Shown here piece after piece: positions 1-64,000 of a stretch of DNA of 64,000 bases (positions are counted from its first letter, which is position 1; the number at the start of each line of letters is the position of its first letter). The position numbers and the translations under genes are program-made. The notes under the pieces are model-generated. The model was given only the letters and a program-made list of their open reading frames with translations. It made no database searches and was not told the origin of the DNA. Source of the stretch: an uncultured Bacteroidales bacterium (GTDB lineage: Bacteria; Bacteroidota; Bacteroidia; Bacteroidales; VadinHA17); contig CAWKJD010000003.1 in the NCBI GenBank assembly GCA_963849945.1, positions 162,811 through 226,810 on the forward strand, written 5' to 3'.

Positions 1-6
1 GAGATC

Positions 7-828
7 ATGAGACGCTATGACTTTAAGGATAAGGTAGTGATTGTGACTGGTGCTTCGTCTGGAATAGGAAGGGCCACAGCACTTGAATTTGCACGCCATG
101 GCAGCAAGGTGGTCCTGGCAGCCAGGTCAGCTGATAAACTCCGCTCACTGCAGGATGAGATTACACAAATGGGAGCCGAATCACTGGCAGTACTTACCGA
201 TGTCTCTATAGAGGAAGACTGCCGCAGAATGGTGGAGGCGACCGTCAGAAAATTCGGCACAATACACATCCTCATCAACAATGCAGGTATCTCAATGAGA
301 GCTTCATTCGAGGAGGTTGATATGGCTGTGTTAAAACGACTTATGGATGTGAATTTTTGGGGCACTGTCTACTGCACCAGATATGCACTTCCATATGTTG
401 TCAGGAATAAAGGTTCAATAGTTGGCGTCTCTTCCACGGCAGGCTATCACGGGCTTCCTGGCCGCACCGGCTACTCAGCTTCAAAGTTCGCCATACATGG
501 CTTCCTTGAGACGGTGAGGATCGAATACATGACGCAGAAGCTACATGTGATGATAATCATGCCAGGATTTACAACCTCTGATATACGTAAACATGCCTTA
601 GTCGCGGACGGGTCTGAACAGGGCAATTCACCTAGGGAAGAGAAAAAAATGATGTCTGCTGAATATGTTGCAGCATGGGTTTTGAAGGGCATCAGGAAAA
701 GGAAAAGAAACAAGATAATGACCGTGTCCGGAAAATTCACAGCTTTGCTGCAAAGAATATTTCCAAAGACTATTGACTACATCTTTTTCCTTCTGATGAA
801 GAGAGAGCCCGATTCACCCATTAAATAA
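7..828 (+). CDS. short-chain dehydrogenase/reductase (SDR) family oxidoreductase
   Basis: 273-aa ORF; TGASSGIG cofactor motif near N-terminus and YSASK (Y-x3-K) catalytic motif. Confidence 0.85.
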   Translation: MRRYDFKDKVVIVTGASSGIGRATALEFARHGSKVVLAARSADKLRSLQDEITQMGAESLAVLTDVSIEEDCRRMVEATVRKFGTIHILINNAGISMRASFEEVDMAVLKRLMDVNFWGTVYCTRYALPYVVRNKGSIVGVSSTAGYHGLPGRTGYSASKFAIHGFLETVRIEYMTQKLHVMIIMPGFTTSDIRKHALVADGSEQGNSPREEKKMMSAEYVAAWVLKGIRKRKRNKIMTVSGKFTALLQRIFPKTIDYIFFLLMKREPDSPIK

Positions 829-833
829 AAGCC

Positions 834-3005
834 ATGCCAGACATAGAAGTACAGGTGCGCAATTTAAAGCGACAGGTGCTCAAATGCCTTCCGGGACCTG
901 CCTCGTACGCAGATAAGAAAGCTTTCGGACGAGCTGCCGACATAGCTGTCGCTTCTTATTCTTCCGGCAAGACTTACCTGGGAGAGCCGCTGGTAATATA
1001 CTATATGGAGCTTGCACGAATTACGGCGTGTGAGATAGGATTGGGATTACCGGCAGTTATCAGCGCGCTCCTTTCAGGCATCAGCCCGGGCAGCGAGGGG
1101 TGGAAGAGGATAGAAGACCTTAAAGACCCTGTTATCAAAAGCGTTATCACAGGATTATCCCGCGTGACCGCACTTAAAGGGAAGGACTTCACCGGACAGG
1201 CAGAGAACTTCCGCAAGCTTCTGCTTACACTGGCTGATGACGGAAGGGTGATTCTTATCGCGCTGGCAGAGAGGTTGCAGATAATGCGCCGGCTCAATAA
1301 ACTTCCTGATAAAGAGAGACTTCCAGTAGCTTCTGAAACATACTTCCTTTTTGCCCCGCTGGCTCACAGGCTGGGGTACTACAACATCAAATCGGAAATG
1401 GAAGACCTGGCCATGCAACTGATGGAGCCAGTCGAGTATAATGAAATTGATGCAAAACTGAAGCGTACCACCACCTCGAGGAACAGGCTGATCAGGGAGT
1501 TCTCGCAGCCACTGAAGGAGAGACTCGATGCGCTCGGATTGAAATATGAGCTAAAAAGCCGGACGAAGTCTGTACATTCTATCTGGCAAAAGATGAAGAG
1601 ACAGGGGGTGACCTTTGAAGAGGTTTTTGATATTTTCGCCATACGCATTATAATTGATACTGACCCTGCCCATGAGAAATCATCATGCTGGCAGGCCTAT
1701 TCGGTTGTCACGGACCTGTACCAGCCTGATCCGAGCCGGATGCGCGACTGGATCTCGGTACCGAAGACCAACGGTTATGAATCGTTGCATACGACTGTGG
1801 TCACCGGGGCAGGCAAGTGGGTGGAGGTCCAGATACGTACAAAGCGTATGGATGAGATTGCAGAAAAAGGTCTTGCCGCTCATTTCCGCTACAAAGGCTT
1901 GAAAGGTGAGGGAGGGCTCGATGCCTGGATGTCACAGATGCGTGAAGTACTGGGAACTGTAGACAAGGAGGGAGGCGACTTCCTGGGAGAAATAAGACCA
2001 GGACTCTATTCCGACGAGGTATTCGTTTTTACTCCCAAGGGAGAGGTTAAGCAGCTGCCCGCAGGGGCGACACTCCTCGATTTTGCCTTTGACATTCATA
2101 CTGAAGTAGGCTCAAAGTGCATCGGAGGCAAAATAAACGGACGCAATGTGCAGCTTAAACAAAAGCTGCAGAACGGTGACCATGTCTCTGTCATCACTTC
2201 TGTGAAACAGTCGCCCAAGCGCGACTGGCTTGCGTTTGTCATCACAAACAAGGCACGTTCAAAGATCAAGCTGGCTCTTAATGAGGAGAAGGTTAAGCTT
2301 GCTGCTGAAGGCAAGGAGATACTGACAAGAAGACTGAAGAACTGGAAGATCCCGTATGGTGATGCGACAGTTGTAAAGCTGCTTGAGGAATATGGCTTCA
2401 AGACATCGCAGGATCTGTATTTCAGCATTGCAGTAGGGGAAATTGACCTGCTTGATGCAAAGAAGGTGCTGCTGCGCTCTGAAGAGAGTAATGAGCCTGC
2501 AGCTGCAAAGTTACCGGAGACACATGAACGGGAGGAAACGTTTAAGGGGGGAAGTGATTATCTTGTTATAGATGAAAGGATTGAAGGACTGGACTACAAG
2601 CTTTCAAAGTGCTGCAATCCTGTGTTTGGTGACCGTATCTTCGGGTTTGTGACAGTACTCGAGGGGATAAAAATACACAGGGCTTCGTGTCCGAATGCTG
2701 ATTTTATGACGTCAAATTTCCCCTACAGGGTATTGCGTGCCAGATGGACGAGGCTTGACGCAGCCAGGGGTTTCCTGACCTCGGTAAAGCTGACGGGCAT
2801 TGAGAATCTGGGCATCGTCGCAAGAATAACCGATATACTGTCAGAATATAGGGTGTCGGTCAAGAATTTCACCTATAAAATGGACAACGGTCTTTTTGAG
2901 GGCAAGATCGATCTGCTTGTGCCAAATACCAATATGCTCTATGGCCTGATAAAAAAAATGCAGGCAGTAAAGGGCATAACCAAGGCTACCAGGATCGATA
3001 ATTAG
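834..3005 (+). CDS. relA: long RelA/SpoT-homolog (p)ppGpp synthetase; hydrolase (HD) domain looks degenerate
   Basis: 723-aa ORF; synthetase core (VHSIWQKMKRQ, FDIFAIRII, ESLHTTV), TGS segment (VFVFTPKGEVKQLPAGATLLDFAF), C-terminal ACT-like region; the N-terminal region lacks the usual His / His-Asp residues of the HD hydrolase. Confidence 0.85.
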   Translation: MPDIEVQVRNLKRQVLKCLPGPASYADKKAFGRAADIAVASYSSGKTYLGEPLVIYYMELARITACEIGLGLPAVISALLSGISPGSEGWKRIEDLKDPVIKSVITGLSRVTALKGKDFTGQAENFRKLLLTLADDGRVILIALAERLQIMRRLNKLPDKERLPVASETYFLFAPLAHRLGYYNIKSEMEDLAMQLMEPVEYNEIDAKLKRTTTSRNRLIREFSQPLKERLDALGLKYELKSRTKSVHSIWQKMKRQGVTFEEVFDIFAIRIIIDTDPAHEKSSCWQAYSVVTDLYQPDPSRMRDWISVPKTNGYESLHTTVVTGAGKWVEVQIRTKRMDEIAEKGLAAHFRYKGLKGEGGLDAWMSQMREVLGTVDKEGGDFLGEIRPGLYSDEVFVFTPKGEVKQLPAGATLLDFAFDIHTEVGSKCIGGKINGRNVQLKQKLQNGDHVSVITSVKQSPKRDWLAFVITNKARSKIKLALNEEKVKLAAEGKEILTRRLKNWKIPYGDATVVKLLEEYGFKTSQDLYFSIAVGEIDLLDAKKVLLRSEESNEPAAAKLPETHEREETFKGGSDYLVIDERIEGLDYKLSKCCNPVFGDRIFGFVTVLEGIKIHRASCPNADFMTSNFPYRVLRARWTRLDAARGFLTSVKLTGIENLGIVARITDILSEYRVSVKNFTYKMDNGLFEGKIDLLVPNTNMLYGLIKKMQAVKGITKATRIDN

Positions 3006-5959
3006 TACCTCGGGTCGGGGAGGACTGGCAGCCTGGCCATCTTTTCCACTTCAATACTTGTCGCGCCAAACTCATCAACCACTTTTCCCTGAATGAGATA
3101 AGTTCCGCTTCCGCGGAACGGCCAGCTTACCAGCGACTGAGGGAAGTGGGTTGTGTCGAAGAACTCGCCGCGGTTATCAATGAAGCACCCGAAGTTCATC
3201 CACTCCCTCTTAACGGTCTTAATATATTTCACTGTCACCAGGTGTCCTGCCATTTTTACCCTGCGGCCCACCATTTCCTTCATTTCCGATGCCATAACCT
3301 CGCCCCTGAACTTTGTCTGCAGCATGTCAAACCATGAGAGGGTCACGGGGAAGCCAAGCAGTTCAATTTCGTCATAGGCATCCTCGAGCTTCGTCTGCTC
3401 AAAGGGAGGCATCACATACTTTTTAGGTTCAGGGTTGAACAGTGTACGTGCCGTCTCGCTCTTCCCTTTGTTAATAAGCATGTGTGCATCCCAGAGCAAC
3501 AGCGCCTTGCTTTTTCCGGTGAACCTGAAAGCCCCGGTACGTATCAGGATAATGGTCTGTTCTATACCTGGACCGATGCGTGAGATAAAGTCACTAATAT
3601 CTTGATAGTCACCATTGTTATTGCGTTCAGTTATGATTTCATGCGCCAGGCTGTTTTCAAGTCCCGTGATATGTATCAGTCCCAGAAAAATACTCTTTCC
3701 GTATATAGTGGTTTTGTAGGTGCTCCGGTTGATGCATGGTGCTTCAATGACGGCGCCCTCACGTTTTGCCTCATGCACATAGACCCATGTCCGGTAAAAG
3801 CCTCCGAAATTATTGATGACGGCGACCATGAACTCGAGGGGGTAGTGGGCCTTCAGCCACAGGCTCTGGAAGCTCTCAACAGCGTAAGAGGCCGAGTGCG
3901 CCTTGGAGAATGAATAACCGGCGAACAATTCAATCTGGCGCCACACCTCCTTTGTTGTCTCTTCGGGGTAGCCCTTCTCGCGGCAGTTGGCGAAGAACCG
4001 GTCTGTGATCTTCATCATCTCCTGCCGCGAGCGGTGCTTGCCGCTCATGGCGCGGCGCAGTGTGTCGGCATCGGAGAGGTCGAGGCCCGCGAAGTGATGA
4101 CACACCTTCAGTACATCCTCCTGGTAGACCATCACCCCGAAGGTCTCACTGAGGAGATCCTTCATCAGGGGGTGGATATACTCAAATTTGCCGGGATTAT
4201 GGAAGCGGTAAATGAACTGGCGCATCATACCCGAGCGGGCCACGCCGGGCCTGATGACCGAGCTGGCAGCCACAAGTGTCAGGTAATCATCGCATCTGAG
4301 CTTCTGCAGCAGTCCGCGCATGGAAGGGCTCTCAATATAAAAGCATCCTTTTGCATCACCGCTTCGCAGATGCTCTTTCACCAGCGGGTCGTTCTTGAAC
4401 TGCTGTATGGCATGCACGTCGACGTCGACGCCGCGGTTGGCGCGTATGATCTCCGCGCTCTCCTTTATGTGGCCTATGCCTCTCTGGCTCAGTATGTCAA
4501 GCTTCTCGTAGCCCAGCTCCTCGGCGGTGTACATGTCCCACTGCGTGGTAGGGAACCCCTTGGGAGGCATGTCGAGAGCCGTGTAGCAGCAGACGGGGTC
4601 TTCGGATATAAGCACGCCGCCGGCATGTATGCTGCGCAGGTTGGGGAAGTCAGCAATTTTATTCCCCGTTTCAAATATGAGGTCAGGGATCTCTCCGCGG
4701 TTGCTCGCGGCAGAGGGATTGTCAATAAGGGCATCAATCTCATCAACCGGCAGTCCGTGCACCTTGCCCAGTTCTCTTACGATAGACTTGCCCCTGAAGG
4801 TGTTGATGGTGCCCAGCAGGGCGGTATGACGATGGCCATAACGCCTGAAGATATACTCGGTGACGGTGTCGCGTTCCTTCCATGAATAGTCTATGTCGAA
4901 GTCGGGCGGGGAGGTGCGTTTGGGGTTTATGAAGCGCTCAAAGTAAAGGTTTAGATCAATGGGGTCAACATTGGTGATTTTCAGGCAGTAAGCAACAACG
5001 GAATTGGCTCCGCTGCCGCGACCGACATGATAGAATCCGCAGGCCATGGAGTAGCGTATTATGTCCCATGTTATGAGGAAGTATGCAGAGAAGCCGAGGC
5101 GGTCGATGATCTCCAGTTCATGTCTCACCCGTTCTTCAGCGACCTTGTTGTTTGTGCCGTAGCGGTATTTCATCCCGTCCCATGCCAGCTTCTCGAGCAG
5201 CAGCTTGTCATCGTACCTGCTTGCCGAGTAGATCTTTTTGTTTTTGTGTGTGGTGAAGTCGATGCTCAGTGAGCAGTCGTTGAGCAGCCTGCGCGTGTTG
5301 TCGGTCACCCGGGGCCACATCTCAAAGGGACGGACAAGCTCATTCTCAGGGATGATCATCTCGTCGGGCGAGGCTGTCATGTGAGGCTCGAGGCGGCTGA
5401 GAAGGATGTTGTTATCGACGGCGCGCAGGCTGCGGTGCACAGGGTAGTCAGCCGGTGACTCTATCGTAACTGGCTGAAGGATAACACATTTAGATATTTG
5501 TTTCTTTGCCATGGAAACCAGCCTGCCGGCAGCAGAGGGGCGTATGCCGATGTACTCATTATCGTGCAGGACTGATGGGACGTCGCTGCCGGAATCGCCT
5601 GCGCTGCCGGAGGGGTAGATGACATAGGCGTTCGGGAAGGAGGGAGGGCGCAGGGGGAGAGGCTCGCCTTCGAAGTTATGTTGAGTGAGGAACTCGTTGA
5701 GTTCCCTGAAGCCGTCGTTGTTACGTGCAATTCCGATATATAGCAGTTTATTGTCACTGCGGAATTCTATTCCCGCTGCCGGGGTGATGTCGCGGCTGCC
5801 GCATTCGCGCACGAAGTCGGGCACGCCGGTGGTGTTGTTGATGTCGGTCAGCACCAGGCGCTGCGCGCCGGCAGCCGCGGCGAGCTCAGAAAGACGCTCG
5901 ACGGTTATGGTGCCGTAACGAAGGCTGTAATATGAGTGGCAATTAATGTACATTTCCAA
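3002..5959 (-). CDS. dnaE2: error-prone DNA polymerase III alpha-like subunit (DnaE2/ImuC type)
   Basis: 985-aa ORF; N-terminal PHP domain and pol III alpha core; shorter than replicative DnaE; start overlaps the stop of the upstream Y-family polymerase by 17 nt. Confidence 0.85.
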   Translation of the reverse strand: MEMYINCHSYYSLRYGTITVERLSELAAAAGAQRLVLTDINNTTGVPDFVRECGSRDITPAAGIEFRSDNKLLYIGIARNNDGFRELNEFLTQHNFEGEPLPLRPPSFPNAYVIYPSGSAGDSGSDVPSVLHDNEYIGIRPSAAGRLVSMAKKQISKCVILQPVTIESPADYPVHRSLRAVDNNILLSRLEPHMTASPDEMIIPENELVRPFEMWPRVTDNTRRLLNDCSLSIDFTTHKNKKIYSASRYDDKLLLEKLAWDGMKYRYGTNNKVAEERVRHELEIIDRLGFSAYFLITWDIIRYSMACGFYHVGRGSGANSVVAYCLKITNVDPIDLNLYFERFINPKRTSPPDFDIDYSWKERDTVTEYIFRRYGHRHTALLGTINTFRGKSIVRELGKVHGLPVDEIDALIDNPSAASNRGEIPDLIFETGNKIADFPNLRSIHAGGVLISEDPVCCYTALDMPPKGFPTTQWDMYTAEELGYEKLDILSQRGIGHIKESAEIIRANRGVDVDVHAIQQFKNDPLVKEHLRSGDAKGCFYIESPSMRGLLQKLRCDDYLTLVAASSVIRPGVARSGMMRQFIYRFHNPGKFEYIHPLMKDLLSETFGVMVYQEDVLKVCHHFAGLDLSDADTLRRAMSGKHRSRQEMMKITDRFFANCREKGYPEETTKEVWRQIELFAGYSFSKAHSASYAVESFQSLWLKAHYPLEFMVAVINNFGGFYRTWVYVHEAKREGAVIEAPCINRSTYKTTIYGKSIFLGLIHITGLENSLAHEIITERNNNGDYQDISDFISRIGPGIEQTIILIRTGAFRFTGKSKALLLWDAHMLINKGKSETARTLFNPEPKKYVMPPFEQTKLEDAYDEIELLGFPVTLSWFDMLQTKFRGEVMASEMKEMVGRRVKMAGHLVTVKYIKTVKREWMNFGCFIDNRGEFFDTTHFPQSLVSWPFRGSGTYLIQGKVVDEFGATSIEVEKMARLPVLPDPRY

Positions 5960-7130
5960 TCTCGCGCTCGCTGCGTTCCGCAGCGGTCATCACCCCGGCG
6001 GCCCTGCGTATGGCATGACGCCCGAAACGGCCCCTGAGCGTGTCCATGGTCATATAGAGGCTCACCATCTCGGGCGTGTCCTCGAACATGTCAAGCTGCT
6101 GCACCCCGCGCACCAGTCCGCTCACCCTCACACCTATCAGCCTGATGAGCATGCGCCGCTGCCAGAGACGGCGGAAGAGGCTCTGCGCCTCGTTGATGAG
6201 CACATGGTCGAAGGCGGTATAGGGTATGCGCTGCTGCAGCGTGTGCGTGTCGAAGTCGGAGTAGCGTATGCGCACCGTGATGCACGAGGCGAGCTTCTCC
6301 TGGCGGCGCAGCTCATAGGCCAGCTTCTCTGTCATGCTGACAATCAGCTGGCTGAGCATCACCGTGTCAGTGGTATCGCGATCAAAGGTGTGCTCGGTGC
6401 TGATCGACTTCTGTTCGGAGTAACTGATGACAGGCGAATTGTCTATGCCGTTGGCTTTCTTCCATATCTCCGTACCGTTCCGGCCCATGAGCGACTCAAG
6501 CATCTCCGCCGGTATGACACGCAGGGTGTGTACGGTTGAGATGCCCATAGAACGCAGAGTGTGATATGTCTTTTGTCCTATCATGGGTATCTTGCGTATA
6601 GAGAGCGGGTCAAGGAAGGGCAGGACATACTGCTGCGCCACCTCCTTCTCGCCGTTGGGCTTGGCCTCTCCGGCAGCGATCTTCGATACCGTCTTGTTAA
6701 CCGAGAGGCCTATGGAAATAGGCAGTCCCGTCTCTTTTATTATTGTGTTGCGCAGCTCATGTGACCACCGCGCACAGCCATAGAAACGCTCCATGCCGGT
6801 GAGGTCAATATAGTGCTCATCCACCGAAGCCTTCTCATACAGAGGGGACTTCTCAGCGATGATGTCAGTGACCATGCGAGAATATTTAGTGTACATCTCC
6901 ATGTCGCCGCGTATGAAGACTGCCTCGGGACACATTGCCCGGGCCATCTTCATCGGCATGGCCGAGTTTACGCCGAAGCTGCGTGCCTCGTAGCTGCAGC
7001 TCGACACCACACCGCGGTCGGAGCCGCCGCCGATGATTACCGGACGGCCGTTGAGCCGGCTGTCACGCACCCTCTCCACGGAGACAAAGAAGGTGTCGAG
7101 ATCAAGATGCAGTATGCTTCGGGAATCCAT
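5943..7130 (-). CDS. dinB: Y-family DNA polymerase (DinB/Pol IV-like) in the ImuB position of a mutagenesis cassette
   Basis: 395-aa ORF; LHLDLDTFFVSVE and SVDEHYIDLT motifs (catalytic Asp/Glu retained), little-finger-like C-terminus; operonic with dnaE2. Confidence 0.85.
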   Translation of the reverse strand: MDSRSILHLDLDTFFVSVERVRDSRLNGRPVIIGGGSDRGVVSSCSYEARSFGVNSAMPMKMARAMCPEAVFIRGDMEMYTKYSRMVTDIIAEKSPLYEKASVDEHYIDLTGMERFYGCARWSHELRNTIIKETGLPISIGLSVNKTVSKIAAGEAKPNGEKEVAQQYVLPFLDPLSIRKIPMIGQKTYHTLRSMGISTVHTLRVIPAEMLESLMGRNGTEIWKKANGIDNSPVISYSEQKSISTEHTFDRDTTDTVMLSQLIVSMTEKLAYELRRQEKLASCITVRIRYSDFDTHTLQQRIPYTAFDHVLINEAQSLFRRLWQRRMLIRLIGVRVSGLVRGVQQLDMFEDTPEMVSLYMTMDTLRGRFGRHAIRRAAGVMTAAERSEREIGNVH

Positions 7131-7154
7131 GGCAAAACATTTTAAGGCTTGTTT

Positions 7155-7337
7155 AAAGGTTGAAGGGTTGAAAGGTTGAAGGCGAAAGTTTCTCGTTCCT
7201 TGTTTGCCTTCGGCGAGCTCGGCTTTGCCTCGGTTCTTGTTCCTTGTTCCAGGGTTTCATAGTTTCAGAGCTTCTTATGGTTATCAGTTATCTGCTGTCT
7301 GTTATCGGTTCTATTCGCAAATCGCAAATCGCAAATT
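7155..7337. repeat. block of short tandem oligomer repeats: GGTTGAAR x3 at 7157-7182, GTTATC-like at 7279-7312, TCGCAAA x3 at 7315-7337
   Basis: Read directly; 7315-7337 is the perfect reverse complement of 8323-8345, and 7155-7184 is a near-perfect reverse complement of 8380-8408. Confidence 0.9.
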
Positions 7338-7398
7338 CCCTCGCCCCGGCTGCATTTTTTTTCATTTTTTCATTGTTATTTCAAAAATCAGTTTTATA

Positions 7399-7440
7399 TT
7401 TGATTAGAATTTAATCAAACTTATGATTACAATATAATCA
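7399..7440. promoter_or_regulatory. two adjacent palindromes, TTTGATTA-GAATT-TAATCAAA (7399-7419) and TGATTA-CAATA-TAATCA (7424-7440); candidate operators of the LexA-like repressor
   Basis: Same inverted-repeat half-sites (TGATTA/TAATCA, 5-nt spacer) occur twice within 55 nt upstream of the HTH-S24 repressor start, in the divergent promoter region shared with dinB-dnaE2. Confidence 0.5.
7416..7423 (-). promoter_or_regulatory. candidate Bacteroidota -7 box (TAagTTTG on minus strand) for dinB-dnaE2
   Basis: Plus strand reads CAAACTTA, which is TAAGTTTG on the minus strand and matches TAnnTTTG; overlaps palindrome 1; implies a 5' UTR of about 280 nt containing the oligomer repeats. Confidence 0.3.
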
Positions 7441-7451
7441 ATTTTTGTAAT

Positions 7452-8276
7452 ATGTATTTCGCATCGAACATAAAATTTTTAAGAAAACGTCGTGGACGTA
7501 CGCAGGACGACGTGGCATCGGCGCTGCAGATGAAGCGGCCGACGCTGAGCGGTTATGAGAATGGCGTGGCACAGCCTGGCATTGAGGCACTTGTGGCATT
7601 CTCAGGGTACTATAACATCTCTCTTGACACCATGCTTAAGATCGATCTGACCCACCTCTCCGCAAGCCAGCTGGGTGAACTCGAGAGAGGCTATGACGCA
7701 TATATTAAAGGCAGCAATCTCAGGGTGCTGACAACAACAGTGACACCTGATAACCGCGAGAACATTGAGCTGGTTAATGAGAAAGCCAGGGCTGGCTACA
7801 CCACCGGCTATGCCGATCCTGAGTTCATCAGCGACCTGCCTCTGTTTAACCTGCCGTTCCTGTCGCGTGAGCGCAAATACCGCACATTCCAACTCAGGGG
7901 TGACTCAATGCTGCCCATACCTGACAAATCGTGGGTGACGGGCGAATTCCTGCACGACTGGCATGATATAAAGAGCGGGAAGGCTTATATTATTCTTACG
8001 ACCGGTGACGGCATCGTCTTCAAGGTGGTGGAGAACAATATTGAAAAGAACGGCATGCTGGTCCTCTTCTCCCTCAATCCGCTCTATGAGCCCTATGAGG
8101 TTCATATAAATGATGTTAAGGAGATATGGAAGTTTGTGCATTACATAAGTGACGAGCTTCCGGAGCCGGTTCTGCCCGAAAAACAGCTCCTCCGCACCGT
8201 AGCCACCATGAAACAGGACCTGTACCAGCTTAAGAAAAGTATCGCGCGTGATATTCAGGATGCGACTGAACTGTAG
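7452..8276 (+). CDS. LexA-like repressor (XRE-type HTH plus S24 self-cleaving peptidase domain)
   Basis: 274-aa ORF; N-terminal HTH (RGRTQDDVASALQMKRPTLSGYENG), C-terminal S24 motifs (LRGDSMLP catalytic Ser, later GIVFKVV Lys); divergent from dinB-dnaE2. Confidence 0.8.
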   Translation: MYFASNIKFLRKRRGRTQDDVASALQMKRPTLSGYENGVAQPGIEALVAFSGYYNISLDTMLKIDLTHLSASQLGELERGYDAYIKGSNLRVLTTTVTPDNRENIELVNEKARAGYTTGYADPEFISDLPLFNLPFLSRERKYRTFQLRGDSMLPIPDKSWVTGEFLHDWHDIKSGKAYIILTTGDGIVFKVVENNIEKNGMLVLFSLNPLYEPYEVHINDVKEIWKFVHYISDELPEPVLPEKQLLRTVATMKQDLYQLKKSIARDIQDATEL

Positions 8277-8282
8277 AATTAG

Positions 8283-8432
8283 ATAATTATGAATTAAGAA
8301 TTAAGATTTAAGAATTCATCTGAATTTGCGATTTGCGATTTGCGATTGTCGATTGTTGCAGATTTGCTCCTTTTCGTGACCTTTCAACCTTTCAACCCCT
8401 CAACTCTTAAACAACTTCAGGCCTTCAGACTG
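8283..8432. repeat. block of short tandem oligomer repeats: GAATTAAGA-like at 8291-8317, ATTTGCG x3 plus ATTGTCG x2 at 8323-8355, CTTTCAAC x3 at 8380-8408, CTTCAG-like at 8410-8432
   Basis: Read directly; mirror image (reverse complement, nested order) of the block at 7155-7337. Confidence 0.9.
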
Positions 8433-8512
8433 TCCTTTTCCAAAAGGTTATTGCACTATGAAATTTATGGACTTTTTCTTCGTTTGATTAAGAAGCAATT
8501 CATTTAGAATCT

Positions 8513-8950
8513 ATGCCCGGAAAAGACTATAACCCCGCCATGCACACCGCTGAACATATCCTCAACTCGGTGATGGATAAGATGTTCCATTGCGGCCGTT
8601 CATTTAACAGCCACATTGAGGAGAAAAAGAGCAAATGCGATTACAGGATAAGGAGGGTAATGACAGACAAGGACATTGCTGCTGTGGAACGAACAGTCAA
8701 TGAGATAATTAAATTGAATATTCCGGTGGGAGAGGAGTTTGTCAGCAGGAGGGAGGCGGACGAAAAATACTTTACAGGAAAGTTACCCGATGATGCCGGA
8801 GAAAGGATCCGCGTCATCACTATCGGTAATTTTGATGCATGCCCGTGTATCGGACAGCATGTCACAAATACATCAGATATCGGTTTGTTCTCGGTAACCT
8901 CAACAGACCATAATGAGGACGTTCTGAGAATCAGGTTTACTATCAGGTAA
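8513..8950 (+). CDS. AlaX-like tRNA editing domain protein (Thr/Ala-tRNA synthetase second additional domain)
   Basis: 145-aa ORF; HTAEH (HxxxH) and CPCIGQH (CxxxH) zinc-binding motifs typical of AlaX/ThrRS editing domains. Confidence 0.7.
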   Translation: MPGKDYNPAMHTAEHILNSVMDKMFHCGRSFNSHIEEKKSKCDYRIRRVMTDKDIAAVERTVNEIIKLNIPVGEEFVSRREADEKYFTGKLPDDAGERIRVITIGNFDACPCIGQHVTNTSDIGLFSVTSTDHNEDVLRIRFTIR

Positions 8951-8960
8951 CTGCAAGACA

Positions 8961-8991
8961 AAAAAACCGGCTTTCGCCGGTTTCTTTTTTT
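8961..8991. terminator. bidirectional rho-independent terminator between convergent genes
   Basis: AAAAAACCGGC-TTTC-GCCGGTTTCTTTTTTT hairpin flanked by A-run and T-run. Confidence 0.75.
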
Positions 8992-9523
8992 ATTCTTTTG
9001 TGAGCTTAATGATCATTTCAATGATGCCTGGTATCTCAGCATCAGCTATCTTTCCTTTATAAATTCCCCTGACTATCCGGTTCTTGTCGACAATTACTAC
9101 AGTATAACTGTCCATGGGCATGCCCCAGTCCTGATGCAACAGGCCTTTGTAATCAAAGAGAATGGTTGTGTCATATTTCTTTGCCTTTTTACCTGCGATC
9201 ATCCGGATAAGTCCGTCCGGCTTCCAGGTCGATTTGCAATCGACTATTCCGAACCCCTTAAAGTATTCCTTATCAATAGTTTTATCTACATCAGTGGCCT
9301 TATTGACGGCATCATTGAAAACGTCATTAAGGTCAGATACATCCGGATCAACGTAATTGATCTGCAGGACCTTGCCGGGCCATGAGTTCATGGTGAAAGG
9401 TACTTTGTCAGCGTCGGTGAATGTCCATTCCGGTGCCTTCTGGCCGATCTCGAGTTTGCCCTGGGAAGCAGCGTACGGCATCACAAAAGCTGCAAGTAGA
9501 AGTGAGAAGAATAGTTTTTTCAT
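8990..9523 (-). CDS. secreted thioredoxin-fold-like protein (YtfJ/TlpA-like, tentative)
   Basis: 177-aa ORF with N-terminal signal peptide (MKKLFFSLLLAAFVMPYAASQ); family assignment from overall resemblance only, no CxxC motif. Confidence 0.45.
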   Translation of the reverse strand: MKKLFFSLLLAAFVMPYAASQGKLEIGQKAPEWTFTDADKVPFTMNSWPGKVLQINYVDPDVSDLNDVFNDAVNKATDVDKTIDKEYFKGFGIVDCKSTWKPDGLIRMIAGKKAKKYDTTILFDYKGLLHQDWGMPMDSYTVVIVDKNRIVRGIYKGKIADAEIPGIIEMIIKLTKE

Positions 9524-9596
9524 AATTCGGATTTCTTTGATTGTTGCCTAAAGATACAATATTTTGAATTACATGCACATTTTCACAAATTATGTG

Positions 9597-9727
9597 AATA
9601 CTGAAACCTCTACGAGGTAGGCTTGGGCAGGGTGACTATGTCTATGCTACAATACTGAAACCTCTACGAGGCCGACTTGGGCGGGGTGACTATGTCTGTG
9701 CCACAATACTGAAACCTCTGCGAGGTA
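9597..9727. repeat. 54-bp tandem repeat, about 2.4 copies
   Basis: AATACTGAAACCTCTACGAGG starts at 9597, 9651 and 9705; the remainder of each unit is also about 85-90% identical; a partial inverted copy lies at about 9760-9800. Confidence 0.9.
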
Positions 9728-9876
9728 TATATGTCATAATATCAATGACTTAATGTTGTAGCACGTAGTGCTTCAGGTATTGTAACATGCCGTGACCCTT
9801 CAAAATAAATCCGTACCTTGGAGAGGTTTAAGAGAATATCTTTACATTTATTATCTGTAAATTACAAATAGCCGGA

Positions 9877-10053
9877 ATGAAAATCAGAAAGGTGCAACTA
9901 TCTGAAAAAGATAAACGCAAGGCTTATATAACTGCTGTCAGAAAGGCATCACGTGAATCCGGCATCGATAAAGTGACCAGACCAAGGGTCTATAAAAATA
10001 AGAAGAAATATTCAAGGAAGGATAAACATCAGATTATCAGGCAGGAAGACTGA
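9877..10053 (+). CDS. hypothetical small, highly basic protein (58 aa)
   Basis: ATG..TGA ORF below the 60-aa track cutoff: MKIRKVQLSEKDKRKAYITAVRKASRESGIDKVTRPRVYKNKKKYSRKDKHQIIRQED; no homology recognised. Confidence 0.3.
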   Translation: MKIRKVQLSEKDKRKAYITAVRKASRESGIDKVTRPRVYKNKKKYSRKDKHQIIRQED

Positions 10054-10083
10054 TAACCGATAACCGAAAACCGACAACCTAAT

Positions 10084-10743
10084 TCAGACTGTCAGGAAGT
10101 CGTGCAAGGGTTTCATTGCCCGGAACGCGCTGACTACCAGATCAAAACAACCTTCTGAGGTAAGCTCCCGGTCAGAAACAGATCTGTAAGCAAGGAAACT
10201 CTTCATCTTAAGCAGCTCAATATGAGGATGATCCTTCGAATAACCTCTGGGCGGAACCTTCAGTTTATCACCATCCAGTTCGCCGAATTGTCTCTTAAAT
10301 TCTTTGTGGTTAATGACACGTGCAAGCTCGTCACCGTTCTCATCGATCTTTTCACGTATTGCTCTCAACCATGGAGTCGGTGGCACATAAGCGCCTCCGG
10401 CCGCGAATGATGCTCCGGGCTCAACATGGAAATAGTAACCCGGAAACCTGTCACCGTTCTTTTTGCCGCCTCTGACCATAAATGCCCCGAAATTGGTCTT
10501 GTAGACTGATTTATCATGAGAAAACCTGGTGTCACGGTTGATCCTGAACATGCAGCTTTTTGCCTCAAGACCTTTATAGATAGGATCGAATTTGACGATC
10601 TCATCAATAACTGCCTGCACGAAAGCTTCGTAATTCTTCCTGGCTTCCTCATACCTGCTGCGATTATTATTGAACCATTCCCTCTCATTATTAAGCTTTA
10701 ACTCTGAAAGAAAAGTCAGCGTCGTTTTGTTTATATGCGGCAT
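10084..10743 (-). CDS. DUF2461 (TIGR02453) family protein
   Basis: ORF 10084..10821; likely start at MPHINKTTLTFL (10743); LTFLSELKLNNEREWF and RINRDTRFSHDKSVYK motifs typical of the family. Confidence 0.75.
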   Translation of the reverse strand: MPHINKTTLTFLSELKLNNEREWFNNNRSRYEEARKNYEAFVQAVIDEIVKFDPIYKGLEAKSCMFRINRDTRFSHDKSVYKTNFGAFMVRGGKKNGDRFPGYYFHVEPGASFAAGGAYVPPTPWLRAIREKIDENGDELARVINHKEFKRQFGELDGDKLKVPPRGYSKDHPHIELLKMKSFLAYRSVSDRELTSEGCFDLVVSAFRAMKPLHDFLTV

Positions 10744-10877
10744 ATGATTATCGGTTATAGGTTCAAATTTAAAACTTAATCCGGGTTGTTGTCTGTTGCG
10801 AGGAAAGAATATAAAAACCAAGACCGGAAAAATTTGCCAGCCATTTCACTGTAACAATGACTTCACCGGCTCCAAAG

Positions 10878-11900
10878 TCAGGAGACAGCAACGGGTAATT
10901 TTCTCCATGCTATGAAAAGGAGGGAAACCGCCACACACGAAAAAACAATGTTACCTATAAGATCAGTAGTTAATGAAACAGTTCCGACAGAAGGCTTCTG
11001 AACAAACCCGAACCATATATAAGTAAAGGTCAGGCCTGCCACGACAGAAAAACCATGCTTTGTTGTCCAGCCGGAGCGTAAAGACCATATCCATAATAAT
11101 ATACAACCGCTACCAAGGAAGGTTACCATTCCTGCCACATTCAGAAGAGCAGCGATCCGGCCGGTAAAGTACGTCATCGTCATGAAGCCCGAACTGAGCA
11201 GGAATGCAGCCAAGCCGGTAAGTATGGGTGGAGGCACATTTCCTTTCTTTACCCGGGAGGCTCTTTTCGGATTACCAATCAATATTCCCGATATAATTAA
11301 TATAACGATAACAATCAGAGAACCAGTGAATTGCCAGGCTGAAGCCATAAATTCTTCATCTTTTCGCCTCAGAACAGTCTGTAAGCAGAATAAAGCAAAG
11401 ACAGTCAGAACTGCAATGAAGCCTGCTTTGCCTGTGAATGGGGCATCTTTTGTCTTCGGAAACAGGAATCCAATCAGGGCTATTGGCAGGGCGGTGCTCC
11501 ATACTAAGTGAATTCCAAGCACATAAACTGTCCACCATGAGCCAATTCCAGGACTTTTAATATACCCGTAGTCGAGCAAACGAAGTCCCAGGTAGTTTGG
11601 ATCGAAAAGAGACTGCGTAAGAATTGCTTCTTCAATTATTCCGTAAACCAGGCACAGTAAGAGTATCCCGTTCCACCTGAGTTTCAGGCGTACAGCAGTC
11701 TCCCTGATTATAATGCAGCCCAGACCATACATCAGGCCAAGGATCGGCAGCAACCATAAATATGTCAAAGGCATATTTCCCAACAAAAATTCTCCGATAA
11801 AGGGAGAAAGAAAAAATAATGCTGAAGCTGCCAGAAGGCGCGATCCTAAAGGCGGAAGTGGCTGGCTTTTCATTTTTTTCGTTTCTGATGAAGTTCTCAT
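10878..11900 (-). CDS. polytopic integral membrane protein, function unknown
   Basis: 340-aa ORF with about 9-10 hydrophobic segments; no recognised catalytic motif. Confidence 0.55.
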   Translation of the reverse strand: MRTSSETKKMKSQPLPPLGSRLLAASALFFLSPFIGEFLLGNMPLTYLWLLPILGLMYGLGCIIIRETAVRLKLRWNGILLLCLVYGIIEEAILTQSLFDPNYLGLRLLDYGYIKSPGIGSWWTVYVLGIHLVWSTALPIALIGFLFPKTKDAPFTGKAGFIAVLTVFALFCLQTVLRRKDEEFMASAWQFTGSLIVIVILIISGILIGNPKRASRVKKGNVPPPILTGLAAFLLSSGFMTMTYFTGRIAALLNVAGMVTFLGSGCILLWIWSLRSGWTTKHGFSVVAGLTFTYIWFGFVQKPSVGTVSLTTDLIGNIVFSCVAVSLLFIAWRKLPVAVS

Positions 11901-12189
11901 GTTTTTTTAAGACATACAATTTACTTTTTTTGATGGACTGAAGGGGAAAGCGGAGAAGAAATTTCCAGGCTGTCCGGAAAAATTCGAATTTAAATGCCAA
12001 TTCATATTTATTAATAAAAGGACTCCGGTCAGGTTTCGTCTTATGGTATCAGCTTAAATATTAAAGATATGGCAATTTATCAATTTGCCTATAATTAATA
12101 TTATGTTAAATAGACTATTTAACTGATGCCATTAAAGTCCTGACGGTACTAAATTCCCCCTTCCCTGCTTCGGACCGCCTGGTTAAGTC

Positions 12190-12222
12190 AAAAAAAAGAA
12201 GGCGCCTTGTCAGGTGCCTTCC
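12190..12222 (-). terminator. rho-independent terminator after the TPR protein gene
   Basis: Minus strand reads GAAGGCACCTGACAAGGCGCCTTC followed by T8. Confidence 0.7.
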
Positions 12223-12246
12223 ATTATTTTATACTTTTCGCTCCTT

Positions 12247-13395
12247 TTACTGAAGGTCCAGAACTTTCTGCTTGTAAGCTTCGAATTCGGGCATCATTTT
12301 AACTTTAAGGTAGATTTCCCTCAAAAACTCAAGTGTAGCTACTGATGTCGGATTTGCCTTTTCAGCCTCCAGGAAATACGGAATAGCTTTCTTCATCTCG
12401 TCGAAGGCCTTATCCTTGGCTTCCTCATAAAGTTTATTGTCAGATATCAGGTTCGCCTCCGTAAGCATTTCATTTGCCAGAGAAACATAGCAAAGTCCCA
12501 TATTATAATTACTCTCAAACTGTTGAGAATTCATATCAAGCGACTTCTGCATACTTTCAAGAGCTTTGGGATAGTTATTCGTTTTCATGTACAAACTCCC
12601 TTCCACCAGTGGCAGGATATAATTCTTGGGATCCTTTTCCATCGCCTTGCGGACATAAGTGAATGCTTTATCTGACTGGTTGGTATCAAGGTAGAACTGT
12701 GTTGCCTGCAGGATGATATCAAGAGTGTCAGGATAAGCAGCAACTCCCTCCAGGAGTGCTTCTTCAGCATCCAGGGTGTCTTTCATCTTCAGATAACTGT
12801 CGCTTATGAATATATAAGGTTTGGTATCTTCAGTTCCCGAAGTGGTGCAGGTACGGAAATATTCAATGGCTTTGGGGTACATCTCTGCATTGTACGCAGC
12901 CAGTCCGGCGTTGAAGATCACCAGGGTATCCACCACACCGACGTACATTTCGTTTGCGGCGATCTTAACATTGTCATCAAATGATTTCATTGCGCCGACA
13001 AAGTCCTTAGCATTGAATTTGGCGATGGCATCATTCAGAAATGAGTTACCCAGCAGCGCCATGGTATTATCCTTAATAATGGTATTCTTCATTTTAGGAT
13101 CTATCTGGACGGCTTTAAGGTAATTATTGTATGCCTCCATAAGTTGGTCCGGATACAATCCCATAAATTTGGGATCACCTGAGTCATATGCAGCCTGGCA
13201 TAGCTTTCCCTTAACATAGTATGTCTTTGCCAGACCTGAGGATTTAGGGTCAGCTACAGCAGCCTCAATGGCTTCTTTAGCCTTATCGAAAGCTCCCTCC
13301 TTGATAAAAGTTTCAGCAGCGGTGATCTTTCCCTTCTGGGCCGAGGCAGTGACTGAGATTATTACTGCCAGTAATAAGAAAGTAATCTTCTTCAT
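12247..13395 (-). CDS. secreted TPR-repeat protein
   Basis: 382-aa ORF; signal peptide (MKKITFLLLAVIISVTASAQ) followed by repeated TPR-like A/Y/L helices; downstream of gyrA. Confidence 0.7.
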   Translation of the reverse strand: MKKITFLLLAVIISVTASAQKGKITAAETFIKEGAFDKAKEAIEAAVADPKSSGLAKTYYVKGKLCQAAYDSGDPKFMGLYPDQLMEAYNNYLKAVQIDPKMKNTIIKDNTMALLGNSFLNDAIAKFNAKDFVGAMKSFDDNVKIAANEMYVGVVDTLVIFNAGLAAYNAEMYPKAIEYFRTCTTSGTEDTKPYIFISDSYLKMKDTLDAEEALLEGVAAYPDTLDIILQATQFYLDTNQSDKAFTYVRKAMEKDPKNYILPLVEGSLYMKTNNYPKALESMQKSLDMNSQQFESNYNMGLCYVSLANEMLTEANLISDNKLYEEAKDKAFDEMKKAIPYFLEAEKANPTSVATLEFLREIYLKVKMMPEFEAYKQKVLDLQ

Positions 13396-13468
13396 GATTT
13401 GTTAATTTACTTTTATAATTGTTTCAAAAATAGAAATTTAGAATCTATTCTTCAAATAATTTGCCAAA

Positions 13469-15967
13469 TTACTCGGCGGGATTATCCAATTGTTCCGGAT
13501 TCACTGTCTCACCTTCGGTATCATCCTCATTTACTTCAACATAGGCCACAGATGCGATTGAATCATTTTCCCGGAGATTTATCAGTCTGACCCCCTGTGT
13601 TGCTCTTCCCATCACTCTGAGACTGCTTACAGGTATCCTGAGAATATTGCCGGCCTGGGTGATTATCATGAGATCATACTGGTCACTCACGTCTTTGAGA
13701 GCAATCAGCTTACCCGTTTTTTCCGTCACATTAATTGTCTTTACTCCCTTTCCTCCCCTGTTGGTTATGCGGTAATCGCCAATTGATGATCTCTTCCCAT
13801 AACCGTTTTCCGACACTACCAGCACATCTTCCGATTCATTGAGTACTGTTATCATCCCGATCACTATGTCATCCGTACCTGAAAGGGTTATGCCTCGAAC
13901 ACCAGATGCTGTTCTTCCCATAGGTCTGACGGTTTTTTCAGGGAACCTGACGGCGCGACCGGACCTTACAGCAAGCATTATTTCATGACTGCCGTTGGTC
14001 ATTCGTGCTTCAAGGAGTTCATCTCCTTCTCTCACGGTGATGGCATTCACACCATTGGCCCTCGGGCGCGAATAAGCCTCCAGGGAGGTTTTTTTAATTA
14101 TACCCTTGCGCGTGCAAAGGACAATGAAGTTGTTGTTGATATACTCCTTATCGTCCAATGTCCTGACATTAATGAAAGCCCTGACACTGTCATCCTGCTC
14201 AATGTTTATAAGATTTTGCATGGCTCTTCCCTTACTGATGCGTGTTCCCTCAGGCAGGTCATAAACCTTCTGCCAGTAGCATTTTCCGTTCTGGGTGAAG
14301 AAGAGCATTGTGTTATGCATTGTTGCCACATAAAGATGCTCAATAAAGTCCTCATCACGCGTGGTGCCTCCCCTTGCTCCTGTCCCTCCCCTGTTCTGAC
14401 GGCGGAATTCAGTAAGTGGTGTGCGCTTGATATAACCCATGTGCGAAATGGTAATGACCATCTCATCATCAGCATAGAAATCCTCCGGATTGAATTCTCC
14501 TGCTGCCGGCACTATCTCCGTACGCCGCTTGTCGCCGAATTTTTCCTTGACCTCAAGGAGCTCATCCTTAACAATCTGCATCTGCAGAGCTTCATCTGCC
14601 AGCACTTTTTTAAGATGCTCAATCAGCTTCTGAACTTCTTCGTATTCAGATCTCAGCTTGTCCTGTTCAAGCCCTGTCAGCTGCCTGAGTCTCATTTCAA
14701 CTATTGCCCGGGACTGTATATCTGTCAGGCTGAAACGTTCCATCAGACGTTCACGTGCCGTGTCGGCGTTGTCAGACGAACGGATGATAGCAACAACCTC
14801 ATCGATATTATCACTTGCAATAATCAGTCCTTCAAGTATGTGAGCTCGTTTTTCAGCCTGGTCAAGGTCGAAGCGGGCTCTGCGAAGGATAACATCGTGC
14901 CTGTGCTGAACAAAATAATCAATAAGGCTTTTCAGCGGGAGCATCTTTGGTCTTCCCTTCACAAGGGCAACGTTATTCACATTGAAAGACGACTGCAGCT
15001 GCGAGTGTTTATAAAGGTTGTTCAGAACCACGTTGGCAGGCATCTCCTTCTTCAGTATTATGACTATCCGCATGCCGCTTCTGTCCGACTCGTCATTAAT
15101 ATATGAAATGCCCTCGAGCTTCTTTTCGTTGATCAGGTCGGCGATCTTGCTTATCATTTCCGCTTTATTGACCATATAGGGTATCTCGGTGACGACTATG
15201 CACTCTCTTCCCGAATGAGTAAGTTCAATTTCGGTCCTGGCTCTTACAACTATTCTCCCCCTGCCGGTTTCAAAAGCTTCCCTGATGCCCTGTTCACCGT
15301 AAATAATACCACCTGTCGGAAAGTCAGGTCCTTTGATATGCTTCATCAGCTCCTCAACGGTAATCTCATTATTGTCGATGAAGGCAATTATTGCATCAAC
15401 CGTCTCTGAAAGGTTATGAGGAGCCATATTTGTGGCCATACCTACAGCAATACCTGAAGATCCGTTTACAATCAGGCTTGGTATTCTGGTCGGTAGAACA
15501 GTCGGCTCCTGCAGCGTGTCATCAAAGTTTGGCTGGAAGTCAATTGTCTCTTTTTCGATATCTGAAAGTGTCACCTCAGCCAGGCGCTTCAGTCGTGCTT
15601 CAGTGTATCGCATAGCAGCTGGACTGTCGCCGTCAATTGATCCGAAGTTACCCTGACCGTCAACAAAAGGATAGCGCATTGACCATTCCTGCGCCATACG
15701 CACCATGGCATCATATACCGAGGTATCACCGTGAGGATGATACTTGCCCAGCACCTCTCCCACTATTCTTGCAGATTTCTTATAAGGCCTGTTGGAAAAA
15801 TTTCCAAGCTCTGACATACCGAAGAGAACCCTCCTGTGAACGGGTTTCAACCCATCCCTGACATCGGGTAATGCCCTTGACACGATGACCGACATCGAAT
15901 AATCGATGTAAGCCGACTTCATCTCCTCCTCGATATTTACTTTAATTATTTTTGCTTGATCTGACAT
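13469..15967 (-). CDS. gyrA: DNA gyrase subunit A
   Basis: 832-aa ORF; [33 protein letters not shown] (QRDR), AAMRYTE catalytic Tyr region, C-terminal beta-pinwheel repeats. Confidence 0.97.
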
Positions 15968-16131
15968 ATCAGATTGATATTTAATGAATTAAGTTAATAA
16001 ATTAATTGTTTGAAATTAATCCACGAAAATAATAAAAATTGGGGCTCCCCTTAACCTTTTTCCGGTCTATTTGTTAACATAAGTGTTAAAAATTGGGCAC
16101 AATTATTGCCAATATATAATTACAATAAAAT

Positions 16132-16139
16132 TAACTTTG
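16132..16139 (+). promoter_or_regulatory. candidate -7 promoter box (TAACTTTG) for clpC
   Basis: Matches the Bacteroidota TAnnTTTG consensus about 70 nt upstream of the clpC start. Confidence 0.35.
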
Positions 16140-16206
16140 AAAACGGGCATTTCATGTATTTCTGTCAGTCTTTATGACACATTTTCATGAGACCCACAAA
16201 CGAAAT

Positions 16207-18762
16207 ATGATGGACACACATTTCTCACAGAGAGTAAACGATATCCTGGGCTACAGCAAGGAAGAGGCGATCAGGCTGGGTAACAGCCATATAAGCCCTG
16301 AACACCTCTTTCTCGGCATTCTACGCGAAGGCGAAGGAGTGGCAGTGGATATACTTTTAAATAACGGAGTTGATCTTCTCATGCTGAAAGGATCAATTGA
16401 AAAGAGCATAAAGGCCGAAAAGCCGGTAGCTATGGCAGACAATGAGATACTACCCCTGCTGAAAAGCACGGAGCGTGTCCTGAGGCTTGTTCATATCGAA
16501 GCCAAGGCCATGAAAACCAAGGTTATTGATACGGAGCACCTGCTTATGGCCATTCTTCGTGATGAGAGCAATCTTGTGACACGGTTCCTTACCGAGCTCG
16601 ACATTGACTACTCGCTTGTCAAGAAAGCTGTTGAAGCCGGCAGCCCTACTGCCCAGGCAGACTTTCCCCATGATGAGGACGAAGAAGGAATGTTCCCGGG
16701 CTCGGGTCAGGGTAAACAGCCGCAGGGCGGACAACAGACACCGAGGAGCTCCTCCGAGACTCCTGTGCTTGACAACTTCGGCATAGATCTGACAAAAGCT
16801 GCCGAAGAGGGACGTCTCGACCCCGTAGTGGGCCGTGAGCGGGAGATCGAACGTCTTGCCCAGATACTCTCGAGACGCAAGAAGAATAACCCTGTTCTCA
16901 TAGGTGAACCCGGCGTCGGCAAATCGGCAATAGCCGAGGGACTGGCACTGAGGATCTCCAAGAGGAATGTCTCAAGGGTGCTGTTTAACAAGAGGGTTGT
17001 GGCTCTTGATCTTGCCTCTATCGTTGCAGGAACCAAATACAGGGGACAGTTCGAGGAAAGGATGAAGGCCATCCTCAATGAGCTGGCAAAGAATGACAAT
17101 ATCATCCTGTTCATAGATGAGATACATACTATTGTGGGCGCCGGTGGTGCCAGTGGATCGCTTGACGCTGCCAACATGCTCAAGCCTGCCCTGGCCCGCG
17201 GTGAAATACAATGCATCGGAGCAACCACCCTCGATGAGTACCGTCAGCATATAGAAAAGGACGGAGCACTGGAACGCAGGTTCCAGAAAGTGCTTGTTGA
17301 CCCCACATCGGTTGAAGAGACGATTGATATCCTTAACAATATCAAGGATCGTTATGAGGAGCATCACAATGTGACATATACTCCCGAAGCCATTGTTGCG
17401 TGTGTCAAGCTGACTAACAGGTACATAAGCGACAGAAACCTGCCAGACAAGGCCATTGATGCCCTCGACGAGTCAGGATCAAGAGTACATATATCCAATA
17501 TAGTTGTCCCTGAGAAGATACTCACGCTTGAGAAACAGCTCGAGGAGACAAAGACGGATAAGAGCAGCGCCGTAAAGAATCAGAATTTTGAACGTGCCGC
17601 AAGCTTCAGAGATAAGGAACGAGATATACTTGACCTTATCGAGGTTGAGAAGAAACGCTGGGAGAAAGACCTTTCAATGAACCGCGAGGTTGTTGATGCA
17701 GAGAAGGTTGCTGAAGTGGTTGCTATGATGACCGGAGTGCCGGTACAAAGGATAGCACAGACAGAAGGCACCAGGCTGCTGCAGATGGGAGAAGAACTCA
17801 AGAGAAGCATTATCGGTCAGGACGAGGCAATAGCCAAGATAGTCAAATCGATTCAGCGCAACAGGGCAGGACTGAAAGACCCTAACAAACCTATCGGCAC
17901 TTTCATATTCCTCGGTCCCACCGGCGTGGGTAAGACACAGCTTGCCAAAGTACTTGCGAAGTTCCTCTTTGAAACGACCGAAAACCTTATAAGGGTCGAC
18001 ATGAGTGAATATATGGAGAAGTTCTCCGTATCAAGACTGGTAGGTGCACCTCCCGGATATGTCGGCTATGAGGAAGGCGGACAGCTGACTGAGAAGGTAA
18101 GACGCAGACCATATTCCGTGGTGCTGCTTGATGAGATAGAAAAAGCTCATCCGGATGTCTTTCATATTCTTTTACAGGTGCTCGACGAAGGTCAGCTCAC
18201 TGACAGCCTGGGACGCAGGGTCGATTTCAGGAACACAATAGTGATCATGACTTCGAATATTGGTACCAGACAGCTTTCAGAGTTTGGCGCAGGAATGGGT
18301 TTTGAGACGTCAGCGAAAAAAGGCACACGCAATGACCAGGAAAAAAGCATTCTGCAGAAGGCACTGCAGAAGACTTTCGCGCCTGAGTTCCTGAACAGGA
18401 TTGACGACGTGGTCATGTTCAACCATCTTACAAGGGAAGATATCAACAAGATCATTGATATAGAACTCAAGGGGTTGTTTGACAGGATTGAAGCACTGGG
18501 TTATAAGATGAAGCTCAGCTCTCAGGCACGCGACTTTATTGCCGAACGTGGCTTTGACACACAGTATGGTGCACGGCCGCTCAAACGTGCAATTCAGAAG
18601 TATCTTGAAGATCCTCTTGCTGAGGTACTGATAAAACCGACGATAAGTGAGGGCGCTACCATCAGCGTGGGGTATTTAAAGGACAAGGAAGAGCTTACGT
18701 TCAAAGTTGTGGGCAAAAAGGAAACCGAACCGCTGAATACTGAAGAAAATCCGGAGGTATAA
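16207..18762 (+). CDS. clpC: ATP-dependent Clp protease ATP-binding subunit ClpC (class I AAA+)
   Basis: ORF 16174..18762, likely start MMDTHF at 16207; two Clp_N repeats, two Walker A sites (GEPGVGKS, GPTGVGKT), UVR-like linker (NQNFERAASFRDKE). Confidence 0.92.
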   Translation: MMDTHFSQRVNDILGYSKEEAIRLGNSHISPEHLFLGILREGEGVAVDILLNNGVDLLMLKGSIEKSIKAEKPVAMADNEILPLLKSTERVLRLVHIEAKAMKTKVIDTEHLLMAILRDESNLVTRFLTELDIDYSLVKKAVEAGSPTAQADFPHDEDEEGMFPGSGQGKQPQGGQQTPRSSSETPVLDNFGIDLTKAAEEGRLDPVVGREREIERLAQILSRRKKNNPVLIGEPGVGKSAIAEGLALRISKRNVSRVLFNKRVVALDLASIVAGTKYRGQFEERMKAILNELAKNDNIILFIDEIHTIVGAGGASGSLDAANMLKPALARGEIQCIGATTLDEYRQHIEKDGALERRFQKVLVDPTSVEETIDILNNIKDRYEEHHNVTYTPEAIVACVKLTNRYISDRNLPDKAIDALDESGSRVHISNIVVPEKILTLEKQLEETKTDKSSAVKNQNFERAASFRDKERDILDLIEVEKKRWEKDLSMNREVVDAEKVAEVVAMMTGVPVQRIAQTEGTRLLQMGEELKRSIIGQDEAIAKIVKSIQRNRAGLKDPNKPIGTFIFLGPTGVGKTQLAKVLAKFLFETTENLIRVDMSEYMEKFSVSRLVGAPPGYVGYEEGGQLTEKVRRRPYSVVLLDEIEKAHPDVFHILLQVLDEGQLTDSLGRRVDFRNTIVIMTSNIGTRQLSEFGAGMGFETSAKKGTRNDQEKSILQKALQKTFAPEFLNRIDDVVMFNHLTREDINKIIDIELKGLFDRIEALGYKMKLSSQARDFIAERGFDTQYGARPLKRAIQKYLEDPLAEVLIKPTISEGATISVGYLKDKEELTFKVVGKKETEPLNTEENPEV

Positions 18763-18796
18763 GGCAATAGACAATACTGTTTTCTTCTCGTCTTTT

Positions 18797-18850
18797 GACT
18801 TTAAGGACTTTAAGGACTTTAAGGACTTTAGACTTTCAGACCTTCAGACT
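18797..18850. repeat. tandem oligomer array: GACTTTAAG x3, then GACTTTAG / ACTTTCAG / ACCTTCAG
   Basis: Read directly; overlaps the last 5 codons of rimO; same motif family as 28537-28575 and 8421-8431. Confidence 0.9.
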
Positions 18851-20146
18851 TGTTTTTGCCGGAACGGCATAAAGATCAAATTCAGTTGACCCGGTAACCT
18901 TTACATCAATGAAGGTGCCGGGTTTAATTTTTTCCGGTGAAGTGATCAGTATCTCCTGATCGACCTCAGGGGAGTCATACTGGCTGCGTCCGATGTGGAA
19001 CACTCCCTCCTTCCTGTCAATGATAACCTTCATGACCTTGCCTGTGAGTGAGGCATTTATCTCGCCCGAAATTCTTTGCTGCAGCTCCATAATACGTGCT
19101 ACTCTCTTTTCTTTTGTCTTTTCGGGAATGTCATCAGGGTAATTCAGGAAGGAGTACGTGTTTTCCTCATGCGAATATCTGAAAGCACCCAGCCTTTCAA
19201 ACCTGAATTCTTCGATGAAGCTGAGCAATTCAGCAAAATCTCCCTCCGTTTCTCCGGGATGTCCGGCTATGACCGTCGTGCGTATGGCTGCATCAGGCAC
19301 CTTCAGCCTGATTTCCCTGAGCAGGGCACGTGTCTCCCTGCTGTCATGCAGGCGTCTCATCTTTTTGAGCACCGGGTCAGAGATATGCTGTATTGGTATA
19401 TCGATGTACCTGCAGATCTTCGGATCTGACTGCATCATCTCAAGTATCTCATATGGGAAATCCGTCGGATAAAGGTAATGCAGCCTGAGCCATTCAATTT
19501 CTTTGATTGCGGAAAGCTGCCGTACAAGCTCGGGAAGCATCTGCCTGCCGTACAGGTCCAGACCGTACAAGGTAAGGTCCTGTGCTATGAGTATCAGCTC
19601 TTTAACTCCTCGTGAGGCGAGCAGTTCCGCTTCGGCAACGAGGTCCTCCAGAGGAGGTGAAATATATCGTCCCCTGATATCGGGTATGGCGCAGAAGGCG
19701 CAGGTACGGTCACAACCCTCCGATACTTTCAGATAGGCGTAGTGCGACGGCCCGGTCATGACCCTCTCCCCTGTCAGTTCGGGATGATATCTAAGGCCCA
19801 GATGATTGATTATCGCGGCGGGTCTGTTCACACCGAACCACGCATCGACTTCCGGTATTGCGATGGCCAGGTCATTTCGATACTTCTCGGCAAGGCACCC
19901 GAAGACAAGGAGGCGCCCGCTCCCCTCCTTCTTTATAGCTTCGGCATACCTGATGATTGTGTCCACGCTCTCCTCCTTTGCATCATGGATGAAGCCGCAC
20001 GTGTTTATTATGACAATGTCGGAAGGATCTGATGATTCTGCAGTAACCCTGTAGCCGCCAGCCTGGAGCTGACGCATAAGCTTCTGAGAATCAACGATAT
20101 TCTTTGAGCAGCCGAGGGTGACTATATTGACCCTGTTCTTTTTCAT
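18836..20146 (-). CDS. rimO: ribosomal protein S12 methylthiotransferase
   Basis: 436-aa ORF; N-terminal MTTase domain (VNIVTLGCSKN), radical-SAM CDRTCAFC motif, C-terminal TRAM domain. Confidence 0.9.
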   Translation of the reverse strand: MKKNRVNIVTLGCSKNIVDSQKLMRQLQAGGYRVTAESSDPSDIVIINTCGFIHDAKEESVDTIIRYAEAIKKEGSGRLLVFGCLAEKYRNDLAIAIPEVDAWFGVNRPAAIINHLGLRYHPELTGERVMTGPSHYAYLKVSEGCDRTCAFCAIPDIRGRYISPPLEDLVAEAELLASRGVKELILIAQDLTLYGLDLYGRQMLPELVRQLSAIKEIEWLRLHYLYPTDFPYEILEMMQSDPKICRYIDIPIQHISDPVLKKMRRLHDSRETRALLREIRLKVPDAAIRTTVIAGHPGETEGDFAELLSFIEEFRFERLGAFRYSHEENTYSFLNYPDDIPEKTKEKRVARIMELQQRISGEINASLTGKVMKVIIDRKEGVFHIGRSQYDSPEVDQEILITSPEKIKPGTFIDVKVTGSTEFDLYAVPAKTSLKV

Positions 20147-21114
20147 CAGCTGCGGTCACCGAATAGTGAATCGACAAAGGCGTATCTGTCGAAGATGCGC
20201 AGGTCTTCCATTTTTTCACCCACTCCGATATATTTGACAGGTATTTTGAACTGGTCGGATATCCCGATCACAACACCACCTTTGGCTGTGCCGTCCAGTT
20301 TTGTGATTGCCAGGGCATTGACCTCCGTGGCTGCAGTGAACTGCTTTGCCTGTTCAAAAGCGTTCTGACCGGTCGAACCGTCAAGCACAAGCAGTACCTC
20401 ATGAGGGGCTTCCGGTACCACCTTCTCCATTACTCTCCGGATCTTTGAGAGTTCATTCATGAGCCCTATCTTGTTGTGAAGCCTTCCGGCCGTGTCAATT
20501 ATTACAATATCAATACCTGATGAGACAGCGGATTTGACGGTGTCAAATGCCACTGAGGCAGGATCGGAGCCCATCTGCTGACTGATCATCGGCACACCCG
20601 CCCTCTCCGACCAGATCTTCAGCTGCTCGATAGCTGCTGCCCGGAACGTATCGGCAGCGCCCAGGAGAACATTTCTGCCTGCTTTCCGGAAGTTATATGC
20701 CAGTTTGGCGATGGTCGTTGTCTTTCCGACACCGTTAACGCCTACTACCATTATTACATAGGGTTTTGCAGAAAGAGGTGCGTCAAAGCCTGACGAAATA
20801 TCCTGTGTGTTTTTATTTTCCTCAAGGAGCGCTGCTGTTTCTTCCCGCAGTATGCCGTTAAGCTCAGAGGTGCTTACATATTTGTCACGTGCAACACGCT
20901 TTGAAATCCTGTCGATTATGCGCAGTGTGGTTTCGACACCTACGTCGGCTGAAATAAGCACCTCTTCCAGGTTGTCGAGCACTTCGTCGTCTATTTTTGA
21001 TTTGCCGGCGACAGCCCTGGTTATCCTGGAAAAGACATTCTCACGGGTCTTAACCAGACCCCGGTCAAGTATCTCCTTCTCTTCTTTCCTTAAAAAACCG
21101 AAAAATGCCATCAT
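20146..21114 (-). CDS. ftsY: signal recognition particle receptor FtsY
   Basis: ORF 20146..21168, likely start MMAFFGFL at 21114; NG domain with GVNGVGKTTT, DTAGR, TKLDG motifs. Confidence 0.93.
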   Translation of the reverse strand: MMAFFGFLRKEEKEILDRGLVKTRENVFSRITRAVAGKSKIDDEVLDNLEEVLISADVGVETTLRIIDRISKRVARDKYVSTSELNGILREETAALLEENKNTQDISSGFDAPLSAKPYVIMVVGVNGVGKTTTIAKLAYNFRKAGRNVLLGAADTFRAAAIEQLKIWSERAGVPMISQQMGSDPASVAFDTVKSAVSSGIDIVIIDTAGRLHNKIGLMNELSKIRRVMEKVVPEAPHEVLLVLDGSTGQNAFEQAKQFTAATEVNALAITKLDGTAKGGVVIGISDQFKIPVKYIGVGEKMEDLRIFDRYAFVDSLFGDRS

Positions 21115-21194
21115 GGATCTATTGATCGTCAAAAGTAAAAAAAGAGACGCAATAATCTGCGTCTCCAAACTGTAGCGGATCAGAACAACTGACC

Positions 21195-21350
21195 TTATTT
21201 CTTTGTAAAGAAGTCCTTAACGTGATCGTTATGAACTATTTCCTCTTTGAACTGGTATGCTCCGGTCTTATCTGACTTCACAAGCTTTATGCACTTGGTA
21301 AAGACTTTTCCCGATCCTGTTTTAAGTGTTGCAACAACTTTCTTTGCCAT
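21195..21350 (-). CDS. DUF4295 family small protein
   Basis: 51-aa ORF below the track cutoff (MAKKVVATLKTGSGKVFTKCIKLVKSDKTGAYQFKEEIVHNDHVKDFFTKK); position between rpmG and ftsY is typical of Bacteroidota. Confidence 0.75.
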   Translation of the reverse strand: MAKKVVATLKTGSGKVFTKCIKLVKSDKTGAYQFKEEIVHNDHVKDFFTKK

Positions 21351-21361
21351 GATTCATTGAT

Positions 21362-21550
21362 TTATTTGATCTCCCTGTGAAGGGTCACTTTCTTAAGAAT
21401 AGGATTGTATTTTTTTCTTTCAAGACGGTCCGGTGTATTTTTGCGGTTCTTGGTAGTGATATACCTTGAAGTGCCAGGCATGCCGGATTCCTTATGTTCA
21501 GTGCATTCGAGGATCACCTGGGTCCTGTTGCCTTTGCTTTTCTTTGCCAT
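21362..21550 (-). CDS. rpmG: 50S ribosomal protein L33
   Basis: 62-aa [23 protein letters not shown]...; adjacent to rpmB. Confidence 0.93.
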
Positions 21551-21566
21551 TTTCTGTCCGGTTTAA

Positions 21567-21806
21567 TTAGTTGACGATATATCCTTTTTCCTTAGCTTCC
21601 TTAAGCACTGAGGCAAGGCCATTCTTATTGATGTTTCTCATCCCTGCTGCTGATACCTTAAGGGTAATCCATCTGTTCTCCTCGGGGATATAATACCTCT
21701 TATTAAACAGATTGGCCATAAACTTTCTTTTGGTCCTCCTCTTTGAGTGGGAAACGTTGTTTCCTATCACTGCCTTCTTTCCGGTGACCTGACAAACTTT
21801 TGACAT
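21567..21806 (-). CDS. rpmB: 50S ribosomal protein L28
   Basis: 79-aa [32 protein letters not shown]... Confidence 0.93.
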
Positions 21807-21926
21807 TATTATTCTTTTTTACTTGTTCTGAAAAACTCCGAAAATCGGTTCGCAAAATACGTGATTTTTATTCTATTAACCAAATAAATTGTTCATTTTT
21901 TTATAACAGCCCGAAACAGCGGCAAT

Positions 21927-23171
21927 TTAGTGGCTGATTATCTGTTTCCTGAGCAGGTTTAGAGCACCGTATGATGAGCGTGTGATGTTTGTCAGACGGT
22001 CATCCCCGAAGATGTGCCTTTCGGTGATCAGTCCACTCTCCGAGTCAATGGCAATCCATACGGTTCCGACCGGTTTTTCGGCAGAGCCTCCCGTCGGACC
22101 GGCAATTCCTGTCACCGAAATGGCGTAATCAGTCCCCATCAGATGTCTGACATTCCTGGCCATCTCCCCCGCTGTTTCAGCGCTGACAGCACCGAAAAGC
22201 CTGATTGTTTCGGGATTCACTCCGAGCAGGCCGGTTTTGATGCTGTTGTCATATGCCACGACTGAGCCCCTGAACCAGCCCGAGCTTCCGGGCACTGAAG
22301 TAATCAGCGAGGCTATCCTCCCCCCGGTACAGCTTTCCGCAGTAGCTAAAGTTAAGTTATTGTCATAAAGTATTTTGCCAATAACTTCCTCAAGCATAAC
22401 TTCATCTTCTCCATAGATGACATCCGGGATTATTTTATACAGTTTTGCAACCTGTTCACTGACACTGCTCCGCATCTTTTTTTCATCACTGCCTGAAGCT
22501 GTGAGGCGTAGCTTTATAACGCCGTATGCCGGAAGGTAGGCGAGCCTGATATCTGCCGGCAGCTCCTTTTCAAATGTCCCGAGCCTCTCTGCAAGCATGG
22601 CCTCTGCGACGCCATACGTCATGATGTTTTTATGCACTATCACTGTTCCCTTTAGTTTCTCTGCAAGCAAAGGGAGAACATGCTCTTTCATGATATGCTT
22701 CATCTCATAAGGAACTCCGGGCATGGAAACAATTATTTTATCCTGCTTTTCGAACAGCATTCCGGGAGCAGTACCTGTGAGGTTACGGAGGACCCTGCAG
22801 TTATCCGGCACCATTGCTTGCCGCCGGTTGTTTTCATTCATCTGAAAATTACGCTTCCGCAGTCTTTCCGTCACATCTGCAAGCACTCTGTCGTCCTGCA
22901 CCAGCCTGCCTCCGAAATAGTCAGCAAGGGTCCCCTTAGTTATATCATCACTTGTAGGTCCCAGGCCTCCCGTTATCAGCACCACCCCGGCACGGGAGAG
23001 GGATTCATCCAGGGCACTGATGATCTCATTCCTGCTGTCTGACACGGAAGTAATACGATTCACCCTGATGCCCAGGAGGTTGAGCTCAGTGCCCATCCAT
23101 GCCGAGTTGGTGTCAACGGTCTGTCCTATAAGGATCTCATCTCCTATGGTTATAATCTCAACGCTGTTCAT
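21927..23171 (-). CDS. cinA: competence/damage-inducible protein CinA (MoCF-binding domain plus nicotinamide-nucleotide amidase domain)
   Basis: 414-aa ORF; N-terminal IITIGDEILIGQTVDTNS and GGLGPTSDDIT; C-terminal PncC-like domain (TAESCTGG). Confidence 0.88.
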   Translation of the reverse strand: MNSVEIITIGDEILIGQTVDTNSAWMGTELNLLGIRVNRITSVSDSRNEIISALDESLSRAGVVLITGGLGPTSDDITKGTLADYFGGRLVQDDRVLADVTERLRKRNFQMNENNRRQAMVPDNCRVLRNLTGTAPGMLFEKQDKIIVSMPGVPYEMKHIMKEHVLPLLAEKLKGTVIVHKNIMTYGVAEAMLAERLGTFEKELPADIRLAYLPAYGVIKLRLTASGSDEKKMRSSVSEQVAKLYKIIPDVIYGEDEVMLEEVIGKILYDNNLTLATAESCTGGRIASLITSVPGSSGWFRGSVVAYDNSIKTGLLGVNPETIRLFGAVSAETAGEMARNVRHLMGTDYAISVTGIAGPTGGSAEKPVGTVWIAIDSESGLITERHIFGDDRLTNITRSSYGALNLLRKQIISH

Positions 23172-23243
23172 ATCTTGGTTAACATTATTGAAAGGTGAGG
23201 CAAAATTATCAATATTTTGTGGCTGAAAAGCCTTTTGAATGAC

Positions 23244-23885
23244 ATGACAGACAAAACACAGATATTAAAATTTGTCGAAGATTTTGTCAGGGAAGCCGTA
23301 CAGAAACACGACAGCGGCCACGGATGGTCTCATATTGAGAGAGTTGTGAGGCTGGCACTGCATATCAATGAGTGTGAAGGGAAGGGCGACAGGTACATCA
23401 TTGAACTTGGGGCACTGCTGCATGATATAGGCGACAGTAAATTCGCCGCACATGACGGGCCTGCAGAAATCAGACGGATACTCGGCTCACAGGGTGTGGA
23501 CCAGGGTATTACAGATGAGGTTGTAAGTATAAATGAAAGCATTTCTTTCTCCAAAGGGAAAAACAACACTCCCAAAAGTGATGAACTGCAGATTGTACAG
23601 GATGCCGACAGGCTTGACGCGATGGGTGCCATAGGTATCGCCAGGGCATTCAATTACGGAGGATTTGCCGGTAATGAGATTTATGACCCGGGGGAGGGCT
23701 ATGCCAACCCGCCGAACCTTGGCGCTGCAAGGTCACATTCATCATCCACTGTCAATCATTTCTATGATAAGTTGCTGCGTCTGAGGGACCTTATGAATAC
23801 TGACACGGGACGAAAACTGGCCGCGGAAAGACATGATTTTATGGTCAGCTACCTTGAGCAGTTTTACCGGGAGTGGAACAGTTGA
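23244..23885 (+). CDS. HD-domain phosphohydrolase
   Basis: ORF 23217..23885, likely start MTDKTQ at 23244; HGWSHIERV ... LLHDIGD metal-binding HD motif. Confidence 0.8.
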   Translation: MTDKTQILKFVEDFVREAVQKHDSGHGWSHIERVVRLALHINECEGKGDRYIIELGALLHDIGDSKFAAHDGPAEIRRILGSQGVDQGITDEVVSINESISFSKGKNNTPKSDELQIVQDADRLDAMGAIGIARAFNYGGFAGNEIYDPGEGYANPPNLGAARSHSSSTVNHFYDKLLRLRDLMNTDTGRKLAAERHDFMVSYLEQFYREWNS

Positions 23886-23935
23886 AAACAATTTAATATG
23901 GTATTTTTACATTTATAAATTAAAACCGTTTTAAC

Positions 23936-24490
23936 ATGTTCATAGGATTAATTATTTTCATTGCAGCCCTGGCTTTGCTTGCCGTAGGGATGTATAACAG
24001 GCTGGTTAAGCTCAGGAATAACCGTGAGAATGCCTTTGCTGACATTGATGTCCAGCTGAAGCAGCGTCTCGATCTGATACCTCAGCTGGTTGAAGCCGTT
24101 AAGGCTTATATGAAGCATGAGAGCACCGTGCTTACTGAAATAACTAAGGCGCGAGCCAGTGCCATTGAGGCTAAAGGCATTGATGAAAAGATTGCTGCAG
24201 ACGGAAAACTTTCGTCAGCTCTGCAGGGACTGAGGGTTGCCGTGGAAGCTTATCCTGATCTGAAAGCCAGCCAGAATTTCATGCAGCTGCAGGGAGAGAT
24301 CGCAGACATCGAGAATAAACTTGCAGCAGCACGCAGGTTCTTTAACTCAGCAACGAAAGAGCTGAACAACGCCGTTGAAACGTTCCCGTCAAACCTTCTT
24401 GCAGGTATGTTCGGATTCAAACGTGAAACGATGTACGATCTGGGCGAAAAGAGGACAATGGTTGAGGAGGCGCCTAAACTGAATTTTTAA
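23936..24490 (+). CDS. lemA: LemA family protein
   Basis: 184-aa ORF; N-terminal TM then YNRLVKLRNNRENAFADIDVQLKQR, typical LemA. Confidence 0.88.
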   Translation: MFIGLIIFIAALALLAVGMYNRLVKLRNNRENAFADIDVQLKQRLDLIPQLVEAVKAYMKHESTVLTEITKARASAIEAKGIDEKIAADGKLSSALQGLRVAVEAYPDLKASQNFMQLQGEIADIENKLAAARRFFNSATKELNNAVETFPSNLLAGMFGFKRETMYDLGEKRTMVEEAPKLNF

Positions 24491-24496
24491 GGGCAG

Positions 24497-25432
24497 ATGA
24501 AATATATCGGTCTTAACCGGCAGATTTGGAACAATAATTTCAAATCGGTTGTATTGCTTATACTCTTTCCGGCTGTGATTTTAGGGCTGGTATGGCTCTT
24601 TATTTTCTTTGTTCAGCCCGATCCCGGGTTCAGGATCGACTATGCCAACGAGAAGTTTTTGAGAACGGTACCCTGGGTTTCGATAGCGGTGATATTATGG
24701 TTTACCGTAGCCTGGTTTTCTCACTCAAAGATGATTGAAAATGCTACTGGTTCTGCCCCTCTTAGCCGGAAAGAGAATATGAGAATTTATAATCTCGTTG
24801 AGAATCTCTGTATAAGCAGTGGCATGCCGATGCCGAAAATAAACATCATTGAGGATGAATCGCTTAATGCCTTTGCAAGCGGAATAAATAAATCCACATT
24901 CACCGTCTCGCTGTCAAGGGGTATAATCAACAAGCTTGACGATGCAGAACTTGAGGCAGTGATAGCGCATGAGCTCACACATATAAGGAACAGGGATGTC
25001 AGGCTGCTGATAGTGTCAATAGTATTTGTAGGCATATTTGCCTTTCTTACCGAAGCAATAGTCCGCTCGGTAAGGTTCAGCGGAGGTAGCAGAGGAAAAA
25101 AAGATGGCCGTGTGATAATTGTGGCACTGCTTCTTGCCGCCCTGGGCTATTTCCTGTCATCTGTCTTCAGGTTTGCAATTTCAAGACAGCGGGAGTATAT
25201 GGCTGACGGCGGCTCGGCCCTCATGACAAAGAATCCTCTTGCACTTGCCTCAGCATTGGAGAAGATATCCGTTGATCCCCGGATAGAGGCAGTCAAACGC
25301 AATGATGTCGCACAGCTTTTTATCGAGAATCCACAGGATAAAAAGATCAGGCCAGCCTCATTCTCTTTCAGTATGATATTCATGACCCATCCCCCCATCG
25401 AAAAAAGAATTGCTGTTCTGAAACAATTCTGA
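24497..25432 (+). CDS. M48 family zinc metallopeptidase (HtpX-like), membrane-bound
   Basis: 311-aa ORF; TM segments, HELTHIRNRD (HExxH) motif; 6 nt downstream of lemA (conserved pairing). Confidence 0.85.
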   Translation: MKYIGLNRQIWNNNFKSVVLLILFPAVILGLVWLFIFFVQPDPGFRIDYANEKFLRTVPWVSIAVILWFTVAWFSHSKMIENATGSAPLSRKENMRIYNLVENLCISSGMPMPKINIIEDESLNAFASGINKSTFTVSLSRGIINKLDDAELEAVIAHELTHIRNRDVRLLIVSIVFVGIFAFLTEAIVRSVRFSGGSRGKKDGRVIIVALLLAALGYFLSSVFRFAISRQREYMADGGSALMTKNPLALASALEKISVDPRIEAVKRNDVAQLFIENPQDKKIRPASFSFSMIFMTHPPIEKRIAVLKQF

Positions 25433-25534
25433 CACAAAGAAGAACTCTGAAACAATAATTGATCGTAACTTTGTTAATTGAGAGGCAGACCAGTACAGCC
25501 TCCGGATTATGATTTCAGATTAATGACTGAGAAT

Positions 25535-26254
25535 ATGAAAAGAAGCATAATTTTATTTGTATCATTTCTGAGTGTCCTGAACATATTTCCCCAGAACACC
25601 ATCGCGTATCAGGCCGGGATTACAGGCCAGAGAAACCTGCAGGATATTGCTAACCTTGCACCCTATACCGGCGCCATGGGCTTTGATAAAAGGTACGAAG
25701 GGGTTAAAGGGTCAACCAGACTGTTTGACACTCTTGTCACGTCAGCGATCCTTGTCAGGGGCCAGGATAAGTACATCAAGCTGCAAAGCGATATAGATGT
25801 GGTAAATAACTCGCTGGTATTTATGCATTCCGGTAAGGGAGCACTTATGGAGATCCCATCAGATACAATTGCGGAACTATATGTCTTCAGGGATGATAAA
25901 CCTATGTTTTATCGGACGACCAGGGATATTAAGCTTGACAAGGAAGTTGAGGGTGATAAGTTCTATCAGGTTTTGAAGAAAGGTCCCGACACGTTCATCA
26001 AGATACCGGAAAAGAAGTTTGTAGAGGCAGATTACAAACGTGTCTTCAGTCCTGACATACGGTATGATGAATTCAAGCCGGTCAGCAAGTATTATATAAA
26101 GGGTCCTGACAGTATTTATCACCGGGTTCAGTTAAATAAGAAGTCACTTGAAAAGATGTTTCCCGATAAGAAAGAGCTGATTGAAAAGGGTTTTGAGGGT
26201 AAGTTTGAAAGTGACGCGGAAATGGCTGTTATTTCAATTCTTGAGCAGTTTTGA
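25535..26254 (+). CDS. hypothetical secreted protein
   Basis: ORF 25478..26254; likely start MKRSIILFVSFLSVLNIFPQ (signal peptide) at 25535; no recognised domain. Confidence 0.55.
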   Translation: MKRSIILFVSFLSVLNIFPQNTIAYQAGITGQRNLQDIANLAPYTGAMGFDKRYEGVKGSTRLFDTLVTSAILVRGQDKYIKLQSDIDVVNNSLVFMHSGKGALMEIPSDTIAELYVFRDDKPMFYRTTRDIKLDKEVEGDKFYQVLKKGPDTFIKIPEKKFVEADYKRVFSPDIRYDEFKPVSKYYIKGPDSIYHRVQLNKKSLEKMFPDKKELIEKGFEGKFESDAEMAVISILEQF

Positions 26255-26298
26255 ACTTACAGGAAACGAGATTGTTGCGCCTGCGACGCGATCTCTGA

Positions 26299-26327
26299 GG
26301 AGGCTGCTCTCGCAGCCTTCTTTTATT
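26299..26327. terminator. rho-independent terminator (AGGCTGC-TCTC-GCAGCCT plus T-rich tail)
   Basis: Hairpin followed by TTCTTTTATTT; lies immediately before the displaced tRNA-Gly 3' fragment. Confidence 0.7.
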
Positions 26328-26386
26328 TGAGCGGGAAACGAGACTGTTCAATGCATTTTCCCATGTAACTATTTGATGTATTTTTC

Positions 26387-26394
26387 TATATTTG
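26387..26394 (+). promoter_or_regulatory. candidate -7 promoter box (TATATTTG)
   Basis: Exact TAnnTTTG match 6 nt upstream of the ATG at 26400. Confidence 0.3.
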
Positions 26395-26399
26395 TAGCG

Positions 26400-26705
26400 A
26401 TGGGGAAGGCAGCAAAATCAAAAAAATATCTGGCGTTAACAATAACTTTTGTCTTGTTAATGACTAATTGCATTTCTGTCAATTTGATTACCCGGAACGG
26501 AATGATTTTAACTTATGAATGTTACGATTTTTCAGAGCAATGTGAACATTCATATACCCATTGTTTCGAAGATGAAATGCTATACTTTGAAACAGCCGCA
26601 AAACCCTGCAAATTAGAAATTCTAAAAGATTCTCTTTTATTTACCAACCCTGATTTCTCCAATTGTTATAGCTCAAAAATCTGGCAACCGCCAAAAAACT
26701 CCTAA
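26400..26705 (+). CDS. small predicted exported protein with C-terminal IWQPP motif (paralog 1)
   Basis: ORF 26373..26705, likely start MGKAAKSKKYLALTITFVLLMTNC at 26400; hydrophobic N-terminus; Cys/His/acidic-rich middle; ends SSKIWQPPKNS. Confidence 0.5.
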   Translation: MGKAAKSKKYLALTITFVLLMTNCISVNLITRNGMILTYECYDFSEQCEHSYTHCFEDEMLYFETAAKPCKLEILKDSLLFTNPDFSNCYSSKIWQPPKNS

Positions 26706-26750
26706 CTTATTATAATAGTTCATTGGAGTTTTAACTTTTAACTCTTTCAA

Positions 26751-27001
26751 ATGGTAAAAGAAAAGAAAAGGGTGGCGCTGATATCAGTTTTTGAAGCTAT
26801 TTTTTTAAAAGGATTTAACCTGGTTATTGGAATTCTGACAGTTAGTTTGGTGAGATTATCCGAAGCATTGCATTCGGGACTCAATTTGATTACTGCCGCA
26901 ATAACATTTTTTCAGTCAGGATATCTGATAAACAAGCGGACAAAGAACATAATTACGGACGCGGCAAAATCGAAAACTTCTCTGTCTTCGGGAGCCGGTA
27001 G
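26751..27001 (+). pseudogene. N-terminal fragment of a cation diffusion facilitator (CDF) transporter, frameshifted and truncated
   Basis: LISVFEAIFLKGFNLVIGILT...LSEALHSGLNLITAAITFF matches CDF TM1-TM2. After a T6 run (26908-26913) the motif ADKEHNYGRGKIENFS continues in another frame and stops at 26999-27001. Total is about 83 aa versus about 300 aa expected. Confidence 0.6.
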
Positions 27002-27037
27002 TAATTTTAAACATTTTATTAAATATTAAATACTTGT

Positions 27038-27818
27038 ATGAAATCAACCAGAAGATTATTGCAGAAATGGTCAATAGCATTAAGAATATTGCCATTAATT
27101 ATATTGGTGACCGCACTAAAGTTTGGTACACATAAATTTGGTTTTGAAGTGATGGAATTAAATGCGCTGTTCTCAAGTTTGGTAGCGGGCACAATCTTCC
27201 TTATTGGATTTCTAATTTCAGGTGTCCTTACTGATTATAAGGAGAGCGAAAAATTGCCAAGCGAACTTGCCGCACTATTACGAAATCTTTATGATGATAC
27301 ATTGACTATTCATAAAGGTAAAAACTCGGTGGCTGCCAAAGAATTTATTGTATTTCAACAGGACTATATCGGTTCCCTGAAGGATTGGTTTTATAAAAAG
27401 GTAAAAATTAAGGTTGTCTTGGACAAACTTAGTTCAATGAACGAATATTTTATCGCACTGGATAAAGAAGGTATACAGGCGAATTATATTATTAAAATGA
27501 AAAATGAGCAAAATAATATCCGTAAAATGATCATGAGAATCGATACAATAAGAGATACCGAGTTCGTTGGTTCTGCCTATGCAATTGTCGAAGCAATGGG
27601 GATTTCTTACTGTATTTGGTCTTCTTATTATAAGAATTGAGCCATTTTATGCTTCACTCTTTCTCACTTTACTGATAACTTTCTTAATATCATATATGTT
27701 CTATTTAATAAAAGACCTCGACAATCCTTTTGATTATGTAACCAGGGGAGAAACTGGAACAGAAATATCATTAAAACCAATTCACGATTTTGCAGCGATA
27801 ATTCTTGATTCGAAATAA
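27038..27818 (+). pseudogene. bestrophin-like/DUF4239-like membrane protein split by a frameshift
   Basis: ORFs 27038..27640 and 27567..27818 are in different frames. Removing one G from the G4 run at 27598-27601 joins ...AIVEAMG to FLTVFGLLII.... C-terminal LIKDLDNPF motif. Confidence 0.5.
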
Positions 27819-27825
27819 AGTTTAA

Positions 27826-28101
27826 ATGGTAAAAAAAATTATCAAATTCAGCATAACATTAATGTCTGTTGTGCTTTTGAACCAGACGTTGATGAATTTC
27901 AACAATTTACCAACACTGATTAATTCCGGGTGTTCAGTTGATTATGCTATTCAGGTGACTGAAGATAGTCATGAAGATGATAATTTTTCTTTTGGCAGTG
28001 CCACAAATTATTGCCTGACAATAAATCAAAATCTTCCAGGTTCACGAGGTCCATATATTATATCAGGGATTTCGCCGTCCATCTGGCAGCCTCCGGAATA
28101 G
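27826..28101 (+). CDS. small predicted exported protein with C-terminal IWQPP motif (paralog 2)
   Basis: 91-aa ORF; hydrophobic N-terminus (FSITLMSVVLL), acidic/His patch (EDSHEDDNFSF), ends SPSIWQPPE. Confidence 0.5.
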   Translation: MVKKIIKFSITLMSVVLLNQTLMNFNNLPTLINSGCSVDYAIQVTEDSHEDDNFSFGSATNYCLTINQNLPGSRGPYIISGISPSIWQPPE

Positions 28102-28174
28102 TATTTATTTATTCAGGATTCATTTCAAGGAGACTGGATTTCCGGTTATTTCACATTCTCATAAAAATGTAAAA

Positions 28175-28288
28175 ATGAAAAAGATATATATATTATTGTT
28201 GGTTTTAATATTGTCAATAACTGTTATTAGTTGCGACAGAGACGAATGCCCGGTATGTCATGAGTGTGAGTGTGTTTGTCCAGGTTGA
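28175..28288 (+). CDS. 37-aa putative lipoprotein with Cys-rich tail
   Basis: Below the track cutoff: MKKIYILLLVLILSITVISCDRDECPVCHECECVCPG; signal peptide plus Cys (lipobox-like), then 6 more Cys in 17 residues. Confidence 0.4.
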   Translation: MKKIYILLLVLILSITVISCDRDECPVCHECECVCPG

Positions 28289-28423
28289 ATTTCCCGGAGA
28301 AACTGAAAGAACTTCCGGTATGACACCGAAACTATTGTGAATTAAAATGTTTTAGATGATTACATTTTGAGTCGATTTTTGACAAACTCCAAAATTCAGA
28401 GTAGGTCAGTATGAATAATAAAA

Positions 28424-28450
28424 GCTCCGACGATGTCGGGGCTTTTTGTT
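28424..28450. terminator. bidirectional hairpin terminator (GCTCCGAC-GAT-GTCGGGGC) flanking the tRNA-Gly 3' end
   Basis: Hairpin with TTTTTGTT on the plus strand and CTTTTATT on the minus strand. Confidence 0.7.
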
Positions 28451-28452
28451 TG

Positions 28453-28527
28453 AGCGGGAAACGAGAACTTCGAACTCGCGACCCTCAGCTTGGGAAGCTG
28501 ATGCTCTACCAACTGAGCTATTCCCGC
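28453..28527 (-). tRNA. tRNA-Gly (anticodon CCC), with an atypical 9-nt T-loop
   Basis: Manual cloverleaf: acceptor GCGGGAA/TTCCCGC, D arm GCTC-AGTTGGTA-GAGC, anticodon arm TCAGC-TTCCCAA-GCTGA, T stem GCGAG/CTCGT with loop TTCGAAGTT (9 nt rather than 7). Confidence 0.8.
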
Positions 28528-28536
28528 CTTTTTATA

Positions 28537-28680
28537 AGTCTAAAGTCTGAAAGTCAAAAGTCTGAAGGTCTAAAATCACTACACTCTACTCTCTCCGCTC
28601 ACCCTTCACTGCCAACTTTAGTGCACTTTAGGCACTCCCAACTTTAATGCACTTTAGTCACTCCCAACTCCGAACTTCAC
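28537..28680. repeat. inter-tRNA spacer made of tandem oligomers: AGTCTRAA-type 8-9-mers at 28537-28575 and a 26-bp unit x2.3 at 28613-28680
   Basis: Read directly: AAGTCTAAAGTCTGAAAGTCAAAAGTCTGAAGGTCTAAAA, and CAACTTTAGTGCACTTTAGGCACTCC / CAACTTTAATGCACTTTAGTCACTCC / CAACTCCGAACTTCAC. Confidence 0.9.
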
Positions 28681-28684
28681 CCAG

Positions 28685-28756
28685 AGCCTCCCATGGGAGT
28701 TGGACCCACGACCTGCTCATTACGAGTGAGCTGCTCTACCACTGAGCTAAGGAGGC
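28685..28756 (-). tRNA. tRNA-Thr (anticodon CGT)
   Basis: Manual cloverleaf: acceptor GCCTCCT/GGGAGGC (one G-U), D arm GCTC-AGTGGTA-GAGC, anticodon arm GCTCA-CTCGTAA-TGAGC, T arm GTGGG-TCCAACT-CCCAT (C where U55 is expected). Confidence 0.8.
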
Positions 28757-28766
28757 ATATATACAA

Positions 28767-28851
28767 TAAAAAAAGCAGGGCGCGTAAGAAATAAGTGTGG
28801 AATAATTATGTCTCGCTGCATTTCCTCGTGCTTGAGGGAATAGCGCCCTGC
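28767..28851 (-). terminator. long stem-loop closed by GCAGGGCGC/GCGCCCTGC and followed by T8 (fabG terminator or small structured RNA)
   Basis: Minus strand: GGCAGGGCGC, about 59 nt, GCGCCCTGC, TTTTTTT; ends about 10 nt before the tRNA-Thr 5' end. Confidence 0.45.
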
Positions 28852-28890
28852 CGGTACAAATATAACAAATAATTCAATTCCAAATTAAAA

Positions 28891-29637
28891 TTACATCAGC
28901 ATGCCACCACAGACATGTATCGTCTGACCCGTAACATATGACGAAAGACCGGAGGCGAGAAAAAGCGCCACATTTGCCACATCCTCAGGCAGTCCGCCAC
29001 GACGAAGGGGTATCTTTGATATCCAGTCACTCTTGACATCGTCTGCCAGATTGCTGGTCATCTCCGTGAGGATAAACCCCGGGGCTATGGCATTGCACCT
29101 GACATTGCGTGACCCAAGTTCCTTGGCGGTACTTTTTGTCAGACCGATTATCCCTGCTTTTGATGCTGAATAGTTGGCCTGCCCTGCATTGCCAGATACT
29201 CCCACCACCGAACTCATGTTGATGATTGACCCGCTCCGCTGCTTCATCATCGGCTTGATAACAGCCTTGGTGAGGTTGAAGACGGACTTGAGGTTAACGG
29301 TTATGACCTGATCCCACTGATCCTCTGTCATCCTCATAAGAAGTGTATCACGGGTTATCCCGGCGTTGTTGACGAGGATATCAATAGTGCCGAAGTCTTT
29401 TACGATCTGATCAATAACCTCCTCAGCATCAGCAAATAATGATGCATCAGAGACATAACCCCTGGCCTTCACCCCGAGGAGTTTAATCTCTTTAACTGCA
29501 TCGGCAAACTCTTCATTGTCAATGATATTGGTAAGGGCGATATCGGCTCCCTCAGCTGCAAACCGCATAGCTATGCTTTTGCCTATGCCTCTTGATCCGC
29601 CTGTGATCACCGCTGTTTTTCCTTCAAGAAGTTTCAT
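28891..29637 (-). CDS. fabG: 3-oxoacyl-[acyl-carrier-protein] reductase
   Basis: 248-aa ORF; TGGSRGIG, NNAGI, YSASKAG motifs; classical FabG length. Confidence 0.88.
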   Translation of the reverse strand: MKLLEGKTAVITGGSRGIGKSIAMRFAAEGADIALTNIIDNEEFADAVKEIKLLGVKARGYVSDASLFADAEEVIDQIVKDFGTIDILVNNAGITRDTLLMRMTEDQWDQVITVNLKSVFNLTKAVIKPMMKQRSGSIINMSSVVGVSGNAGQANYSASKAGIIGLTKSTAKELGSRNVRCNAIAPGFILTEMTSNLADDVKSDWISKIPLRRGGLPEDVANVALFLASGLSSYVTGQTIHVCGGMLM

Positions 29638-29667
29638 ATCTTTTTATTTGGGCACAAAGATAAAAAA

Positions 29668-30540
29668 TTATTTATGCAGCACGCGTGCCACTGTGGCACC
29701 TATGTCAGCCGGTGATTCCACCACATATATTCCACACCCGGCCATTATCTTCATCTTGGCCGCAGCTGTGTCATCCTTACCTCCTATGATGGCTCCGGCA
29801 TGGCCCATCCGGCGTCCTTTGGGAGCTGTCTGCCCGGCAATGAACCCTATAACAGGCTTTGTTGCATGATCCCTGACCCAGTACGCCACATCAGTCTCCA
29901 TCACACCGCCTATCTCTCCTATAAGCACAATCGCATCTGTCTCATTATCTTCCATCATCAGCCGGAGGATGTCAAGAGAGGTTGAGCCTATCACCGGGTC
30001 TCCTCCTATTCCTACACAGGTCGATTGCCCGAGACCGAGCTTTGTTAGCTGGTCGACAGCTTCATAGGTAAGGGTGCCGGACCGCGAGATGACGCCCACC
30101 CTGCCCGGTTTATGAATGAAACCCGGCATGATACCTACCTTGGCTTCACCCGGGGTGATGACACCCGGGCAATTAGGACCTATAAGCACAGTGTCAAAAT
30201 CATTTAAAAACCTCTTGACCCTGACCATATCGGCAACAGGTATCCCTTCTGTTATCGTGACAATGAGCCTGATCCCTGCTTCAGCGGCCTCAACTATAGA
30301 ATCAGCGGCATAGGCTGGTGGTACGAAGATAACAGTTGTATCGGCCCCGGTGGCCGGTACCGCCTCCCTGACTGTATTAAATACCGGGAGCCCGAGATGC
30401 GTCTGGCCTCCCTTCCCGGGAGTGACGCCTCCAACGACCTTAGTGCCGTATTCGATCATCTGGGTGGCATGAAATGTGCCTTCACTTCCCGTGAATCCCT
30501 GTACAATAACTTTCGACTTCGAAGTCAGTAATATACTCAT
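29668..30540 (-). CDS. sucD: succinate--CoA ligase subunit alpha
   Basis: 290-aa ORF; [23 protein letters not shown], phospho-His loop GHAGAII. Confidence 0.95.
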
Positions 30541-30596
30541 ATCCTGATGCTGTGTATGTACCTTTATTTCAAAAGTAAAGCTTTTTCTTCTTCCTT

Positions 30597-31766
30597 TTGC
30601 TAAATTTACTGATTATAATAGTACCGGTGGATTTCATTGAACCCATATTGTATATAGGCATCTCACAGTCGTTCTTCGCAGGGCTGCTGATAGCCACAAA
30701 ACGCCCATTCACTGTTGCCAACAGGCTTATGACGGCATGGGTCTTTCTCTTTTGCATCGAAATGATATTTGCTCTTATAAAGCACACGGTGCTTGAGATG
30801 TATTCCTTCCCCTTCATTTCCCTCACTTACGGGCCGCTCCTCTTTTTATATGTCAGGCACATGTCGAATCCGTCGCTCAGGTTCTCATTCTGGCATACAT
30901 TGCATTTTATTCCTTTCCTGGTCTTCTTTGCCGTTTCTGTGATCTTTCGGAACAAATCTATTTTAGATGACCTGAACGGCTTTTTTGTAATTGACAGGTT
31001 TACCCCACTGAGGATTGTTTACAGTGTGATTTTTTTCCTTTCGGTGACTGTTTACAGTATCCTGGCATTCGTTCAGATACGCCACCATCAGTCAAGGCTG
31101 CGCGATGTTGTCTCGTTCACCTCAGAGAAAATCACCCTTAACTGGCTGAAGATACTTTCCATAACATTCTATGTCGGTTATTTTGTTGTTTTCATTCTTG
31201 GTGGCATTGACATTATTGGCGGCCTGATACCTTTTGACCCCTATATCCTGACATTCATTTTTATTACCATCTTTTCTTTCGCCTATAGTTTTTATGCAAT
31301 CCGTCAGCCGGAGATTGCCAATTATCCCGCTGTTACTCCCGAAGGTGACGGTGATTACTCTCAGGCTGAAACCGGGAAATATGCCAGGAGCGGCCTGAAA
31401 GATGAGCTGGCTGAAGAGTATTTGACCAGACTGCTGAAATATATGGATGAAGAGAAACCTTATCTTGACGGCGATCTGACAATTCAGGACATTTCAAATA
31501 AGACCGGAATCCCGCGTCATTATATAACCGAGATCCTGAATGCGAAACACGGACGTAATTTTTTCACTTTTATCAATGAGTACCGGGTGAAGGAGGTGAT
31601 AAACCGCATAAACGATCCGAAATGCCAGCACTATACTATCCTGGCTATTGCATTTGACGCCGGTTTCAATTCAAAATCAACGTTTAACACATTCTTTAAG
31701 GCCTACACAGGCAAAACACCCAGCGAATACCGTAGAGGATTGACAAAGCCCCCGGAAAAGGTGTGA
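30597..31766 (+). CDS. membrane-anchored AraC-family transcriptional regulator
   Basis: 389-aa ORF; about 7 N-terminal TM segments then a C-terminal AraC HTH ([29 protein letters not shown]). Confidence 0.8.
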
Positions 31767-31850
31767 ACCGAGCGGCTGAAACCAGTTCTCACCACTGACC
31801 TGGTGCGATCCATGCGGTCAGGGCGAACATCTTGCTTTTCATGATAAAAT

Positions 31851-33215
31851 TTGCACAAAAATCATGTCATGAAAAGAAGACAGCAACTGTTTATTATTTT
31901 ATTCCTTTTCCCAATATCACTTCTTTCGCAGGATAAGATTTTTACTCCCGGAGGATTTATCAGGGGTGGCATTTATTTCAGCACCGGAAACTACGCAAAT
32001 GATGTTAATGCCGCCTTCGGCGATGCAGCCCTCACGCTCACGGCTGCTGATAACCTGAGCTTTAAGGGTTTTGCAGACCTGAGGTTACGCATGGGTCAGC
32101 AGTTCGGCGAAAATGTCAATTCTGTCCTGCTGCGCGAGGCCTGGGCGATGTACTACAACAAGTTCATGGCTATCTCCGCCGGAAAAAAAATCATAAAATG
32201 GGGCAAAACAGATATCTTCACTCCCCTGTCGAAATTCAACCCTGTCGACTATACATTGCGTAGTCCTGATTTTGAAGATGCCGAGCTGGGAAATCTCCTT
32301 GGCGAAATAACATTTACACCCGCTCCGTTCTTTAAGCTCTCAGCCGTGGCGGCACCATTCTGGAACCCGTCGATCCTGATTATTAAACCTGTAACGATAC
32401 CGCCGGCCATGCTGGTGGAATTACCTGAAGGACTGAAGACTGGCAACGGATTTTACTCGTACGGTTTCAGGGGTGATTTCACGTTCAGAAGTTTTGATGC
32501 AGGCTTACAGTATTATCACGGTCCGGAGCTTATGCCGGGACTAACCCTGGTAAGCGCCGATTTCACCAATCCTCTTGAACCGGCTATACATATTAAAGGT
32601 GTCCCGTACATCGTAACCAATACAGGTTTTGACTTTGAGACAGTGATATCACCTGTAGTGTTCAGAGGGACACTGTCTTACAACCATCCGGCAGAAGCAA
32701 AGAAAGGAAACGAAGAAATTCCCTTCCCTCAGGTTGAATGGGTAGCGGGGTTCGACTGGACGCCAGGAGCGTTAAGGGTGACTGCTGAGTATTCGGGAAA
32801 AAAGGTACTTGATTTTTATAAATCCCCTTATGCTCCTCTTTTAGGCACAACCCCCGACATGGAAGAACTTATGGTGCTTTTTAACACACCCGGATTTGAC
32901 CCCATTGAGTATACCCGGCTACAGACTGAGGCGTTTAACAGGCTGTATAACAATCAGATATATGAGTATTACCATGCAGCAGGACTGCGGACGGAAGTTG
33001 AGCTGTTCTATGGAAAGCTGATCCCGTCGGTAACGGCAGTTTACAATTTTACCTCAAAGGATCTGTTACTACGTCCCGCACTTGAGTACAAACCTTCTGA
33101 CGGTGTGACACTGAGCGTGGGTTATGAGCATTATTCGGGCACTAAAGGCGGCTTGTATGATATAATTGATGACTTTATGAAGGCAGCGTTCTTTTCAATC
33201 AGGATAGATTTCTAA
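31851..33215 (+). CDS. putative outer-membrane beta-barrel protein
   Basis: 454-aa ORF; signal peptide, alternating aromatic/Gly-rich strands, C-terminal ...FFSIRIDF (terminal Phe); first gene of a 3-gene cluster with the MMPL exporter. Confidence 0.55.
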   Translation: MHKNHVMKRRQQLFIILFLFPISLLSQDKIFTPGGFIRGGIYFSTGNYANDVNAAFGDAALTLTAADNLSFKGFADLRLRMGQQFGENVNSVLLREAWAMYYNKFMAISAGKKIIKWGKTDIFTPLSKFNPVDYTLRSPDFEDAELGNLLGEITFTPAPFFKLSAVAAPFWNPSILIIKPVTIPPAMLVELPEGLKTGNGFYSYGFRGDFTFRSFDAGLQYYHGPELMPGLTLVSADFTNPLEPAIHIKGVPYIVTNTGFDFETVISPVVFRGTLSYNHPAEAKKGNEEIPFPQVEWVAGFDWTPGALRVTAEYSGKKVLDFYKSPYAPLLGTTPDMEELMVLFNTPGFDPIEYTRLQTEAFNRLYNNQIYEYYHAAGLRTEVELFYGKLIPSVTAVYNFTSKDLLLRPALEYKPSDGVTLSVGYEHYSGTKGGLYDIIDDFMKAAFFSIRIDF

Positions 33216-33218
33216 GCT

Positions 33219-35606
33219 ATGACAGACTTTATTATTAAATACAGGTGGGTTATAATATCTGTTTCATTTGCCCTGGCAATTGGGATGGGTGTTCTTATAC
33301 CTTTATCCAGGACTGACCCTGACATCAGAAATTATATTCCACGGAGTTTGCCATCGAGGGTAACGAATGACTCAATAGAGAAGGAGTTTGGTGTTCAGGA
33401 TATGATCATCGTGCTTTTTACAGACAGCTCTATCCTCACCCCTGTTGACCTCAGAGAGATAAAGAACGTTGATAAAGCTTTTTCAAGGATGAAAGGCATA
33501 GGCACTGTCAACTCACTGTACACAGCCAGGAAGATAAAGAGTGAGGATGGGATGATGGTGGTTGATCCTCTGATCAAAAAGATACCGGAGACACCTGCGG
33601 AAACAGAAACTCTTAAGGAAGACATTCTGGCTAACCGGTTTGCCAGGGGTATAGTGGTATCATCAGACATGACGGCAGCAGCAATAACCGGTACGATAAA
33701 TAATAATGTGCCGGAGTTGGTCACACTGACCAGGGTTGATTCAGTCTTAGCAGCACAGAAGGGAAATGCAGAGATCATGACCGGGGGCCTGCCATACATC
33801 AGAAAGCATATAGTTGAGGATGTGAACCATGATGCCATGGTCCTTATTCCTATAGCTCTGCTGATGATGCTGGTGGTGCTTAAATTATCACTCGGGGACT
33901 GGAGAAGCGTTATTATGCCATTTACTGTCGTGATACTGTCGACGGTGTTCACAATGGGAATGATACCTCTGCTCGGATGGAAGTTCTCCATCATTATGTG
34001 TCTTGCACCCATTATTCTTATTTCGGTGGCAAACAATTATGGAATTTACCTGGTATCCAGGTATCAGGAGCTCAGGGGATCAGATCTTCCGGTTGGCGGA
34101 AAAGAAATGATCAGGTCAGTTACAGGTTCGCTGAATATGCCAATACTGTTCAGCGGTCTGACAACTATAGCAGGGTTGCTTGGCCTGCTGGCGCATTCCA
34201 TTATTCCTGCCAGACAGGTAGGCGTGCTGTCAGCTGCCGGGGTCACCCTGGCCCTGGTAATGAGTCTCTTATTAATACCGGCGTTTATATATCTCCAGCA
34301 CACGCCGCGCAGAAAAAACCGTCAGGTACGCGACCATTCAAACGACCTTATCAGCCGTGTCCTGAGAAAGGTGTCGGCAGTCATTATCAAACGTCCCGGA
34401 AGGGTGCTCCTGATCTCACTCGTAATAACTCTGCTGACAGGTATCGGCTTCGCTTTCCTTAAGATAGATACCAACCAGGAGAATTTCTTTCCCCGGAAGA
34501 GTCCCGTAAGAAAGGCGTCAGAATTGATTAATTCGAAATTCGGCGGTTCTCAAACTATCTCAATCATGATCAGCGGCGACATCAAGGACCCGGTACTTAT
34601 GCAAAAGATAGATGACCTGACTCAACGCCTGAAGGGATCAAAAGGAGTTGGCACCGTATTTTCTATATCCGACTTTGTCCGGGAGATGAGTAAAGCGCTT
34701 TACGAACCAGGCGAGGAGGAATATGACAGGATACCGTCGTCTTCCGGGGCCATCGCACAGATGTTTGAGCTTTACAATATGAGCGGAAATCCGGACGATT
34801 TCAGGCAGCTGATGAATTTTGACAATACAAAGGCTCATATACTGGTCAGGCTTTCAGATACTGATAATAAGGCTGTAAAAGCCCTCGAAAATGATATCAG
34901 GAGCTACACGAAAGATTTCCCGGCCAAAGTAACCACAGGAGGCTATGCAATCATAATGACTGATTTTGCACAACTGATCATCAAAGGGCAGGTTTCGTCC
35001 CTTATTTTTGCCCTTCTTATTGTCTTGATATTGCTGTCAATTAATTTTCGTTCGGTGAAGGGAGGCCTTATCGGATCAATACCGCTGGCGGCTTCTATTA
35101 TTATTCAGTTTGGGGTTATGGGACTGGCGGGCATTCCAATTGACGCTGCCACAGCTCTGCTCTCATCAATCATGATAGGTGTGGGCGTTGATTTCACTAT
35201 ACAGTATATGTGGAGATACAATACCGAGTTCAGAAAAGGAGTCACCCGCCAGGAAGCCACAGCTACAACCCTCAGGACTACAGGGAGAAGCATCGTTATT
35301 AATGCCCTGAGCGTGATGGTAGGCTTCTCGGCAACTTTTTTCTCCGGATTCCTGTCAATAAGATTCTTTGGGTATCTGGTACTGTTGTCAATAGGCTCCT
35401 GCCTTCTTTACGCAATTATCTTCATTCCGGCATTTATGCTATACTTCAAGCCCTCATTTATCGAGGCAAATCTCAACCGTTTAAATAAGAAAAAAGACAA
35501 AAATGAAAAAGATTTTATTCCTATTATCAGCGGTGTCGGTTCTGTCACTGCAGGCTATTCAGGCTCAGCTGCCAGATCCCGTACAGCTGATGGAGAAAAG
35601 TCGTGA
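33219..35606 (+). CDS. MMPL/RND-superfamily exporter (12-TM, two periplasmic loops)
   Basis: 795-aa ORF; two repeats of a 6-TM bundle with large loops, typical of MMPL/HpnN-like transporters; the 3' end overlaps the next gene by 104 nt. Confidence 0.8.
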   Translation: MTDFIIKYRWVIISVSFALAIGMGVLIPLSRTDPDIRNYIPRSLPSRVTNDSIEKEFGVQDMIIVLFTDSSILTPVDLREIKNVDKAFSRMKGIGTVNSLYTARKIKSEDGMMVVDPLIKKIPETPAETETLKEDILANRFARGIVVSSDMTAAAITGTINNNVPELVTLTRVDSVLAAQKGNAEIMTGGLPYIRKHIVEDVNHDAMVLIPIALLMMLVVLKLSLGDWRSVIMPFTVVILSTVFTMGMIPLLGWKFSIIMCLAPIILISVANNYGIYLVSRYQELRGSDLPVGGKEMIRSVTGSLNMPILFSGLTTIAGLLGLLAHSIIPARQVGVLSAAGVTLALVMSLLLIPAFIYLQHTPRRKNRQVRDHSNDLISRVLRKVSAVIIKRPGRVLLISLVITLLTGIGFAFLKIDTNQENFFPRKSPVRKASELINSKFGGSQTISIMISGDIKDPVLMQKIDDLTQRLKGSKGVGTVFSISDFVREMSKALYEPGEEEYDRIPSSSGAIAQMFELYNMSGNPDDFRQLMNFDNTKAHILVRLSDTDNKAVKALENDIRSYTKDFPAKVTTGGYAIIMTDFAQLIIKGQVSSLIFALLIVLILLSINFRSVKGGLIGSIPLAASIIIQFGVMGLAGIPIDAATALLSSIMIGVGVDFTIQYMWRYNTEFRKGVTRQEATATTLRTTGRSIVINALSVMVGFSATFFSGFLSIRFFGYLVLLSIGSCLLYAIIFIPAFMLYFKPSFIEANLNRLNKKKDKNEKDFIPIISGVGSVTAGYSGSAARSRTADGEKS

Positions 35607-36282
35607 CCTGACGATGTCAGGCAATATTCAATCGACGGTGACACTTACGATCACCGAGAAGAACGGCTCAGTGCGGACACGTAAATTAAATATGTACACA
35701 AAATCCTATGATGACGGTACAATAAAGAGAATGGTAAAGTTCCTGGAGCCTGCTGATGTGAGAGGCACTGCAATGCTTATAATAGACAATAAAAATCTGC
35801 AGGATGAAATGTGGATCTACCTCCCGGCTCTTAAAAAGACCAGGAGAATTGTAAGCACGGAAAAAGGAAAAAGCTTCATGAGTTCTGAATTCTCAAATGC
35901 AGATATGTCTTCCGGAAGTAATTCAGACTTCACTATTAAGCACATGCCTGAATCAGGAAATAACGACACCTGGGTTATTGAGAGTGTACCTGTAAACGAT
36001 GACAAGGCTGACGAGTACGGTTTTTCGAAAAAGATAACCTTTCTTGATAAAAAAGACCTGAAAACAAAGAAGATCGACTTTTACAATTTTGATAACGAAC
36101 TGTTCAAGACAATTGAGATAGTGGCCACGCAGCCTATTCCCGGAAAAGAGGGATATATCATGACCGATATGCTGGCTGAAAATCATATTAACGGCAGAAG
36201 CTCGAGGGTCAAATTTGACCAGGTGAATACCTCGGCATCCATACCCGATAATACCTTCGTCCCTGATAACCTGTCCAGGTAG
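35503..36282 (+). CDS. LolA-like outer-membrane lipoprotein-sorting family protein
   Basis: 259-aa ORF; signal peptide MKKILFLLSAVSVLSLQA; resembles LolA-fold proteins commonly paired with MMPL exporters. Confidence 0.65.
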   Translation: MKKILFLLSAVSVLSLQAIQAQLPDPVQLMEKSRDLTMSGNIQSTVTLTITEKNGSVRTRKLNMYTKSYDDGTIKRMVKFLEPADVRGTAMLIIDNKNLQDEMWIYLPALKKTRRIVSTEKGKSFMSSEFSNADMSSGSNSDFTIKHMPESGNNDTWVIESVPVNDDKADEYGFSKKITFLDKKDLKTKKIDFYNFDNELFKTIEIVATQPIPGKEGYIMTDMLAENHINGRSSRVKFDQVNTSASIPDNTFVPDNLSR

Positions 36283-36290
36283 ATTTCTAT

Positions 36291-36298
36291 TACCTTTG
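36291..36298 (+). promoter_or_regulatory. candidate -7 promoter box (TACCTTTG) for mnmE
   Basis: Exact TAnnTTTG match 14 nt upstream of the mnmE ATG. Confidence 0.35.
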
Positions 36299-36311
36299 CA
36301 CCATAGAAATT

Positions 36312-37721
36312 ATGGTACAAAAGGAGACAACTATATGCGCACCGGCCACTTCGGGAGGTGGTGCGATAGCCCTGATAAGGGTTTCAGGGCCTGAGGCGAT
36401 ACGGATCGTCTCTCACATATTTAAACCGTCAGATAATCAAGTAGATATACTTAATGCGAAGGGGTACACATTAATTTTCGGCACCATATCTTCGCAGGAT
36501 GAATTCATAGACGAGGTCCTGGTTTCGCTCTTTCGCGCTCCCCTCTCTTACACAGGAGAAGATATGACAGAAATAAGCTGTCATGCTTCGCCGTTCATAC
36601 AGCAGCGTATCATTGAAATTCTCCTTGAGCAGGGTGCAGAAACTGCTTCCCCCGGCGAGTTCACCCGGAGGGCTTTTATGAACGGCAAAATGGATCTCTC
36701 CCAGGCCGAAGCGGTCGCAGATATTATCGCTTCTGACTCAGAGGCGGCACACCGGCTTGCTGCCACTCAGCTGCGCGGAGGTTTCTCAGCTGAGATAGAG
36801 AAGCTGAGGCAAGACCTTCTTTCATTTGCATCCCTGATTGAGCTTGAGCTGGATTTCAGCGAGGAGGATGTGATGTTCGCTGACCGTTTCGCCATGATTG
36901 AGACTATTATAAAGATTAAAAGCCTGGTTGACAGGCTTGCATCTTCTTTTCGTCTCGGGAACGCCATAAAAAAGGGAATTCCGGTGGTCATTGCCGGCAG
37001 ACCGAATGTTGGAAAATCTTCCTTACTGAATGTTCTTTTACAGGAGGAGCGGGCCATTGTCTCGGAGATTCCCGGCACAACACGTGACACAATTGAAGAG
37101 GTTGTGCACATCGACGGGCTTCTATTCAGGTTCATTGATACAGCTGGATTACGTGAGGCAGAAGTTAAGGATGAGGTTGAGGTTAAGGGCATTGAACGGA
37201 CAAAGTTGAAGGTTGAAAACGCTGATGTCATACTGGCAGTTGCCGAAGCAACAGACAGTGCTGTCGAAACAGCCGCTTTCGCTGCCTCGATGGCAGAGAT
37301 GACCGTCAATGCCGGTACAAAAATCATTCTGGTAATCAACAAGTCCGATCTTGTGTCTCAGGGACATACCAGCAAATTGAAAAAGGAGCTCAAGTCGCTT
37401 TGCGATATACCGCTTGTTTTTGTCTCTGCAACGAAGTCTTCCGGAATTGAGGAGCTTAAGAAGCTACTGACCGGTTCAGTGGAAACAGGGAACCTGAAAA
37501 CACCGCAATATATAGTTACCAATGCCAGGCATTGGGAGGCATTGAAGAATGTCTCGGAGAGTCTCACAAGAGCTCTCGATGGCTTCCGTGACGGCATACC
37601 CACGGAGCTGATTGCAACAGATATACGGCAGGCAATTTATTATCTGGGTCTCATAACAGGCAGAATCACACCTGATGACATACTGGGTGAGATCTTCTCA
37701 AAATTCTGTATCGGGAAGTAA
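36312..37721 (+). CDS. mnmE: tRNA modification GTPase MnmE (TrmE)
   Basis: 469-aa ORF; N-terminal ICAPATSGGGAIALIRVSG, G domain GRPNVGKSS / DTAGLR / NKSD, C-terminal FCIGK. Confidence 0.95.
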   Translation: MVQKETTICAPATSGGGAIALIRVSGPEAIRIVSHIFKPSDNQVDILNAKGYTLIFGTISSQDEFIDEVLVSLFRAPLSYTGEDMTEISCHASPFIQQRIIEILLEQGAETASPGEFTRRAFMNGKMDLSQAEAVADIIASDSEAAHRLAATQLRGGFSAEIEKLRQDLLSFASLIELELDFSEEDVMFADRFAMIETIIKIKSLVDRLASSFRLGNAIKKGIPVVIAGRPNVGKSSLLNVLLQEERAIVSEIPGTTRDTIEEVVHIDGLLFRFIDTAGLREAEVKDEVEVKGIERTKLKVENADVILAVAEATDSAVETAAFAASMAEMTVNAGTKIILVINKSDLVSQGHTSKLKKELKSLCDIPLVFVSATKSSGIEELKKLLTGSVETGNLKTPQYIVTNARHWEALKNVSESLTRALDGFRDGIPTELIATDIRQAIYYLGLITGRITPDDILGEIFSKFCIGK

Positions 37722-37772
37722 AGGAAATAAAATTTACCTGGCCTTCGAGGTTAAATAAATCCGAATGCACCT

Positions 37773-39023
37773 TCAGGTTATGTCTGCGCCTAGACCTTTC
37801 AATGCCTCAAAAAAATCCGGAAATGATTTGCTGACTGCTTCCGCACCGGTGATGCCCACCTCTCCCCTGCTGCCGAGAGCCATCACTGCCTCCATCATTA
37901 CTATCCGGTGATCATTGTGTGATGAGACACCGGTGCCTCTGACCTCACCACCCTCAATGAACATGCTGTCTCCCTCAACATACGCATTGATATGCAGCTC
38001 ATTGAGAACCTGAATGATAGCCTTCGCACGATCGCTCTCCTTATGCTCCAGCCTGCCTGCTCCTTTTATCCTGCTTATTCCGCGACAGTAAGCTGACAGG
38101 GCAGCCAGCGGTGGGAACAGATCCGGAGAATCAGTTGCATCAAAGGTGAATGCTTTCAGATCAGACCTCGCTGCCTTAACCTGATCGTCCTGTTTTGTTA
38201 CCCTCACTCCTGCCCTGAAGAAAGCATCAAGAACCATCCTGTCAGCCTGTGCACTGTCACATTTCAGGTTGCTGACCGTAACCTCACCTGCAATAGCCCC
38301 GGCGACGAGCAGAAAAGCTGCAGCGCTCCAATCCCCTTCCACCGTATATTCATGAGCTCTGTAATGCTGATTTCCCGGGATGTTAAAGCGCTTGAATTCA
38401 AGATTTTCTACTTTAATCCCGAAATCGGACAGAAGCTGTTGAGTGAGACTGATATAGGGTTTGCTCATAAGGTGATGAACTGTTATCGCGCTGTCAGATT
38501 TCAGCAAAGGAAGAGCCATTAACAGGCCTGTCAGAAGCTGCGATCCTGTCGAACCATCAATGGTTGCATTTCCTCCGCTGATCTTTCCATTTATTGTCAG
38601 CGGAAGAAAACCATTGTCAGTCGTGACCGTAACCCCAAGCTGTGAGAGAGCCTCGCCGATCATACCCACCGGCCGACGAGTAAGAGAACCTTCCCCGGTG
38701 ATGGTAGTCTGGGATCCAAGAGCTGCTGCAATCGGTGCAAACATACGCAAGGCCAGTCCCGACTCCCCGCAGTGAAGGGTAACGGGGGAGGCAGGTCTCA
38801 TCCCTGACTGTACAGTGACTAAATCATTGTCTGAAGTCACATGAGCACCCAACTTTTCTACCATCTTCATGACAGCCAGTGAGTCATTACAGAACGAAGG
38901 GTTCCTTATCACTGTAGTGCCGGATGCAAGCAGCCCTGCAGCTATAGCCCTTTGCGTAAGGCTTTTACTTGGCGGAGCAATGACTTTGCCACTAATTGAG
39001 GCCGGTCGGACAGTGATTTTCAT
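37773..39023 (-). CDS. aroA: 3-phosphoshikimate 1-carboxyvinyltransferase (EPSP synthase)
   Basis: 416-aa ORF; PPSKSLTQRA, LxxxGCxxxT-like N-domain, HNDHRIVMM near C-terminus. Confidence 0.92.
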   Translation of the reverse strand: MKITVRPASISGKVIAPPSKSLTQRAIAAGLLASGTTVIRNPSFCNDSLAVMKMVEKLGAHVTSDNDLVTVQSGMRPASPVTLHCGESGLALRMFAPIAAALGSQTTITGEGSLTRRPVGMIGEALSQLGVTVTTDNGFLPLTINGKISGGNATIDGSTGSQLLTGLLMALPLLKSDSAITVHHLMSKPYISLTQQLLSDFGIKVENLEFKRFNIPGNQHYRAHEYTVEGDWSAAAFLLVAGAIAGEVTVSNLKCDSAQADRMVLDAFFRAGVRVTKQDDQVKAARSDLKAFTFDATDSPDLFPPLAALSAYCRGISRIKGAGRLEHKESDRAKAIIQVLNELHINAYVEGDSMFIEGGEVRGTGVSSHNDHRIVMMEAVMALGSRGEVGITGAEAVSKSFPDFFEALKGLGADIT

Positions 39024-39070
39024 TTAGCTTTTATAAGCTCAAATCAAAAAATCTATATGAATATACTAAT

Positions 39071-40186
39071 TTATTCATCTTTCATCACTTTCATCTGTCT
39101 GATTATCGATTCCTGGTGGATGGCCTCAAGGATCGTATGAATGAACTCCGGAGTAAGGCCTCTCTTCGTTCCTCTTGTAACTGCGTTATTTACAACTTCT
39201 TTCCACCTCTCGCTCTGCAGAATAGTGATATTATGTTCTTTCTTGTACTTACCAATAGTTTCAGAGACAGCCATTCGGTTTTCCAGTATATCAAGCAGCA
39301 GTTCGTCGTAAATATCTATCTGCCTTCGGAGATCACCCATGGTGTCGAGAAATTCCCTGTCGCTGGAGGTCGATGCTCTCAGTACCAGCCTGCTCAGTAT
39401 TCCCACAAGATCAGCAGGCCTGAGTTGCTGTTGTTTGTCGCTGAGGGCATTGTCAGGATTGATGTGAGATTCGATCATAAGACCATCGTAATTCAGATCC
39501 ATCGCCTTTTGTGACAGGTCTTCGATATAGATTCTGTCGCCACCCATATGGCTCGGGTCACATATGAGAGGCAGGTCAGGTATGCGCTGGCGGAGCTCCA
39601 CGGGTATCTGCCATCTGGGATGATTGCGGAATGCACTCTTCTCCCATGAGGAGAATCCGCGGTGAATGGCTGCGATGCGTCCTATGCCTGCTTTGCTTAT
39701 CCGTTCTATGGCTCCGATCCACAGCTCCAGGTCAGGGTTAACAGGGTTCTTGACGAAGACCATCACATCGGCGCCCCTGAGCGCTGCTGCTATTTCCTGT
39801 ACAGCAAAAGGATTGACGGTAGTCCTGGCGCCGATCCAGACGGCGTCAATCCCATGCTTCAGGGCCTCATAGACATGTTTTTCAGTGGCAACCTCAACAG
39901 CCACGGGAAGACCATACTGTTCTCTGACCTGCCTGAGCCACCTCAGACCGATGGTTCCAATCCCCTCAAAAGTATCAGGTCGCGAGCGCGGTTTCCAAAT
40001 GCCTGCACGGAACAGATCCACCTTGCCTGAGGCAGCAAGCTCAGCAGCAGTGCCGAATACTTGCTCCTCACTCTCCGCACTGCAGGGGCCGGCAATCACA
40101 AGCGGCCTCTGCTTATATATCTTCCATTCCCTGATAGGTGATATTGCCATTCCGGGCTCTTTCGTCACGATATTTTCCGTCTTCAT
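39071..40186 (-). CDS. bifunctional 3-deoxy-7-phosphoheptulonate (DAHP) synthase / chorismate mutase
   Basis: 371-aa ORF; class I-beta DAHP synthase core (LVIAGPCSAESEEQ, ICDPSH) followed by a C-terminal type II chorismate mutase helix bundle (LLDILENRMAVSETIGKYK). Confidence 0.88.
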   Translation of the reverse strand: MKTENIVTKEPGMAISPIREWKIYKQRPLVIAGPCSAESEEQVFGTAAELAASGKVDLFRAGIWKPRSRPDTFEGIGTIGLRWLRQVREQYGLPVAVEVATEKHVYEALKHGIDAVWIGARTTVNPFAVQEIAAALRGADVMVFVKNPVNPDLELWIGAIERISKAGIGRIAAIHRGFSSWEKSAFRNHPRWQIPVELRQRIPDLPLICDPSHMGGDRIYIEDLSQKAMDLNYDGLMIESHINPDNALSDKQQQLRPADLVGILSRLVLRASTSSDREFLDTMGDLRRQIDIYDELLLDILENRMAVSETIGKYKKEHNITILQSERWKEVVNNAVTRGTKRGLTPEFIHTILEAIHQESIIRQMKVMKDE

Positions 40187-40202
40187 GTTTTCAGTTTTTA
40201 TT

Positions 40203-41054
40203 TTATTTCAGGATCGCTCCTATCTCGTTTGCTGATCTCATAAGCGCCCTCAATGCCGCACTGTCACCGTCTTTTATGTAGCTCTTAAAGAGGTTCATCT
40301 TTTCAATATAGGTATCGATGACCTCCAGTATCGGGCCTGAGTTGCCGATGAAAATCGGAGCCCATGTCTCGCCGTTGCTCTTTGACAGACGCACCGTGCT
40401 TTCAAATCCGCCGGCGGCAAGGGACATGATATTTTTTGCGTCCTTTTCCTTGTCAAGCACGCACAGGGCAAGAGCGAATGACGTAATGTGGGATATATGA
40501 GATACGTATGCCACGTGTACGTCATGTTCCGTTGAGTTCATATACTGGATCCGCATATTCAGCGACTGCAGCAGGGCAATAAAAAGCTCCAGCGCATCTT
40601 CATCGCTGCGTTCCGGATCACATATAATTGCTAATTTATCATAGTAGAGCCTGTCAATGGCGGCTGCCGGTCCGGAGTGCTCCGTCCCGGCCATCGGATG
40701 GGCAGACACGTACCTTCCGCGGGCGGGGTGGACAGCAGAAACGGCAGCAATGTCGGCTTTGGTTGATCCCATGTCCGCGACAACCTTTCCTGTACCGCTG
40801 ATCTTATCAAGTATACCAGGGAGCAGCTGGCAGTTGGCATCAACCGGTGCACAAAGAATTATGATTTCAGATCTCTCAACAGCCTCATCAAGGGAAAGGA
40901 ATTCGTCTGCCAGACCGCGATACATTGCTATAGTACGGTGATGAGGATTGTTATCCACACCATATATTTTACCGCCGAAGCCGTTCGTCTTTAGTCCGCG
41001 TGCCAGGGATCCGCCGATCAGACCTAAACCTACAATACAGATATTCAAAGCCAT
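40203..41054 (-). CDS. tyrA: prephenate dehydrogenase
   Basis: 283-aa ORF; ICIVGLGLIGGSLARGL Rossmann motif, SAHPMAG catalytic region. Confidence 0.88.
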   Translation of the reverse strand: MALNICIVGLGLIGGSLARGLKTNGFGGKIYGVDNNPHHRTIAMYRGLADEFLSLDEAVERSEIIILCAPVDANCQLLPGILDKISGTGKVVADMGSTKADIAAVSAVHPARGRYVSAHPMAGTEHSGPAAAIDRLYYDKLAIICDPERSDEDALELFIALLQSLNMRIQYMNSTEHDVHVAYVSHISHITSFALALCVLDKEKDAKNIMSLAAGGFESTVRLSKSNGETWAPIFIGNSGPILEVIDTYIEKMNLFKSYIKDGDSAALRALMRSANEIGAILK

Positions 41055-41069
41055 ATGTTAGTAAATAAG

Positions 41070-42254
41070 TTAGATATTAATTGTCTTAAGTGGAATTTTC
41101 ACCCGGTCGAGCGCTGCTTTCAGAACATCTTCGGGTGCACAAAGGGATATCCTGATGTATCTGTTTCCGTTGCTTCCGAAAATGAGACCGGGTGTAATAA
41201 AAACGTGCCTGTCATACAGCAATGCATCTGTCATTTCTGCCGCGTCAGTGTAATATTCAGGTATCCTGCCCCAGAGAAAAAGGCCAGCCTGATCCCTTGC
41301 AAAAGTACAGGAAAGGGCATCCATGATCTCTCCTGCAATAACACGCCGTCTGAGATATACTTCATTAAGCTGCCGGTACCATTCCGGGGGCGCCTCAAGA
41401 GCCGCTGCCGCTGCCGCCTGCAATGGCTGAAACATGCCTGAGTCCATATTACTCTTAACCTTCATGATGGCGCTTATATAGGCGGCATCACCGCCAACCA
41501 TTCCAATCCTCCACCCTGCCATGTTATGAGATTTGCTCAGGGAATTAAGCTCGAGAGCGACATCTTTAGAGTCATCAACAGAGAGAATGCTCAATGGATT
41601 GTCATTAAGGATAAAGCTGTAAGGGTTGTCATTGATCAGCAGAAAGCTGTGCCGGCGCACAAAAGCGATAAGGTTCCTGAAGATTTCCACTGACGCTTTG
41701 CGACCGGTGGGCATATTAGGATAATTGATCCACATAATCTTCACATGGCTGAGGTCTTCAGTATCCAGGATACCCGTATCAGGTAACCAGCCGTTCTCTT
41801 CAGTCAGGTCATAGTACCTTACCTTGCCTCCTGCAAGTTTTGTTGCTGCTTCGTATGCCGGGTATCCGGGATTGGGGATTAGTACCTCATCACCCGGATC
41901 AAGGAAAGCCATACTTATATGCATGATGCCTTCCTTTGACCCTATCAGGGGAAGAATTTCAGAAGCGGGGTCGAGATCAGCATGAAAGTAAGTCTTATAC
42001 CATCCGGCCAGTGCGTTGCGCAGGGCTGGTATGCCATTATAACTCTGGTAACCGTGATTGGAAGGGTTGGATGCATTTCTGTACAAAGTATCAATAACTG
42101 CAGCTGACGGAGGAAGGTCAGGACTACCTATGCCGAGGTTGATGACATCAAGTCCTTTCCGCCTCATGTCAGCTATCTCTTTCAGTTTCCCTGAGAAGTA
42201 GTACTCCTGCACGAGGCTTAAACGGGATGCGGGATTTATTTTTGAGCTGCTCAT
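41070..42254 (-). CDS. class I/II PLP-dependent aminotransferase (first gene of the aromatic amino-acid operon)
   Basis: 394-aa ORF; SLSKSHNMAGWRIG pyridoxal-Lys motif; operon context with tyrA, DAHPS/CM and aroA. Confidence 0.85.
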   Translation of the reverse strand: MSSSKINPASRLSLVQEYYFSGKLKEIADMRRKGLDVINLGIGSPDLPPSAAVIDTLYRNASNPSNHGYQSYNGIPALRNALAGWYKTYFHADLDPASEILPLIGSKEGIMHISMAFLDPGDEVLIPNPGYPAYEAATKLAGGKVRYYDLTEENGWLPDTGILDTEDLSHVKIMWINYPNMPTGRKASVEIFRNLIAFVRRHSFLLINDNPYSFILNDNPLSILSVDDSKDVALELNSLSKSHNMAGWRIGMVGGDAAYISAIMKVKSNMDSGMFQPLQAAAAAALEAPPEWYRQLNEVYLRRRVIAGEIMDALSCTFARDQAGLFLWGRIPEYYTDAAEMTDALLYDRHVFITPGLIFGSNGNRYIRISLCAPEDVLKAALDRVKIPLKTINI

Positions 42255-42286
42255 TGTGCGGTTTCTATCCGGTTCGTTATTTTGAT

Positions 42287-42318
42287 AAAAAAAAGTCCCG
42301 TTCTCGCGGGACTTCTTA
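42287..42318 (-). terminator. intrinsic terminator inside the 5' leader of the aromatic operon (attenuator terminator)
   Basis: Minus strand AAGTCCCG-CGAGAA-CGGGACTT followed by T8; located 33 nt upstream of the aminotransferase ATG. Confidence 0.75.
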
Positions 42319-42354
42319 AATTATATTTCTCTTTACCTTTATGATGACATATAA

Positions 42355-42426
42355 CTAATCCATCCCATTTCTTACCTGGTAATAGAAATAGTAATAATAA
42401 AAGTCATATGGTGCAGATGTTCTCAT
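42355..42426 (-). CDS. Tyr/Phe-rich leader peptide (23 aa) of a candidate attenuator
   Basis: Minus-strand ORF ATG..TAG: MRTSAPYDFYYYYFYYQVRNGMD (7 Tyr plus 2 Phe within 10 consecutive codons); below the ORF-track cutoff. Confidence 0.7.
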   Translation of the reverse strand: MRTSAPYDFYYYYFYYQVRNGMD

Positions 42427-42535
42427 GATAACGGTGGTAAAAGTATTAAAAAAACAATCAGAATCGCATTTTACTGTTAAAAATTCTTCTAGATCTTTGT
42501 AATATGCTGATATTTATAAATTAAAGTATTGGAAA

Positions 42536-43009
42536 ATGGCACAGGAGATTGAAAGGAAGTTTCTGATCGCCGGTGATTTCAGGGGTGAGGCGAGTGAAGA
42601 AACGCAAGTTGTTCAGGGTTACCTTTCTTCAGCTGCGGAACACACTGTGAGGGTAAGGATCAGCGGTAGACGCGGATATATAACTGTCAAAGGGGCATCA
42701 GACCCGGCAGGGATTGAAAGGTTTGAATGGGAAAAGGAAATACCTGTTACAGAAGCGCGCGATCTGCTTAAACTATGTTACCCCGGCATCATTGAAAAGA
42801 CGCGATACAAAATAAAATGCGGAAGTCACTTCTTTGAGGTTGATGAATTTCACGGTGAAAATGAAGGGCTGATAATTGCGGAGGTTGAGCTTTCATCACC
42901 TGATGAGTTTTTTGAGAGACCGTCATGGCTTGGTAAGGAAGTGACAGGCGATCAGCGTTATTATAATTCCTATCTTTCCAGAAATCCATACTCCGGCTGG
43001 AGATGCTAA
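42536..43009 (+). CDS. CYTH-domain protein (triphosphate tunnel metalloenzyme)
   Basis: 157-aa ORF beginning MAQEIERKFLI (ExExK signature), typical CYTH length. Confidence 0.85.
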   Translation: MAQEIERKFLIAGDFRGEASEETQVVQGYLSSAAEHTVRVRISGRRGYITVKGASDPAGIERFEWEKEIPVTEARDLLKLCYPGIIEKTRYKIKCGSHFFEVDEFHGENEGLIIAEVELSSPDEFFERPSWLGKEVTGDQRYYNSYLSRNPYSGWRC

Positions 43010-43536
43010 AAAGTAAACGTATTGTAATATTTCGCTATGCCATAGCCTTCCTTTTGGCGGTCGCTGCCATTGCCATAGCATCGCTGACCGTCGGGCGTGA
43101 CATATATTACGGATCGCGTGATCAGGGACTATTGTCTTTTGCCATCGTCAATGCCGCCGGGTACCTTTTCTTTCTTTTCATGCCTGTAGAGATCGCTTTT
43201 GTCTATTACCTGCAGGGAGATATTAATATCATAGCATTGAATGCCGTAGCACTGGGGACAGCGCTTTTCTCCCAGACAATTGATTATGCTATTGGAGTGA
43301 TGCTGAGTGACAGGATTATTGATTCTCTGATCGGCCGGCACCGCTATGAGAAGGCAGAGGATGAGATAAGGAAGTATGGCAATATCGCCATTTTCGTGTT
43401 CAATGCATTACCTCTGTCCTCTCCTGTTATCTCGCTGGCAGCAGGAATGCTCCGTCACCGCAAGAGGGATGCAGTCATCTTTACAGTTTCAGGACTGGTC
43501 ATCAAGTACCTGCTGATAAGTGTCATTTTCGGCTGA
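43003..43536 (+). CDS. small integral membrane protein (DedA/YqaA-like, tentative)
   Basis: 177-aa ORF with 4-5 TM segments; 7-nt overlap with the CYTH gene. Confidence 0.45.
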   Translation: MLKSKRIVIFRYAIAFLLAVAAIAIASLTVGRDIYYGSRDQGLLSFAIVNAAGYLFFLFMPVEIAFVYYLQGDINIIALNAVALGTALFSQTIDYAIGVMLSDRIIDSLIGRHRYEKAEDEIRKYGNIAIFVFNALPLSSPVISLAAGMLRHRKRDAVIFTVSGLVIKYLLISVIFG

Positions 43537-43544
43537 GACAGCTT

Positions 43545-44459
43545 TCAGAAAGAATATTTCACACCAGTCAGGTTTTCCGAAACATCCCAGAGTTTTGCAG
43601 ACAAATCCTTATTGAAAAGCTTTTCACCTTCACTTGTTTGAACAGGGTTTCCTTTGCGGTTACCGGGACCATCCGGGCCAATATATTCACCACCCCTGAG
43701 GTCAGTAAAAGTAGCGGCATAGAGCGTCGGAAGGGCACCTTTGGCAGCAGGCTGTGCTACTATCCTCATGGCTTTCTTTATTAATATGCTGGCTTCTTTT
43801 CCCGTTCCCCTTGACACCAGGTTGGAGACACTGATGCCGGGGTGGCAAACAACACTTATAGTTGATGCACCTGCGCGTTCAAGTCGATGTTGCAGCTCAA
43901 TGCCAAAAAGCAGGCAGGCCAGCTTGCTCTGCCTGTAAAATCTCATGCGCTCATAACCCTTCGAACCATCGAGATTGTCAAACCGGATCTTTGCTTTTCT
44001 TGCTGCGATGCTGCTGGTGGTAACAACGCGCGACAACGGGGTGGCCAGAAGCACCGGCAGAAGAAGGCCGGTGAGGGCAAAATGACCGAGATAATTCGTT
44101 CCGAGCTGACTTTCAAAACCGTCGTTGGTCTTACGATACGGAGGGACCATGATGCCTGCATTATTAATAAGGATATCCAGCCTGTCATATTTGTCCCTGA
44201 AATGCCATGCAAAGTGATTCACAGCTGCCAGGTCATCGAGTTTAAGGAGCATCACTGTAAGGATGGCTTCCGGGTACAACGTTTTGATTTTCTCAGCCTC
44301 CCTCTCTCCTTTTTTAATATTCCTGACGGCCATCACTATCTCGGCTCCCTTTGATGCAAGCACCTTTGCCGCCTCAAATCCTATACCGCTTGATGCACCA
44401 GTTATAATAACTTTTTTGCCTTCAAGATTGCCTATTTGATCTTTGCTCCAGGGATTCAT
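43545..44459 (-). CDS. SDR-family oxidoreductase
   Basis: ORF 43545..44531, likely start MNPWSKDQ at 44459; VIITGASSGIG, NNAGI, YRQSKLA motifs. Confidence 0.85.
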   Translation of the reverse strand: MNPWSKDQIGNLEGKKVIITGASSGIGFEAAKVLASKGAEIVMAVRNIKKGEREAEKIKTLYPEAILTVMLLKLDDLAAVNHFAWHFRDKYDRLDILINNAGIMVPPYRKTNDGFESQLGTNYLGHFALTGLLLPVLLATPLSRVVTTSSIAARKAKIRFDNLDGSKGYERMRFYRQSKLACLLFGIELQHRLERAGASTISVVCHPGISVSNLVSRGTGKEASILIKKAMRIVAQPAAKGALPTLYAATFTDLRGGEYIGPDGPGNRKGNPVQTSEGEKLFNKDLSAKLWDVSENLTGVKYSF

Positions 44460-44550
44460 AATTTTATCTTGCCTGTATTTAGATTTTAATATTGCAGGGC
44501 TCAAAAGTATACAATAGAAGGGAAATGACAAACCGGAGCGAAATGAAAGC

Positions 44551-45237
44551 CTATAGACTTATGCCATACTTCAGGCAAATGATATGATTGTTAGGTGGTT
44601 TTGATACTTTGCTCGTTTCATAAATATATTCAAGGCCGAAGGTGTGTATCTTTTTAACTGTATATTCCGCACCGGCAGTATATCGCCATTTATCTATCAT
44701 AAAACCGCCTGATGAAAAGAGCGCGCTAAACATTTCAGCGTTTGCGAAAGGTGTCAGTGGAATTCCCTTAATATCATAATCGAGCTCCAACTGCAGCCGG
44801 TGAGACCATCGAGGTATTTCGTCCCCCGGGTCCTTGATATAGGTTTTGAAGAGCTGCTGAAAGCGATATCTGGCAGACAGGGTAAACCGGTTTACCGGCA
44901 GGCTGCCCTTGACCTGGACGAACCACCGGTGTCTTGGGTGGAATTCGTAAATGCCTTCAGACTTGTCAATTGTTTCATCCTGTTCGATAAAACGATAATA
45001 AATCCCCGCAGCGAAATAATCATTGAATTTGTATCTCAGACCCGGTTCAAGATAGAAGGTCTTGATATTCGAGGCATTCTTGTCAGTCCGGATGCTTGTT
45101 TCGAGATCGAAACGCAATCCTTTAACTATTTTATAATCACCACTGACCTCATACCATATGCCGAAATCCGTATCCTGCGCCTTAATCGCCATGGTACCGG
45201 AAAGCAGGAAAAAAGAGACTAATAAAAACTTATTCAT
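44551..45237 (-). CDS. DUF2490-like outer-membrane protein
   Basis: ORF 44551..45309, likely start MNKFLLVSFFLLSGTMAIKAQ (signal peptide) at 45237; beta-strand-rich; ATGAATAA overlap with the upstream DUF4956 gene. Confidence 0.6.
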   Translation of the reverse strand: MNKFLLVSFFLLSGTMAIKAQDTDFGIWYEVSGDYKIVKGLRFDLETSIRTDKNASNIKTFYLEPGLRYKFNDYFAAGIYYRFIEQDETIDKSEGIYEFHPRHRWFVQVKGSLPVNRFTLSARYRFQQLFKTYIKDPGDEIPRWSHRLQLELDYDIKGIPLTPFANAEMFSALFSSGGFMIDKWRYTAGAEYTVKKIHTFGLEYIYETSKVSKPPNNHIICLKYGISL

Positions 45238-45931
45238 CGTCGTCATCTCCATAGTTGTCAGTCTGATCAACCTGGTTCCTGTTCGCGCCGTTGACCTCAA
45301 AATAGACAACTATTTTGCATGTGTCCCTAAGGAAATTGATCTCTCCTATCTCAACTTTCTGTATGTTTTTCAAACCCGTCCTTGCAGTCAGGTCGGCAAT
45401 AAGCAGATCATAATTCTCGGGCCTGATAAGGTCGATTTTTTCATATGTGATTCTTTTTGCTGCCACGCTTTTTAAAAGCCACACCTTTTCAAGTCCGTAG
45501 GTGATCAGGACAATGACTACATCCGTGAAAAGGACTTCAGCGATGCTGGTTTTTTGATTTGCCAGGGCATTTATCACTGACACACCGATGATCAGAAAGA
45601 GATATGTCATCTCCTTAGGCGGTATGGAGTGAGTCCGGTAACGGATTATACCGAAGATTGCAAACAGTCCGAGTGCAAAGCCTATCTGCAGCTTCACGCT
45701 CTCAAGAAGGAAGCATAACAGAAATACAATGCATGAAATGAGAATATATGTAAAAAGGTAATCCTTTCTTTTTGAGACGGAATAATAAAGCCATCTGACA
45801 AGCAGGAAAATAACTCCCAGGTTCAGAGAGAAACGTATAACGAGCTCAAGAAAACCTGCCGAATTAAATATTTCCATTCCTGCGAATTCAAAAGTGCCGT
45901 CAGGCAACATCATGTTTAGTAGATTCATCAT
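45230..45931 (-). CDS. DUF4956-domain membrane protein
   Basis: 233-aa ORF; 4 TM N-terminal half plus soluble C-terminal domain; usual partner of bacterial VTC-domain proteins. Confidence 0.65.
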   Translation of the reverse strand: MMNLLNMMLPDGTFEFAGMEIFNSAGFLELVIRFSLNLGVIFLLVRWLYYSVSKRKDYLFTYILISCIVFLLCFLLESVKLQIGFALGLFAIFGIIRYRTHSIPPKEMTYLFLIIGVSVINALANQKTSIAEVLFTDVVIVLITYGLEKVWLLKSVAAKRITYEKIDLIRPENYDLLIADLTARTGLKNIQKVEIGEINFLRDTCKIVVYFEVNGANRNQVDQTDNYGDDDDE

Positions 45932-46676
45932 TGATTTTATTTAGCTGTAAAATTACAGGTTTTACATTGTTCTTGCGTTTAACCCCGTTTAGCATTGCGG
46001 CTCCAAGGCAATATTTGCTGAAACCTGTCTGACGGATCCCCATTTTTTTAAGTGTGGAATTCAGGGCTGAATTGCCTGATGCCTTTTCCCTCTTTATTTC
46101 TGCTACTGCAATGTATGGAAGATCAATTCTCATTCCATTATTGTCAGTATAGGCTATATTAAAGTCTATTGTCACACGTTCAGGCAAACTTTTACTTATG
46201 AGTGTGATCCTTGTGAACAGGCTTGTCAATACAGGATGGAGCTCCTGAGAAGCTTCCGGGATTCTCTCTGCGAGAAATTTCTGCGACCTGGCGTCATCCG
46301 GCGGCCTGAAATTATCACTTTTAATCCTGCTCTTTACAGTCCTGTCTTTATTCGTTTTATGTTTGACCTCGAGGTAAGTGAGGTTATTTGTCTCGTATGT
46401 TCTCAGCCTGACTTTATCGCGCTCCATTTTACCGGTCTGGTGCTGATTGTAGAATTTGTATTCAGCAGTATCAAAATAGACAGTGCTGTATTTGAATTCC
46501 CTCTGGTTGTTAATTTCAAGAACCTTATAGTCACCGGCAAGATTCAGTAAAACCTGTCCAAGCCTGTTCACAGGGAAAAGATACTTTGAATCGACCCTGT
46601 TCATAAAGCTCACAGAATCAATCTCATCAAGGGAGACAGCCTGAAATTCCTGCAGTATTTTGGATTGAGTGGTCAC
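45900..46676 (-). CDS. VTC-domain (polyphosphate polymerase-like, triphosphate tunnel fold) protein
   Basis: 258-aa ORF; N-terminal FMNRVDSKYLF and YSTVYFDT, EVKHKTNKDRTVKSR motifs typical of PF09359-type VTC domains. Confidence 0.7.
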   Translation of the reverse strand: MTTQSKILQEFQAVSLDEIDSVSFMNRVDSKYLFPVNRLGQVLLNLAGDYKVLEINNQREFKYSTVYFDTAEYKFYNQHQTGKMERDKVRLRTYETNNLTYLEVKHKTNKDRTVKSRIKSDNFRPPDDARSQKFLAERIPEASQELHPVLTSLFTRITLISKSLPERVTIDFNIAYTDNNGMRIDLPYIAVAEIKREKASGNSALNSTLKKMGIRQTGFSKYCLGAAMLNGVKRKNNVKPVILQLNKINDESTKHDVA

Positions 46677-46677
46677 T

Positions 46678-47103
46678 CTACTGAAAATAGGTATACTGGT
46701 ATGTTTTTTTCAGCAGAAGCCGTTTCTGACTGTCGTATACAGTCTTTTCCACCCTCTGGCCGTTCTGAATTTTGTATTCAGAGATTTTGTCGACCGCTCC
46801 CTTCTTATCGTATTCAGTCTCCTTTATTTTATTGTTGTTTGCATCATACTCATATTTAAAATGAGTGTCAACTTCGCCACCCTTGTACAGAATTTGTTCA
46901 ATTATATTTCCGCTGATATCGTATGTCGTCTCCGATTCTTTCTTTGTTGTTACAGTCTTGCCATCATGCTTTTCTTCTGTGACAGTCAGTTTTTTGATCT
47001 TTTGATCCTTACTCTTTTCCTGAGAGTAGCTATTGGAGGTGCACAATGAAAACAACAATGCCAGAAACAGGGATGCCAGTTCATATTTTCTGATAGTTAT
47101 CAT
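46678..47103 (-). CDS. hypothetical lipoprotein
   Basis: 141-aa ORF; signal/lipobox-like LLFSLC; Lys/Glu/Thr-rich repetitive body; 1-nt gap from the VTC gene. Confidence 0.5.
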   Translation of the reverse strand: MITIRKYELASLFLALLFSLCTSNSYSQEKSKDQKIKKLTVTEEKHDGKTVTTKKESETTYDISGNIIEQILYKGGEVDTHFKYEYDANNNKIKETEYDKKGAVDKISEYKIQNGQRVEKTVYDSQKRLLLKKTYQYTYFQ

Positions 47104-47251
47104 AGCTTGAATTTTAAGTTATTTCTGATCATTTAAATATTTCGAAGTACAATACTTTAAAAATCATGCATAGATAGTGAATAAACGCGGCTTATCATCG
47201 GTATATTTTGCCTGATTGCAGGAAGCAGTCAGCTTTTCCCCGGAAACATGT

Positions 47252-47278
47252 AAAAAAAGTCCCGGCACAGCCGGGACG
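47252..47278 (-). terminator. rho-independent terminator
   Basis: Minus strand GTCCCGGC-TGT-GCCGGGAC followed by T7. Confidence 0.75.
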
Positions 47279-47301
47279 TATCATTTCAGCTGTCAGTGAA
47301 A

Positions 47302-47613
47302 TCAGAATGCCTTGAACCAATCCTGAAATATAATACCAACCCATGGAATCGGCTTCATCTCGCCCTGGATTGCCCAGATAAGACTCATTAGCCAGAATAC
47401 GAATAGGAGTATGCCGCCTGCTATCCAGATTACCGGACCCAGCAGGGGGATGTACGCAACCATCTTGAGCAGCAGGACAATAATGATGAAACCGAGGTTC
47501 TGCCTGATATAATAGCTGGCAAGCTCCTCTTTATTATTCATATTCACTATCAGGGCTATAATCCACCCTATTCCAAATAAATGTGCAACGATGGCTTTAG
47601 TTTTTGCGTCCAT
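47302..47613 (-). CDS. small integral membrane protein (DUF4870-like, tentative)
   Basis: 103-aa ORF; AIVAHLFGIGWIIALIV plus two further TM segments. Confidence 0.55.
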   Translation of the reverse strand: MDAKTKAIVAHLFGIGWIIALIVNMNNKEELASYYIRQNLGFIIIVLLLKMVAYIPLLGPVIWIAGGILLFVFWLMSLIWAIQGEMKPIPWVGIIFQDWFKAF

Positions 47614-47759
47614 AGATGTTTGGTTTTATTGTTTAATCAAATTTAAAAATAATTCATCGGCACGGATGATTTTCAAAGGAAATATTTTGGCAGAATAAAC
47701 GGAAAATAACACGGAGTTGCTTTGTTTATATATTTTTATGCCCTGATAATATCCTTCTG

Positions 47760-48665
47760 ATGATGGAGTATATCAACGCTCATATTGGTGAGTTTGCTGC
47801 GCTGGCAGTGGCCCTTTTCTGGACTGTCTCAGCTCTGGCTTTCGAATCCGCCAGCCGGAAAATAGGATCATTGTCGGTAAACATCATGAGGCTTTGTCTG
47901 GGCCTGGTTTTTATCAGCCTCCTGACAGTCATCATCCGCGGGCATCTGCTGCCTTTTGATGCCACCCGGCATAACTGGATATGGCTGGCGCTCTCAGGAA
48001 TCATCGGGCTTGTTCTCGGCGATTATTTCCTCTTTCGCTCCTACCCTCTGATAGGTTCCAGGTTTGCAATGCTGATCATGACACTCGCACCGCCGTTATC
48101 GGCTGTATTTGCTTATTTCATTCTCGGTGAATCACTTGATATTATTCAGATTGGCGGAATGCTTATTGTTATAATGGGTATAGCAATTGCGATCTTCAAT
48201 AAACCGGTAAGAGGAGAAAGGCTCTCTATCAAGCTCTCCTCCGCAGGTCTACTTTTTGCTTTTATCGGCGCTATCGGACAGGCATTGGGGATTGTACTCA
48301 GCAAGTACGGTATGGAGGGATATGACCCCTTTGCTTCAACGCAGATAAGGATAATAGCAGGAGCTGCGGGCTATTCAATCATCATCACCTTTTTAAGGAG
48401 ATGGAAGCAGGTAAGCCTTTCACTACGGAACCTCTCAGCCATGAAGGCCCTGACGCTGGGCTCCTTCTTCGGGCCTTTCCTGGGCATCTCCTTTTCGCTT
48501 CTTTCAGTCAAGTATACAGAGGCAGGTATAGCTTCGACAATAATGTCTATTACTCCGGTCCTGATACTGGCACCTTCGCTCTGGATTTATAAGGAGAAGA
48601 TCAATTTCATCGAAATTGCCGGAGCAGTGTTAAGCGTGGCTGGTGTTGCTCTCTTTTTCATCTGA
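47760..48665 (+). CDS. EamA/DMT-family transporter
   Basis: 301-aa ORF; 10 TM segments in two EamA-like halves. Confidence 0.8.
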   Translation: MMEYINAHIGEFAALAVALFWTVSALAFESASRKIGSLSVNIMRLCLGLVFISLLTVIIRGHLLPFDATRHNWIWLALSGIIGLVLGDYFLFRSYPLIGSRFAMLIMTLAPPLSAVFAYFILGESLDIIQIGGMLIVIMGIAIAIFNKPVRGERLSIKLSSAGLLFAFIGAIGQALGIVLSKYGMEGYDPFASTQIRIIAGAAGYSIIITFLRRWKQVSLSLRNLSAMKALTLGSFFGPFLGISFSLLSVKYTEAGIASTIMSITPVLILAPSLWIYKEKINFIEIAGAVLSVAGVALFFI

Positions 48666-49165
48666 CGGATTTTTCTTTCCAGGCCACTGATTACTATTCC
48701 TTTCCGCAAAGCTGACCAACATGTTTTTCGTTTCCTTTTAGGTCAAATTTTCCGTCACGTAAAATATCATCGTTTATACAATAATCCGGCTGTACTAAAG
48801 TTTTCATAATCTGATGACAATGGCACGGTCTTTGTTTACCAACCATCCACAGAAACGAAGATGATTTTTTTTGAAAAAAATGACTGAAAAGTATTCATAT
48901 ATTAAAAATTGATTTAAGTTTGCGCCTCAAAAACCGGGTATCATTTTTATGCTCAAAAAACGAACTGTCAATAACTCTGATCAGATGAGCATAAAAAGAT
49001 GAAAATCAGGTATAAACGCATGAAAGACATGTGTTCATATCTTTTACCGGCAGGATTGACATCAGGTTATGCATTTAATATCTTAGCCACAAATTTTTAA
49101 AATATTTTATAAACTAAAACGATTAATTAACACCACCGAAAAAAGGTAAATTCATTTACCGAAGT

Positions 49166-50410
49166 ATGAACGCTAACAGAAAAGAGGTAACGGTTTCTCA
49201 CGATGAGAACCAACCAATGGGCTGTTCTTCTGACGAAGAACCTGGCGCGGGTACCATGATCTTCCCGCAGATCGAATCCCACGATCGTTTAGTTAGCAAC
49301 CGGAGTTCGGAATTCATATGCCGCTACTTCCCCCTAACAAATTTTGACTCCTGGAATGACTGGAGATGGCAGTTACGCAATTCTTTTACCACTGCCGATG
49401 CTTTATCGCGCGTCATGACACTAAGTGATGACGAGATGAATGCACTCAACAGGTTGAAGAACAGGCTGCCGCTAAGGATCACTCCTTATTTCCTGTCTCT
49501 CATCTATGATTCGGCCCCGGGCTCACCCCTGCGCCGTACAATGATCCCGACAGGAGATGAGCTGATCATTACTGACATTGAGAAGGCTGACCCTCTTAAT
49601 GAGATGGGAAGCAGCCCTGTACCTGGTATCGTTCACCGTTACCCTGACAGGGCCCTCTTTACCGTCACTCAGTTCTGTTCATCGTACTGCAGATACTGCA
49701 CCCGGTCACACTCGGTTGGCAAGCTGGGCCATCTGACCAAAGGCGAATGGGACAGAGCATTCAGATATCTCGCAGAACACACTGAGATCCGTGACGTCAT
49801 CGTCAGCGGTGGAGATCCCCTGACAATGAATGACAACAAGCTTGAATACCTGCTGTCAAACCTGAGAGCCATCAAACATATTGAGATACTCAGGATTGGT
49901 ACAAAGGTGCCGGTTGTTCTCCCGCAAAGGATAACACCCCAGCTTGTGGCTATGCTCAGGAAATACCACCCGCTGTTCATGAGTATCCATTTCACTCACC
50001 CTGATGAGATCACTCCTGAAACACGCAGGGCATGTGAGATGCTTGCCGATGCAGGCATGCCTCTCGGCAGCCAGACAGTGCTTCTGAACGGTATCAATGA
50101 TGACCCGGCAGTGATGAAGAGCCTTATGCAGAAACTTCTTACCGTTCGGGTGAGACCTTATTATATATATCAGTGTGACCTGATACCGGGTTCAAGCCAT
50201 TTCAGAACCACTATAGAAAAGGGTATTGAAATAATTGAGAACCTAAGGGGTCACACCAGCGGTTATGCTGTACCGCAGTTTGTAGTTGACGCCCCCGGCG
50301 GCGGAGGAAAAATACCCATTCTGCCGGCATATGTTGTCGAAAGCGGACCGGAAAAATGGGTTTTGAGAAACTTCAGAAGAAACCAGTATACATATCCTAA
50401 TCAAAAGTAA
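49166..50410 (+). CDS. kamA: KamA-family radical-SAM aminomutase, probably lysine 2,3-aminomutase
   Basis: 414-aa ORF; WNDWRWQLRN, radical-SAM CSSYCRYCTRS, PLP region, YIYQCDL and VVDAPGGGGK motifs. Confidence 0.88.
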   Translation: MNANRKEVTVSHDENQPMGCSSDEEPGAGTMIFPQIESHDRLVSNRSSEFICRYFPLTNFDSWNDWRWQLRNSFTTADALSRVMTLSDDEMNALNRLKNRLPLRITPYFLSLIYDSAPGSPLRRTMIPTGDELIITDIEKADPLNEMGSSPVPGIVHRYPDRALFTVTQFCSSYCRYCTRSHSVGKLGHLTKGEWDRAFRYLAEHTEIRDVIVSGGDPLTMNDNKLEYLLSNLRAIKHIEILRIGTKVPVVLPQRITPQLVAMLRKYHPLFMSIHFTHPDEITPETRRACEMLADAGMPLGSQTVLLNGINDDPAVMKSLMQKLLTVRVRPYYIYQCDLIPGSSHFRTTIEKGIEIIENLRGHTSGYAVPQFVVDAPGGGGKIPILPAYVVESGPEKWVLRNFRRNQYTYPNQK

Positions 50411-50417
50411 CTGAGGG

Positions 50418-51391
50418 ATGAGGATCGGGCTCACGTATGACCTTCGTTCGTGGTATCTCGAACGTGGTTATACCATGGATGAAACAGCTGAATTTGACAA
50501 GGAAGAAACAATAGCTGCCCTGGAGGAGGTGCTTGGCCGTCTGGGCTATGAGACCGAACGCATAGGTAATATCTTTGAGCTTGTGGAGAACCTTGCCGCA
50601 GGCAAAAAATGGGATATGGTGTTCAACATCGCTGAAGGTTTATACGGCGATGGCCGTGAGTCAGTTGTGCCTGCTATTCTCGACCAGTACAGGATACCAT
50701 ACGTATTCAGCGGACCGGTGGTGATGGGTGTCTCACTGAATAAATATCTTGCACGCCTGGTGGTTGAAGCTGCCGGTGTGCCGGTGAGCCCGGGCATCAT
50801 AGCCGCAAAAGCCAGTGACATTGAAAATGCCTCATTCTTTCATACCCCCTGTTCGTCAAACCGGTGGCAGAGGGTACCGGCAAAGGCATCACAACAAGAA
50901 GCGTGGTCCATGATCATGATTCGCTTGTGACACTCGTGACGGATCTGCTTGAGAAATATCATCAGGCTGTTCTCATTGAAGAGTACCTGCCGGGAAGAGA
51001 GTTTACTGTCGGAGTTACCGGAAATGACATCGATGTAAAAGTGGTGGGTGGAATGGAAGTTATCTGCAAAGATAACCTGCCCTATTCCGTCGAGGTCAAG
51101 GAGAACTACCAGGATATCGTCAGGTATCTTCCCATTGACGATACTTGCAGACAGGAATGCAACGATGTGGCGTTAGGTGCATGGCATGCCCTTAACGCCG
51201 TGGATGCCTGCCGCGTAGACATGAAGGCTGACAGGAACGGCAGGATCTGCTTTATTGAAGCCAATCCTCTTGCCGGACTAAACCCGATACATTCGGACCT
51301 TCCGATACTGTCACGCCTGAACGGCACAGTATACAATTCCCTCATGGAGATGATAATGAATTCAGCCAGGAAAAGGTACGGACTTGCATAG
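50418..51391 (+). pseudogene. D-alanine--D-alanine ligase-like ATP-grasp enzyme, split by a 1-nt frameshift in a C5 run
   Basis: ORFs 50418..50930 and 50864..51391 are in different frames. One extra C at 50845-50849 would read ...ASFFHTPLFVKPVAEGTGKGI..., the Ddl-type PlfVKP..eGs.Gi motif. Combined length is about 324 aa. Confidence 0.75.
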
Positions 51392-51393
51392 TG

Positions 51394-52356
51394 ATGAAAA
51401 AGTGCCTGATAATATATAATGAGCCTTCTCCTGATGCTCTCCCTGATGAACTTGATGTACTTGACCAGGTAAACTTCATTGAGCGGACCCTGAAGGAACT
51501 TGGCTATGATATATCACGAAAGGGAATCACTGATGACTTCTTCCGTGAAATTCCACAGATAAAAGAAGGAGGTTATGAATTTGTTTTCAACCTGGTTGAA
51601 TTTGTGGGAAACAAGGCTGAGATCCTGTACTTCATTCCGGCACTGCTGAACATGCATCACATACCTTATACCGGGTGCTCAGTCGAAGCTACATTTGTCA
51701 CAAGCAGTAAGGTGCTTGCCCGTAAGATAATGAAATCCAATGACATACCTGTTGCAGGTGGTTATAATGTCTCCGATACGGATAAGCTCATTAAAGGCAA
51801 AAAATACATTCTTAAACCTGTCTGGGAAGATGGTTCGCTGGGCATAACTGAAGAATCCGTTTTTACATTTAACGGCCTCTTACCGGAATTGGTGAGAGAC
51901 AAAAATGACCGCCATTGGTTCATTGAGGAGTTCATTGACGGCCGCGAATTCAACGTGAGTGTCAAGTCAGGTCCCAATGGACCGGAGATGTTTCCTCCTG
52001 CAGAAATGGTCTTCCATGGTTACACTGAAGACATCCCGAGAATTGTAAGCTATAAGGCCAAATGGATCGAAGGGTCATTCCAGTATGAGAACAGCAAACG
52101 TCAATTCCCGGAAGACCTTAGCCCCAGACTGATGAAGAATCTCAGGGATGCCGTGTTTGGTTGCTGGCAAACTTTCGGACTGAAGGGATATGCCCGCGTT
52201 GACATGCGTGTTGATAACGATGAAAATGTTTATGTGCTCGAGGTCAACGCTAATCCGTGCATCTCGCCCGACAGCGGATTTATTTCGGCAGGTGTTCATG
52301 CCGGATATACCTACGCGGATATCATCGGAGATATCATCAAGGACCTCAATAAATAA
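51394..52356 (+). CDS. second D-alanine--D-alanine ligase-like ATP-grasp enzyme
   Basis: ORF 51391..52356 (ATG at 51394); paralogous architecture to the preceding gene (YILKPVWEDGSLGI, EEFIDGREFNVSV, ARVDMRVD...VLEVNANP). Confidence 0.8.
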   Translation: MKKCLIIYNEPSPDALPDELDVLDQVNFIERTLKELGYDISRKGITDDFFREIPQIKEGGYEFVFNLVEFVGNKAEILYFIPALLNMHHIPYTGCSVEATFVTSSKVLARKIMKSNDIPVAGGYNVSDTDKLIKGKKYILKPVWEDGSLGITEESVFTFNGLLPELVRDKNDRHWFIEEFIDGREFNVSVKSGPNGPEMFPPAEMVFHGYTEDIPRIVSYKAKWIEGSFQYENSKRQFPEDLSPRLMKNLRDAVFGCWQTFGLKGYARVDMRVDNDENVYVLEVNANPCISPDSGFISAGVHAGYTYADIIGDIIKDLNK

Positions 52357-52359
52357 CCC

Positions 52360-52839
52360 ATGCCTGAAGTTTCATTTGACATCACCCCTGCTGACAGACC
52401 TGTTCTTGAGAAAATACTTTCATCATCAGGATACTTTTATGATTTTGAAATCGAGGTAGCCCTGTCACTGGCAGACGAGACCTTTGAATTAGGTCAGGAG
52501 AAGAGCGGCTACTACTGGATACGTCTGATCGACGATGGCAGGGTTATAGGCTTTGCAAACTTCGGACCCAATCCTTCCTCTGTCCATTCATGGGAGCTTT
52601 ACTGGATTGCCATTATGGATGAATACAGAAAGAAGCATTATGGATCGGTAATACTCAAGGCAGCAGAGGAGAGGGTCAGGTCACAGGGAGGAAAGGTCTT
52701 CTGGATAGAGACATCAGGCCGGCCTCTTTATGAACCGACGAGATACTTCTATCTGAAAAACGGCTATGAGCTCGAAGCAACACTTCGGGAATTCTATGGA
52801 CCTGATGACGCAAAACTTATTTACAGGAAGGAACTGTGA
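52360..52839 (+). CDS. GNAT-family N-acetyltransferase
   Basis: 159-aa ORF; acetyl-CoA-binding-like segment (IAIMDEYRKKHYGSVILKAAEE), C-terminal YLKNGYE; 3 nt after the ATP-grasp gene. Confidence 0.8.
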   Translation: MPEVSFDITPADRPVLEKILSSSGYFYDFEIEVALSLADETFELGQEKSGYYWIRLIDDGRVIGFANFGPNPSSVHSWELYWIAIMDEYRKKHYGSVILKAAEERVRSQGGKVFWIETSGRPLYEPTRYFYLKNGYELEATLREFYGPDDAKLIYRKEL

Positions 52840-52874
52840 CAGGGTTTTAATCGGTTATTCTTCAGCAAAACTTT

Positions 52875-53537
52875 ATGGATGTCAGGATCGAAGCCGGCTG
52901 GAAAGAGAAGCTCAAAAGCGAATTTGACAGGGAATATTTTATTTCCCTGACACAGTTTGTCAGGGAGGAGTACCGCACAAGACAGGTCTTCCCGCCTGCT
53001 AACAGGATCTTCAATGCGTTTGATCTCTGTCCTTTCGATAAAGTGAAGGTCGTCATTATTGGCCAGGATCCATATCATAACGTCGGGCAGGCTCATGGAT
53101 TATGCTTTTCAGTCACTGACGGAACTGAATTCCCTCCAAGCCTTATTAATATTTTCAAGGAGCTGCAGAGAGATCTGGGCATTCCTATGCCCCGCTCCGG
53201 AAATCTTGAGCGCTGGGCCAGGCAGGGTGTGCTTCTTCTTAATGCTATCCTTACCGTCAGGGCACATCAGGCTTTGTCTCATGAAAACAAAGGATGGGAA
53301 AGATTTACCGATGCTGCAATCAGTGCATTGAACCGTGACAGGGATAATATAGTCTTTATGCTATGGGGAAGTTATGCCCAGAACAAGGGAGCCTCCATAG
53401 ATCCGTCACGTCATCTTATACTTAAAACAGTGCATCCCTCGCCCCTTTCTGCATCACGCGGCTTCTTCGGGTGCTCGCACTTCAGCAAATGCAATGACTG
53501 GCTGGTGGCAAAAGGACTGGAGCCTGTAGCATGGTGA
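52875..53537 (+). CDS. ung: uracil-DNA glycosylase (family 1)
   Basis: 220-aa ORF; GQDPYH water-activating loop, LLLNAILTV, HPSPLS motifs. Confidence 0.95.
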   Translation: MDVRIEAGWKEKLKSEFDREYFISLTQFVREEYRTRQVFPPANRIFNAFDLCPFDKVKVVIIGQDPYHNVGQAHGLCFSVTDGTEFPPSLINIFKELQRDLGIPMPRSGNLERWARQGVLLLNAILTVRAHQALSHENKGWERFTDAAISALNRDRDNIVFMLWGSYAQNKGASIDPSRHLILKTVHPSPLSASRGFFGCSHFSKCNDWLVAKGLEPVAW

Positions 53538-54707
53538 TCAGGACCGGAGTCCGCGACTTATTACTTCCATTATTTCTTCTCCGGGTTCAAAACCCATTGA
53601 CATCCTGATCAATCCCGGTTCGGGGTACTTAACGCCCCACACTGACTCCACCGGCATCAGAATTGTCCGTGCATCGCCGAGTGTAGGTATCAATCTTATT
53701 TCAGGATAGACTGCTGCAATGAACCTGTCACGTCGCGCCCTCTTTTCATCTTTTGTTTCACCTCTGAGGTCAAAGGTGACAATGGCGCCGTATCCCCTTC
53801 CGCCTGTAAGATCCCTGGCTGCTCTGTGCGTGACATGGGTCTCAAGACCCGGGTAAAGAACACTACTGACCTCTGGTGAAGAATCCAGCACTGCTGCAAC
53901 ACCGGCTGCATTATCGCACTGTTGTCTGAAACGAAGCTGAAACGAAGACAATTGTGTCTGCAGTCTGTAGGCGTCATCTGGCGACAGCATGTGACCCACA
54001 AACTTGCGGTACTCTATTGCGCTCTTCATCAGTATCTTATCATTGCCGCAAATCACACCTGCAGTCAGGTTACCGTGTCCTGACAGATATTTGGTGGCAC
54101 TGTGGATAACGATGTCAGCACCGTCATCAAGCGGCTTCCATAACAGCGGTGTCGCGAAGGTATTATCTATTATAACTCTTGCCCCGTATTTTTTTGCCAG
54201 CTGAATGATCCTCCTTCCTTCAGCAACAATAAGGAGAGGATTGGATATGGTTTCAAAATAAACAAGATCAGGCTTTGTTTCTGTGATTGTTTTCTCGAGC
54301 TGTTCATAATCGTAATCTGCACCCGTTGGTTTGAAGAAGTCGATTTTCAGACCGCGACGTTTCTCGAGCACGCTGGCAATATATGAAAGTGTCCCACCGT
54401 ATATTTCCGAGAAAAAGAGCCACCTGCTTTTTCTGCCGGCTTCCTGGAATATTGACAGTGCGATGTCTATTGCAGCCATACCTGATTGAGCCAGCAGGGC
54501 CCAGTCAGAACCCTCTGTCGTCATTATGGCTTCCTCGGCAGCGACTACGGTAGGGTTACGGTATCTTGAATAGATGTACAGATCAGGTTCTCTTTCATGA
54601 TCAGTCTCAGCTGCAAATGCGTCAGATGTTTTTCCGGCATCAGGCAGCTCAAAGCCGGCATCACGATATACCGGGGTTCTTGCGCTGTTTATCTCTTTCC
54701 TTTTCAT
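53538..54707 (-). CDS. Cys/Met-metabolism PLP-dependent enzyme (cystathionine gamma-synthase / methionine gamma-lyase family)
   Basis: 389-aa ORF; YSRYRNPT, HSATKYLSGHG pyridoxal-Lys motif; start overlaps the upstream FeS/membrane gene by 47 nt. Confidence 0.8.
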   Translation of the reverse strand: MKRKEINSARTPVYRDAGFELPDAGKTSDAFAAETDHEREPDLYIYSRYRNPTVVAAEEAIMTTEGSDWALLAQSGMAAIDIALSIFQEAGRKSRWLFFSEIYGGTLSYIASVLEKRRGLKIDFFKPTGADYDYEQLEKTITETKPDLVYFETISNPLLIVAEGRRIIQLAKKYGARVIIDNTFATPLLWKPLDDGADIVIHSATKYLSGHGNLTAGVICGNDKILMKSAIEYRKFVGHMLSPDDAYRLQTQLSSFQLRFRQQCDNAAGVAAVLDSSPEVSSVLYPGLETHVTHRAARDLTGGRGYGAIVTFDLRGETKDEKRARRDRFIAAVYPEIRLIPTLGDARTILMPVESVWGVKYPEPGLIRMSMGFEPGEEIMEVISRGLRS

Positions 54708-56001
54708 ATTCTTGATAAAAATGTTCAGAAATTGTTTCTTTTAAATTGACCGGGTGGAAGTCGTCGAAAAATAACGCTCTGTCGGCAGCAACACCGGCAA
54801 AAAACACTATTTCCGCAACGAGGGTGGTGACCTCGCTGCCCGGGTAAAGCAGGAGAAAAACAAGGGGAATTGAAAGAGCCCTGAAATAATAGATTAATTG
54901 GATAAGTCGGCCCTTTTCAGCTGACCTGTATCTGATTATAACGGAGATGGCAGCCAGCAGGGAGAAGACGAGAAAAATAGTTTCAGGCACAATGAACCAT
55001 GTGGCTATGAATGTACCGGAAAAGAATGCCTGACCGCTGTGCAGTTTAAGGGCTGCCGATTTGTCCGTGGTAAAATAAACCATATCAACAGAAATCAGGG
55101 CCAACAGTGCAGTGATGGCCAGCATAAAAAGGTGTATCATCCCCGGCCTGAGCCAGTTCAGATAAGCGAGGACGGTCAGGAACATCACTATTACTATTTC
55201 ACGGCTCAATGGTGATGAGGTGACATTCAGGACGGCTCTCCATGCGCGGGTACGCAGGCCGAGATGAGAGAAGGAAATAATCAGAGCACCTGTAAGCATG
55301 ATGACAGGAACTACTCTTGACGCACCAGTGTCTGATATGGCAGTTGCAATGAACAGAGCCGATGCTGCAATAACAAGAAGCGAGAAGACCAGCAGGCTCC
55401 ACTCTCTGAAAAGTTTTGTAACAGGCACCGGGTAACTGTTTTCTTCTTCTCCCGGTTCCTCTGGAGGAGGCAAAATAATGGGTCCTGACATTTCTGCCAT
55501 ACCAATGAGATTAACTGAAGGTCTTATTCCGGTATCGGGGAACCAATCTGCTCCGGCAGCAGGAAAAACGTCAAGTTCCGTCACCCTGAGTGCACCCGTG
55601 GGACAGGCCGTGACGCATGCAGGTTCAATTCCCTCAGCAGCCCTCCCGGTGCAAAAATGGCATTTCTCGATAAGCCCCTTTTCTTCATTTATTTTTGGCG
55701 CATCATACGGGCATCGCCATGTACAGTAGCTGCAACCCATACATCTCTCCTGATGATGTATAACCCCGCCTGTGCTGTCAACGGTGTAAGCTTTTGCCGG
55801 GCATCCTTCAAGGCAGGCTGGTTTCTCACAGTGGTTGCAGGCCAGTGAGAGATTAATTACCCTGAGGAGAGACAACGCTTCACTGTTCCAGGAATAAATA
55901 TTCCTTGTCCCGGATTGAAAACCGTTTTCGAGCATGCATGCAGCGTTGCAGGCCCTGCAGTCGACACAAAGTGCGGCATCAAATTCAAATCCTCTTCTCA
56001 T
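54661..56001 (-). CDS. fusion of a 4x[4Fe-4S] ferredoxin-type subunit with a polytopic membrane anchor (DmsB/PsrB-like plus DmsC/NrfD-like)
   Basis: 446-aa ORF; four Cys clusters (CVDCRACNAAC, CNHCEKPACLEGCP, CMGCSYCTWRCP, CHFCTGR...CVTACP) followed by about 8 TM segments. Confidence 0.75.
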   Translation of the reverse strand: MRRGFEFDAALCVDCRACNAACMLENGFQSGTRNIYSWNSEALSLLRVINLSLACNHCEKPACLEGCPAKAYTVDSTGGVIHHQERCMGCSYCTWRCPYDAPKINEEKGLIEKCHFCTGRAAEGIEPACVTACPTGALRVTELDVFPAAGADWFPDTGIRPSVNLIGMAEMSGPIILPPPEEPGEEENSYPVPVTKLFREWSLLVFSLLVIAASALFIATAISDTGASRVVPVIMLTGALIISFSHLGLRTRAWRAVLNVTSSPLSREIVIVMFLTVLAYLNWLRPGMIHLFMLAITALLALISVDMVYFTTDKSAALKLHSGQAFFSGTFIATWFIVPETIFLVFSLLAAISVIIRYRSAEKGRLIQLIYYFRALSIPLVFLLLYPGSEVTTLVAEIVFFAGVAADRALFFDDFHPVNLKETISEHFYQEYEKERDKQRKNPGIS

Positions 56002-58040
56002 AATGCTTTTTCGACTCCTGCCCTTGTATTGTGAAAGGCTGCTCCATGGCCCATATCCGTTTCTGCTGGTGTGATAAGGGCGTTCACTCCTCCCCCTTCG
56101 TTAAGCCAGACACCGTTTGGAAAGACAATGCTGCCGCTGCGTACCCGTGCTGTGATTTTCACTTTTCCCCTGACCACGTCGTTGGAATTGAAAACCCTTA
56201 TAAAGTCCCCATTCTTTAAGCCCAGCTTACGGGCGTCAGCAACGGAGATCTCCCACGCAGGCTGATCCGTTACGCTTCGTATTATCTCAAGGTTACCGAA
56301 CTGTGAATGAATGCGGGAAGCATCACATGGCGTCATAAGCCTGAAAGGCAGATGCGCATCCTTGAAATCGTCAGGAGGATCATAAGCAGGCAGCGGAGAG
56401 ACTCCCCACAGCTTAACAGCAGTGTCGGACCACAGTTCTATCTTTCCGGACTCGGTGCTGAATTTCCTGTCACTGTAAGCCAGCTCTTCTGTCTGCTGAG
56501 GAATACGGGGAGCCTCTTTCAACTGTTGGAGGGAGCAGCCGTCGGTATCTCCAACGCGATCAGAAAGCCATTTGTTATATTCCTGAGGTGCAGGTATGCC
56601 GGAGGTTCCGGTGACATTCAATCCCATCTTGCCGGCAAGACGGAAATAGATCTCGCTTTCCGGCATTACTTCACCCGGACAGTCAATCAAAGCAGGTTTG
56701 TACTGCACATAAGGATTCCAGTAAGAGCTTATAACATCAGCCTGTTCAAACATTCCCTTTGCCGGAAGTATGATATCAGCCAGGGCAGCGGTATCTGTCA
56801 GGAACTGGTCAATGACCACTTTGAAAGGAATTGCTTTCAAAGCCCTGATCACTTCGCTGCTGCCGGGGAGCTGTGTGACAGGATTACCTCTTTCGATCCA
56901 TGCCACCTCGATACCAGGATCCTTAAGAGCAAAGAAATCTTTTGCGAACGTGGCTATTGACAAAGCTCTCCTGAAAGGCTTATCCTGCTCATCATCGGGA
57001 TAGTAGCTCAGTGGTTCACTGGTCTTGTCAAATATATAGCTCTGCAGGTTGGCAAAGCTGAAGCCACATCCTTCCCGGCCGATCTTCCCGGTGATGACAG
57101 GGATAGCAAGCAACGAGCGAATAGTCTGACCGCCGTTAGTGTACCTCTGCAGGCCATAACCAGCTACTATGGTCACCCTCTCTGTCTGCCCGATCATAAC
57201 CGCAAGCTCTTCTATCATGCTGGCCGGAATGCCCGTGATCTTTTCAGCTTCAGCCGGAGTAATTTTAAGAGAAGCTGCAAACTTCTCATAACCGGAGACA
57301 TACTTCTTTATGAAGTCTGTGTCAGTCAATCCCCTTTCAATTATCACCTTTGCGATCGCTAGGGCCAGGGCGGCATCCGTTCCGGGTTTCGGGCTTAACA
57401 AAATGTCTGCCTTATCGGCAGTAGGTGTCCTTCGCGGATCAATGACAATCACTTTTGCGCCGTTTTTCCTTGCCCTGTCAACAAAGATCATCTCCTGAAC
57501 ATTTGTTTCAGCAGAGTTTTTTCCCCAGATGATCACCAGCTGAGCATTGGCTAGATCCCATGGCACATTATGTTTTACCTCACCCAGTGTCAGCCTCACT
57601 GCTTCGAGTCCGGCCGGCCAGCAAAGATTTCCGTAAGTGGTTGTTGCACCGCCGAAAAGTTTCCAGAAATTCACGGAGATATCGTTGCTTAAACCAGAGT
57701 ATCCGCTTCCCTTATAAAAGAGAACTGAATGAGGACCGTAATTCGTCCTGGCATTAATCAGTTTTTCAGAGATGGTGTCCAGTGCCTCTTCGCGGCTTAT
57801 ACGTATAAAAGTGCCGTCGATACCACGCTTAAGAGGATAAAGTATCCGGTTTGGTGAGAATTCGCGTTCAATATATGAGAGGCCCTTGATACACGGTCCT
57901 TCAGGGGTTGCCAGGTTGCCTTTGTAAGGCAGGATGCGCTTTACCTTCCCCTCTTCGGTGAATACCCTGAATGAACAGGTGCTGTAACAGTTACGCGGAC
58001 AAACAGTGACAAATTCCTTCATCAGGGAACAACTTTTCAA
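55998..58040 (-). CDS. molybdopterin (bis-MGD) oxidoreductase catalytic subunit without a Tat signal
   Basis: 680-aa ORF; N-terminal CPRNCYSTC FeS0 motif right at the start (no RRxF leader), molybdopterin-binding and C-terminal beta-barrel domains; ATGA overlap with the FeS gene. Confidence 0.8.
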   Translation of the reverse strand: MKSCSLMKEFVTVCPRNCYSTCSFRVFTEEGKVKRILPYKGNLATPEGPCIKGLSYIEREFSPNRILYPLKRGIDGTFIRISREEALDTISEKLINARTNYGPHSVLFYKGSGYSGLSNDISVNFWKLFGGATTTYGNLCWPAGLEAVRLTLGEVKHNVPWDLANAQLVIIWGKNSAETNVQEMIFVDRARKNGAKVIVIDPRRTPTADKADILLSPKPGTDAALALAIAKVIIERGLTDTDFIKKYVSGYEKFAASLKITPAEAEKITGIPASMIEELAVMIGQTERVTIVAGYGLQRYTNGGQTIRSLLAIPVITGKIGREGCGFSFANLQSYIFDKTSEPLSYYPDDEQDKPFRRALSIATFAKDFFALKDPGIEVAWIERGNPVTQLPGSSEVIRALKAIPFKVVIDQFLTDTAALADIILPAKGMFEQADVISSYWNPYVQYKPALIDCPGEVMPESEIYFRLAGKMGLNVTGTSGIPAPQEYNKWLSDRVGDTDGCSLQQLKEAPRIPQQTEELAYSDRKFSTESGKIELWSDTAVKLWGVSPLPAYDPPDDFKDAHLPFRLMTPCDASRIHSQFGNLEIIRSVTDQPAWEISVADARKLGLKNGDFIRVFNSNDVVRGKVKITARVRSGSIVFPNGVWLNEGGGVNALITPAETDMGHGAAFHNTRAGVEKAL

Positions 58041-58096
58041 TAGTGGAACCGGTGTGTAAAATCAGGAAGAAAAGGTACAAAAAATGTGTTAGCCGG

Positions 58097-58855
58097 CTAA
58101 ATTTTTTCCATGCAATCGCCTCTTATCCATCCCTTATTGCCGTCAGGCAGCTGTACATTAAGGTAATCGCCGAGTTCTTCTTCAATTTTTACGGTCGTTC
58201 CGGAATGAATGACAAAAAGCTCGCTGCCGCTTTCGCCCGGTTCGCTTCTGCCGGTTGCAATGCTGCATGTGACAATAGCCCTGCTGTTATGATTTATGAG
58301 AGAGTTATTTCGGACAGCCAGTGAAACAAGGAGTACTGAAAATACAAGGGCAATAACGGAAACCCAGAATGAAAGAAGCCTGCCGCCTGACCTGGCTTTT
58401 GTCAGAAAGACCACTGCAAACACCAGCGAAGTGATGAAAAGCAGCAGAGAGGCGATAGCCCATGTATTTGTTTTAGTCAGCAGCGAAAGGAAATCAAACC
58501 ATCTCACAAAAAACAACTGGGGGACGGTTTCAAACTTATCGCTGATTCGGCTTCGTGCGATCTGGAGGTTATAGCTGATATCCTCATCTGCTGGAGAAAT
58601 AAGCCTGGCGCGTTCATAAAAGAGTATGGCAGAGGCATTGTCTCCGGACTTGAAGAAAGCGTTCCCGGCATTGTACAGCAGGTCTTCACTCCTGTACCCG
58701 TCGTCGTAAAGCTTCCTGTAAACAGCAGCAGCACCGGAGTAATCGCCTGAGCTGTAAAGTTTTCCTGCTTCGGCATACTTCTCATCAGGCGTTTGAGCCG
58801 CTGTCTCCAGCAGGCAGATGATCAATAGTGTGCAAATAATAATAATTCTCCTCAT
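58097..58855 (-). CDS. batE: BatE-like protein (TPR plus C-terminal SH3b)
   Basis: 252-aa ORF; signal peptide, TPR repeats, 2 TM, C-terminal SH3-like (GDYLNVQLPDGNKGWI); last gene of a Bat-type operon. Confidence 0.7.
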   Translation of the reverse strand: MRRIIIICTLLIICLLETAAQTPDEKYAEAGKLYSSGDYSGAAAVYRKLYDDGYRSEDLLYNAGNAFFKSGDNASAILFYERARLISPADEDISYNLQIARSRISDKFETVPQLFFVRWFDFLSLLTKTNTWAIASLLLFITSLVFAVVFLTKARSGGRLLSFWVSVIALVFSVLLVSLAVRNNSLINHNSRAIVTCSIATGRSEPGESGSELFVIHSGTTVKIEEELGDYLNVQLPDGNKGWIRGDCMEKI

Positions 58856-58867
58856 CTGCTGTGTGTT

Positions 58868-60700
58868 TTAGTCCAGTACATTATCCAGTTTTCCGATCAG
58901 GGCAGATGTTCTCCTGTACAAGCCGTCTGGGCTCTCTCCTTCCGCCGAGCGTGAATAGCGTGAAAACTCAGTAGCAGAAAGGACAAGATCAAGTTCAGTG
59001 ATAAGTTCCTCTTCCACATTATGTGACCTGAGGGCGGTGTAGCACTTGTCTTTTGTGAGGTCTGACAGCGGAATAGCCAGTTTATCACCCAGGTATCCCC
59101 AGAGAGCTCCTGCCAGCTCGGCATTAACCATCTCCGGTTTACCGGCATCAAGATGCGAACGGGCTTTTGAAAGTCTTTTACGGGCATTCTTTGAAGCCCT
59201 GCGATTTCGCAGTCCTGTTATATCGGCATTGCGTTTCAGCTTCTCGCGCCTCAGCAGCAGAACCGTAGCAGTCAGAAACAGCGCAAGGACGAACCAGAGC
59301 CAGTAGTATGTTTTGGACACCAGAGGTGAAGCCACGAGCTCAAGCCTGCTCCTTCCATTCCTTATAAACCTGATATCCTGTCCGAGATATTTGACATCTC
59401 CGCCGGGGGTATAGACAGGAGCTGTGGTTTCTCCTGTACCGGTAGTACCCGTTACCTTTATCGTATATCCCTTTGCACGAAGCGTAACGTATTTTTCTTT
59501 TTCGGCATCGAAGACTGTATATGAAACAGGAGGAAGGTCAAAGGTGCCTGTATTCCGCGGTATGAGAAGAAACTCAAATGTTTTCGTGCCTGAAGCCGTG
59601 CCTGAGCTTTTGACCGTCACTTTCGGGTCATATTTTTCAATTCCCTGAGGGAAATTGATGACCGGTTCTCCGGCGAGGTTAAGATTTCCGGTACCACTGA
59701 GCGTTAAAGTATAAGTAACTGCATCATTAACTTCGATATCTGTCTTTGAGAGCGAGGAAGACAGCTCAAAAGTTCCTACTGCACCGTGAAAGTCGGCTGG
59801 CTTAGGTTCCGGGAGAGGCCTGACCCTTATGACCGCCGGCTGTGTTGAGACCATGCGTGGCACGGTGGTTACGCTGTTAAAGAAATTGTCAAAGAAGGGA
59901 TCATTGAAAAAGTTATCATTGACGTTGTTACGCTCCTGGACAAGGGCAGTGATCTGCACGGGATCGATGCGTATTTCGCCGGAGACCTGAGGATAAAGGA
60001 CAAACCGCTGCAATACACCGGTGCCATACTGAACGCCATCAATAACCTCAGACTCCAGGTTTGTCAACTGTGGCGTCTCAATATCTTCACGAAGAAATCC
60101 CTTGAAATCAGGATACTTCAGGTCGTTAATACCTGAAAGATTAATGCGGGTAAAGAGCTTGAGCGTTACCGTGACGGGCTGACCTACATATACCTCTCTT
60201 GTACCGAGAAGCAGACGCAGAGATATTTCCGAGCCTGCTGCCGGGGCTTGCTTCCCCTGCTGAGTGCTTTGTGTGCCTTGTGTACTCTGTGCCGGTGCGG
60301 CACCCTCGCTTGTAATCTCTATCTCCGCAGGCAGGGAGCTGACTGTAATTTTTTTTGTTTCATACCGGGCAGAAGGAATTGTATACCTGCCGGGCGTTGA
60401 AGCGGTTACATAATAGACAAGCGTGGTTGTCGATACAGAAGATACCTCTCCGTTGATCCACTGTACATTATGGCTCGATGACGACTGCGGGCCTGAAACA
60501 GTGAATGACGGGTCAAAAACAGGAGGCTGAAACCGGCCGTCGGTTGAATTGACGGTATAGACTATCCTGAATCGTTCACCGGCAACTGCACTCCCCGGCG
60601 CGTCAACTTTAAGGGTAATCTCCTGAGCAGCAAGAGTGAGTGCCGTCAGCAGATAAACCATAGTCAGCAAAAAGCTTTTCATTGCCGCCAAAATTACCAA
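58868..60700 (-). CDS. batD: BatD-like oxygen-tolerance protein
   Basis: 610-aa ORF; signal peptide, large beta-rich ectodomain, single TM near residue 455, cytoplasmic helical tail; operon position. Confidence 0.7.
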   Translation of the reverse strand: MVILAAMKSFLLTMVYLLTALTLAAQEITLKVDAPGSAVAGERFRIVYTVNSTDGRFQPPVFDPSFTVSGPQSSSSHNVQWINGEVSSVSTTTLVYYVTASTPGRYTIPSARYETKKITVSSLPAEIEITSEGAAPAQSTQGTQSTQQGKQAPAAGSEISLRLLLGTREVYVGQPVTVTLKLFTRINLSGINDLKYPDFKGFLREDIETPQLTNLESEVIDGVQYGTGVLQRFVLYPQVSGEIRIDPVQITALVQERNNVNDNFFNDPFFDNFFNSVTTVPRMVSTQPAVIRVRPLPEPKPADFHGAVGTFELSSSLSKTDIEVNDAVTYTLTLSGTGNLNLAGEPVINFPQGIEKYDPKVTVKSSGTASGTKTFEFLLIPRNTGTFDLPPVSYTVFDAEKEKYVTLRAKGYTIKVTGTTGTGETTAPVYTPGGDVKYLGQDIRFIRNGRSRLELVASPLVSKTYYWLWFVLALFLTATVLLLRREKLKRNADITGLRNRRASKNARKRLSKARSHLDAGKPEMVNAELAGALWGYLGDKLAIPLSDLTKDKCYTALRSHNVEEELITELDLVLSATEFSRYSRSAEGESPDGLYRRTSALIGKLDNVLD

Positions 60701-61428
60701 TTTTTAATAACCTTTACTTTGACCCTCGCAGCTTTGTCTTTCTGCACTTTTTCCTGTGTATCCTTTTCGTTAGCCGCAAGAGCATCCAGCAGGCGCTTTG
60801 CATCTTCGCGGCTTATAGAAGGCTGTTGCTGATCCTGCCCCTTCTGATTTTGCTGATCCTGCTGCTGCTGCTGCTGATTCTGTTGATCATCCTTCTGTTT
60901 CTGGTTATCTTTATTCTCATCCTTCTTGTTTTCGTCCTGCTTCTGGTCTTTCTTCTGATCCTGTTTCTGCTGTTGTTCCTGTTTCTTCAGCTGATCCTGG
61001 GCATAAGCAAGATTATACTTTGCCTCAACATTACCGGGATCGAGCTTAAGCGAATTAATGTAAGCCTTTATGCTTTCATCAAACTTCTGGTCTTTCAATA
61101 ACGAATTCCCGAGGTTATAAAAACTTTGTGCCTGCTTCATCGAATCTGCCTCACTGCCTTGGGATGTCCTCATAAATTCATTTGCAGCCTCGCTGAACCT
61201 GCCCTGTTTATAAAGTGCATCGCCAAGGTTAAAGCCCGAATCGTATGTCGATCTTTCCTGTGCCTGTGCACGGCGGTACATTCCCTCGCTCCCGGTATAC
61301 TCGCTCTTTTTGTACAACCTGTTACCCTTTCTTATGTACTCTTTCTCCTGCTGTCCCATTAAAGTGGAATGCAGCAGTAACAGGCATGCTGCAGTGAAAA
61401 CAATTTTATTTATGCTCAATACTGTCAT
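60694..61428 (-). CDS. batC: BatC-like TPR protein with Q/K/D-rich low-complexity tail
   Basis: 244-aa ORF; TPR repeats then KKQEQQQKQDQKKDQKQDENKKDEN...QQQQQQDQQNQKGQDQQQ. Confidence 0.7.
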   Translation of the reverse strand: MTVLSINKIVFTAACLLLLHSTLMGQQEKEYIRKGNRLYKKSEYTGSEGMYRRAQAQERSTYDSGFNLGDALYKQGRFSEAANEFMRTSQGSEADSMKQAQSFYNLGNSLLKDQKFDESIKAYINSLKLDPGNVEAKYNLAYAQDQLKKQEQQQKQDQKKDQKQDENKKDENKDNQKQKDDQQNQQQQQQDQQNQKGQDQQQPSISREDAKRLLDALAANEKDTQEKVQKDKAARVKVKVIKNW

Positions 61429-62480
61429 GACCGTTGATTTTTTACCCGGGCTTCAATTATTCCCAATCGTCTCAATATATGATTATTACGATCAGTAAGC
61501 AAGACATCCAGAACCAGCAGAATGAACATAATAGCAGCCGGTATCAGGAACTGATCATTATATTCAGTGTACATAACAGTGTCGGCCTCCGACTTCTTCA
61601 TGCGGCCAATATCATTATAGATCTCATTTAGACCCAGGCTTGTGTTGTTTGCTCTTACATACCTTCCTCCGGTTGCTGAAGCTATTTCCTGCAGTCCCTT
61701 CTCATCGAGTTTTGATATCACAGTATTTCCATCCCGGTCTTTCAGATAATCGCTACCGCTGCCGGCTTTCAACGGGATTGGAGATCCGTCAGGTGAACCG
61801 ATACCTATAGTGTGTATCACAATTCCTTTTTCGGCAGCAGCCCTGGCAGCTTCCATGGCATTGTCCTCATGGTTTTCACCGTCAGTGATTATTATCAGTG
61901 CCCTGCTTTTATCGCTTTCCGGTGAGAATGATCTGATACCAAGATTAATAGCTGCTCCGATAGCTGTACCCTGTTTTGAAATGGCATCCGGTCCTGCTGA
62001 TTCCAGAAACATCTTTGCCGAGAGGTAGTCATTGGTGACAGGAATCTGTGTATATGCATCACCTGCGAAAAGAATAAGCCCGATCCTGTCATCCCGCAGC
62101 TGGTCGACGAGTTGTGCTATAGCCTGTTTGGCCCTTTCCAGTCTTGAAGGGGTGATATCTGTCGCCAGCATCGAGTTGCTGACGTCAAGGGCGATTATGA
62201 CCTCGACCCCCTCACGTTTGACCTGCTCGAGCCTTGATCCGAACTGCGGTCTGGCGACTGCAAGCACGGCAAAGACCAGAGCCAGCAATCTTAAGAAGAA
62301 CTTAACCGTCAGCCTGCCTGGTGAATAGTCAGGCGACAGTCTCTTCACAAGCTCAGGTTCGCCAAAGCGCTCCCGTGCAGCCCTTCTTCTCCTGTTCCCC
62401 ATGATCCATATTATAATGAGCACCGGTACCAGGAGGAGCAGGTAGAGCATATCAGGCTGAGCAAATCTGAACGTTTCCAT
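61425..62480 (-). CDS. batB: BatB-like von Willebrand factor A protein
   Basis: 351-aa ORF; 2 N-terminal TM, VWA domain with MIDAS (ALDVSNSM), C-terminal TM. Confidence 0.8.
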   Translation of the reverse strand: METFRFAQPDMLYLLLLVPVLIIIWIMGNRRRRAARERFGEPELVKRLSPDYSPGRLTVKFFLRLLALVFAVLAVARPQFGSRLEQVKREGVEVIIALDVSNSMLATDITPSRLERAKQAIAQLVDQLRDDRIGLILFAGDAYTQIPVTNDYLSAKMFLESAGPDAISKQGTAIGAAINLGIRSFSPESDKSRALIIITDGENHEDNAMEAARAAAEKGIVIHTIGIGSPDGSPIPLKAGSGSDYLKDRDGNTVISKLDEKGLQEIASATGGRYVRANNTSLGLNEIYNDIGRMKKSEADTVMYTEYNDQFLIPAAIMFILLVLDVLLTDRNNHILRRLGIIEARVKNQRS

Positions 62481-62487
62481 CGCTACA

Positions 62488-63480
62488 CTATGACAAGTTT
62501 CTCATAAACAGATACCTGAGAAGCAACTCAAGACAAAGTATAATGGCAGCAGCCAGAGCCCATGGCATGAATACTTCCTCACGCTTGCTGTGTTCCCTTG
62601 TTTCTATTTTTGATTTTTCGAGTTTATCTATTTCACTGTACACCTTCACCAGGCTTGTGTTGTCGACAGCCCTGAAATATTGTCCTCCGGTGAGGTCAGC
62701 AATCTTTCTGAGGAGCGCCTCGTCAATCTCGACCTGCATTTTCTGGTACTGAATGCCGAAAGGGGTCTGGACGGGGTAATCTGCATATCCCATGCTTCCT
62801 ACGCCGATGGTATATACCCTGATGCCGAATGTCTTTGCTATCTCAGCGGCAGTTACAGGGTCGATAGACCCCCTGTTGTTAACCCCGTCAGTCAGCAGGA
62901 TTATAACTTTGCTTATGGCATCAGAATCTTTTATCCTGTTGATGGCAGTTGCCAGGCCCACTCCGATTGCCGTGCCGTCTTCAATGATGCCGCTTTTCAC
63001 TTCCCTGAGAAGGTTGATCAGCACTGCATGATCAGTCGTCAGCGGGCACTCTGTGAAACTCTCCCCGCTGAATACCGTCAGTCCGATACGGTCATAAGGC
63101 CTTCCGCTGATAAACTCAGTAGCCACATTTTTGGAAGCTTCGAGCCTGTCGGGACTGAAGTCCCGCGCAAGCATGCTGCCTGAAACATCCAGAGCCATTA
63201 CTATATCTATACCCTCAGTGGTTGAGCTCTGCCATTTGTCAACGTTCTGCGGGCGTGCGATCACAATAATTACGAGAGCAATTACCGCCAGCCTCATAGC
63301 AAAAAGAAAATGACGGAGCCAGTGACGGAAGGTCTTCCTTCCACCCTGTAAGAAACTGGCCGTGGAGAGCTTTATGGCAGCATGAGACTTGCCCTGGCGA
63401 TATATATAGTACGCCAGAAGGAGAGGTATAATAAGGAGGAACCAGAGAAACCATCCATTCTCAAAGACGATGTTATGCAT
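62488..63480 (-). CDS. batA: BatA-like von Willebrand factor A protein
   Basis: 330-aa ORF; 2 N-terminal TM, VWA domain with MIDAS (ALDVSGSM), C-terminal TM. Confidence 0.8.
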   Translation of the reverse strand: MHNIVFENGWFLWFLLIIPLLLAYYIYRQGKSHAAIKLSTASFLQGGRKTFRHWLRHFLFAMRLAVIALVIIVIARPQNVDKWQSSTTEGIDIVMALDVSGSMLARDFSPDRLEASKNVATEFISGRPYDRIGLTVFSGESFTECPLTTDHAVLINLLREVKSGIIEDGTAIGVGLATAINRIKDSDAISKVIILLTDGVNNRGSIDPVTAAEIAKTFGIRVYTIGVGSMGYADYPVQTPFGIQYQKMQVEIDEALLRKIADLTGGQYFRAVDNTSLVKVYSEIDKLEKSKIETREHSKREEVFMPWALAAAIILCLELLLRYLFMRNLS

Positions 63481-63988
63481 CCTTCCCTCCTTTCCCGTTG
63501 CTGTTCTGCGAAGCAGTCACTTCCGGCTCACGTGTCAGCTCTACAAACCTGAATGCGTCTTCAATTGACTTCTCATGTATTTCGCTCTGCGGCAAATATT
63601 TGGCAAACTTCACCATATCTGAAAGCGACAGAAGCTCCCTGACCAGTGACATCTCATCATGAGTTGTCACCGCTGCCTTCTGAAGCATTCTTACAGTCTC
63701 GTCTGTAGTCATCTCCGGAGACATTATGCCATAACGGTTATCAATATATCTTCGTAAAGTATCCGACAACCTCGAGTAAAATTCCTTCACTTCACCTTTC
63801 TGCCAGAGCTCTTCGTCCCTGAGGCGGTTCAGTTCGCGCAATGCGATGACATGCGCTGGCTCACGCGGAGCCGGAGGCCTGATAAATCTCTTCAGGGGAT
63901 TTCTTGGCAGAAATCTTGCCAGCAGGTAAATGACTGCTGCAGCTATTAAAGCTATTACAAGCCACGGAAGGATATCCCTGAAGGTCAA
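63473..63988 (-). CDS. DUF4381-like membrane protein preceding batA
   Basis: 171-aa ORF; one N-terminal TM; 8-nt overlap with batA; typical position in MoxR-DUF58-DUF4381-BatABCDE operons (the upstream part lies outside the window). Confidence 0.6.
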   Translation of the reverse strand: MTFRDILPWLVIALIAAAVIYLLARFLPRNPLKRFIRPPAPREPAHVIALRELNRLRDEELWQKGEVKEFYSRLSDTLRRYIDNRYGIMSPEMTTDETVRMLQKAAVTTHDEMSLVRELLSLSDMVKFAKYLPQSEIHEKSIEDAFRFVELTREPEVTASQNSNGKGGKDA

Positions 63989-64000
63989 TGCTGCGGTGCG

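Follow-up and report, generated by a model that had tools for sequence, protein, structure and literature searches.

A 2.1-kb block of DNA lies directly 3' of an intact tRNA-Gly(CCC) gene in a 64-kb stretch from an uncultured Bacteroidales bacterium (the whole of this stretch is called the window in the following), and our analysis supports the view that it is an insertion of foreign composition, with the 3' end of the tRNA duplicated at its two sides. Based on its repeats, its composition and its relatives we propose, with a probability of roughly 0.75, that this islet is horizontally acquired, non-autonomous cargo that was integrated site-specifically, the recombination taking place within the tRNA-Gly(CCC) T-loop or beside it. 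As such, it is an ordinary kind of horizontally acquired tRNA-linked islet; the most novel lead at the locus is the structured module to which the repeats are attached, termed X module here.

The insertion site and its repeats

The site comprises the following features.

25478..26254, plus strand: flanking chromosomal gene, 258 aa from a TTG start, function unknown
26262..26325, no strand assigned: stump of an X module ('X-short'), from an nhmmer match to the X profile (26261-26311) and comparison with the full modules of L003, L002 and L086
26326..26343, no strand assigned: distal, att-like direct repeat, 15 tRNA nucleotides (26329-26343) and 3 nt of flank
26344..28448, plus strand: the islet, 2,105 nt, 33.6% GC, every gene on the plus strand
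28392..28448, no strand assigned: tRNA-proximal end of the islet, resembling the right arm of an X module and including the terminator hairpin 28423-28443
28449..28466, no strand assigned: proximal direct repeat, 3 nt of flank and the 3'-terminal 15 nt of the functional tRNA-Gly
28452..28527, minus strand: tRNA-Gly(CCC), the proposed integration target (ARAGORN; 65.5 bits with the Rfam tRNA model)
28684..28756, minus strand: tRNA-Thr(CGT), the upstream partner of tRNA-Gly in a conserved tRNA-Thr, tRNA-Gly pair beside fabG-sucD

A reading of the window made from its letters alone (the sequence-only reading) had judged the islet AT-richer than its flanks by eye, and computation agrees: its GC content is 0.336 vs 0.469 ± 0.031 in non-overlapping 2.1-kb tiles (z = -4.2), no tile of the 64-kb window has a lower GC content, and its tetranucleotide distance of 0.50 is the maximum of the window (0.23 ± 0.05 for the others). 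The 18-mer TTTGAGCGGGAAACGAGA, described in that reading as a pair, indeed occurs exactly twice in the window, at 26326-26343 and 28449-28466, the copies being identical at 18 of 18 positions; no additional match appears when up to three mismatches are allowed, and none of 100 shuffles contained two matches. Prolonged to 23 nt (26321-26343 vs 28444-28466), the repeat is still identical at 22 positions. Its origin from the tRNA 3' end and the adjoining flank had been recognized correctly, but the split is 15 nt of tRNA and 3 nt of flank rather than 14 and 4. The 15 tRNA nucleotides make up the 3' strand of the acceptor stem, the 3' strand of the T-stem and the first base of the T-loop, and a stretch like this one, between the edge of the T-loop and the end of the tRNA, is among the canonical sublocations that integrases use (bioRxiv 10.1101/2020.11.02.365908; PMC3146451).

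The T-loop itself has 9 nt instead of 7 (UUCGAAGUU, plus strand 28466-28474), i.e. an insertion of 2 nt relative to the Rfam model, and the extra bases are located exactly at the inner edge of the repeat. In an alignment with 10 relatives the T-loop has 7 nt in nine related species and is abnormal only in the two islet-bearing genomes that have tRNA-Gly on the contig (9 and 8 nt); these differences could be long-read assembly errors.

A hairpin stands next to each copy of the repeat, as described earlier: the distal stem extends over 26297-26322, with a T-run behind it (terminator scan), the proximal one is formed by AGCTCCGAC/GTCGGGGCT at 28423-28443. The hairpin adjoining the distal repeat (GGCTGCTCTCGCAGCC) is the host-type allele found beside the tRNA in L003, L002 and L009, whereas the hairpin now beside the tRNA is a different, 'foreign' allele with a CCGACGATGTCGG core. 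This arrangement is expected if the original tRNA 3' end was displaced, and the hairpin alleles of L003, L002 and L009 thus bear out the earlier idea of an insertion that displaced this end, the distal repeat then representing it; as a whole, the earlier interpretation of the islet is largely right, though supported only in part. At the other side, the tRNA-proximal end of the islet (28392..28448) matches positions 116-174 of the X profile (nhmmer, E = 1.7e-7). The left terminus of the islet, TGTTCAATGCATT (26345-26357), recurs on another cassette, in L002, where it (TGTTCAATG.ATT) joins the X module directly, without the 17-nt tRNA copy, so that a single fixed crossover point is an insufficient explanation.

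The synteny LemA-HtpX ... tRNA-Gly-tRNA-Thr-FabG-SucD is kept in 10 related species. In L003, the closest other species, the site is clean and empty and the X module intact, with only 225 nt between the same flanking gene and the tRNA. L006, L007, L009 and L010 contain empty sites, too, i.e. the empty-site variant that the sequence-only reading had proposed to look for in relatives exists. In L002, L008 and L011 the site is occupied by different cargo, and strain L001, 98% identical to the window, has a rearranged tRNA-proximal end with an extra copy of the repeat. L086, which belongs to the same genus and is related to the L002 species, carries an intact cargo module directly after HtpX and a full X module. 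The cargo of the window and of L086 is 81-83% identical and the HtpX DNA of both genomes 79%, so that a long residence at the locus with repeated loss is conceivable. The locus is an unusually busy recombination hot spot. The flanking gene 25478..26254 marks the chromosomal side of the site; it is called with 243 aa in L001, its L003 ortholog is 79% identical and followed by the empty site, and its real start is likely 25523, giving 243 aa.

Cargo genes and their relatives

The cargo genes and gene remnants of the islet are as follows.

26403..26705, plus strand: IWQPP small protein 1, rich in Cys and His and with a signal or lipoprotein leader (start at 26373 in the mechanical ORF list)
26751..27029, plus strand: remnant of a CDF cation-efflux gene, N-terminal ~78 aa kept, then out of frame
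27038..27818, plus strand: bestrophin-like (PF14023) membrane protein gene in two ORFs, 27038-27640 and 27567-27818
27826..28101, plus strand: IWQPP small protein 2, conserved in L082, L086 and L090
28175..28288, plus strand: Cys-rich mini-lipoprotein, 37 aa, with the 18-residue mature peptide CDRDECPVCHECECVCPG

The CDF transporter had been called truncated, and this is correct: the remnant comprises 92 aa and matches, at residues 10-58, only the N-terminal part of the Pfam Cation_efflux profile, weakly, with 16.4 bits vs a cutoff of 26.6. Compared with the intact 300-aa genes of L082 and L084 ~950 nt are gone, with the deletion junction at 26984/26990 (blast breakpoints). The intact L084 homolog reaches 240 bits with TIGR01297, which the 300-aa gene of L082 also matches; the window gene lacks the full six-helix transmembrane and C-terminal dimerisation domain (TIGR01297 / PF01545). 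The erosion of the CDF gene is real. The split of the bestrophin-like gene is a different matter, as the two ORFs (200 and 83 aa) exist as claimed but may not represent true erosion: the break is due to one extra T in the run 27603-27605, and the gene is unbroken, with 259 aa, in the 98%-identical strain L001. The frameshift could thus be an assembly error or a sequencing artefact. The C-terminal fragment scores 23.9 bits with PF14023 vs a gathering cutoff of 32, and intact homologs carry a precomputed PF14023 annotation. The gene has more than 40 homologs with identities of 88-97%.

The two IWQPP proteins and the Cys-rich mini-lipoprotein, all noted before, are present and also conserved in other copies of the cargo. 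IWQPP protein 1 has no family match in Pfam or NCBIfam, and its homologs have the corresponding place within the module in L082, L084, L086, L090 and L166; IWQPP protein 2 is truncated in strain L001. The Cys-rich lipoprotein shows 83-89% amino acid identity in L082, L086 and L090, and its region lies inside 81-83% DNA matches in L165 and L166. The mature peptide is plausibly a metal binder, and a role of the cargo in metal or ion homeostasis is plausible as well.

The full cargo module is a discrete, low-GC unit of ~2.95 kb with the order IWQPP protein, CDF transporter, 36-aa peptide, bestrophin-like protein, second IWQPP protein and Cys-rich lipoprotein, and homologous copies are found in L082, L084, L086, L087, L090, L091 and L165-L167. 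With the CDF gene intact and an equally low GC content, it lies 3' of tmRNA in L082, L084, L091, L165 and L166, 3' of tRNA-Pro(CGG) in L087 and L167, and 3' of tRNA-Gly(CCC) at the HtpX locus of another species, L086. The module is equally low-GC in hosts whose flanks have 41-59% GC. L167 contains a 7.3-kb island at tRNA-Pro, delimited by a 15-nt repeat that, as in the window, reaches from the edge of the T-loop to the end of the tRNA, and direct copies of the tmRNA 3' end are present downstream of the gene in L084 (15 nt, i.e. 7 nt of tmRNA and 8 nt of flank, 3.2 kb apart) and L091 (14 nt, 600 nt apart). Terminal inverted repeats, present in the L082 and L084 copies, were sought around the window islet and are absent there. 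The integrase-linked relatives that the sequence-only reading had proposed to seek by BLAST of the islet genes are represented by one copy, L165, where a low-GC island of more than 11 kb has the module flanked by the tmRNA gene on one side and by a tyrosine integrase, called in two pieces, on the other. A phage origin was rejected, since neither the module pattern nor a bestrophin homolog was found in IMG/VR.

The islet ORFs contain no recombinase domain (Pfam) and no excisionase or mobilisation gene. Likewise, a Pfam scan of ten unassigned window ORFs of 321-416 aa found no integrase and no intI, and no integrase is present among the gene calls around the locus in L001, so that the earlier description of an islet without integrase holds in all three sets. 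No integrase was found in the inserts of L002, L011, L007, L087 and L091 either, those of L002, L011 and L007 having been judged by ORF translations, not all by Pfam. Genes of an NBU1/NBU2-type IME (tyrosine integrase, relaxase/oriT) are found neither in the islet nor in the 8 kb that flank HtpX on each side in L001. The sequence-only reading had taken the absence of an integrase from the islet as consistent with an old, eroded island. Neither such an age nor a loss of the integrase is shown: the repeats are perfect, the sister species is without the islet, the tRNA-proximal end is not the same in two strains of 98% identity, and 9 of the 10 other context-resolved module copies are also without an adjacent integrase.

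Origin of the islet and known systems

We propose that the final ~15-17 nt of the tRNA were also present on the incoming DNA, together with a terminator hairpin. This copy would now complete the tRNA gene (28452-28466), and the original tRNA 3' end and its terminator would have been shifted 2.1 kb downstream, to 26297-26343. As the islet is without a recombinase, recombination may have occurred in trans, catalysed by the tyrosine integrase of a co-resident or co-transferred element as in the CIME/accretion model. The CDF gene would have lost its ~950 nt after insertion, and the site would gather cassettes separated by tRNA 3'-end copies, each attached to an X module of ~172 nt, with the cargo module circulating among Bacteroidales. 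The repeats, the composition, the empty sites, the displaced host terminator, the homologous modules in other genomes and the single integrase-linked copy are observed; the acting enzyme, its action in trans, the direction and the timing of the transfer and the function of the cargo are inferred.

L086 offers a different donor route, i.e. homologous recombination (allelic replacement) from a congener that carries the module at HtpX/tRNA-Gly, with the tRNA, the X module and the flanks serving as homology arms. The site-specific event would then have taken place earlier, in another species. Not only is the module of L086 intact and at the corresponding locus, preceded by HtpX and a full X module, but L086 also shares with the window the sequence to the right of the Cys-rich gene, which is absent from the tmRNA-linked copies, and the tRNA and X-arm flanks are highly conserved between species. 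Nevertheless, we regard this route as unlikely: the left junctions differ, as in the window a tRNA copy and 33 nt precede the module, whereas in L086 the X module adjoins it directly; the bestrophin-like gene of the window is nearer to those of L084 (90%, at tmRNA) and L087 (89%, at tRNA-Pro) than to that of L086 (~84%); and a site-specific event would still be needed, only moved to another genome.

The block may also be ancestral to the genus at this locus and lost, precisely or by deletion, in most species, its repeat being the tRNA copy of a resident X module rather than the trace of an insertion. The similar divergence of the window and L086 modules (81-83%) and of host genes (79%) fits with this, as does a tRNA 3' copy that lies ~172 nt from the tRNA in most relatives, whatever the cargo. 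With a GC content 13 points under that of the genome, a module that is equally low in GC within flanks of 41-59% GC and that is found at three different RNA genes in other taxa, such a history is, however, very improbable. It would require at least four independent precise losses. In the sister species L003 the empty site is clean and the X module intact, and the islet repeat is perfect over 18 nt whereas the older copy at 26262 has decayed. Least credible to us is illegitimate recombination into a structured intergenic region with the 18-nt repeat arising as a duplicate of the X-module or terminator region. The T-loop is precisely where the repeat ends, a repeat of like geometry (15 nt) delimits the L167 island at tRNA-Pro, direct copies of the tmRNA 3' end lie downstream in L084 (15 nt) and L091 (14 nt), too, and such recurrence at different genes is not predicted by chance or slippage, even if X modules do occur in tandem without cargo (three in L005, two at tRNA-Ser in L036) and the tRNA copy is missing from the L002 junction.

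Site-specific acquisition at tRNA-Gly(CCC), our preferred reading, agrees with the features of a tRNA-targeted island, i.e. the location directly 3' of the intact gene, the tRNA 3'-end repeat, the empty sites and the deviating composition, an integrase of its own being absent. Both att-like repeats are kept and integration and transfer genes are missing, as in CIMEs, and a non-autonomous, CIME-like islet is the best reading. As to decay from an ICE or IME, the internal CDF deletion is seen, with no int, mob or conjugation remnant. Having both junctions, an empty site and donor-like copies available, the islet is a clean, well-delimited example.

CIMEs and tandem accretion of streptococcal ICEs/IMEs (PMC5704250) resemble the islet in that intact attL/attR-like repeats are found at the 3' end of a conserved gene, integration and transfer genes are lacking and the segments are arrayed with other att-bounded segments. 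Unlike CIMEs, the 3-kb cargo of the islet recurs without integrase at three RNA genes, and a decayed ICE or IME is only a possible ancestor. In Dehalococcoides, several islands likewise lie downstream of one RNA gene, ssrA, separated by ~20-bp repeats of its 3' end, with an insertion point in the T-loop and extra conserved sequence around each repeat, and some of them are without an integration module and have been proposed as CIMEs (PMC3146451). Most of these islands encode the serine recombinase DsiB (PMC3146451), whereas the sole linked recombinase seen here, that of L165, is a tyrosine integrase. Furthermore, the repeats described here, unlike those in Dehalococcoides, are attached to a structured module of ~172 nt.

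In NBU-type elements the identity segment comprises 13-14 bp. Mobilizable elements of Bacteroidetes are located at tRNA-Leu (NBU1), tRNA-Ser (NBU2) and tRNA-Pro (Tn6031) (PMC5704250); they come from the same phylum as the islet and share with it the tRNA 3' end as target and a short identity segment, and their integrase is a tyrosine recombinase. NBUs are ~10 kb long and contain int, mob and oriT, whereas the islet is without all three. The tycheposon islands of Prochlorococcus (bioRxiv 10.1101/2020.12.28.424599) also grow beside a tRNA, with partial tRNA copies between acquisitions; they are similar in that variability peaks next to the tRNA, modules for nutrients and metals (zinc) are among the cargo and most of the island material is without an integrase, but they belong to a different phylum and element family, and the islet has no tycheposon-type replication/integration module. 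Integron cassettes, finally, in which a structured attC site accompanies promoterless cargo, are short and recombinase-less as well, arrayed at a fixed platform with a structured element (~170 nt here). This is a resemblance only, as the islet has neither IntI nor attI, its repeats are copies of the tRNA 3' end and its hairpins are terminator-like; no attC-like family match (Rfam or other) and, in the window ORFs tested, no intI were found.

The X module

The X module is a conserved structured element of ~165-200 nt (~172 nt) that is found 3' of tRNA-Gly(CCC), tRNA-Ser(TGA) and tmRNA genes across Bacteroidales, including most relatives at this tRNA-Gly, and the locus exposes one such family at these 3' flanks in uncultured Bacteroidales. 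It is imperfectly palindromic with terminator-like hairpins, its pairing is more conserved than its sequence, and it is often preceded by a copy of the 3' end of its cognate gene. The tRNA 3'-end copy is integral to the X module, so that some of the repeats found here may have a different cause.

In the window the X module is internally deleted to 67 nt, with the central ~105 nt missing. X-short consists of a degenerate tRNA 3'-end copy (26262-26271), a remnant of hairpin 1 (GAGAT at 26268-72, ATCTC at 26291-95) and, at its end, the host-type terminator hairpin 26297-26322; the X-module remains at the locus are 26262-26325 and 28392-28448, and the nhmmer X profile has no matches elsewhere in the window. 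A third copy of the repeat had been proposed at 26262, and the match itself exists, since GGAAACGAGATTGTT (26262-26276) agrees with 26334-26348 at 14 of 15 positions. It is, however, where the X module begins, rather than an additional att site belonging to the islet.

Searches of the X modules of the window, L005, L070, L027 and L055 against Rfam 15 at gathering and permissive thresholds gave chance-level matches only, the tRNA model and plastid UTR models running antisense across the tRNA genes themselves being set aside. A tRNA-like RNA with a full acceptor stem was rejected on inspection, as the 5' acceptor strand is absent, and so was a MITE or dispersed repeat, as the nhmmer matches in ~2 Mb of related loci all lie 3' of cognate RNA genes. 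X modules are interleaved with integrase-less cargo blocks, namely the metal module, a sulfatase, sulfur-related genes and transporters.

We tentatively raise the possibility, itself rather doubtful, that the X module represents a new element class, either the backbone of recombinase-less cassettes or a new structured ncRNA, the islet being in both cases one cargo of a wider, tRNA-anchored cassette system of Bacteroidales. As a backbone, it would allow miniature cassettes to dock at the 3' ends of tRNA-Gly(CCC), tRNA-Ser(TGA) and tmRNA and to build integron-like cargo arrays. If the module is a recombination substrate, this would account for the spread of small recombinase-less cassettes from one tRNA locus or species to another, and would offer a sequence handle by which to detect them in metagenomes. 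As to a possible ncRNA, a comparison of G-U with A-C pairs as a guide to the expressed strand leans, not decisively, towards the strand antisense to the tRNA in the tRNA-Gly modules (~28 vs 10 cells, hand-counted), and the counts of ~9 vs 8 in the tRNA-Ser modules are neutral. In such an RNA, encoded beside these genes, the 5' part of the X module would show complementarity to the adjacent tRNA's 3' end.

The islet at tRNA-Gly and its genes

The AT-rich islet (26344-28448) is a known kind of element, namely an integrase-less tRNA islet resembling cis-mobilizable elements (CIMEs), which have both att sites and lack integration and transfer genes. It lies between two copies of the 18-mer TTTGAGCGGGAAACGAGA at the positions given by the sequence-only reading (26326-26343 and 28449-28466), and these are exactly two in the window: there is no further match at up to three mismatches, and two matches occurred in 0/100 shuffles. 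The repeat lengthens to 23 nt with 22/23 identity. ARAGORN and the Rfam tRNA model both place two tRNA genes next to it:

28452/3-28527, minus strand, tRNA-Gly(CCC)
28684-28756, minus strand, tRNA-Thr(CGT)

Given this placement of tRNA-Gly, the repeat comprises the acceptor 3' strand, the T-stem 3' strand, the first T-loop base and 3 nt of trailer. The terminator-like hairpins noted earlier are present at both copies, each GC-rich, with a T-run after it, and placed ahead of the repeat.

The AT-richness, previously judged by eye, holds when computed by tile, as the GC content of the interior is 33.6% vs 46.9 +/- 3.1% in the other 2.1-kb tiles (z = -4.2), and the islet is the tile with the lowest GC and the most deviant tetranucleotide profile. 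The gene content also agrees with the earlier description, i.e. a truncated cation diffusion facilitator (CDF) transporter, a split bestrophin-like gene, two small IWQPP proteins and a Cys-rich lipoprotein. The mature peptide of the 37-aa lipoprotein (28175-28288) has 7 Cys and 1 His in 18 residues, and both IWQPP proteins (26403-26705; 27826-28101) are rich in Cys, His and Glu; none of the three has a Pfam or NCBIfam family. Judged from sequence, these proteins together with the CDF transporter suggest a metal-handling cassette.

A 454-kb ENA contig (L001) represents a second strain: its HtpX is identical to that of the window, and across 17 kb the two are 97-98% identical. The islet is present there with the same CDF deletion, a different 167-nt segment, holding one additional GAGCGGGAAACGAGA copy, takes the place of 28010-28407, and the T-loop of tRNA-Gly differs. 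Single-base indels between the two have to be read with caution because both look like long-read assemblies. The bestrophin-like gene of L001 is intact (259 aa), and its "split" in the window is one extra T in a T-run (27603-27605); instead of a pseudogene, this may reflect a homopolymer error of long-read sequencing. About 950 nt of the CDF gene are missing (breakpoints 26984/26990). A second, independent CDF deletion with different breakpoints is found in a metagenomic copy (L089:642-2039), and the two separate deletions suggest recurrent loss of the transporter with retention of the bestrophin-like gene.

Empty sites and probable displacement of the tRNA 3' end

A scan for HtpX with one genome per species yielded ten Bacteroidales MAGs (L002-L011), which share the arrangement LemA-HtpX ... 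tRNA-Gly(CCC)-tRNA-Thr(CGT)-FabG-SucD. How far HtpX lies from the tRNA varies greatly, from ~80 nt (L009) and 200-385 nt (L007, L006, L010) to 1.1 kb (L008), 7.4 kb (L002) and 8.7 kb (L011). The islet is absent from all ten, thus empty sites exist. The closest species, L003 (HtpX 92% identical), keeps the ortholog of the 243-aa flank gene with only 225 nt between this gene and the tRNA. The larger inserts in L002 and L011 carry cargo unrelated to the islet, and no integrase was seen in them.

The 243-aa gene between HtpX and the tRNA site (25478-26254) is itself variable, being found in the window, L001, L003 (79% identical) and L005 (49%) and missing in the other relatives, and the hot spot may thus reach beyond the islet on the left. 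Short tandem repeats (15-nt AAGTCTAAAGTCTGA twice, 26-nt CACTSCCAACTTTARTGCACTTTAGK twice) occupy part of the spacer that separates tRNA-Gly from tRNA-Thr (28528-28683); this spacer is 156 nt long in the window and 11-12 nt in L006 and L009, and in L007 it contains a 5-kb three-gene insert.

The hairpins indicate which repeat copy is the original. In L003 the order is flank gene, hairpin, 15-mer, ~156 nt, hairpin GGCTGCTTGCGCAGCC, tRNA, and L009 and L002 also have the L003-type hairpin allele next to the tRNA. In the window this same allele, GGCTGCTCTCGCAGCC, precedes the distal repeat (26329-26343), and the repeat that completes the tRNA has a different allele, with a CCGACGATGTCGG core, ahead of it. 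A host allele at the distal repeat and a different one at the tRNA are explained if an incoming 3' end with its terminator displaced the originals, which supports the proposed integration at tRNA-Gly.

The tRNA-Gly bodies of eleven aligned genomes are otherwise almost identical, and an abnormal T-loop occurs only in the two islet-bearing genomes with tRNA-Gly on the contig:

T-loop of tRNA-Gly
Window, 28466-28474: 9 nt, UUCGAAGUU
L001:11734-11741: 8 nt, UUCGAAAU
Nine related species: 7 nt, UUCGAAU or UUCGAGU

The extra bases coincide exactly with the repeat's inner edge, the place expected for a crossover in the T-loop, and the T-loop is among the preferred sublocations of integrases in published surveys (10.1101/2020.11.02.365908; PMC3146451). 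A scar left by recombination, incipient decay of the tRNA or an error of assembly may account for them.

The cargo at other loci and the probable source of the recombinase

The intact bestrophin-like protein has >40 homologs with 88-97% identity. Context look-ups and a metagenome scan delimit a ~2.95-kb cargo module with end points common to different copies, which encodes, in this order, an IWQPP protein, a 300-aa CDF transporter (TIGR01297), a 36-aa peptide, the bestrophin-like protein, a second IWQPP protein and the Cys-rich 37-aa lipoprotein. Its GC content is 31-35%, that of the host flanks 41-59%.

Positions of the cargo module
Directly 3' of the tmRNA gene: L082, L084, L091, L165, L166
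3' of tRNA-Pro(CGG): L087, L167
HtpX/tRNA-Gly locus of another species, CDF gene intact: L086

In L167 a 7.3-kb island with IS21 and the module is bounded by the 15-nt repeat TCTTCTCACCCCGAC in the same geometry as the window repeat, and in L084 the tmRNA end is repeated (15 nt) with the copies 3.2 kb apart. The suggested search for islet genes linked to integrases was successful at L165, where the module has the tmRNA gene on one side and a tyrosine integrase (Arm-DNA-bind_5/SAM_5 and catalytic domain, called as two pieces) on the other, all within a >11-kb low-GC island in which HipAB and McrBC-like genes are also present. IMG/VR contained no occurrence of the module or of its patterns. The bestrophin-like gene stands beside IS3 fragments with a YoeB/Phd toxin-antitoxin pair in L083:5769-7780, and the whole module beside IS21 in L167:5515-7837; these neighbours add to the evidence for spread of the cargo together with mobile DNA.

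At tmRNA loci the module lies between two copies of a ~60-115-nt element:

L082:3879-3994 / 7423-7539, inverted
L084:5209-5261 / 7897-7949, inverted
L165:8200-8290 / 11420-11510, direct

The inverted arm in L082 takes in the tmRNA 3' end and its terminator, copied in inverted orientation. The flanking pairs suggest inversion or a second recombination system at these loci.

In the accretion/CIME picture, integrase-less elements keep attL and attR, form tandem arrays where a conserved gene has its 3' end, and rely on a recombinase from another element (PMC5704250). The same mechanism has been proposed for the integrase-less ssrA islands of Dehalococcoides (PMC3146451) and for island growth beside tRNAs in Prochlorococcus (10.1101/2020.12.28.424599). 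The islet data fit this picture, and the recombinase would have been supplied by another element; as neither the islet nor any of ten candidate ORFs of the window proved to encode an integrase, we infer the acting enzyme. The earlier view of an old, eroded island is only partly supported. The CDF deletion is real, but the lack of an integrase is typical of this cargo and no evidence for decay; the repeats are perfect, and the site is not the same in two near-identical strains.

A structured module 3' of tRNA and tmRNA genes

Rather than the kind of islet, it is the attached module family that deserves follow-up. The "third copy" of the repeat at 26262, GGAAACGAGATTGTT, is present, but according to the loci of relatives it is the start of a ~172-nt module, of which 26262-26325 and 28392-28448 remain in the window. 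In L001, L002, L003, L006, L007, L008, L011 and L086 it fills the stretch from a copy of the 15-mer to the tRNA; in L005 it is present three times in tandem, and L002 and L011 have additional copies between cargo blocks.

Full modules at tRNA-Gly
L003:5532-5702
L002:18171-18345 and 15739-15915
L086:1159-1325
L005:11828-12259 (three tandem)

Each starts with a copy of the tRNA 3' end (last 15 nt), followed by a hairpin that uses the T-stem 3' half as its 5' strand; the remainder has a conserved GGGGATGC...CAAA stretch and an outer stem around two GC hairpins and a long central hairpin. According to RNAalifold, compensatory changes are numerous. In L011 both the tRNA copy and its stem partner track the tRNA variant of that genome (AAAAGGGA), and in L002 one copy has a variant that differs from the tRNA of L002 itself.

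The left terminus of the islet, TGTTCAATG(C/A)ATT (26345-26357), recurs at L002:15915-15927 as the left border of an unrelated sulfatase cassette, directly after the ~172-nt module and without the 17-nt tRNA copy; ~2 Mb of loci gave no other occurrence of TGTTCAATG.ATT.

The architecture of the ~172-nt module is repeated at other RNA genes: 12/12 more distant Bacteroidales loci have it 3' of tRNA-Ser(TGA), and it also lies 3' of tmRNA. The cognate 3' end is often copied 164-190 nt away.

Modules at tRNA-Ser(TGA) (examples) and tmRNA
tRNA-Ser: L027:1089-1247; L070:92-291; L036 (two copies)
tmRNA: L165:~11515-11694; L084:~7990-8180

The ~172-nt module matches no Rfam family and may be either a substrate for recombination or a structured RNA. 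In the tRNA-Ser modules the outer stem differs in sequence in almost every genome and is complementary within each, and the profile of these modules matches the tRNA-Gly modules over the full length (E down to 8e-10) and a tmRNA module with E = 8e-4.

Follow-up and report, generated by a model that had tools for sequence, protein, structure and literature searches.

The window considered here, the whole 64-kb stretch of DNA that was analysed, contains on its minus strand an operon for aromatic amino acid biosynthesis, preceded by a candidate leader-peptide attenuator. To go by how its closest protein matches are named, the DNA comes from an uncultured Bacteroidales bacterium. The original prediction had described the operon as aminotransferase, tyrA, DAHP synthase/chorismate mutase and aroA, lacking prephenate dehydratase. 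Pfam domain matches bear out this gene order, and a tblastn search of the 64-kb window found no gene for prephenate dehydratase (PDT). Adjacent genes are 15-47 nt apart, and the convergent mnmE gene is next after aroA. The ATG codon of the aminotransferase gene, at 42254, lies directly downstream of the leader with no pheA between; the same is observed in eight close relatives. At its other end the leader region borders on a divergent gene encoding a CYTH-domain protein (42536-43009, plus strand). The features, in the direction of transcription, are as follows.

42438..42445, minus strand: putative Bacteroidota -7 box TACTTTTA (TAnnTTT[G/A]), proposed from motif enrichment and from relatives.
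42355..42426, minus strand: leader ORF with ATG at 42426, 23 codons and the stop codon TAG (UAG) at 42357-42355, product MRTSAPYDFYYYYFYYQVRNGMD; from the sequence and the ORF list.
42379..42408, minus strand: candidate regulatory run comprising codons 7-16, which read Y D F Y Y Y Y F Y Y, inside segment 1 (42410-42381).
42343..42376, minus strand: segment 2; 42376-42348 closes the 1:2 hairpin as its 3' half, 42366-42343 provides the antiterminator with its 5' strand, and the UAG codon 42357-42355 falls inside.
42308..42331, minus strand: segment 3, which supplies the antiterminator with its 3' strand and overlaps the 5' arm of the terminator; from folding.
42287..42317, minus strand: predicted intrinsic terminator with stem AAGAAGUCCCG 42317-42307, loop CGAGAA 42306-42301, stem CGGGACUUUUU 42300-42290 and U8 42294-42287.
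41070..42254, minus strand: class I/II aminotransferase (aromatic/aspartate type), the first structural gene; Pfam PF00155 Aminotran_1_2, with orthologues across Bacteroidota.
40203..41054, minus strand: prephenate dehydrogenase, tyrA; Pfam PDH_N and PDH_C.
39071..40186, minus strand: bifunctional DAHP synthase/chorismate mutase; Pfam DAHP_synth_1 and CM_2.
37773..39023, minus strand: EPSP synthase, aroA, with which the operon ends; Pfam EPSP_synthase.

The 23-codon ORF reported on the minus strand at 42426..42355 is present in both the sequence and the ORF list. The claimed cluster of seven Tyr and two Phe codons within ten consecutive codons is also found, at codons 7-16, the remaining codon of the run encoding Asp. 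No other ATG ORF of 6-45 codons on either strand of the 64-kb window reaches seven aromatic residues in ten codons. The leader region has a GC content of about 30%, a composition at which TTT and TAT codons are frequent.

Downstream of the ORF, a GC-rich hairpin followed by eight T residues had been described as AAGTCCCG-CGAGAA-CGGGACTT. This hairpin exists, and its stem can be extended to 11 bp (AAGAAGTCCCG / CGGGACTTTTT, 42317-42307 and 42300-42290), with the T8 tract at 42294-42287. The extended stem begins 38 nt past the leader stop codon; the GC-rich stem-loop has a folding energy of -14.6 kcal/mol. The hairpin was not listed by a consensus terminator scan of the window, likely because the stem can run into the T-run, leaving too few T residues for the rule of the tool. 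Since the flanking genes are divergent, it cannot serve as the terminator of an upstream gene.

Alternative pairings in the leader RNA

The 226-nt leader has a folding z-score of -2.57. Its full-length fold consists of a long 1:2 hairpin, in which 42410-42381 pairs with 42376-42348 (-16.3 kcal/mol), and the terminator. The antiterminator, which had not been spotted by eye in the original prediction, is now located: folding of the nascent transcript pairs 42366-42343 with 42331-42308 (2:3, -12.7 kcal/mol). In this helix GGGAU (42366-42362) pairs with GUCCC (42312-42308), UUAG (42358-42355) with UUAA (42319-42316), and UUAUAU (42354-42349) with AUAUAA (42326-42321), and there are four further inner pairs. 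The helix ties up 7 of the terminator arm's 11 bases.

The leader can therefore adopt the mutually exclusive structures 1:2, 2:3 and 3:4 that had been proposed as a check by folding, and the placement of the ribosome decides which of them forms. In the nascent-transcript folding the RNA ends just before the 3' arm of the terminator, and the ribosome footprint is modelled as -15/+14 nt, which is a simplification. With the modelled A-site on any of codons 7-16, segment 2 is free and 2:3 is the best structure. A modelled ribosome on the stop codon covers segment 2, so that 2:3 cannot form. Without a ribosome the nascent fold is 1:2, and the 5' arm of the terminator is free.

Full-length minimum-energy folding with a masked ribosome was also tried as a test of the switch and was replaced by nascent-transcript folding, as it kept the terminator at every ribosome position. 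Since the full-length minimum-energy fold always retains the terminator, antitermination must be kinetic. The situation is the same in the trp attenuator of E. coli, where the terminator is too stable in the full-length fold and the competition is kinetic. In the window, the stabilisation due to pairing of the terminator arm is -8.9 kcal/mol; 20 of 1000 dinucleotide-shuffled spacers do as well (p about 0.02), so that its significance is modest. The window antiterminator is AU-rich.

Conservation of the leader in Bacteroidota

Eight metagenomic relatives, with aminotransferases 84-90% identical to that of the window, have the same synteny of CYTH gene, divergent intergenic region and aminotransferase operon. 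The mean identity of their intergenic regions is 94%. The leaders are 90-94% identical to that of the window, versus 83-88% for the aminotransferase gene and 65-74% for third codon positions; the 30-nt spacer 3' of the terminator is 70-75% identical. As the leader is more conserved than the adjoining gene, the leader RNA is under stronger constraint than the neighbouring coding sequence.

The leader ORF and its reading frame are kept in all eight relatives. Changes in the aromatic run are either exchanges between Phe and Tyr or synonymous (TAT/TAC, TTT/TTC), and none of them creates a stop or a non-aromatic codon. The terminator stem is invariant and its loop is variable. The 2:3 helix is paired in 88.8% of cells, versus 36-56% in slid controls, and a change in segment 2 from GGGAU to GGGAC turns a U-G pair into a C-G pair opposite GUCCC. 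A synonymous TAT to TAC change in segment 1 is compensated by an A to G change in segment 2: in 1:2 a T-A pair becomes C-G, and in 2:3 the resulting G-U still pairs.

The comparison was then extended over the phylum. Loci with orthologous aminotransferases were taken from Bacteroidota species representatives (80) and from metagenomes (80), and the analysed set contains 168 sequences (167 fetched loci and the window). In 131 of the 168, a PDT gene directly precedes the aminotransferase gene (the PDT query protein was verified as Pfam PF00800). Leaders were defined as ATG ORFs of 6-45 codons with at least five aromatic residues per ten codons, situated at most 500 nt upstream of the first gene, and an operon was counted if 260 nt or more of sequence upstream of it was available. 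Such ORFs precede 134 of 143 orthologous operons: 111 of 114 with PDT first, 3 of 3 with PDT and a gap, and 20 of 26 with the aminotransferase first. Among the first 80 loci, 70 have a leader-type ORF on the operon strand; the opposite strand yields 22 ORF hits in total. A hairpin with a T-run, by strict rules, follows 121 of the 134 leaders, and most of the others visibly have imperfect stems. The aromatic run and the hairpin, whose conservation in orthologues had been suggested as a check, are therefore both widespread. The leader peptides are 16-41 aa long, and outside the aromatic run their sequence is not conserved. The phylum-wide leader family also includes candidate tandem double attenuators, and it occurs in cultivable genera such as Chitinophaga, Paludibacter, Flavobacterium and Saccharicrinis.

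The motif TAnnTTT[G/A] occurs at most 80 nt upstream of the leader ORF in 120 of the 134 cases, versus 20 of 134 in the reverse-complement control, and its position peaks sharply about 30 nt before the ATG codon. The candidate -7 box of the window is kept as TAC(T/A)TTTA in the close relatives. On sequence grounds, transcription probably starts a few nucleotides 5' of the leader ATG.

The dependence on ribosome position was analysed in an alignment-free manner in the 121 leaders with strict terminators, the nascent RNA being masked through 14 nt past the A-site. A ribosome on the last aromatic codon gives a mean stabilisation by arm pairing of -11.5 kcal/mol, with 119 of 121 leaders at -3 kcal/mol or lower. 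With the ribosome at the stop codon the mean is -0.55 kcal/mol, with 4 of 121 leaders at -3 or lower, but the larger mask in this position trivially cuts pairing, and thus shuffling is the fair comparison. Shuffled spacers have a mean of -3.8 kcal/mol (Wilcoxon p about 2e-21), and in 99 of the 121 leaders at most one of 30 shuffles is as good. The upstream partner of the terminator arm lies at a median of +2 to +8 nt from the first base of the stop codon, where a terminating ribosome would cover it. Independent lineages have arrived at this design with other sequences; in the leaders L054, L061 and L062, for instance, AGUCGGGUGUGU spans the stop codon and pairs with ACACAAGCCGACU of the terminator arm.

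A covariance model, R1, was built on eight sequences using only the 1:2 and 3:4 helices. A search of 880 kb with it identifies 43 leaders (E <= 0.01), all on the operon strand, with one hit in the window. The 1:2 and 3:4 helices are paired in 86.5% of cells versus 50-57% in slid controls, a comparison that leans their way, as the R1 alignment was fitted to these helices; cells with double changes number 293, versus 39-99 in slid controls. In the homologous terminator helix of the 43 leaders 99.7% of cells are paired, and all eight of eight pairs covary. The 2:3 helix, which is not enforced by R1, is paired in 61.4% of cells versus 35-48% in slid controls, with 1 of 500 shuffles as good (43 leaders). 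Its covariation in a fixed register is modest because the pairing register varies between subfamilies, and the alignment-free analysis is the better evidence for 2:3.

Regulatory codons and operon content

A profile of the window-type leader matched 44 leaders, including the PDT-first leaders L005, L004 and L093 at E-values of 1e-35 to 1e-37. The L005 leader is MRTFATYSYSFYYFFYPLVEGTE, and the N-terminus MRT.ATY is common to it and the window. The window leader thus shares its ancestry with the PDT-first leaders found in its nearest species-level relatives.

The codon content of the leaders correlates with the operon content. PDT-first leaders have on average 5.6 Phe and 4.2 Tyr codons, with Y/(F+Y) of 0.43, whereas aminotransferase-first leaders have 2.05 Phe and 5.95 Tyr, with Y/(F+Y) of 0.78, or 0.81 on unique peptides. 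The difference in Y/(F+Y) is significant on unique peptides (Mann-Whitney p = 2e-7) and also when the aminotransferase-first leaders are collapsed into eight peptide groups, set by eye (p = 0.0012). Runs of Tyr only are found in Lentimicrobium (MYYYAYYY...), in Arcicella and Cytophagales (..YYYYYG), in Spirosomataceae (..YYATYYYAGYY) and in L123 (..YRAYYYY). The exceptions are two aminotransferase-first lineages, L006 and L100, that are Phe-rich, and six aminotransferase-first operons have no leader. The match between Tyr dominance and the missing prephenate dehydratase, noted originally for the window, thus holds across lineages, except in L006 and L100.

PDT-first operons generally encode a prephenate dehydrogenase (PDH) as well, sometimes a divergent one. 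A three-way comparison of operons with PDT only, PDT and PDH, and PDH only was attempted and abandoned: of eight operons checked among those apparently lacking PDH by tblastn, seven carry a divergent PDH_N protein, and hence the sample contains no PDT-only class.

In the simplest history, pheA would have been lost or moved elsewhere, after which the codons shifted towards Tyr. We tentatively suggest, at close to but short of even odds, that the window element is a tyrosine-specialised attenuator that came about once pheA no longer headed the operon, the leader drifting from a balanced Phe/Tyr content (4 Phe and 5 Tyr in L005, 4 and 4 in L004) to a Tyr-dominated one (2-3 Phe, 6-7 Tyr), while other lineages independently came to runs of Tyr only (YYYYY, YYYAYYY, YYYAGYY). 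If this is true, the codon composition of the leader is an evolvable readout of the branch enzymes encoded by an operon. The ratio of Phe to Tyr codons, following the presence or absence of pheA, provides a natural experiment on the evolution of attenuator specificity.

Proposed mode of regulation and known systems

The leader of the window combines a cognate-codon ORF, an intrinsic terminator before the first gene and an antiterminator exclusive with it; the regulatory codons are situated in segment 1 and the UAG codon inside segment 2. The original reading of this region as an attenuator gains support in silico from the alternative structures, from conservation in orthologues and from the link between codons and operon content. 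We consider it probable (roughly 0.85) that the aminotransferase-tyrA-DAHPS/CM-aroA operon is controlled by this element as a ribosome-mediated leader-peptide transcription attenuator. Actual termination, the response to stalling and the dominant amino acid, Tyr versus Phe, are what we infer from this architecture.

The proposed mode of regulation is as follows. Transcription would begin a few nucleotides before the leader ATG, and a ribosome would translate the 23-codon leader while RNA polymerase advances. When Tyr-tRNA (and Phe-tRNA) is abundant, the ribosome would reach the UAG codon at 42357-42355 and cover segment 2; segment 3 would then pair with segment 4, forming the terminator, and transcription would stop at the U8 tract 42294-42287. 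When charged Tyr-tRNA is scarce, the ribosome would stall at the seven Tyr and two Phe codons in segment 1. Segment 2 (GGGAU...UUAGUUAUAU), left free by the stalled ribosome, could pair with segment 3 (AUAUAAUUUAA...GUCCC) before the 3' arm of the terminator exists; with 2:3 formed the terminator would be blocked and the operon transcribed. In the absence of translation, 1:2 and the terminator would form (superattenuation).

A second possibility is that the attenuator is set by binding of a protein, tRNA or metabolite, in the manner of TRAP, PyrR, T-boxes or riboswitches, the ORF being incidental. The terminator and the alternative pairings, taken alone, are equally compatible with a ligand-controlled switch, and in Bacteroidota, which have no Shine-Dalgarno signals, there is no ribosome-binding site to support translation of the ORF. 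However, what is conserved in the 134 leaders is an in-frame ATG, the aromatic run and a stop codon beside segment 2, with no aptamer-like sequence, and everything outside the aromatic run diverges freely. Changes in the run never give stop codons, although a single substitution would turn TAT or TAC into TAA or TAG. Neither the window nor related loci gave a match to a riboswitch or T-box in Rfam, and an RNA-binding factor would not account for a codon composition that tracks the encoded enzymes. We therefore regard a ligand-controlled switch as very unlikely.

Equally improbable, in our judgement, is that the terminated transcript of about 140 nt is a stand-alone small RNA, or that the ORF encodes a functional aromatic micropeptide, the position before the operon being secondary. 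The transcript would have its own putative promoter and terminator, like validated intergenic sRNAs of B. thetaiotaomicron (PMC7366714), and it shows a faint sub-threshold likeness to the Rfam family BTnc231. However, this likeness amounts to 15 bits against a family threshold of 80.4 bits, the element is always on the operon strand directly upstream of the first aromatic biosynthesis gene, and the peptide, varying from 16 to 41 aa, is unconserved beyond the aromatic run. A trans-acting role may be added to attenuation. The last possibility, a chance ORF beside an ordinary hairpin with no regulatory role, would be in keeping with the AT-rich intergenic DNA (about 30% GC, with frequent TTT and TAT codons) and with the generic terminator scan that lacks this hairpin, but it is effectively refuted by the comparative sequence data: such an ORF is unique in 64 kb, it recurs in 134 of 143 orthologous operons with few opposite-strand hits, the leader is more conserved than the neighbouring coding gene, the helices covary, and the hairpin is not the terminator of an upstream gene.

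Bacteroidota have no Shine-Dalgarno-led initiation, their promoters are unusual, few of their cis-regulatory RNAs have been catalogued, and their regulation is poorly charted. If the attenuator reading is correct, textbook ribosome-coupled attenuation would control aromatic amino acid synthesis across this phylum, and more than 130 examples are ready for an Rfam-style model and for genome annotation. Neither the window nor 12 related loci gave an Rfam hit at the gathering threshold. RF01859 (Phe_leader) came closest, aligning end to end with 26.4 bits and E = 0.059, well below its gathering threshold of 55; sub-threshold matches to BTnc231, MicC and a snoRNA were judged to be terminator or AT-rich noise. 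In the literature searched, older comparative papers excepted, no description of a Tyr-dominated leader was found, and we know of no characterised tyrosine-specialised leader-peptide attenuator. Bacteroidetes attenuators may already have been predicted in Vitreschak et al. 2004 and Lopatovskaya et al. 2010. The leader family is large in Bacteroidota, marginally documented and absent from Rfam, while the mechanism itself is a textbook one and unsurprising.

Among the closest documented systems is the 5' element of the pheA-aspC3 operon of F. psychrophilum, annotated in a transcriptome study as a 'leader peptide attenuation element' encoding the 27-aa peptide MNTNNTFYSNNSFYFYWNIGRDCYMVI (PMC9723704, SI D9, Table S7). 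In that species conserved structured 5' elements without Rfam hits were reported upstream of pheA; the pheA leader has a mapped transcription start site and read-through under specific conditions, and certain samples combine high values for the 5' segment (11.5-12.4) with low ones for pheA (5.9-7.9) (PMC9723704). Like the window, it belongs to the same phylum and operon family and has a terminator behind an aromatic F/Y(/W) ORF. Its pairing follows the window design too, GGGAU..UUAUAU near the end of the ORF pairing with AUAUAA..AUCCC, which extends into the terminator arm. When folded here, this element gave -11.0 kcal/mol for a ribosome on Phe13 and 0 for one on the stop codon; in the shuffle test, performed with the ribosome at Trp17, the mask extends into segment 2. 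On the other hand, the F. psychrophilum operon is pheA-first and its leader mixes Phe, Tyr and Trp, whereas the window has no pheA and seven Tyr codons to two Phe. Its segment 2 sits deeper inside the ORF than that of the window, and its sequence was not detected by the profile HMM of window-type leaders (nhmmer, no hit at E <= 10).

Two other candidate leader-peptide attenuators known from comparative genomics, Bacteroid-trp (RF01692) and uORFC-13-1 upstream of aroF in Acholeplasma (PMC8632094), are likewise associated with aromatic amino acid genes, the former in the same phylum as the window. However, their regulatory codons (Trp and Phe, respectively) and operons are different, and neither had an Rfam match in the window or related leaders.

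In C. glutamicum, the aroR leader (Phe-Tyr-Phe) upstream of aroF responds to limitation of Phe and not of Tyr (Neshat et al. 2014, as summarised in PMC11802643). As described there, it resembles the window in being a leader-peptide attenuator with mixed Phe and Tyr codons before an aromatic operon with DAHP synthase; it differs in that it is actinobacterial and has only the Phe-Tyr-Phe triplet, whereas the window leader has seven Tyr codons and would control tyrA. Going by that summary, Tyr codons are no guarantee of a response to Tyr, since aroR is unresponsive to it. The natural experiment offered by the Bacteroidota leaders thus also bears on whether Tyr codons can drive attenuation, aroR being the only mixed leader known to us to have been tested.

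The classical attenuators of E. coli, pheL-pheA (RF01859) and the trp, his, thr and leu leaders, share with the window a cognate-codon ORF in segment 1, the logic of 1:2, 2:3 and 3:4 pairing, a stop codon beside segment 2 and an intrinsic terminator before the first biosynthetic gene. Unlike them, the window element belongs to a host from Bacteroidota, with no Shine-Dalgarno signal and a promoter of the TAnnTTTG type. Unlike pheL, its run is dominated by Tyr and not composed of Phe only, and its operon consists of tyrA, aminotransferase, DAHPS-CM and aroA genes without pheA. The distinguishing trait of the window element is this Tyr-biased run, matching an operon that contains tyrA and lacks pheA.

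Terminator and surroundings of the Tyr-rich leader

The clear hairpin followed by U8 at 42287-42317, downstream of the Tyr-rich leader ORF, was not reported by the consensus terminator scan of the window. This is likely because stem pairing can continue into the T-run, leaving too few T residues beyond the stem for the rule of the tool; thus negatives of the consensus scan are unreliable for terminators with A-rich 5' shoulders. The only Rfam matches at gathering level across the whole 64 kb window were two tRNA genes:

28453-28527, minus strand, tRNA gene
28685-28756, minus strand, tRNA gene

In Lentimicrobium, a SAM riboswitch (RF00162, 72.8 bits; minus strand, 3720-3819 of locus L002) precedes the aromatic operon by approximately 1.2 kb, and has no relation to the Tyr-rich leader. 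The leader operon has divergent neighbours:

42536-43536, plus strand, genes of a CYTH-domain protein and a VTT/DedA-like membrane protein

Their synteny is unchanged in all close relatives (named loci L081, L083, L085-L087). The 281-bp intergenic region is common to the leader and the promoter of these neighbours.

Operon content and leader type

As a rule, operons lacking the prephenate dehydratase gene pheA have Tyr-rich leaders. Two of the Bacteroidota loci with orthologous operons (L numbers; coordinates are locus-internal) are exceptions. The aminotransferase-first operons of L006 and L100 have Phe-rich leaders, MKNFSAFGFWYYFFYSKRGGSVIV (~4807-4937) and MQNFNSYFFFFYYYFFYRERGVCVIVV (~1077-1218) respectively, and no prephenate dehydratase was found within their reach. 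No aromatic leader ORF was observed upstream of the aminotransferase in six further operons, and therefore they must be under some other regulation:

L016, L039, L060, L079, L106, L126: some Saprospiraceae and Sphingobacteriales (Pedobacter, Pseudosphingobacterium)

Bacteroides-type operons encode, 3' of the DAHPS/CM gene, a divergent protein of 257-271 aa whose sole Pfam match is PDH_N (34-41 bits). These proteins were not detected by tblastn with the window tyrA as the query.

Divergent PDH_N proteins (Pfam)
L008 7343-8119
L025 7448-8221
L038 7247-8020
L044 7246-8019
L070 7287-8060
L011 7296-8099
L056 7263-8078

Tandem leaders upstream of pheA

Twelve loci contain a tandem pair of aromatic leader ORFs, spaced by approximately 150 nt, within ~470 nt upstream of pheA:

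L052, L063, L068, L078: Chitinophaga
L017, L026, L036, L051, L058: Saprospiraceae/Lewinella
L132, L157, L064: further loci

The first leader of the Chitinophaga pair also has a Trp codon (..FGFFGFYYFWYQE). In most of the twelve loci both ORFs have a separate GC-rich hairpin with a T-run downstream, so these arrangements look like tandem double attenuators.

Follow-up and report, generated by a model that had tools for sequence, protein, structure and literature searches.

A three-gene operon for a predicted inward-facing molybdenum enzyme, a fused iron-sulfur/membrane-anchor protein and a sulfur-amino-acid enzyme in an uncultured Bacteroidales bacterium

The window, a 64,000-nucleotide stretch of DNA from an uncultured Bacteroidales bacterium, contains three overlapping minus-strand open reading frames, which encode a molybdenum-enzyme catalytic subunit (here MoA), a fused iron-sulfur/anchor protein and a pyridoxal phosphate (PLP) enzyme (Table 1). 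Both overlaps named in the preliminary description of this DNA were read directly, and both recur in related genomes. The 4-nt overlap between the catalytic and fused-subunit genes is also present in almost every relative with at least 67% identity, and the 47-nt overlap between the fused-subunit and PLP genes measures 20-59 nt in more distant clade members; the fused-subunit tail EYEKERDKQR..GIS is kept only where the overlap with the PLP gene exists. The locus is thereby confirmed as a three-gene operon for a predicted inward-facing Mo enzyme, a protein that joins the FeS wire to the membrane anchor, and a sulfur-amino-acid enzyme. Upstream, on the same strand, lie five Bacteroides aerotolerance-type genes, for which the Pfam labels BatA, VWA, BatD, TPR and SH3 were recorded in a relative with 98% identity (L172). 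These genes precede the Mo genes in 80/80 genome loci of the window's own clade and are not found there in the sister clade. In the 74-nt gap that follows batE, sigma-70 and terminator scans gave nothing above chance and no Rfam family matched; the gap may hold an internal promoter, or the operon may be transcribed by read-through from the Bat operon.

Table 1. Positions of the operon's genes, motifs and upstream neighbours in the window
Feature	Position	Strand	Evidence
PLP enzyme, Cys/Met-metabolism family, 389 aa	53538..54707	(-)	PF01053 (Cys_Met_Meta_PP) 247.8 bits
PLP lysine K206	54090-54092	(-)	motif SATKY
47-nt dual-coded overlap, fused-subunit tail/PLP gene start	54661..54707	(-)	read directly
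Fused electron-transfer and anchor subunit, 446 aa	54661..56001	(-)	ORF and translation
DmsC/PsrC-type anchor, residues 193-414, 8 TM helices (predicted)	54760..55425	(-)	AF2 model, Foldseek, PF04976 in orthologues
Ferredoxin domain, residues 1-145, DmsB/PsrB-like, four [4Fe-4S]	55567..56001	(-)	Fer4_11, TIGR02951, PsrB
ATGA stop/start overlap, catalytic gene/fused-subunit gene	55998..56001	(-)	read directly
Catalytic subunit MoA, 674 aa, Mo/W-bisPGD oxidoreductase without signal peptide	55998..58022	(-)	PF04879, PF00384, PF01568
Cys134, predicted Mo/W ligand of MoA, in invariant motif YGNLCWPAGLEAVRLT	57621..57623	(-)	alignment with FdhH, PsrA, DmsA
FS0 [4Fe-4S] motif of MoA, C8-x3-C12-x3-C16-x27-C44	57891..58001	(-)	codons checked; cysteines invariant
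Gap of 74 nt, batE to catalytic gene	58023..58096	(-)	sequence read
batA, batB, batC, batD, batE (Bacteroides aerotolerance-type)	58097..63480	(-), as the operon	ORFs; Pfam labels via relative L172

MoA carries the Molybdop_Fe4S4 (PF04879), Molybdopterin (PF00384) and Molydop_binding (PF01568) domains. We placed its start at ATG 58022 (674 aa) rather than TTG 58040 (680 aa) because all homologues begin M-(K/E/R)-E-F-x-T-x-CPRNCYSTC, a pattern assessed over more than 120 catalytic-subunit sequences. An in-frame stop lies 16 codons 5' of this ATG, so a hidden Tat leader is impossible; with the conserved N-terminus, this upholds the earlier claim that MoA lacks a twin-arginine leader and leaves no upstream start from which a Tat signal could be read. 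Cys134, the predicted metal ligand, aligns with Sec140 of FdhH, Cys173 of PsrA and Ser176 of DmsA (S205 of the precursor), and the following Trp135 occupies the position of FdhH His141. A Cys ligand is also found in Psr, Phs and Ttr.

MoA reached no NCBIfam family at the curated cut-off, the best being TIGR02166 (dmsA_ynfE; 285 bits versus 777.7). In a tree in which the characterised clades were DmsA/Ynf, BisC, Nap/Nas, FdhF/YdeP, PhsA and NarG, it fell outside every one of them, which answers the question of placement raised in the preliminary description for the clades that could be included. It is instead one of a large group of Tat-less proteins, 640-700 aa in length and uncharacterised, with zero characterised members among the matches listed. 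The DmsA/Ynf and BisC clade was supported in 194/200 bootstraps, and the whole Tat-less group joined it in only 46/200. All catalytic subunits with a fused partner, from Bacteroidales, Melioribacteraceae and KSB1, form one clade (200/200), and the Acidobacteria relatives have B and C as separate genes. The predicted inward-facing Mo enzyme represents a widespread yet unstudied version of a familiar class of respiratory enzyme.

The fusion of the ferredoxin and anchor subunits is genuine, as had been claimed: the transmembrane part matches DmsC (PF04976), its best structural match is PsrC, and eight transmembrane helices are predicted. It is not peculiar to this locus, and marks the whole Bacteroidales/Melioribacteraceae/KSB1 clade among the lineages sampled; length and architecture were identical in all matches listed (at least 120 homologues). 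The ferredoxin domain scored 79.6 bits with Fer4_11 and 111.8 bits with TIGR02951 (DmsB), the latter under the model cut-off, and its best PDB match was PsrB (2vpw_B, 1.3e-20). Sixteen invariant cysteines fall into four groups (residues 12-22, 55-67, 87-97 and 114-133), corresponding to four [4Fe-4S] clusters. In the AF2 model the eight anchor helices have a pLDDT of 70-90 and the ferredoxin domain is poorly modelled (<35); a Foldseek search with the anchor model gave PsrC (2vpw_C) as the top match and ActC at rank 5. PF04976 scored 34-37 bits in sister-clade orthologues (cut-off 22.3) and 17.5 bits in the window protein. The anchor also contains an invariant S-x-x-HLG motif, whose S243 and H246 may make up a quinone site facing the cytoplasm. 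The N-terminus, which is conserved in at least 120 fused-subunit homologues, starts MRRGF; this was considered as a Tat signal and rejected, as many orthologues have MRKGF and the motif for the first cluster already starts at residue 12.

The K+R count of the anchor loops is 10.7 on the ferredoxin side versus 1.2 on the other side, and Tat and Sec signals are absent from both redox proteins in all of more than 200 homologues. By the positive-inside rule, the ferredoxin domain is predicted to lie in the cytoplasm, and MoA would then lie there too, in agreement with the cytoplasmic facing first proposed. A periplasmic complex, reached by signal-less export or concealed by a wrong topology prediction, would make this an ordinary DmsABC/PsrABC-type respiratory reductase. 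The orientation is a prediction, and the partners of DmsC and PsrC anchors usually lie in the periplasm (PMC8076601). We nevertheless regard that arrangement as highly improbable, given the missing export signals, the loop charges beside a ferredoxin domain that is covalently joined to TM1, and an operon with no gene for a TorD/DmsD-type chaperone.

Among known systems, the closest architecture is that of the sulfite:quinone oxidoreductase SoeABC of Allochromatium vinosum and Aquifex aeolicus, the only cytoplasm-facing complex in a review of the NrfD family, where SoeC is taken as inverted (PMC8076601). SoeABC likewise combines a Mo-bisPGD subunit, a four-cluster ferredoxin and a haem-free NrfD/DmsC-type anchor of eight transmembrane helices, its A and B subunits are Tat-less, and both the peripheral subunits and the quinone site are assigned to the inner, cytoplasmic side of the membrane (PMC8076601). 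The likeness is one of architecture, and the present system differs in having B and C in one polypeptide, a much smaller catalytic subunit and a PLP enzyme in the operon. With DmsABC/YnfEFGH, the E. coli DMSO and selenate reductases, it shares the gene order A-B-C, the C-x3-C-x3-C spacing of FS0 (CTVNCGSRC in DmsA), a DmsB-like ferredoxin and a DmsC-like anchor, and DmsA is the best full-length match of MoA among annotated enzymes (28% identity over residues 6-672). It differs from them in lacking a Tat leader and a DmsD/TorD gene, in its Cys rather than Ser ligand, in the B-C fusion, and in the sub-threshold score and separate clade of MoA. The polysulfide and thiosulfate reductases PsrABC/PhsABC share the Cys ligand and provide the best ferredoxin and anchor matches, and sulfur chemistry is plausible here from gene context; however, they are periplasmic, with a Tat leader and a C-x2-C-x3-C spacing of FS0, and MoA scored 184 bits with PhsA (cut-off 694) and grouped with it in only 12/200 bootstraps. 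FdhF-type cytoplasmic formate dehydrogenases, which are Tat-less and of similar size, were the best-scoring solved structures (E-values of about 1e-52), but the Sec/Cys-His pair and Arg333 of FdhH are replaced by Cys-Trp and Asn in MoA, and FdhF does not come with a membrane anchor subunit of this kind.

The third gene, as proposed earlier, encodes a member of the Cys/Met PLP family with its lysine K206, and it is a divergent one. With the cystathionine gamma-synthases, gamma-lyases and beta-lyases, methionine gamma-lyases (MGL) and O-acylhomoserine sulfhydrylases of PF01053, it shares the fold, the PLP lysine, the phosphate-binding motif Y-x-Y-S-R-x-x-N-P-T, YGGT and the C-terminal carboxylate-binding Arg in LIRMSMGFE. 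It is only about 30% identical to any solved member (CGL, CBL or MGL), about as close to the MGLs as to the others, and reached no NCBIfam equivalog at cut-off (best 240 bits versus 477). Its C-terminal active-site loop is shorter and altered, with TLGDARTILMPVESVWG in place of SLGGxESLxxxPxxMTH, and the subfamily is marked by the signature LIPTLGDxxTILMPxExVWGxKYPxPG, which orthologous PLP genes also carry.

Co-conservation of all three genes, which the preliminary description proposed to test, holds only in part. The conserved core is the catalytic subunit with its fused partner, whose genes adjoin in nearly all loci with room for both in the window's own clade, the sister clade, Melioribacteraceae and KSB1. 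The PLP gene adjoins the Mo genes in all of the roughly 73 assessable own-clade loci; it was found within 5-7 kb of them in none of about 20 sister-clade loci (most of that clade), nor near them in any Melioribacteraceae, KSB1, Atribacteria or Acidobacteria locus examined. The Mo enzyme can therefore do without the PLP gene. Elsewhere in the sister clade the PLP gene occurs in two other orders, PLP-BC-x-A (L090-092, L094, L099, L100 and L159) and 3 kb downstream (L095).

In two Acidobacteria genomes, a CysPTWA-type sulfate/thiosulfate importer lies directly upstream of the unfused A-B-C genes, in one of them with an Rrf2 regulator as well, and MetH lies within three genes of the homologues in four Acidobacteria loci. 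These neighbours point weakly to sulfur chemistry, of which the Cys ligand shared with Psr, Phs and Ttr is a further hint. Acidobacteria neighbourhoods of this kind may reflect lineage synteny rather than functional linkage.

On balance, we think it probable that the product of the locus is a complex iron-sulfur molybdoenzyme of two polypeptides, bound to the membrane with its redox subunits on the cytoplasmic side. Electrons would be exchanged between menaquinone and a soluble substrate in the cytoplasm. Their route would run along the four [4Fe-4S] clusters in the ferredoxin domain, within the same fused polypeptide, and the FS0 cluster of MoA (C8, C12, C16 and C44) to a bisPGD centre with Mo or W, whose ligand would be Cys134; the coupling to quinone is suggested by the homology of the fused subunit to DmsC and PsrC. 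The PLP enzyme, translationally coupled through the 47-nt overlap, would handle a small sulfur metabolite in the step just before or just after that of the Mo enzyme, a functional link to which gene order points. With the quinone site and the active site both on the cytoplasmic side and no haem, such a complex would build no proton gradient by a redox loop, and if this geometry holds, its role is most likely assimilation, detoxification or electron feed to the quinone pool rather than that of a classical terminal reductase.

Which substrate is used, and in which direction electrons flow, is a matter of guesswork. Our tentative suggestion, which may well be wrong, is the cytoplasmic reduction of a sulfane-sulfur or thiosulfate-type compound by an inward-facing Psr/Phs-like enzyme, with the released sulfide fixed by a PLP sulfhydrylase into homocysteine or cysteine. 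Reduction of thiosulfate or polysulfide by menaquinol is thermodynamically uphill, which counts against it. The preliminary description had raised the metabolism of an oxidised sulfur amino acid, such as a sulfoxide; the Mo enzyme would then be a cytoplasmic, quinol-linked reductase of methionine sulfoxide or S-methylcysteine sulfoxide, with a PLP enzyme such as methionine gamma-lyase degrading or converting the reduced amino acid. We consider this distinctly unlikely, even though the FS0 spacing, the best annotated match and the top NCBIfam model all lead to DmsA, the PLP enzyme is about as near to methionine gamma-lyases as to its other relatives, the operon stands at the end of a Bat aerotolerance cluster, and a glutathione peroxidase gene adjoins the unit in L115, L120 and L121 and lies between the Mo and PLP genes in L095. 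All characterised S- and N-oxide reductases of the superfamily, to our knowledge, use a Ser ligand, whereas MoA has Cys134 where DmsA has Ser176; MoA also falls outside the DmsA/Ynf and BisC clades, the PLP enzyme carries YGGT where methionine gamma-lyase typically has YGCT, and synteny with the Bat genes is limited to a single clade.

A SoeABC-like dehydrogenase, which would oxidise cytoplasmic sulfite, or sulfide to polysulfide, and pass electrons to menaquinone and on to fumarate reductase or cytochrome bd, after a PLP desulfhydrase or desulfinase had freed the compound from a sulfur amino acid, also seems unlikely. Many PLP-family enzymes release H2S, and menaquinone can oxidise sulfite or sulfide in an energetically downhill reaction, which would suit a design unable to translocate charge. 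The absence of Tat leaders on A and B and the inverted NrfD-type anchor fit the description of SoeABC as well (PMC8076601). Against this, an importer of sulfate or thiosulfate in Acidobacteria fits the use of an imported oxyanion better than the production of sulfate. MoA is a protein of 75 kDa, against about 109 kDa, which we take to be the size of SoeA. It is rather unlikely, too, that compact gene packing has kept a functionally unrelated PLP gene beside the others and that the substrate of the Mo enzyme is not a sulfur compound (but, for example, nitrate, arsenate, selenate, chlorate or an organic molecule). The A and BC genes occur without the PLP gene in most lineages, the other neighbours are housekeeping genes (Ddl, PFK, FtsY, UDG and an ABC-2 transporter), the wider Tat-less group offers no characterised member among its matches, and Bat and UDG genes are as conserved in the own clade as the PLP gene, so own-clade synteny proves little. 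Yet the dual-coded overlap is maintained, sulfur-related neighbours appear independently in another phylum, the Acidobacteria, and orthologous PLP genes still adjoin the BC gene in the order PLP-BC-x-A, where the catalytic gene is separated.

Three consecutive open reading frames on the minus strand encode the catalytic subunit A (gene 1), its fused ferredoxin-anchor partner BC (gene 2) and a PLP enzyme (gene 3), and the overlaps that the preliminary description had reported between them, an ATGA stop/start and one of 47 nt, are both present where it had placed them. The end of gene 3 lies one base away from the stop codon of the uracil-DNA glycosylase (UDG) gene that converges on it, and the base composition of the operon equals that of the remaining window. 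The open reading frame of gene 1, previously listed from a TTG at 58040, stands, but its start moves to the ATG at 58022, because homologues all begin at this methionine (M-(K/E/R)-E-F-x-T-x-CPRNCYSTC); the resulting protein has 674 aa and begins 7 residues before its first cluster cysteine. An in-frame stop lies 16 codons 5′ of this ATG, with no arginine pair in between; therefore, shifting the start recovers no Tat leader, and this stop and the conserved N-termini rule out a hidden one. The absence of a Tat leader that had been claimed for the enzyme thus withstood a check of the upstream start codon. An Rfam gathering scan of the whole window returned two tRNAs only and nothing in the operon region, and on this result a riboswitch or leader RNA 5′ of the operon was rejected; scans of 52800-59000 for sigma-70 promoters and intrinsic terminators gave nothing above shuffled expectation, Bacteroidota promoters being outside the coverage of the tool.

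Coordinates of features in the window and in loci of relatives (L-numbers, gene loci in relatives' genomes)
Feature	Location	Coordinates	Strand
Operon, three consecutive open reading frames	window	53538-58022	-
ATGA stop/start overlap, gene 1/gene 2	window	56001-55998	-
47-nt overlap, gene 2 (446 aa)/gene 3 (389 aa)	window	54661-54707	-
Two overlapping open reading frames (170 aa, 175 aa), ATP-grasp	window	50418-51391	+
Intact ATP-grasp gene (324 aa)	L172	16632-17606	
KamA-type aminomutase cluster	window	49166-52839	+
DnaE2-like and ImuB/IMS-family genes	window	3002-7130	-
PBP_like_2-cytochrome c gene	L165	9444-11096	
PBP_like_2-cytochrome c gene	L168	10710-12296	
PBP_like_2-cytochrome c gene	L169	10554-12155	
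PBP_like_2-cytochrome c gene	L170	10437-12017	
Small lipoprotein gene	L005	5579-5998	
Small lipoprotein gene	L013	5594-5980	
Small lipoprotein gene	L028	5577-5993	
Three tandem SiaC-family genes	L081	10531-11753	
Glutathione peroxidase, DUF5698/DUF2179 and small PAS protein genes	L115	5137-6820	

The catalytic subunit matched PF00384 (139 bits), PF01568 (66.6 bits) and PF04879 (30 bits), all above their cut-offs, and these three domains, together with a metal-ligand residue at the conserved position, place it in the Mo/W-bisPGD (DMSO reductase) superfamily. It reached no curated NCBIfam cut-off, its highest scores being those against the dmsA_ynfE and Fdh-alpha models given below. Proteins of this system are automatically annotated as 'molybdopterin-dependent oxidoreductase', 'anaerobic selenocysteine-containing dehydrogenase' and '4Fe-4S binding protein'. 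The FS0 motif, C8-x3-C12-x3-C16-x27-C44, has the same C-x3-C-x3-C spacing as that of E. coli DmsA. Because the invariant Cys134, in the invariant motif YGNLCWPAGLEAVRLT, aligns with FdhH Sec140, PsrA Cys173 and DmsA Ser176 (precursor residue 205), it is predicted to be the metal ligand. We take the catalytic subunit and its partner to be a working enzyme, since the cofactor-binding residues are intact and invariant. The Cys ligand is shared with PsrA and PhsA, from which the enzyme differs in its score against the PhsA model NF012032 (184 bits against a cut-off of 694), its lack of a Tat leader and its rare grouping with PhsA in the tree described below. From DmsA/YnfE it differs in its score (TIGR02166, dmsA_ynfE, 285.1 against 777.7 bits), in having Cys134 rather than a Ser ligand, in lacking a Tat leader and in falling outside their clade. 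Formate dehydrogenases gave the best E-values among solved structures; despite this, identity as a formate dehydrogenase was ruled out, because FdhH His141 and Arg333, on which formate dehydrogenases depend, are replaced by Trp135 and Asn325, both invariant in homologues, and the enzyme also differs from FdhF in scoring 278.8 bits against the 666 of the Fdh-alpha model (TIGR01591).

We placed the catalytic subunit in a neighbour-joining tree of 50 sequences (666 columns, Kimura distances, 200 bootstraps) with references from public records for DmsA, Ynf-type A, BisC, another S/N-oxide reductase, NapA, an assimilatory-type nitrate reductase, FdhF, YdeP, PhsA and NarG; SoeA, TtrA, ArrA and the Thermus and Wolinella PsrA are not among its sequences. 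The closest relatives, which share the Bat/UDG synteny of the window (own clade), and the next branch out (sister clade) were each recovered in 200/200 bootstraps. Catalytic subunits with a fused partner formed one clade, also in 200/200, indicating that the B-C fusion probably arose once. The Tat-less enzymes of 640-700 aa grouped together in 155/200, outside every reference clade in the tree, and the sister of this group was the Nap/Fdh group in 79/200, the Dms group in 46/200 and PhsA in 12/200. DmsA and Ynf grouped in 200/200, and these with BisC in 194/200, in both cases without the window enzyme, whose identity to the annotated references was 18-28%. The placement that the preliminary description had proposed as a check therefore puts the enzyme in none of the reference clades tested.

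The partner had been described as an FeS subunit and a membrane anchor in one polypeptide, and both parts were recovered. Its DmsB/PsrB-like ferredoxin domain (Fer4_11, 79.6 bits; TIGR02951, 111.8 bits, under the equivalog cut-off of 214) carries 16 invariant cysteines in four groups, corresponding to four [4Fe-4S] clusters, and is joined by an acidic, proline-rich linker to a hydrophobic domain. A hydropathy scan found 7-8 hydrophobic segments in the fused subunit, and its AlphaFold (AF2) model has eight TM helices with a pLDDT of 70-90; the ferredoxin part of the model (pLDDT <35) is unreliable and unusable for docking geometry. The top structural match of the model was PsrC of polysulfide reductase (2vpw_C; E 1.9e-3, TM-score 0.57 on target), with ActC of alternative complex III at rank 5. 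The Pfam DmsC model (PF04976) matched the window protein weakly (17.5 bits, E 0.003; cut-off 22.3) and the sister-clade orthologues at 34-37 bits, above that cut-off, and precomputed DmsC matches exist for many homologues.

No export signal was found on either redox protein. The fused subunit begins with MRRGF, which we do not read as a Tat motif: many orthologues have MRKGF, and the first cluster motif follows directly. In 28 orthologues, with helix boundaries taken from the AF2 model, K+R counts averaged 10.7 in the ferredoxin-side loops versus 1.2 on the other side, and by the positive-inside rule this excess predicts a cytoplasmic ferredoxin domain and, with it, a cytoplasmic catalytic subunit. 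The topology check, like the lack of export signals, thus favours the earlier claim that the enzyme faces the cytoplasm, as a predicted orientation. DmsC and PsrC have their N-terminus on the B-subunit side; since B is fused to the N-terminus of C, the usual docking geometry would be kept and the whole complex would be inverted in the membrane.

Gene 3 encodes a member of the Cys/Met-metabolism PLP family (PF01053, 247.8 bits) with ~30% identity to solved members, whose PLP lysine aligns with K206 in SATKY; the phosphate-binding YxYSRxxNPT motif and the carboxylate-binding Arg in LIRMSMGFE are also present. The enzyme has YGGT where methionine gamma-lyase (MGL) has YGCT, and its C-terminal active-site loop is shorter and altered, the altered motif being common to all orthologues examined. 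Among 45 NCBIfam models, none reached the cut-off for a named reaction type (CGS, CGL, CBL, MGL or OAH/OSH sulfhydrylase), the best score being 240 versus 477 bits.

Homologues of the catalytic subunit number thousands, and the nearest 120 listed (669-708 aa) all come from Bacteroidales MAGs. Scanning one genome per GTDB species gave at least 542 relatives confirmed by the CPRNCYST or TPEGPCIK motif, and the best 80 of these (54-83% identity) were compared as own-clade loci; they are labelled Bacteroidales, Bacteroidetes/Bacteroidota, Rikenellaceae/Rikenella or Marinilabiliaceae, with one exception, Chloroflexota. The fused-subunit gene lies 3′ of the catalytic gene wherever the contig allows, and the PLP gene comes next in every locus with room (~73 of the 80). 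The closer half of these loci keep the 4-nt and 47-nt overlaps; in the more distant half, the B and PLP genes overlap by 20-59 nt. To reach the sister clade (46-53% identity), we seeded a metagenome scan with P0241, the nearest representative at 50% clustering (P-numbers denote homologous proteins). Here the Bat and UDG neighbours are absent, and nearly all loci with room again have a fused ferredoxin-DmsC gene after the catalytic gene. No PLP gene was present within 5-7 kb in ~20 sister-clade loci; PLP orthologues occur in the order PLP-BC-x-A in L090-092, L094, L099, L100 and L159, where x is a coiled-coil envelope protein, and, in L095, 3 kb 3′ of the Mo genes.

Profile searches and gene-context look-ups extended the comparison to more distant relatives. 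Melioribacteraceae and KSB1 have A and a fused BC without a PLP gene; in Acidobacteria and two unassigned lineages, A, B (~194 aa) and DmsC (~270-300 aa) are encoded separately, again without a PLP gene; and an Atribacteria locus has the catalytic subunit only. In a plasmid database, no relative exceeded 32% identity. On the basis of these gene sets across own, sister and distant relatives, A + B + C is the conserved functional core, the B-C fusion is a derived state, and the PLP gene, an accessory, has become fixed in one Bacteroidales clade, with rearranged occurrences in part of the sister clade. Conservation of the three genes as a unit, which the preliminary description had proposed as a check, accordingly holds within the own clade but does not extend to the ~20 sister-clade loci or to the distant relatives.

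Several further observations were made on these loci. The C-terminal tail of the fused subunit encoded in the 47-nt overlap (EYEKERDKQR..GIS) is near-invariant only in genomes with an overlapping PLP gene and varies among sister-clade members and relatives with an intergenic gap, which looks like constraint from two-frame coding. A gene for a predicted lipoprotein of ~135 aa (signal peptide and Cys) between batE and the catalytic gene in many relatives (L005, L013, L028 and others), in some ending 2-20 nt before the catalytic gene start, was rejected as a member of the unit, as the window lacks it and it matches no Pfam family. Also set aside were the c3 gene directly 5′ of the sister-clade catalytic gene, which encodes a signal-anchored, Lys/Glu/Ala-rich coiled-coil protein judged unrelated, and the 75-aa and ~250-aa proteins upstream in Acidobacteria, lineage-specific proteins without a recorded family assignment. 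Fourteen other sister-clade loci share with L081 three tandem SiaC-family (PF09345) genes of ~130 aa each after the fused-subunit gene, all in one sublineage. In another single sublineage (L115, L120 and L121), genes for glutathione peroxidase, DUF5698/DUF2179 and a small PAS protein lie directly 5′ of the Mo genes; in L095 these genes separate the Mo genes from the PLP gene, and a link to oxidative stress is possible. The distant relatives P0498 (1065 aa) and P0479 (978 aa), whose linker is repetitive and of low complexity, are recorded as catalytic and ferredoxin subunits in one protein, an architecture shared by P0475, P0482, P0488, P0492 and P0496; either true A-B fusions or read-through in gene calling would account for them.

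By homology, electrons would travel between a quinone site in the DmsC-type domain and the Mo/W centre by way of the four clusters and FS0. With both ends of this path facing the cytoplasm, as predicted, and no haem, there would be no charge-separating redox loop, which suggests an assimilatory or detoxifying reductase or a Soe-like electron-input dehydrogenase. We lean towards a sulfur compound as the substrate because of the Cys ligand, the PLP association, the CysPTWA importer and the MetH neighbours. A Cys ligand is that of Psr, Phs and Ttr, and the known S- and N-oxide reductases all have Ser. A CysPTWA-type sulfate/thiosulfate importer, identified by its binding protein, its pair of permeases and the CysA C-terminal domain of its ATPase, lies directly 5′ of unfused homologues in two separate Acidobacteria genomes, one of which also has an Rrf2 regulator, and MetH is at most three genes away in four Acidobacteria loci. 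A Mo/W-type ABC transporter downstream of the Acidobacteria operons fits a metal-dependent enzyme. In Acidobacteria, DmsC is followed by a gene for a PBP_like_2 solute-binding protein that is fused with a cytochrome c domain, which is unusual for the binding protein of a tungstate- or molybdate-type transporter, and then by permease and ATPase genes.

Our working model, held tentatively, is that an inward-facing reductase would act on thiosulfate or a sulfane-sulfur compound and that the PLP enzyme would fix the sulfide. It is somewhat more doubtful that the substrate is a non-sulfur compound and the PLP gene a mere neighbour. In favour of this, own-clade synteny alone proves little, because the batD-batE and UDG flanks are as conserved as the PLP gene there; against it, a Cys/Met-family PLP enzyme is associated with the Mo genes in three different gene orders. 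A Soe-like dehydrogenase, a reading that we consider improbable, would instead oxidize the sulfite or sulfide that the PLP enzyme releases. The window system shares with SoeABC A and B subunits without a Tat signal, an NrfD-type anchor and, as predicted here, the cytoplasmic side, a likeness in described architecture; no Soe family occurred among the 25 listed of the 27 NCBIfam matches to the catalytic subunit. Least probable of these readings is the sulfoxide reductase hinted at in the preliminary description from the pairing with a sulfur-amino-acid enzyme: Cys134 stands opposite DmsA Ser176, and the window enzyme lies outside the well-supported DmsA/Ynf+BisC clade, the Dms group being joined in a minority of bootstraps.

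A broader reading of the working model, which we regard as unlikely, is that these proteins form a widespread, unrecognized family of cytoplasm-facing, quinone-coupled Mo/W enzymes for sulfur assimilation or sulfur amino-acid turnover; these inward thiosulfate/polysulfide (sulfane-sulfur) reductases would pass sulfide directly to a PLP sulfhydrylase in Bacteroidales and would be fed by the CysPTWA importer in Acidobacteria. If true, this would be a new sulfur route into homocysteine and cysteine in anaerobes. Should the Mo genes truly be linked to the PLP enzyme and to sulfate/thiosulfate import, the reduced-sulfur source of anaerobes without classical sulfate assimilation becomes a testable question.

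Complex iron-sulfur molybdoenzymes with NrfD/DmsC anchors are classically periplasm-facing respiratory enzymes. The window system works like SoeABC in architecture and is built from DmsABC/PsrABC-type parts; in a review of NrfD-type subunits, membrane inversion is given for SoeABC only (PMC8076601). The locus thus points to a second and much larger family with a predicted inward orientation, none of whose members is characterized. Its range takes in Bacteroidales, KSB1, Ignavibacteria-type organisms and Acidobacteria, sampled in soils, fens, sediments and digesters, and in one monophyletic branch electron-transfer subunit and anchor have merged into a single polypeptide. In metagenome surveys of the sulfur and nitrogen cycles, such proteins are likely to be mislabelled as enzymes for polysulfide, DMSO or formate. 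Full-text literature on Tat-less or cytoplasmic Mo enzymes, B-C fusion, the Bacteroidales/PLP link, SoeABC and uncharacterized clades yielded nothing that describes a fused ferredoxin-DmsC subunit, the Tat-less clade or the link to a PLP enzyme. The 'Unk' clade has a Tat-less subgroup with the gene order B-C-A (PMC2500031), and we did not equate it with the window family.

Elsewhere in the window, two overlapping open reading frames represent one ATP-grasp (Ddl-like) gene that is intact in L172, a relative whose Mo catalytic subunit is 98% identical to that of the window; the gene is thus frameshifted in the window, as a pseudogene or through a sequencing error. The surrounding conserved cluster encodes a KamA-type lysine 2,3-aminomutase, two ATP-grasp ligases and a GNAT acetyltransferase, adjoins UDG in many relatives and looks like a pathway to a beta-lysine-derived product, AblA/AblB-like with two added ligases. 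Finally, a gene for a DnaE2-like DNA polymerase III alpha (985 aa) overlaps one of the ImuB/IMS family (395 aa), the usual pair of an error-prone 'mutasome' cassette.
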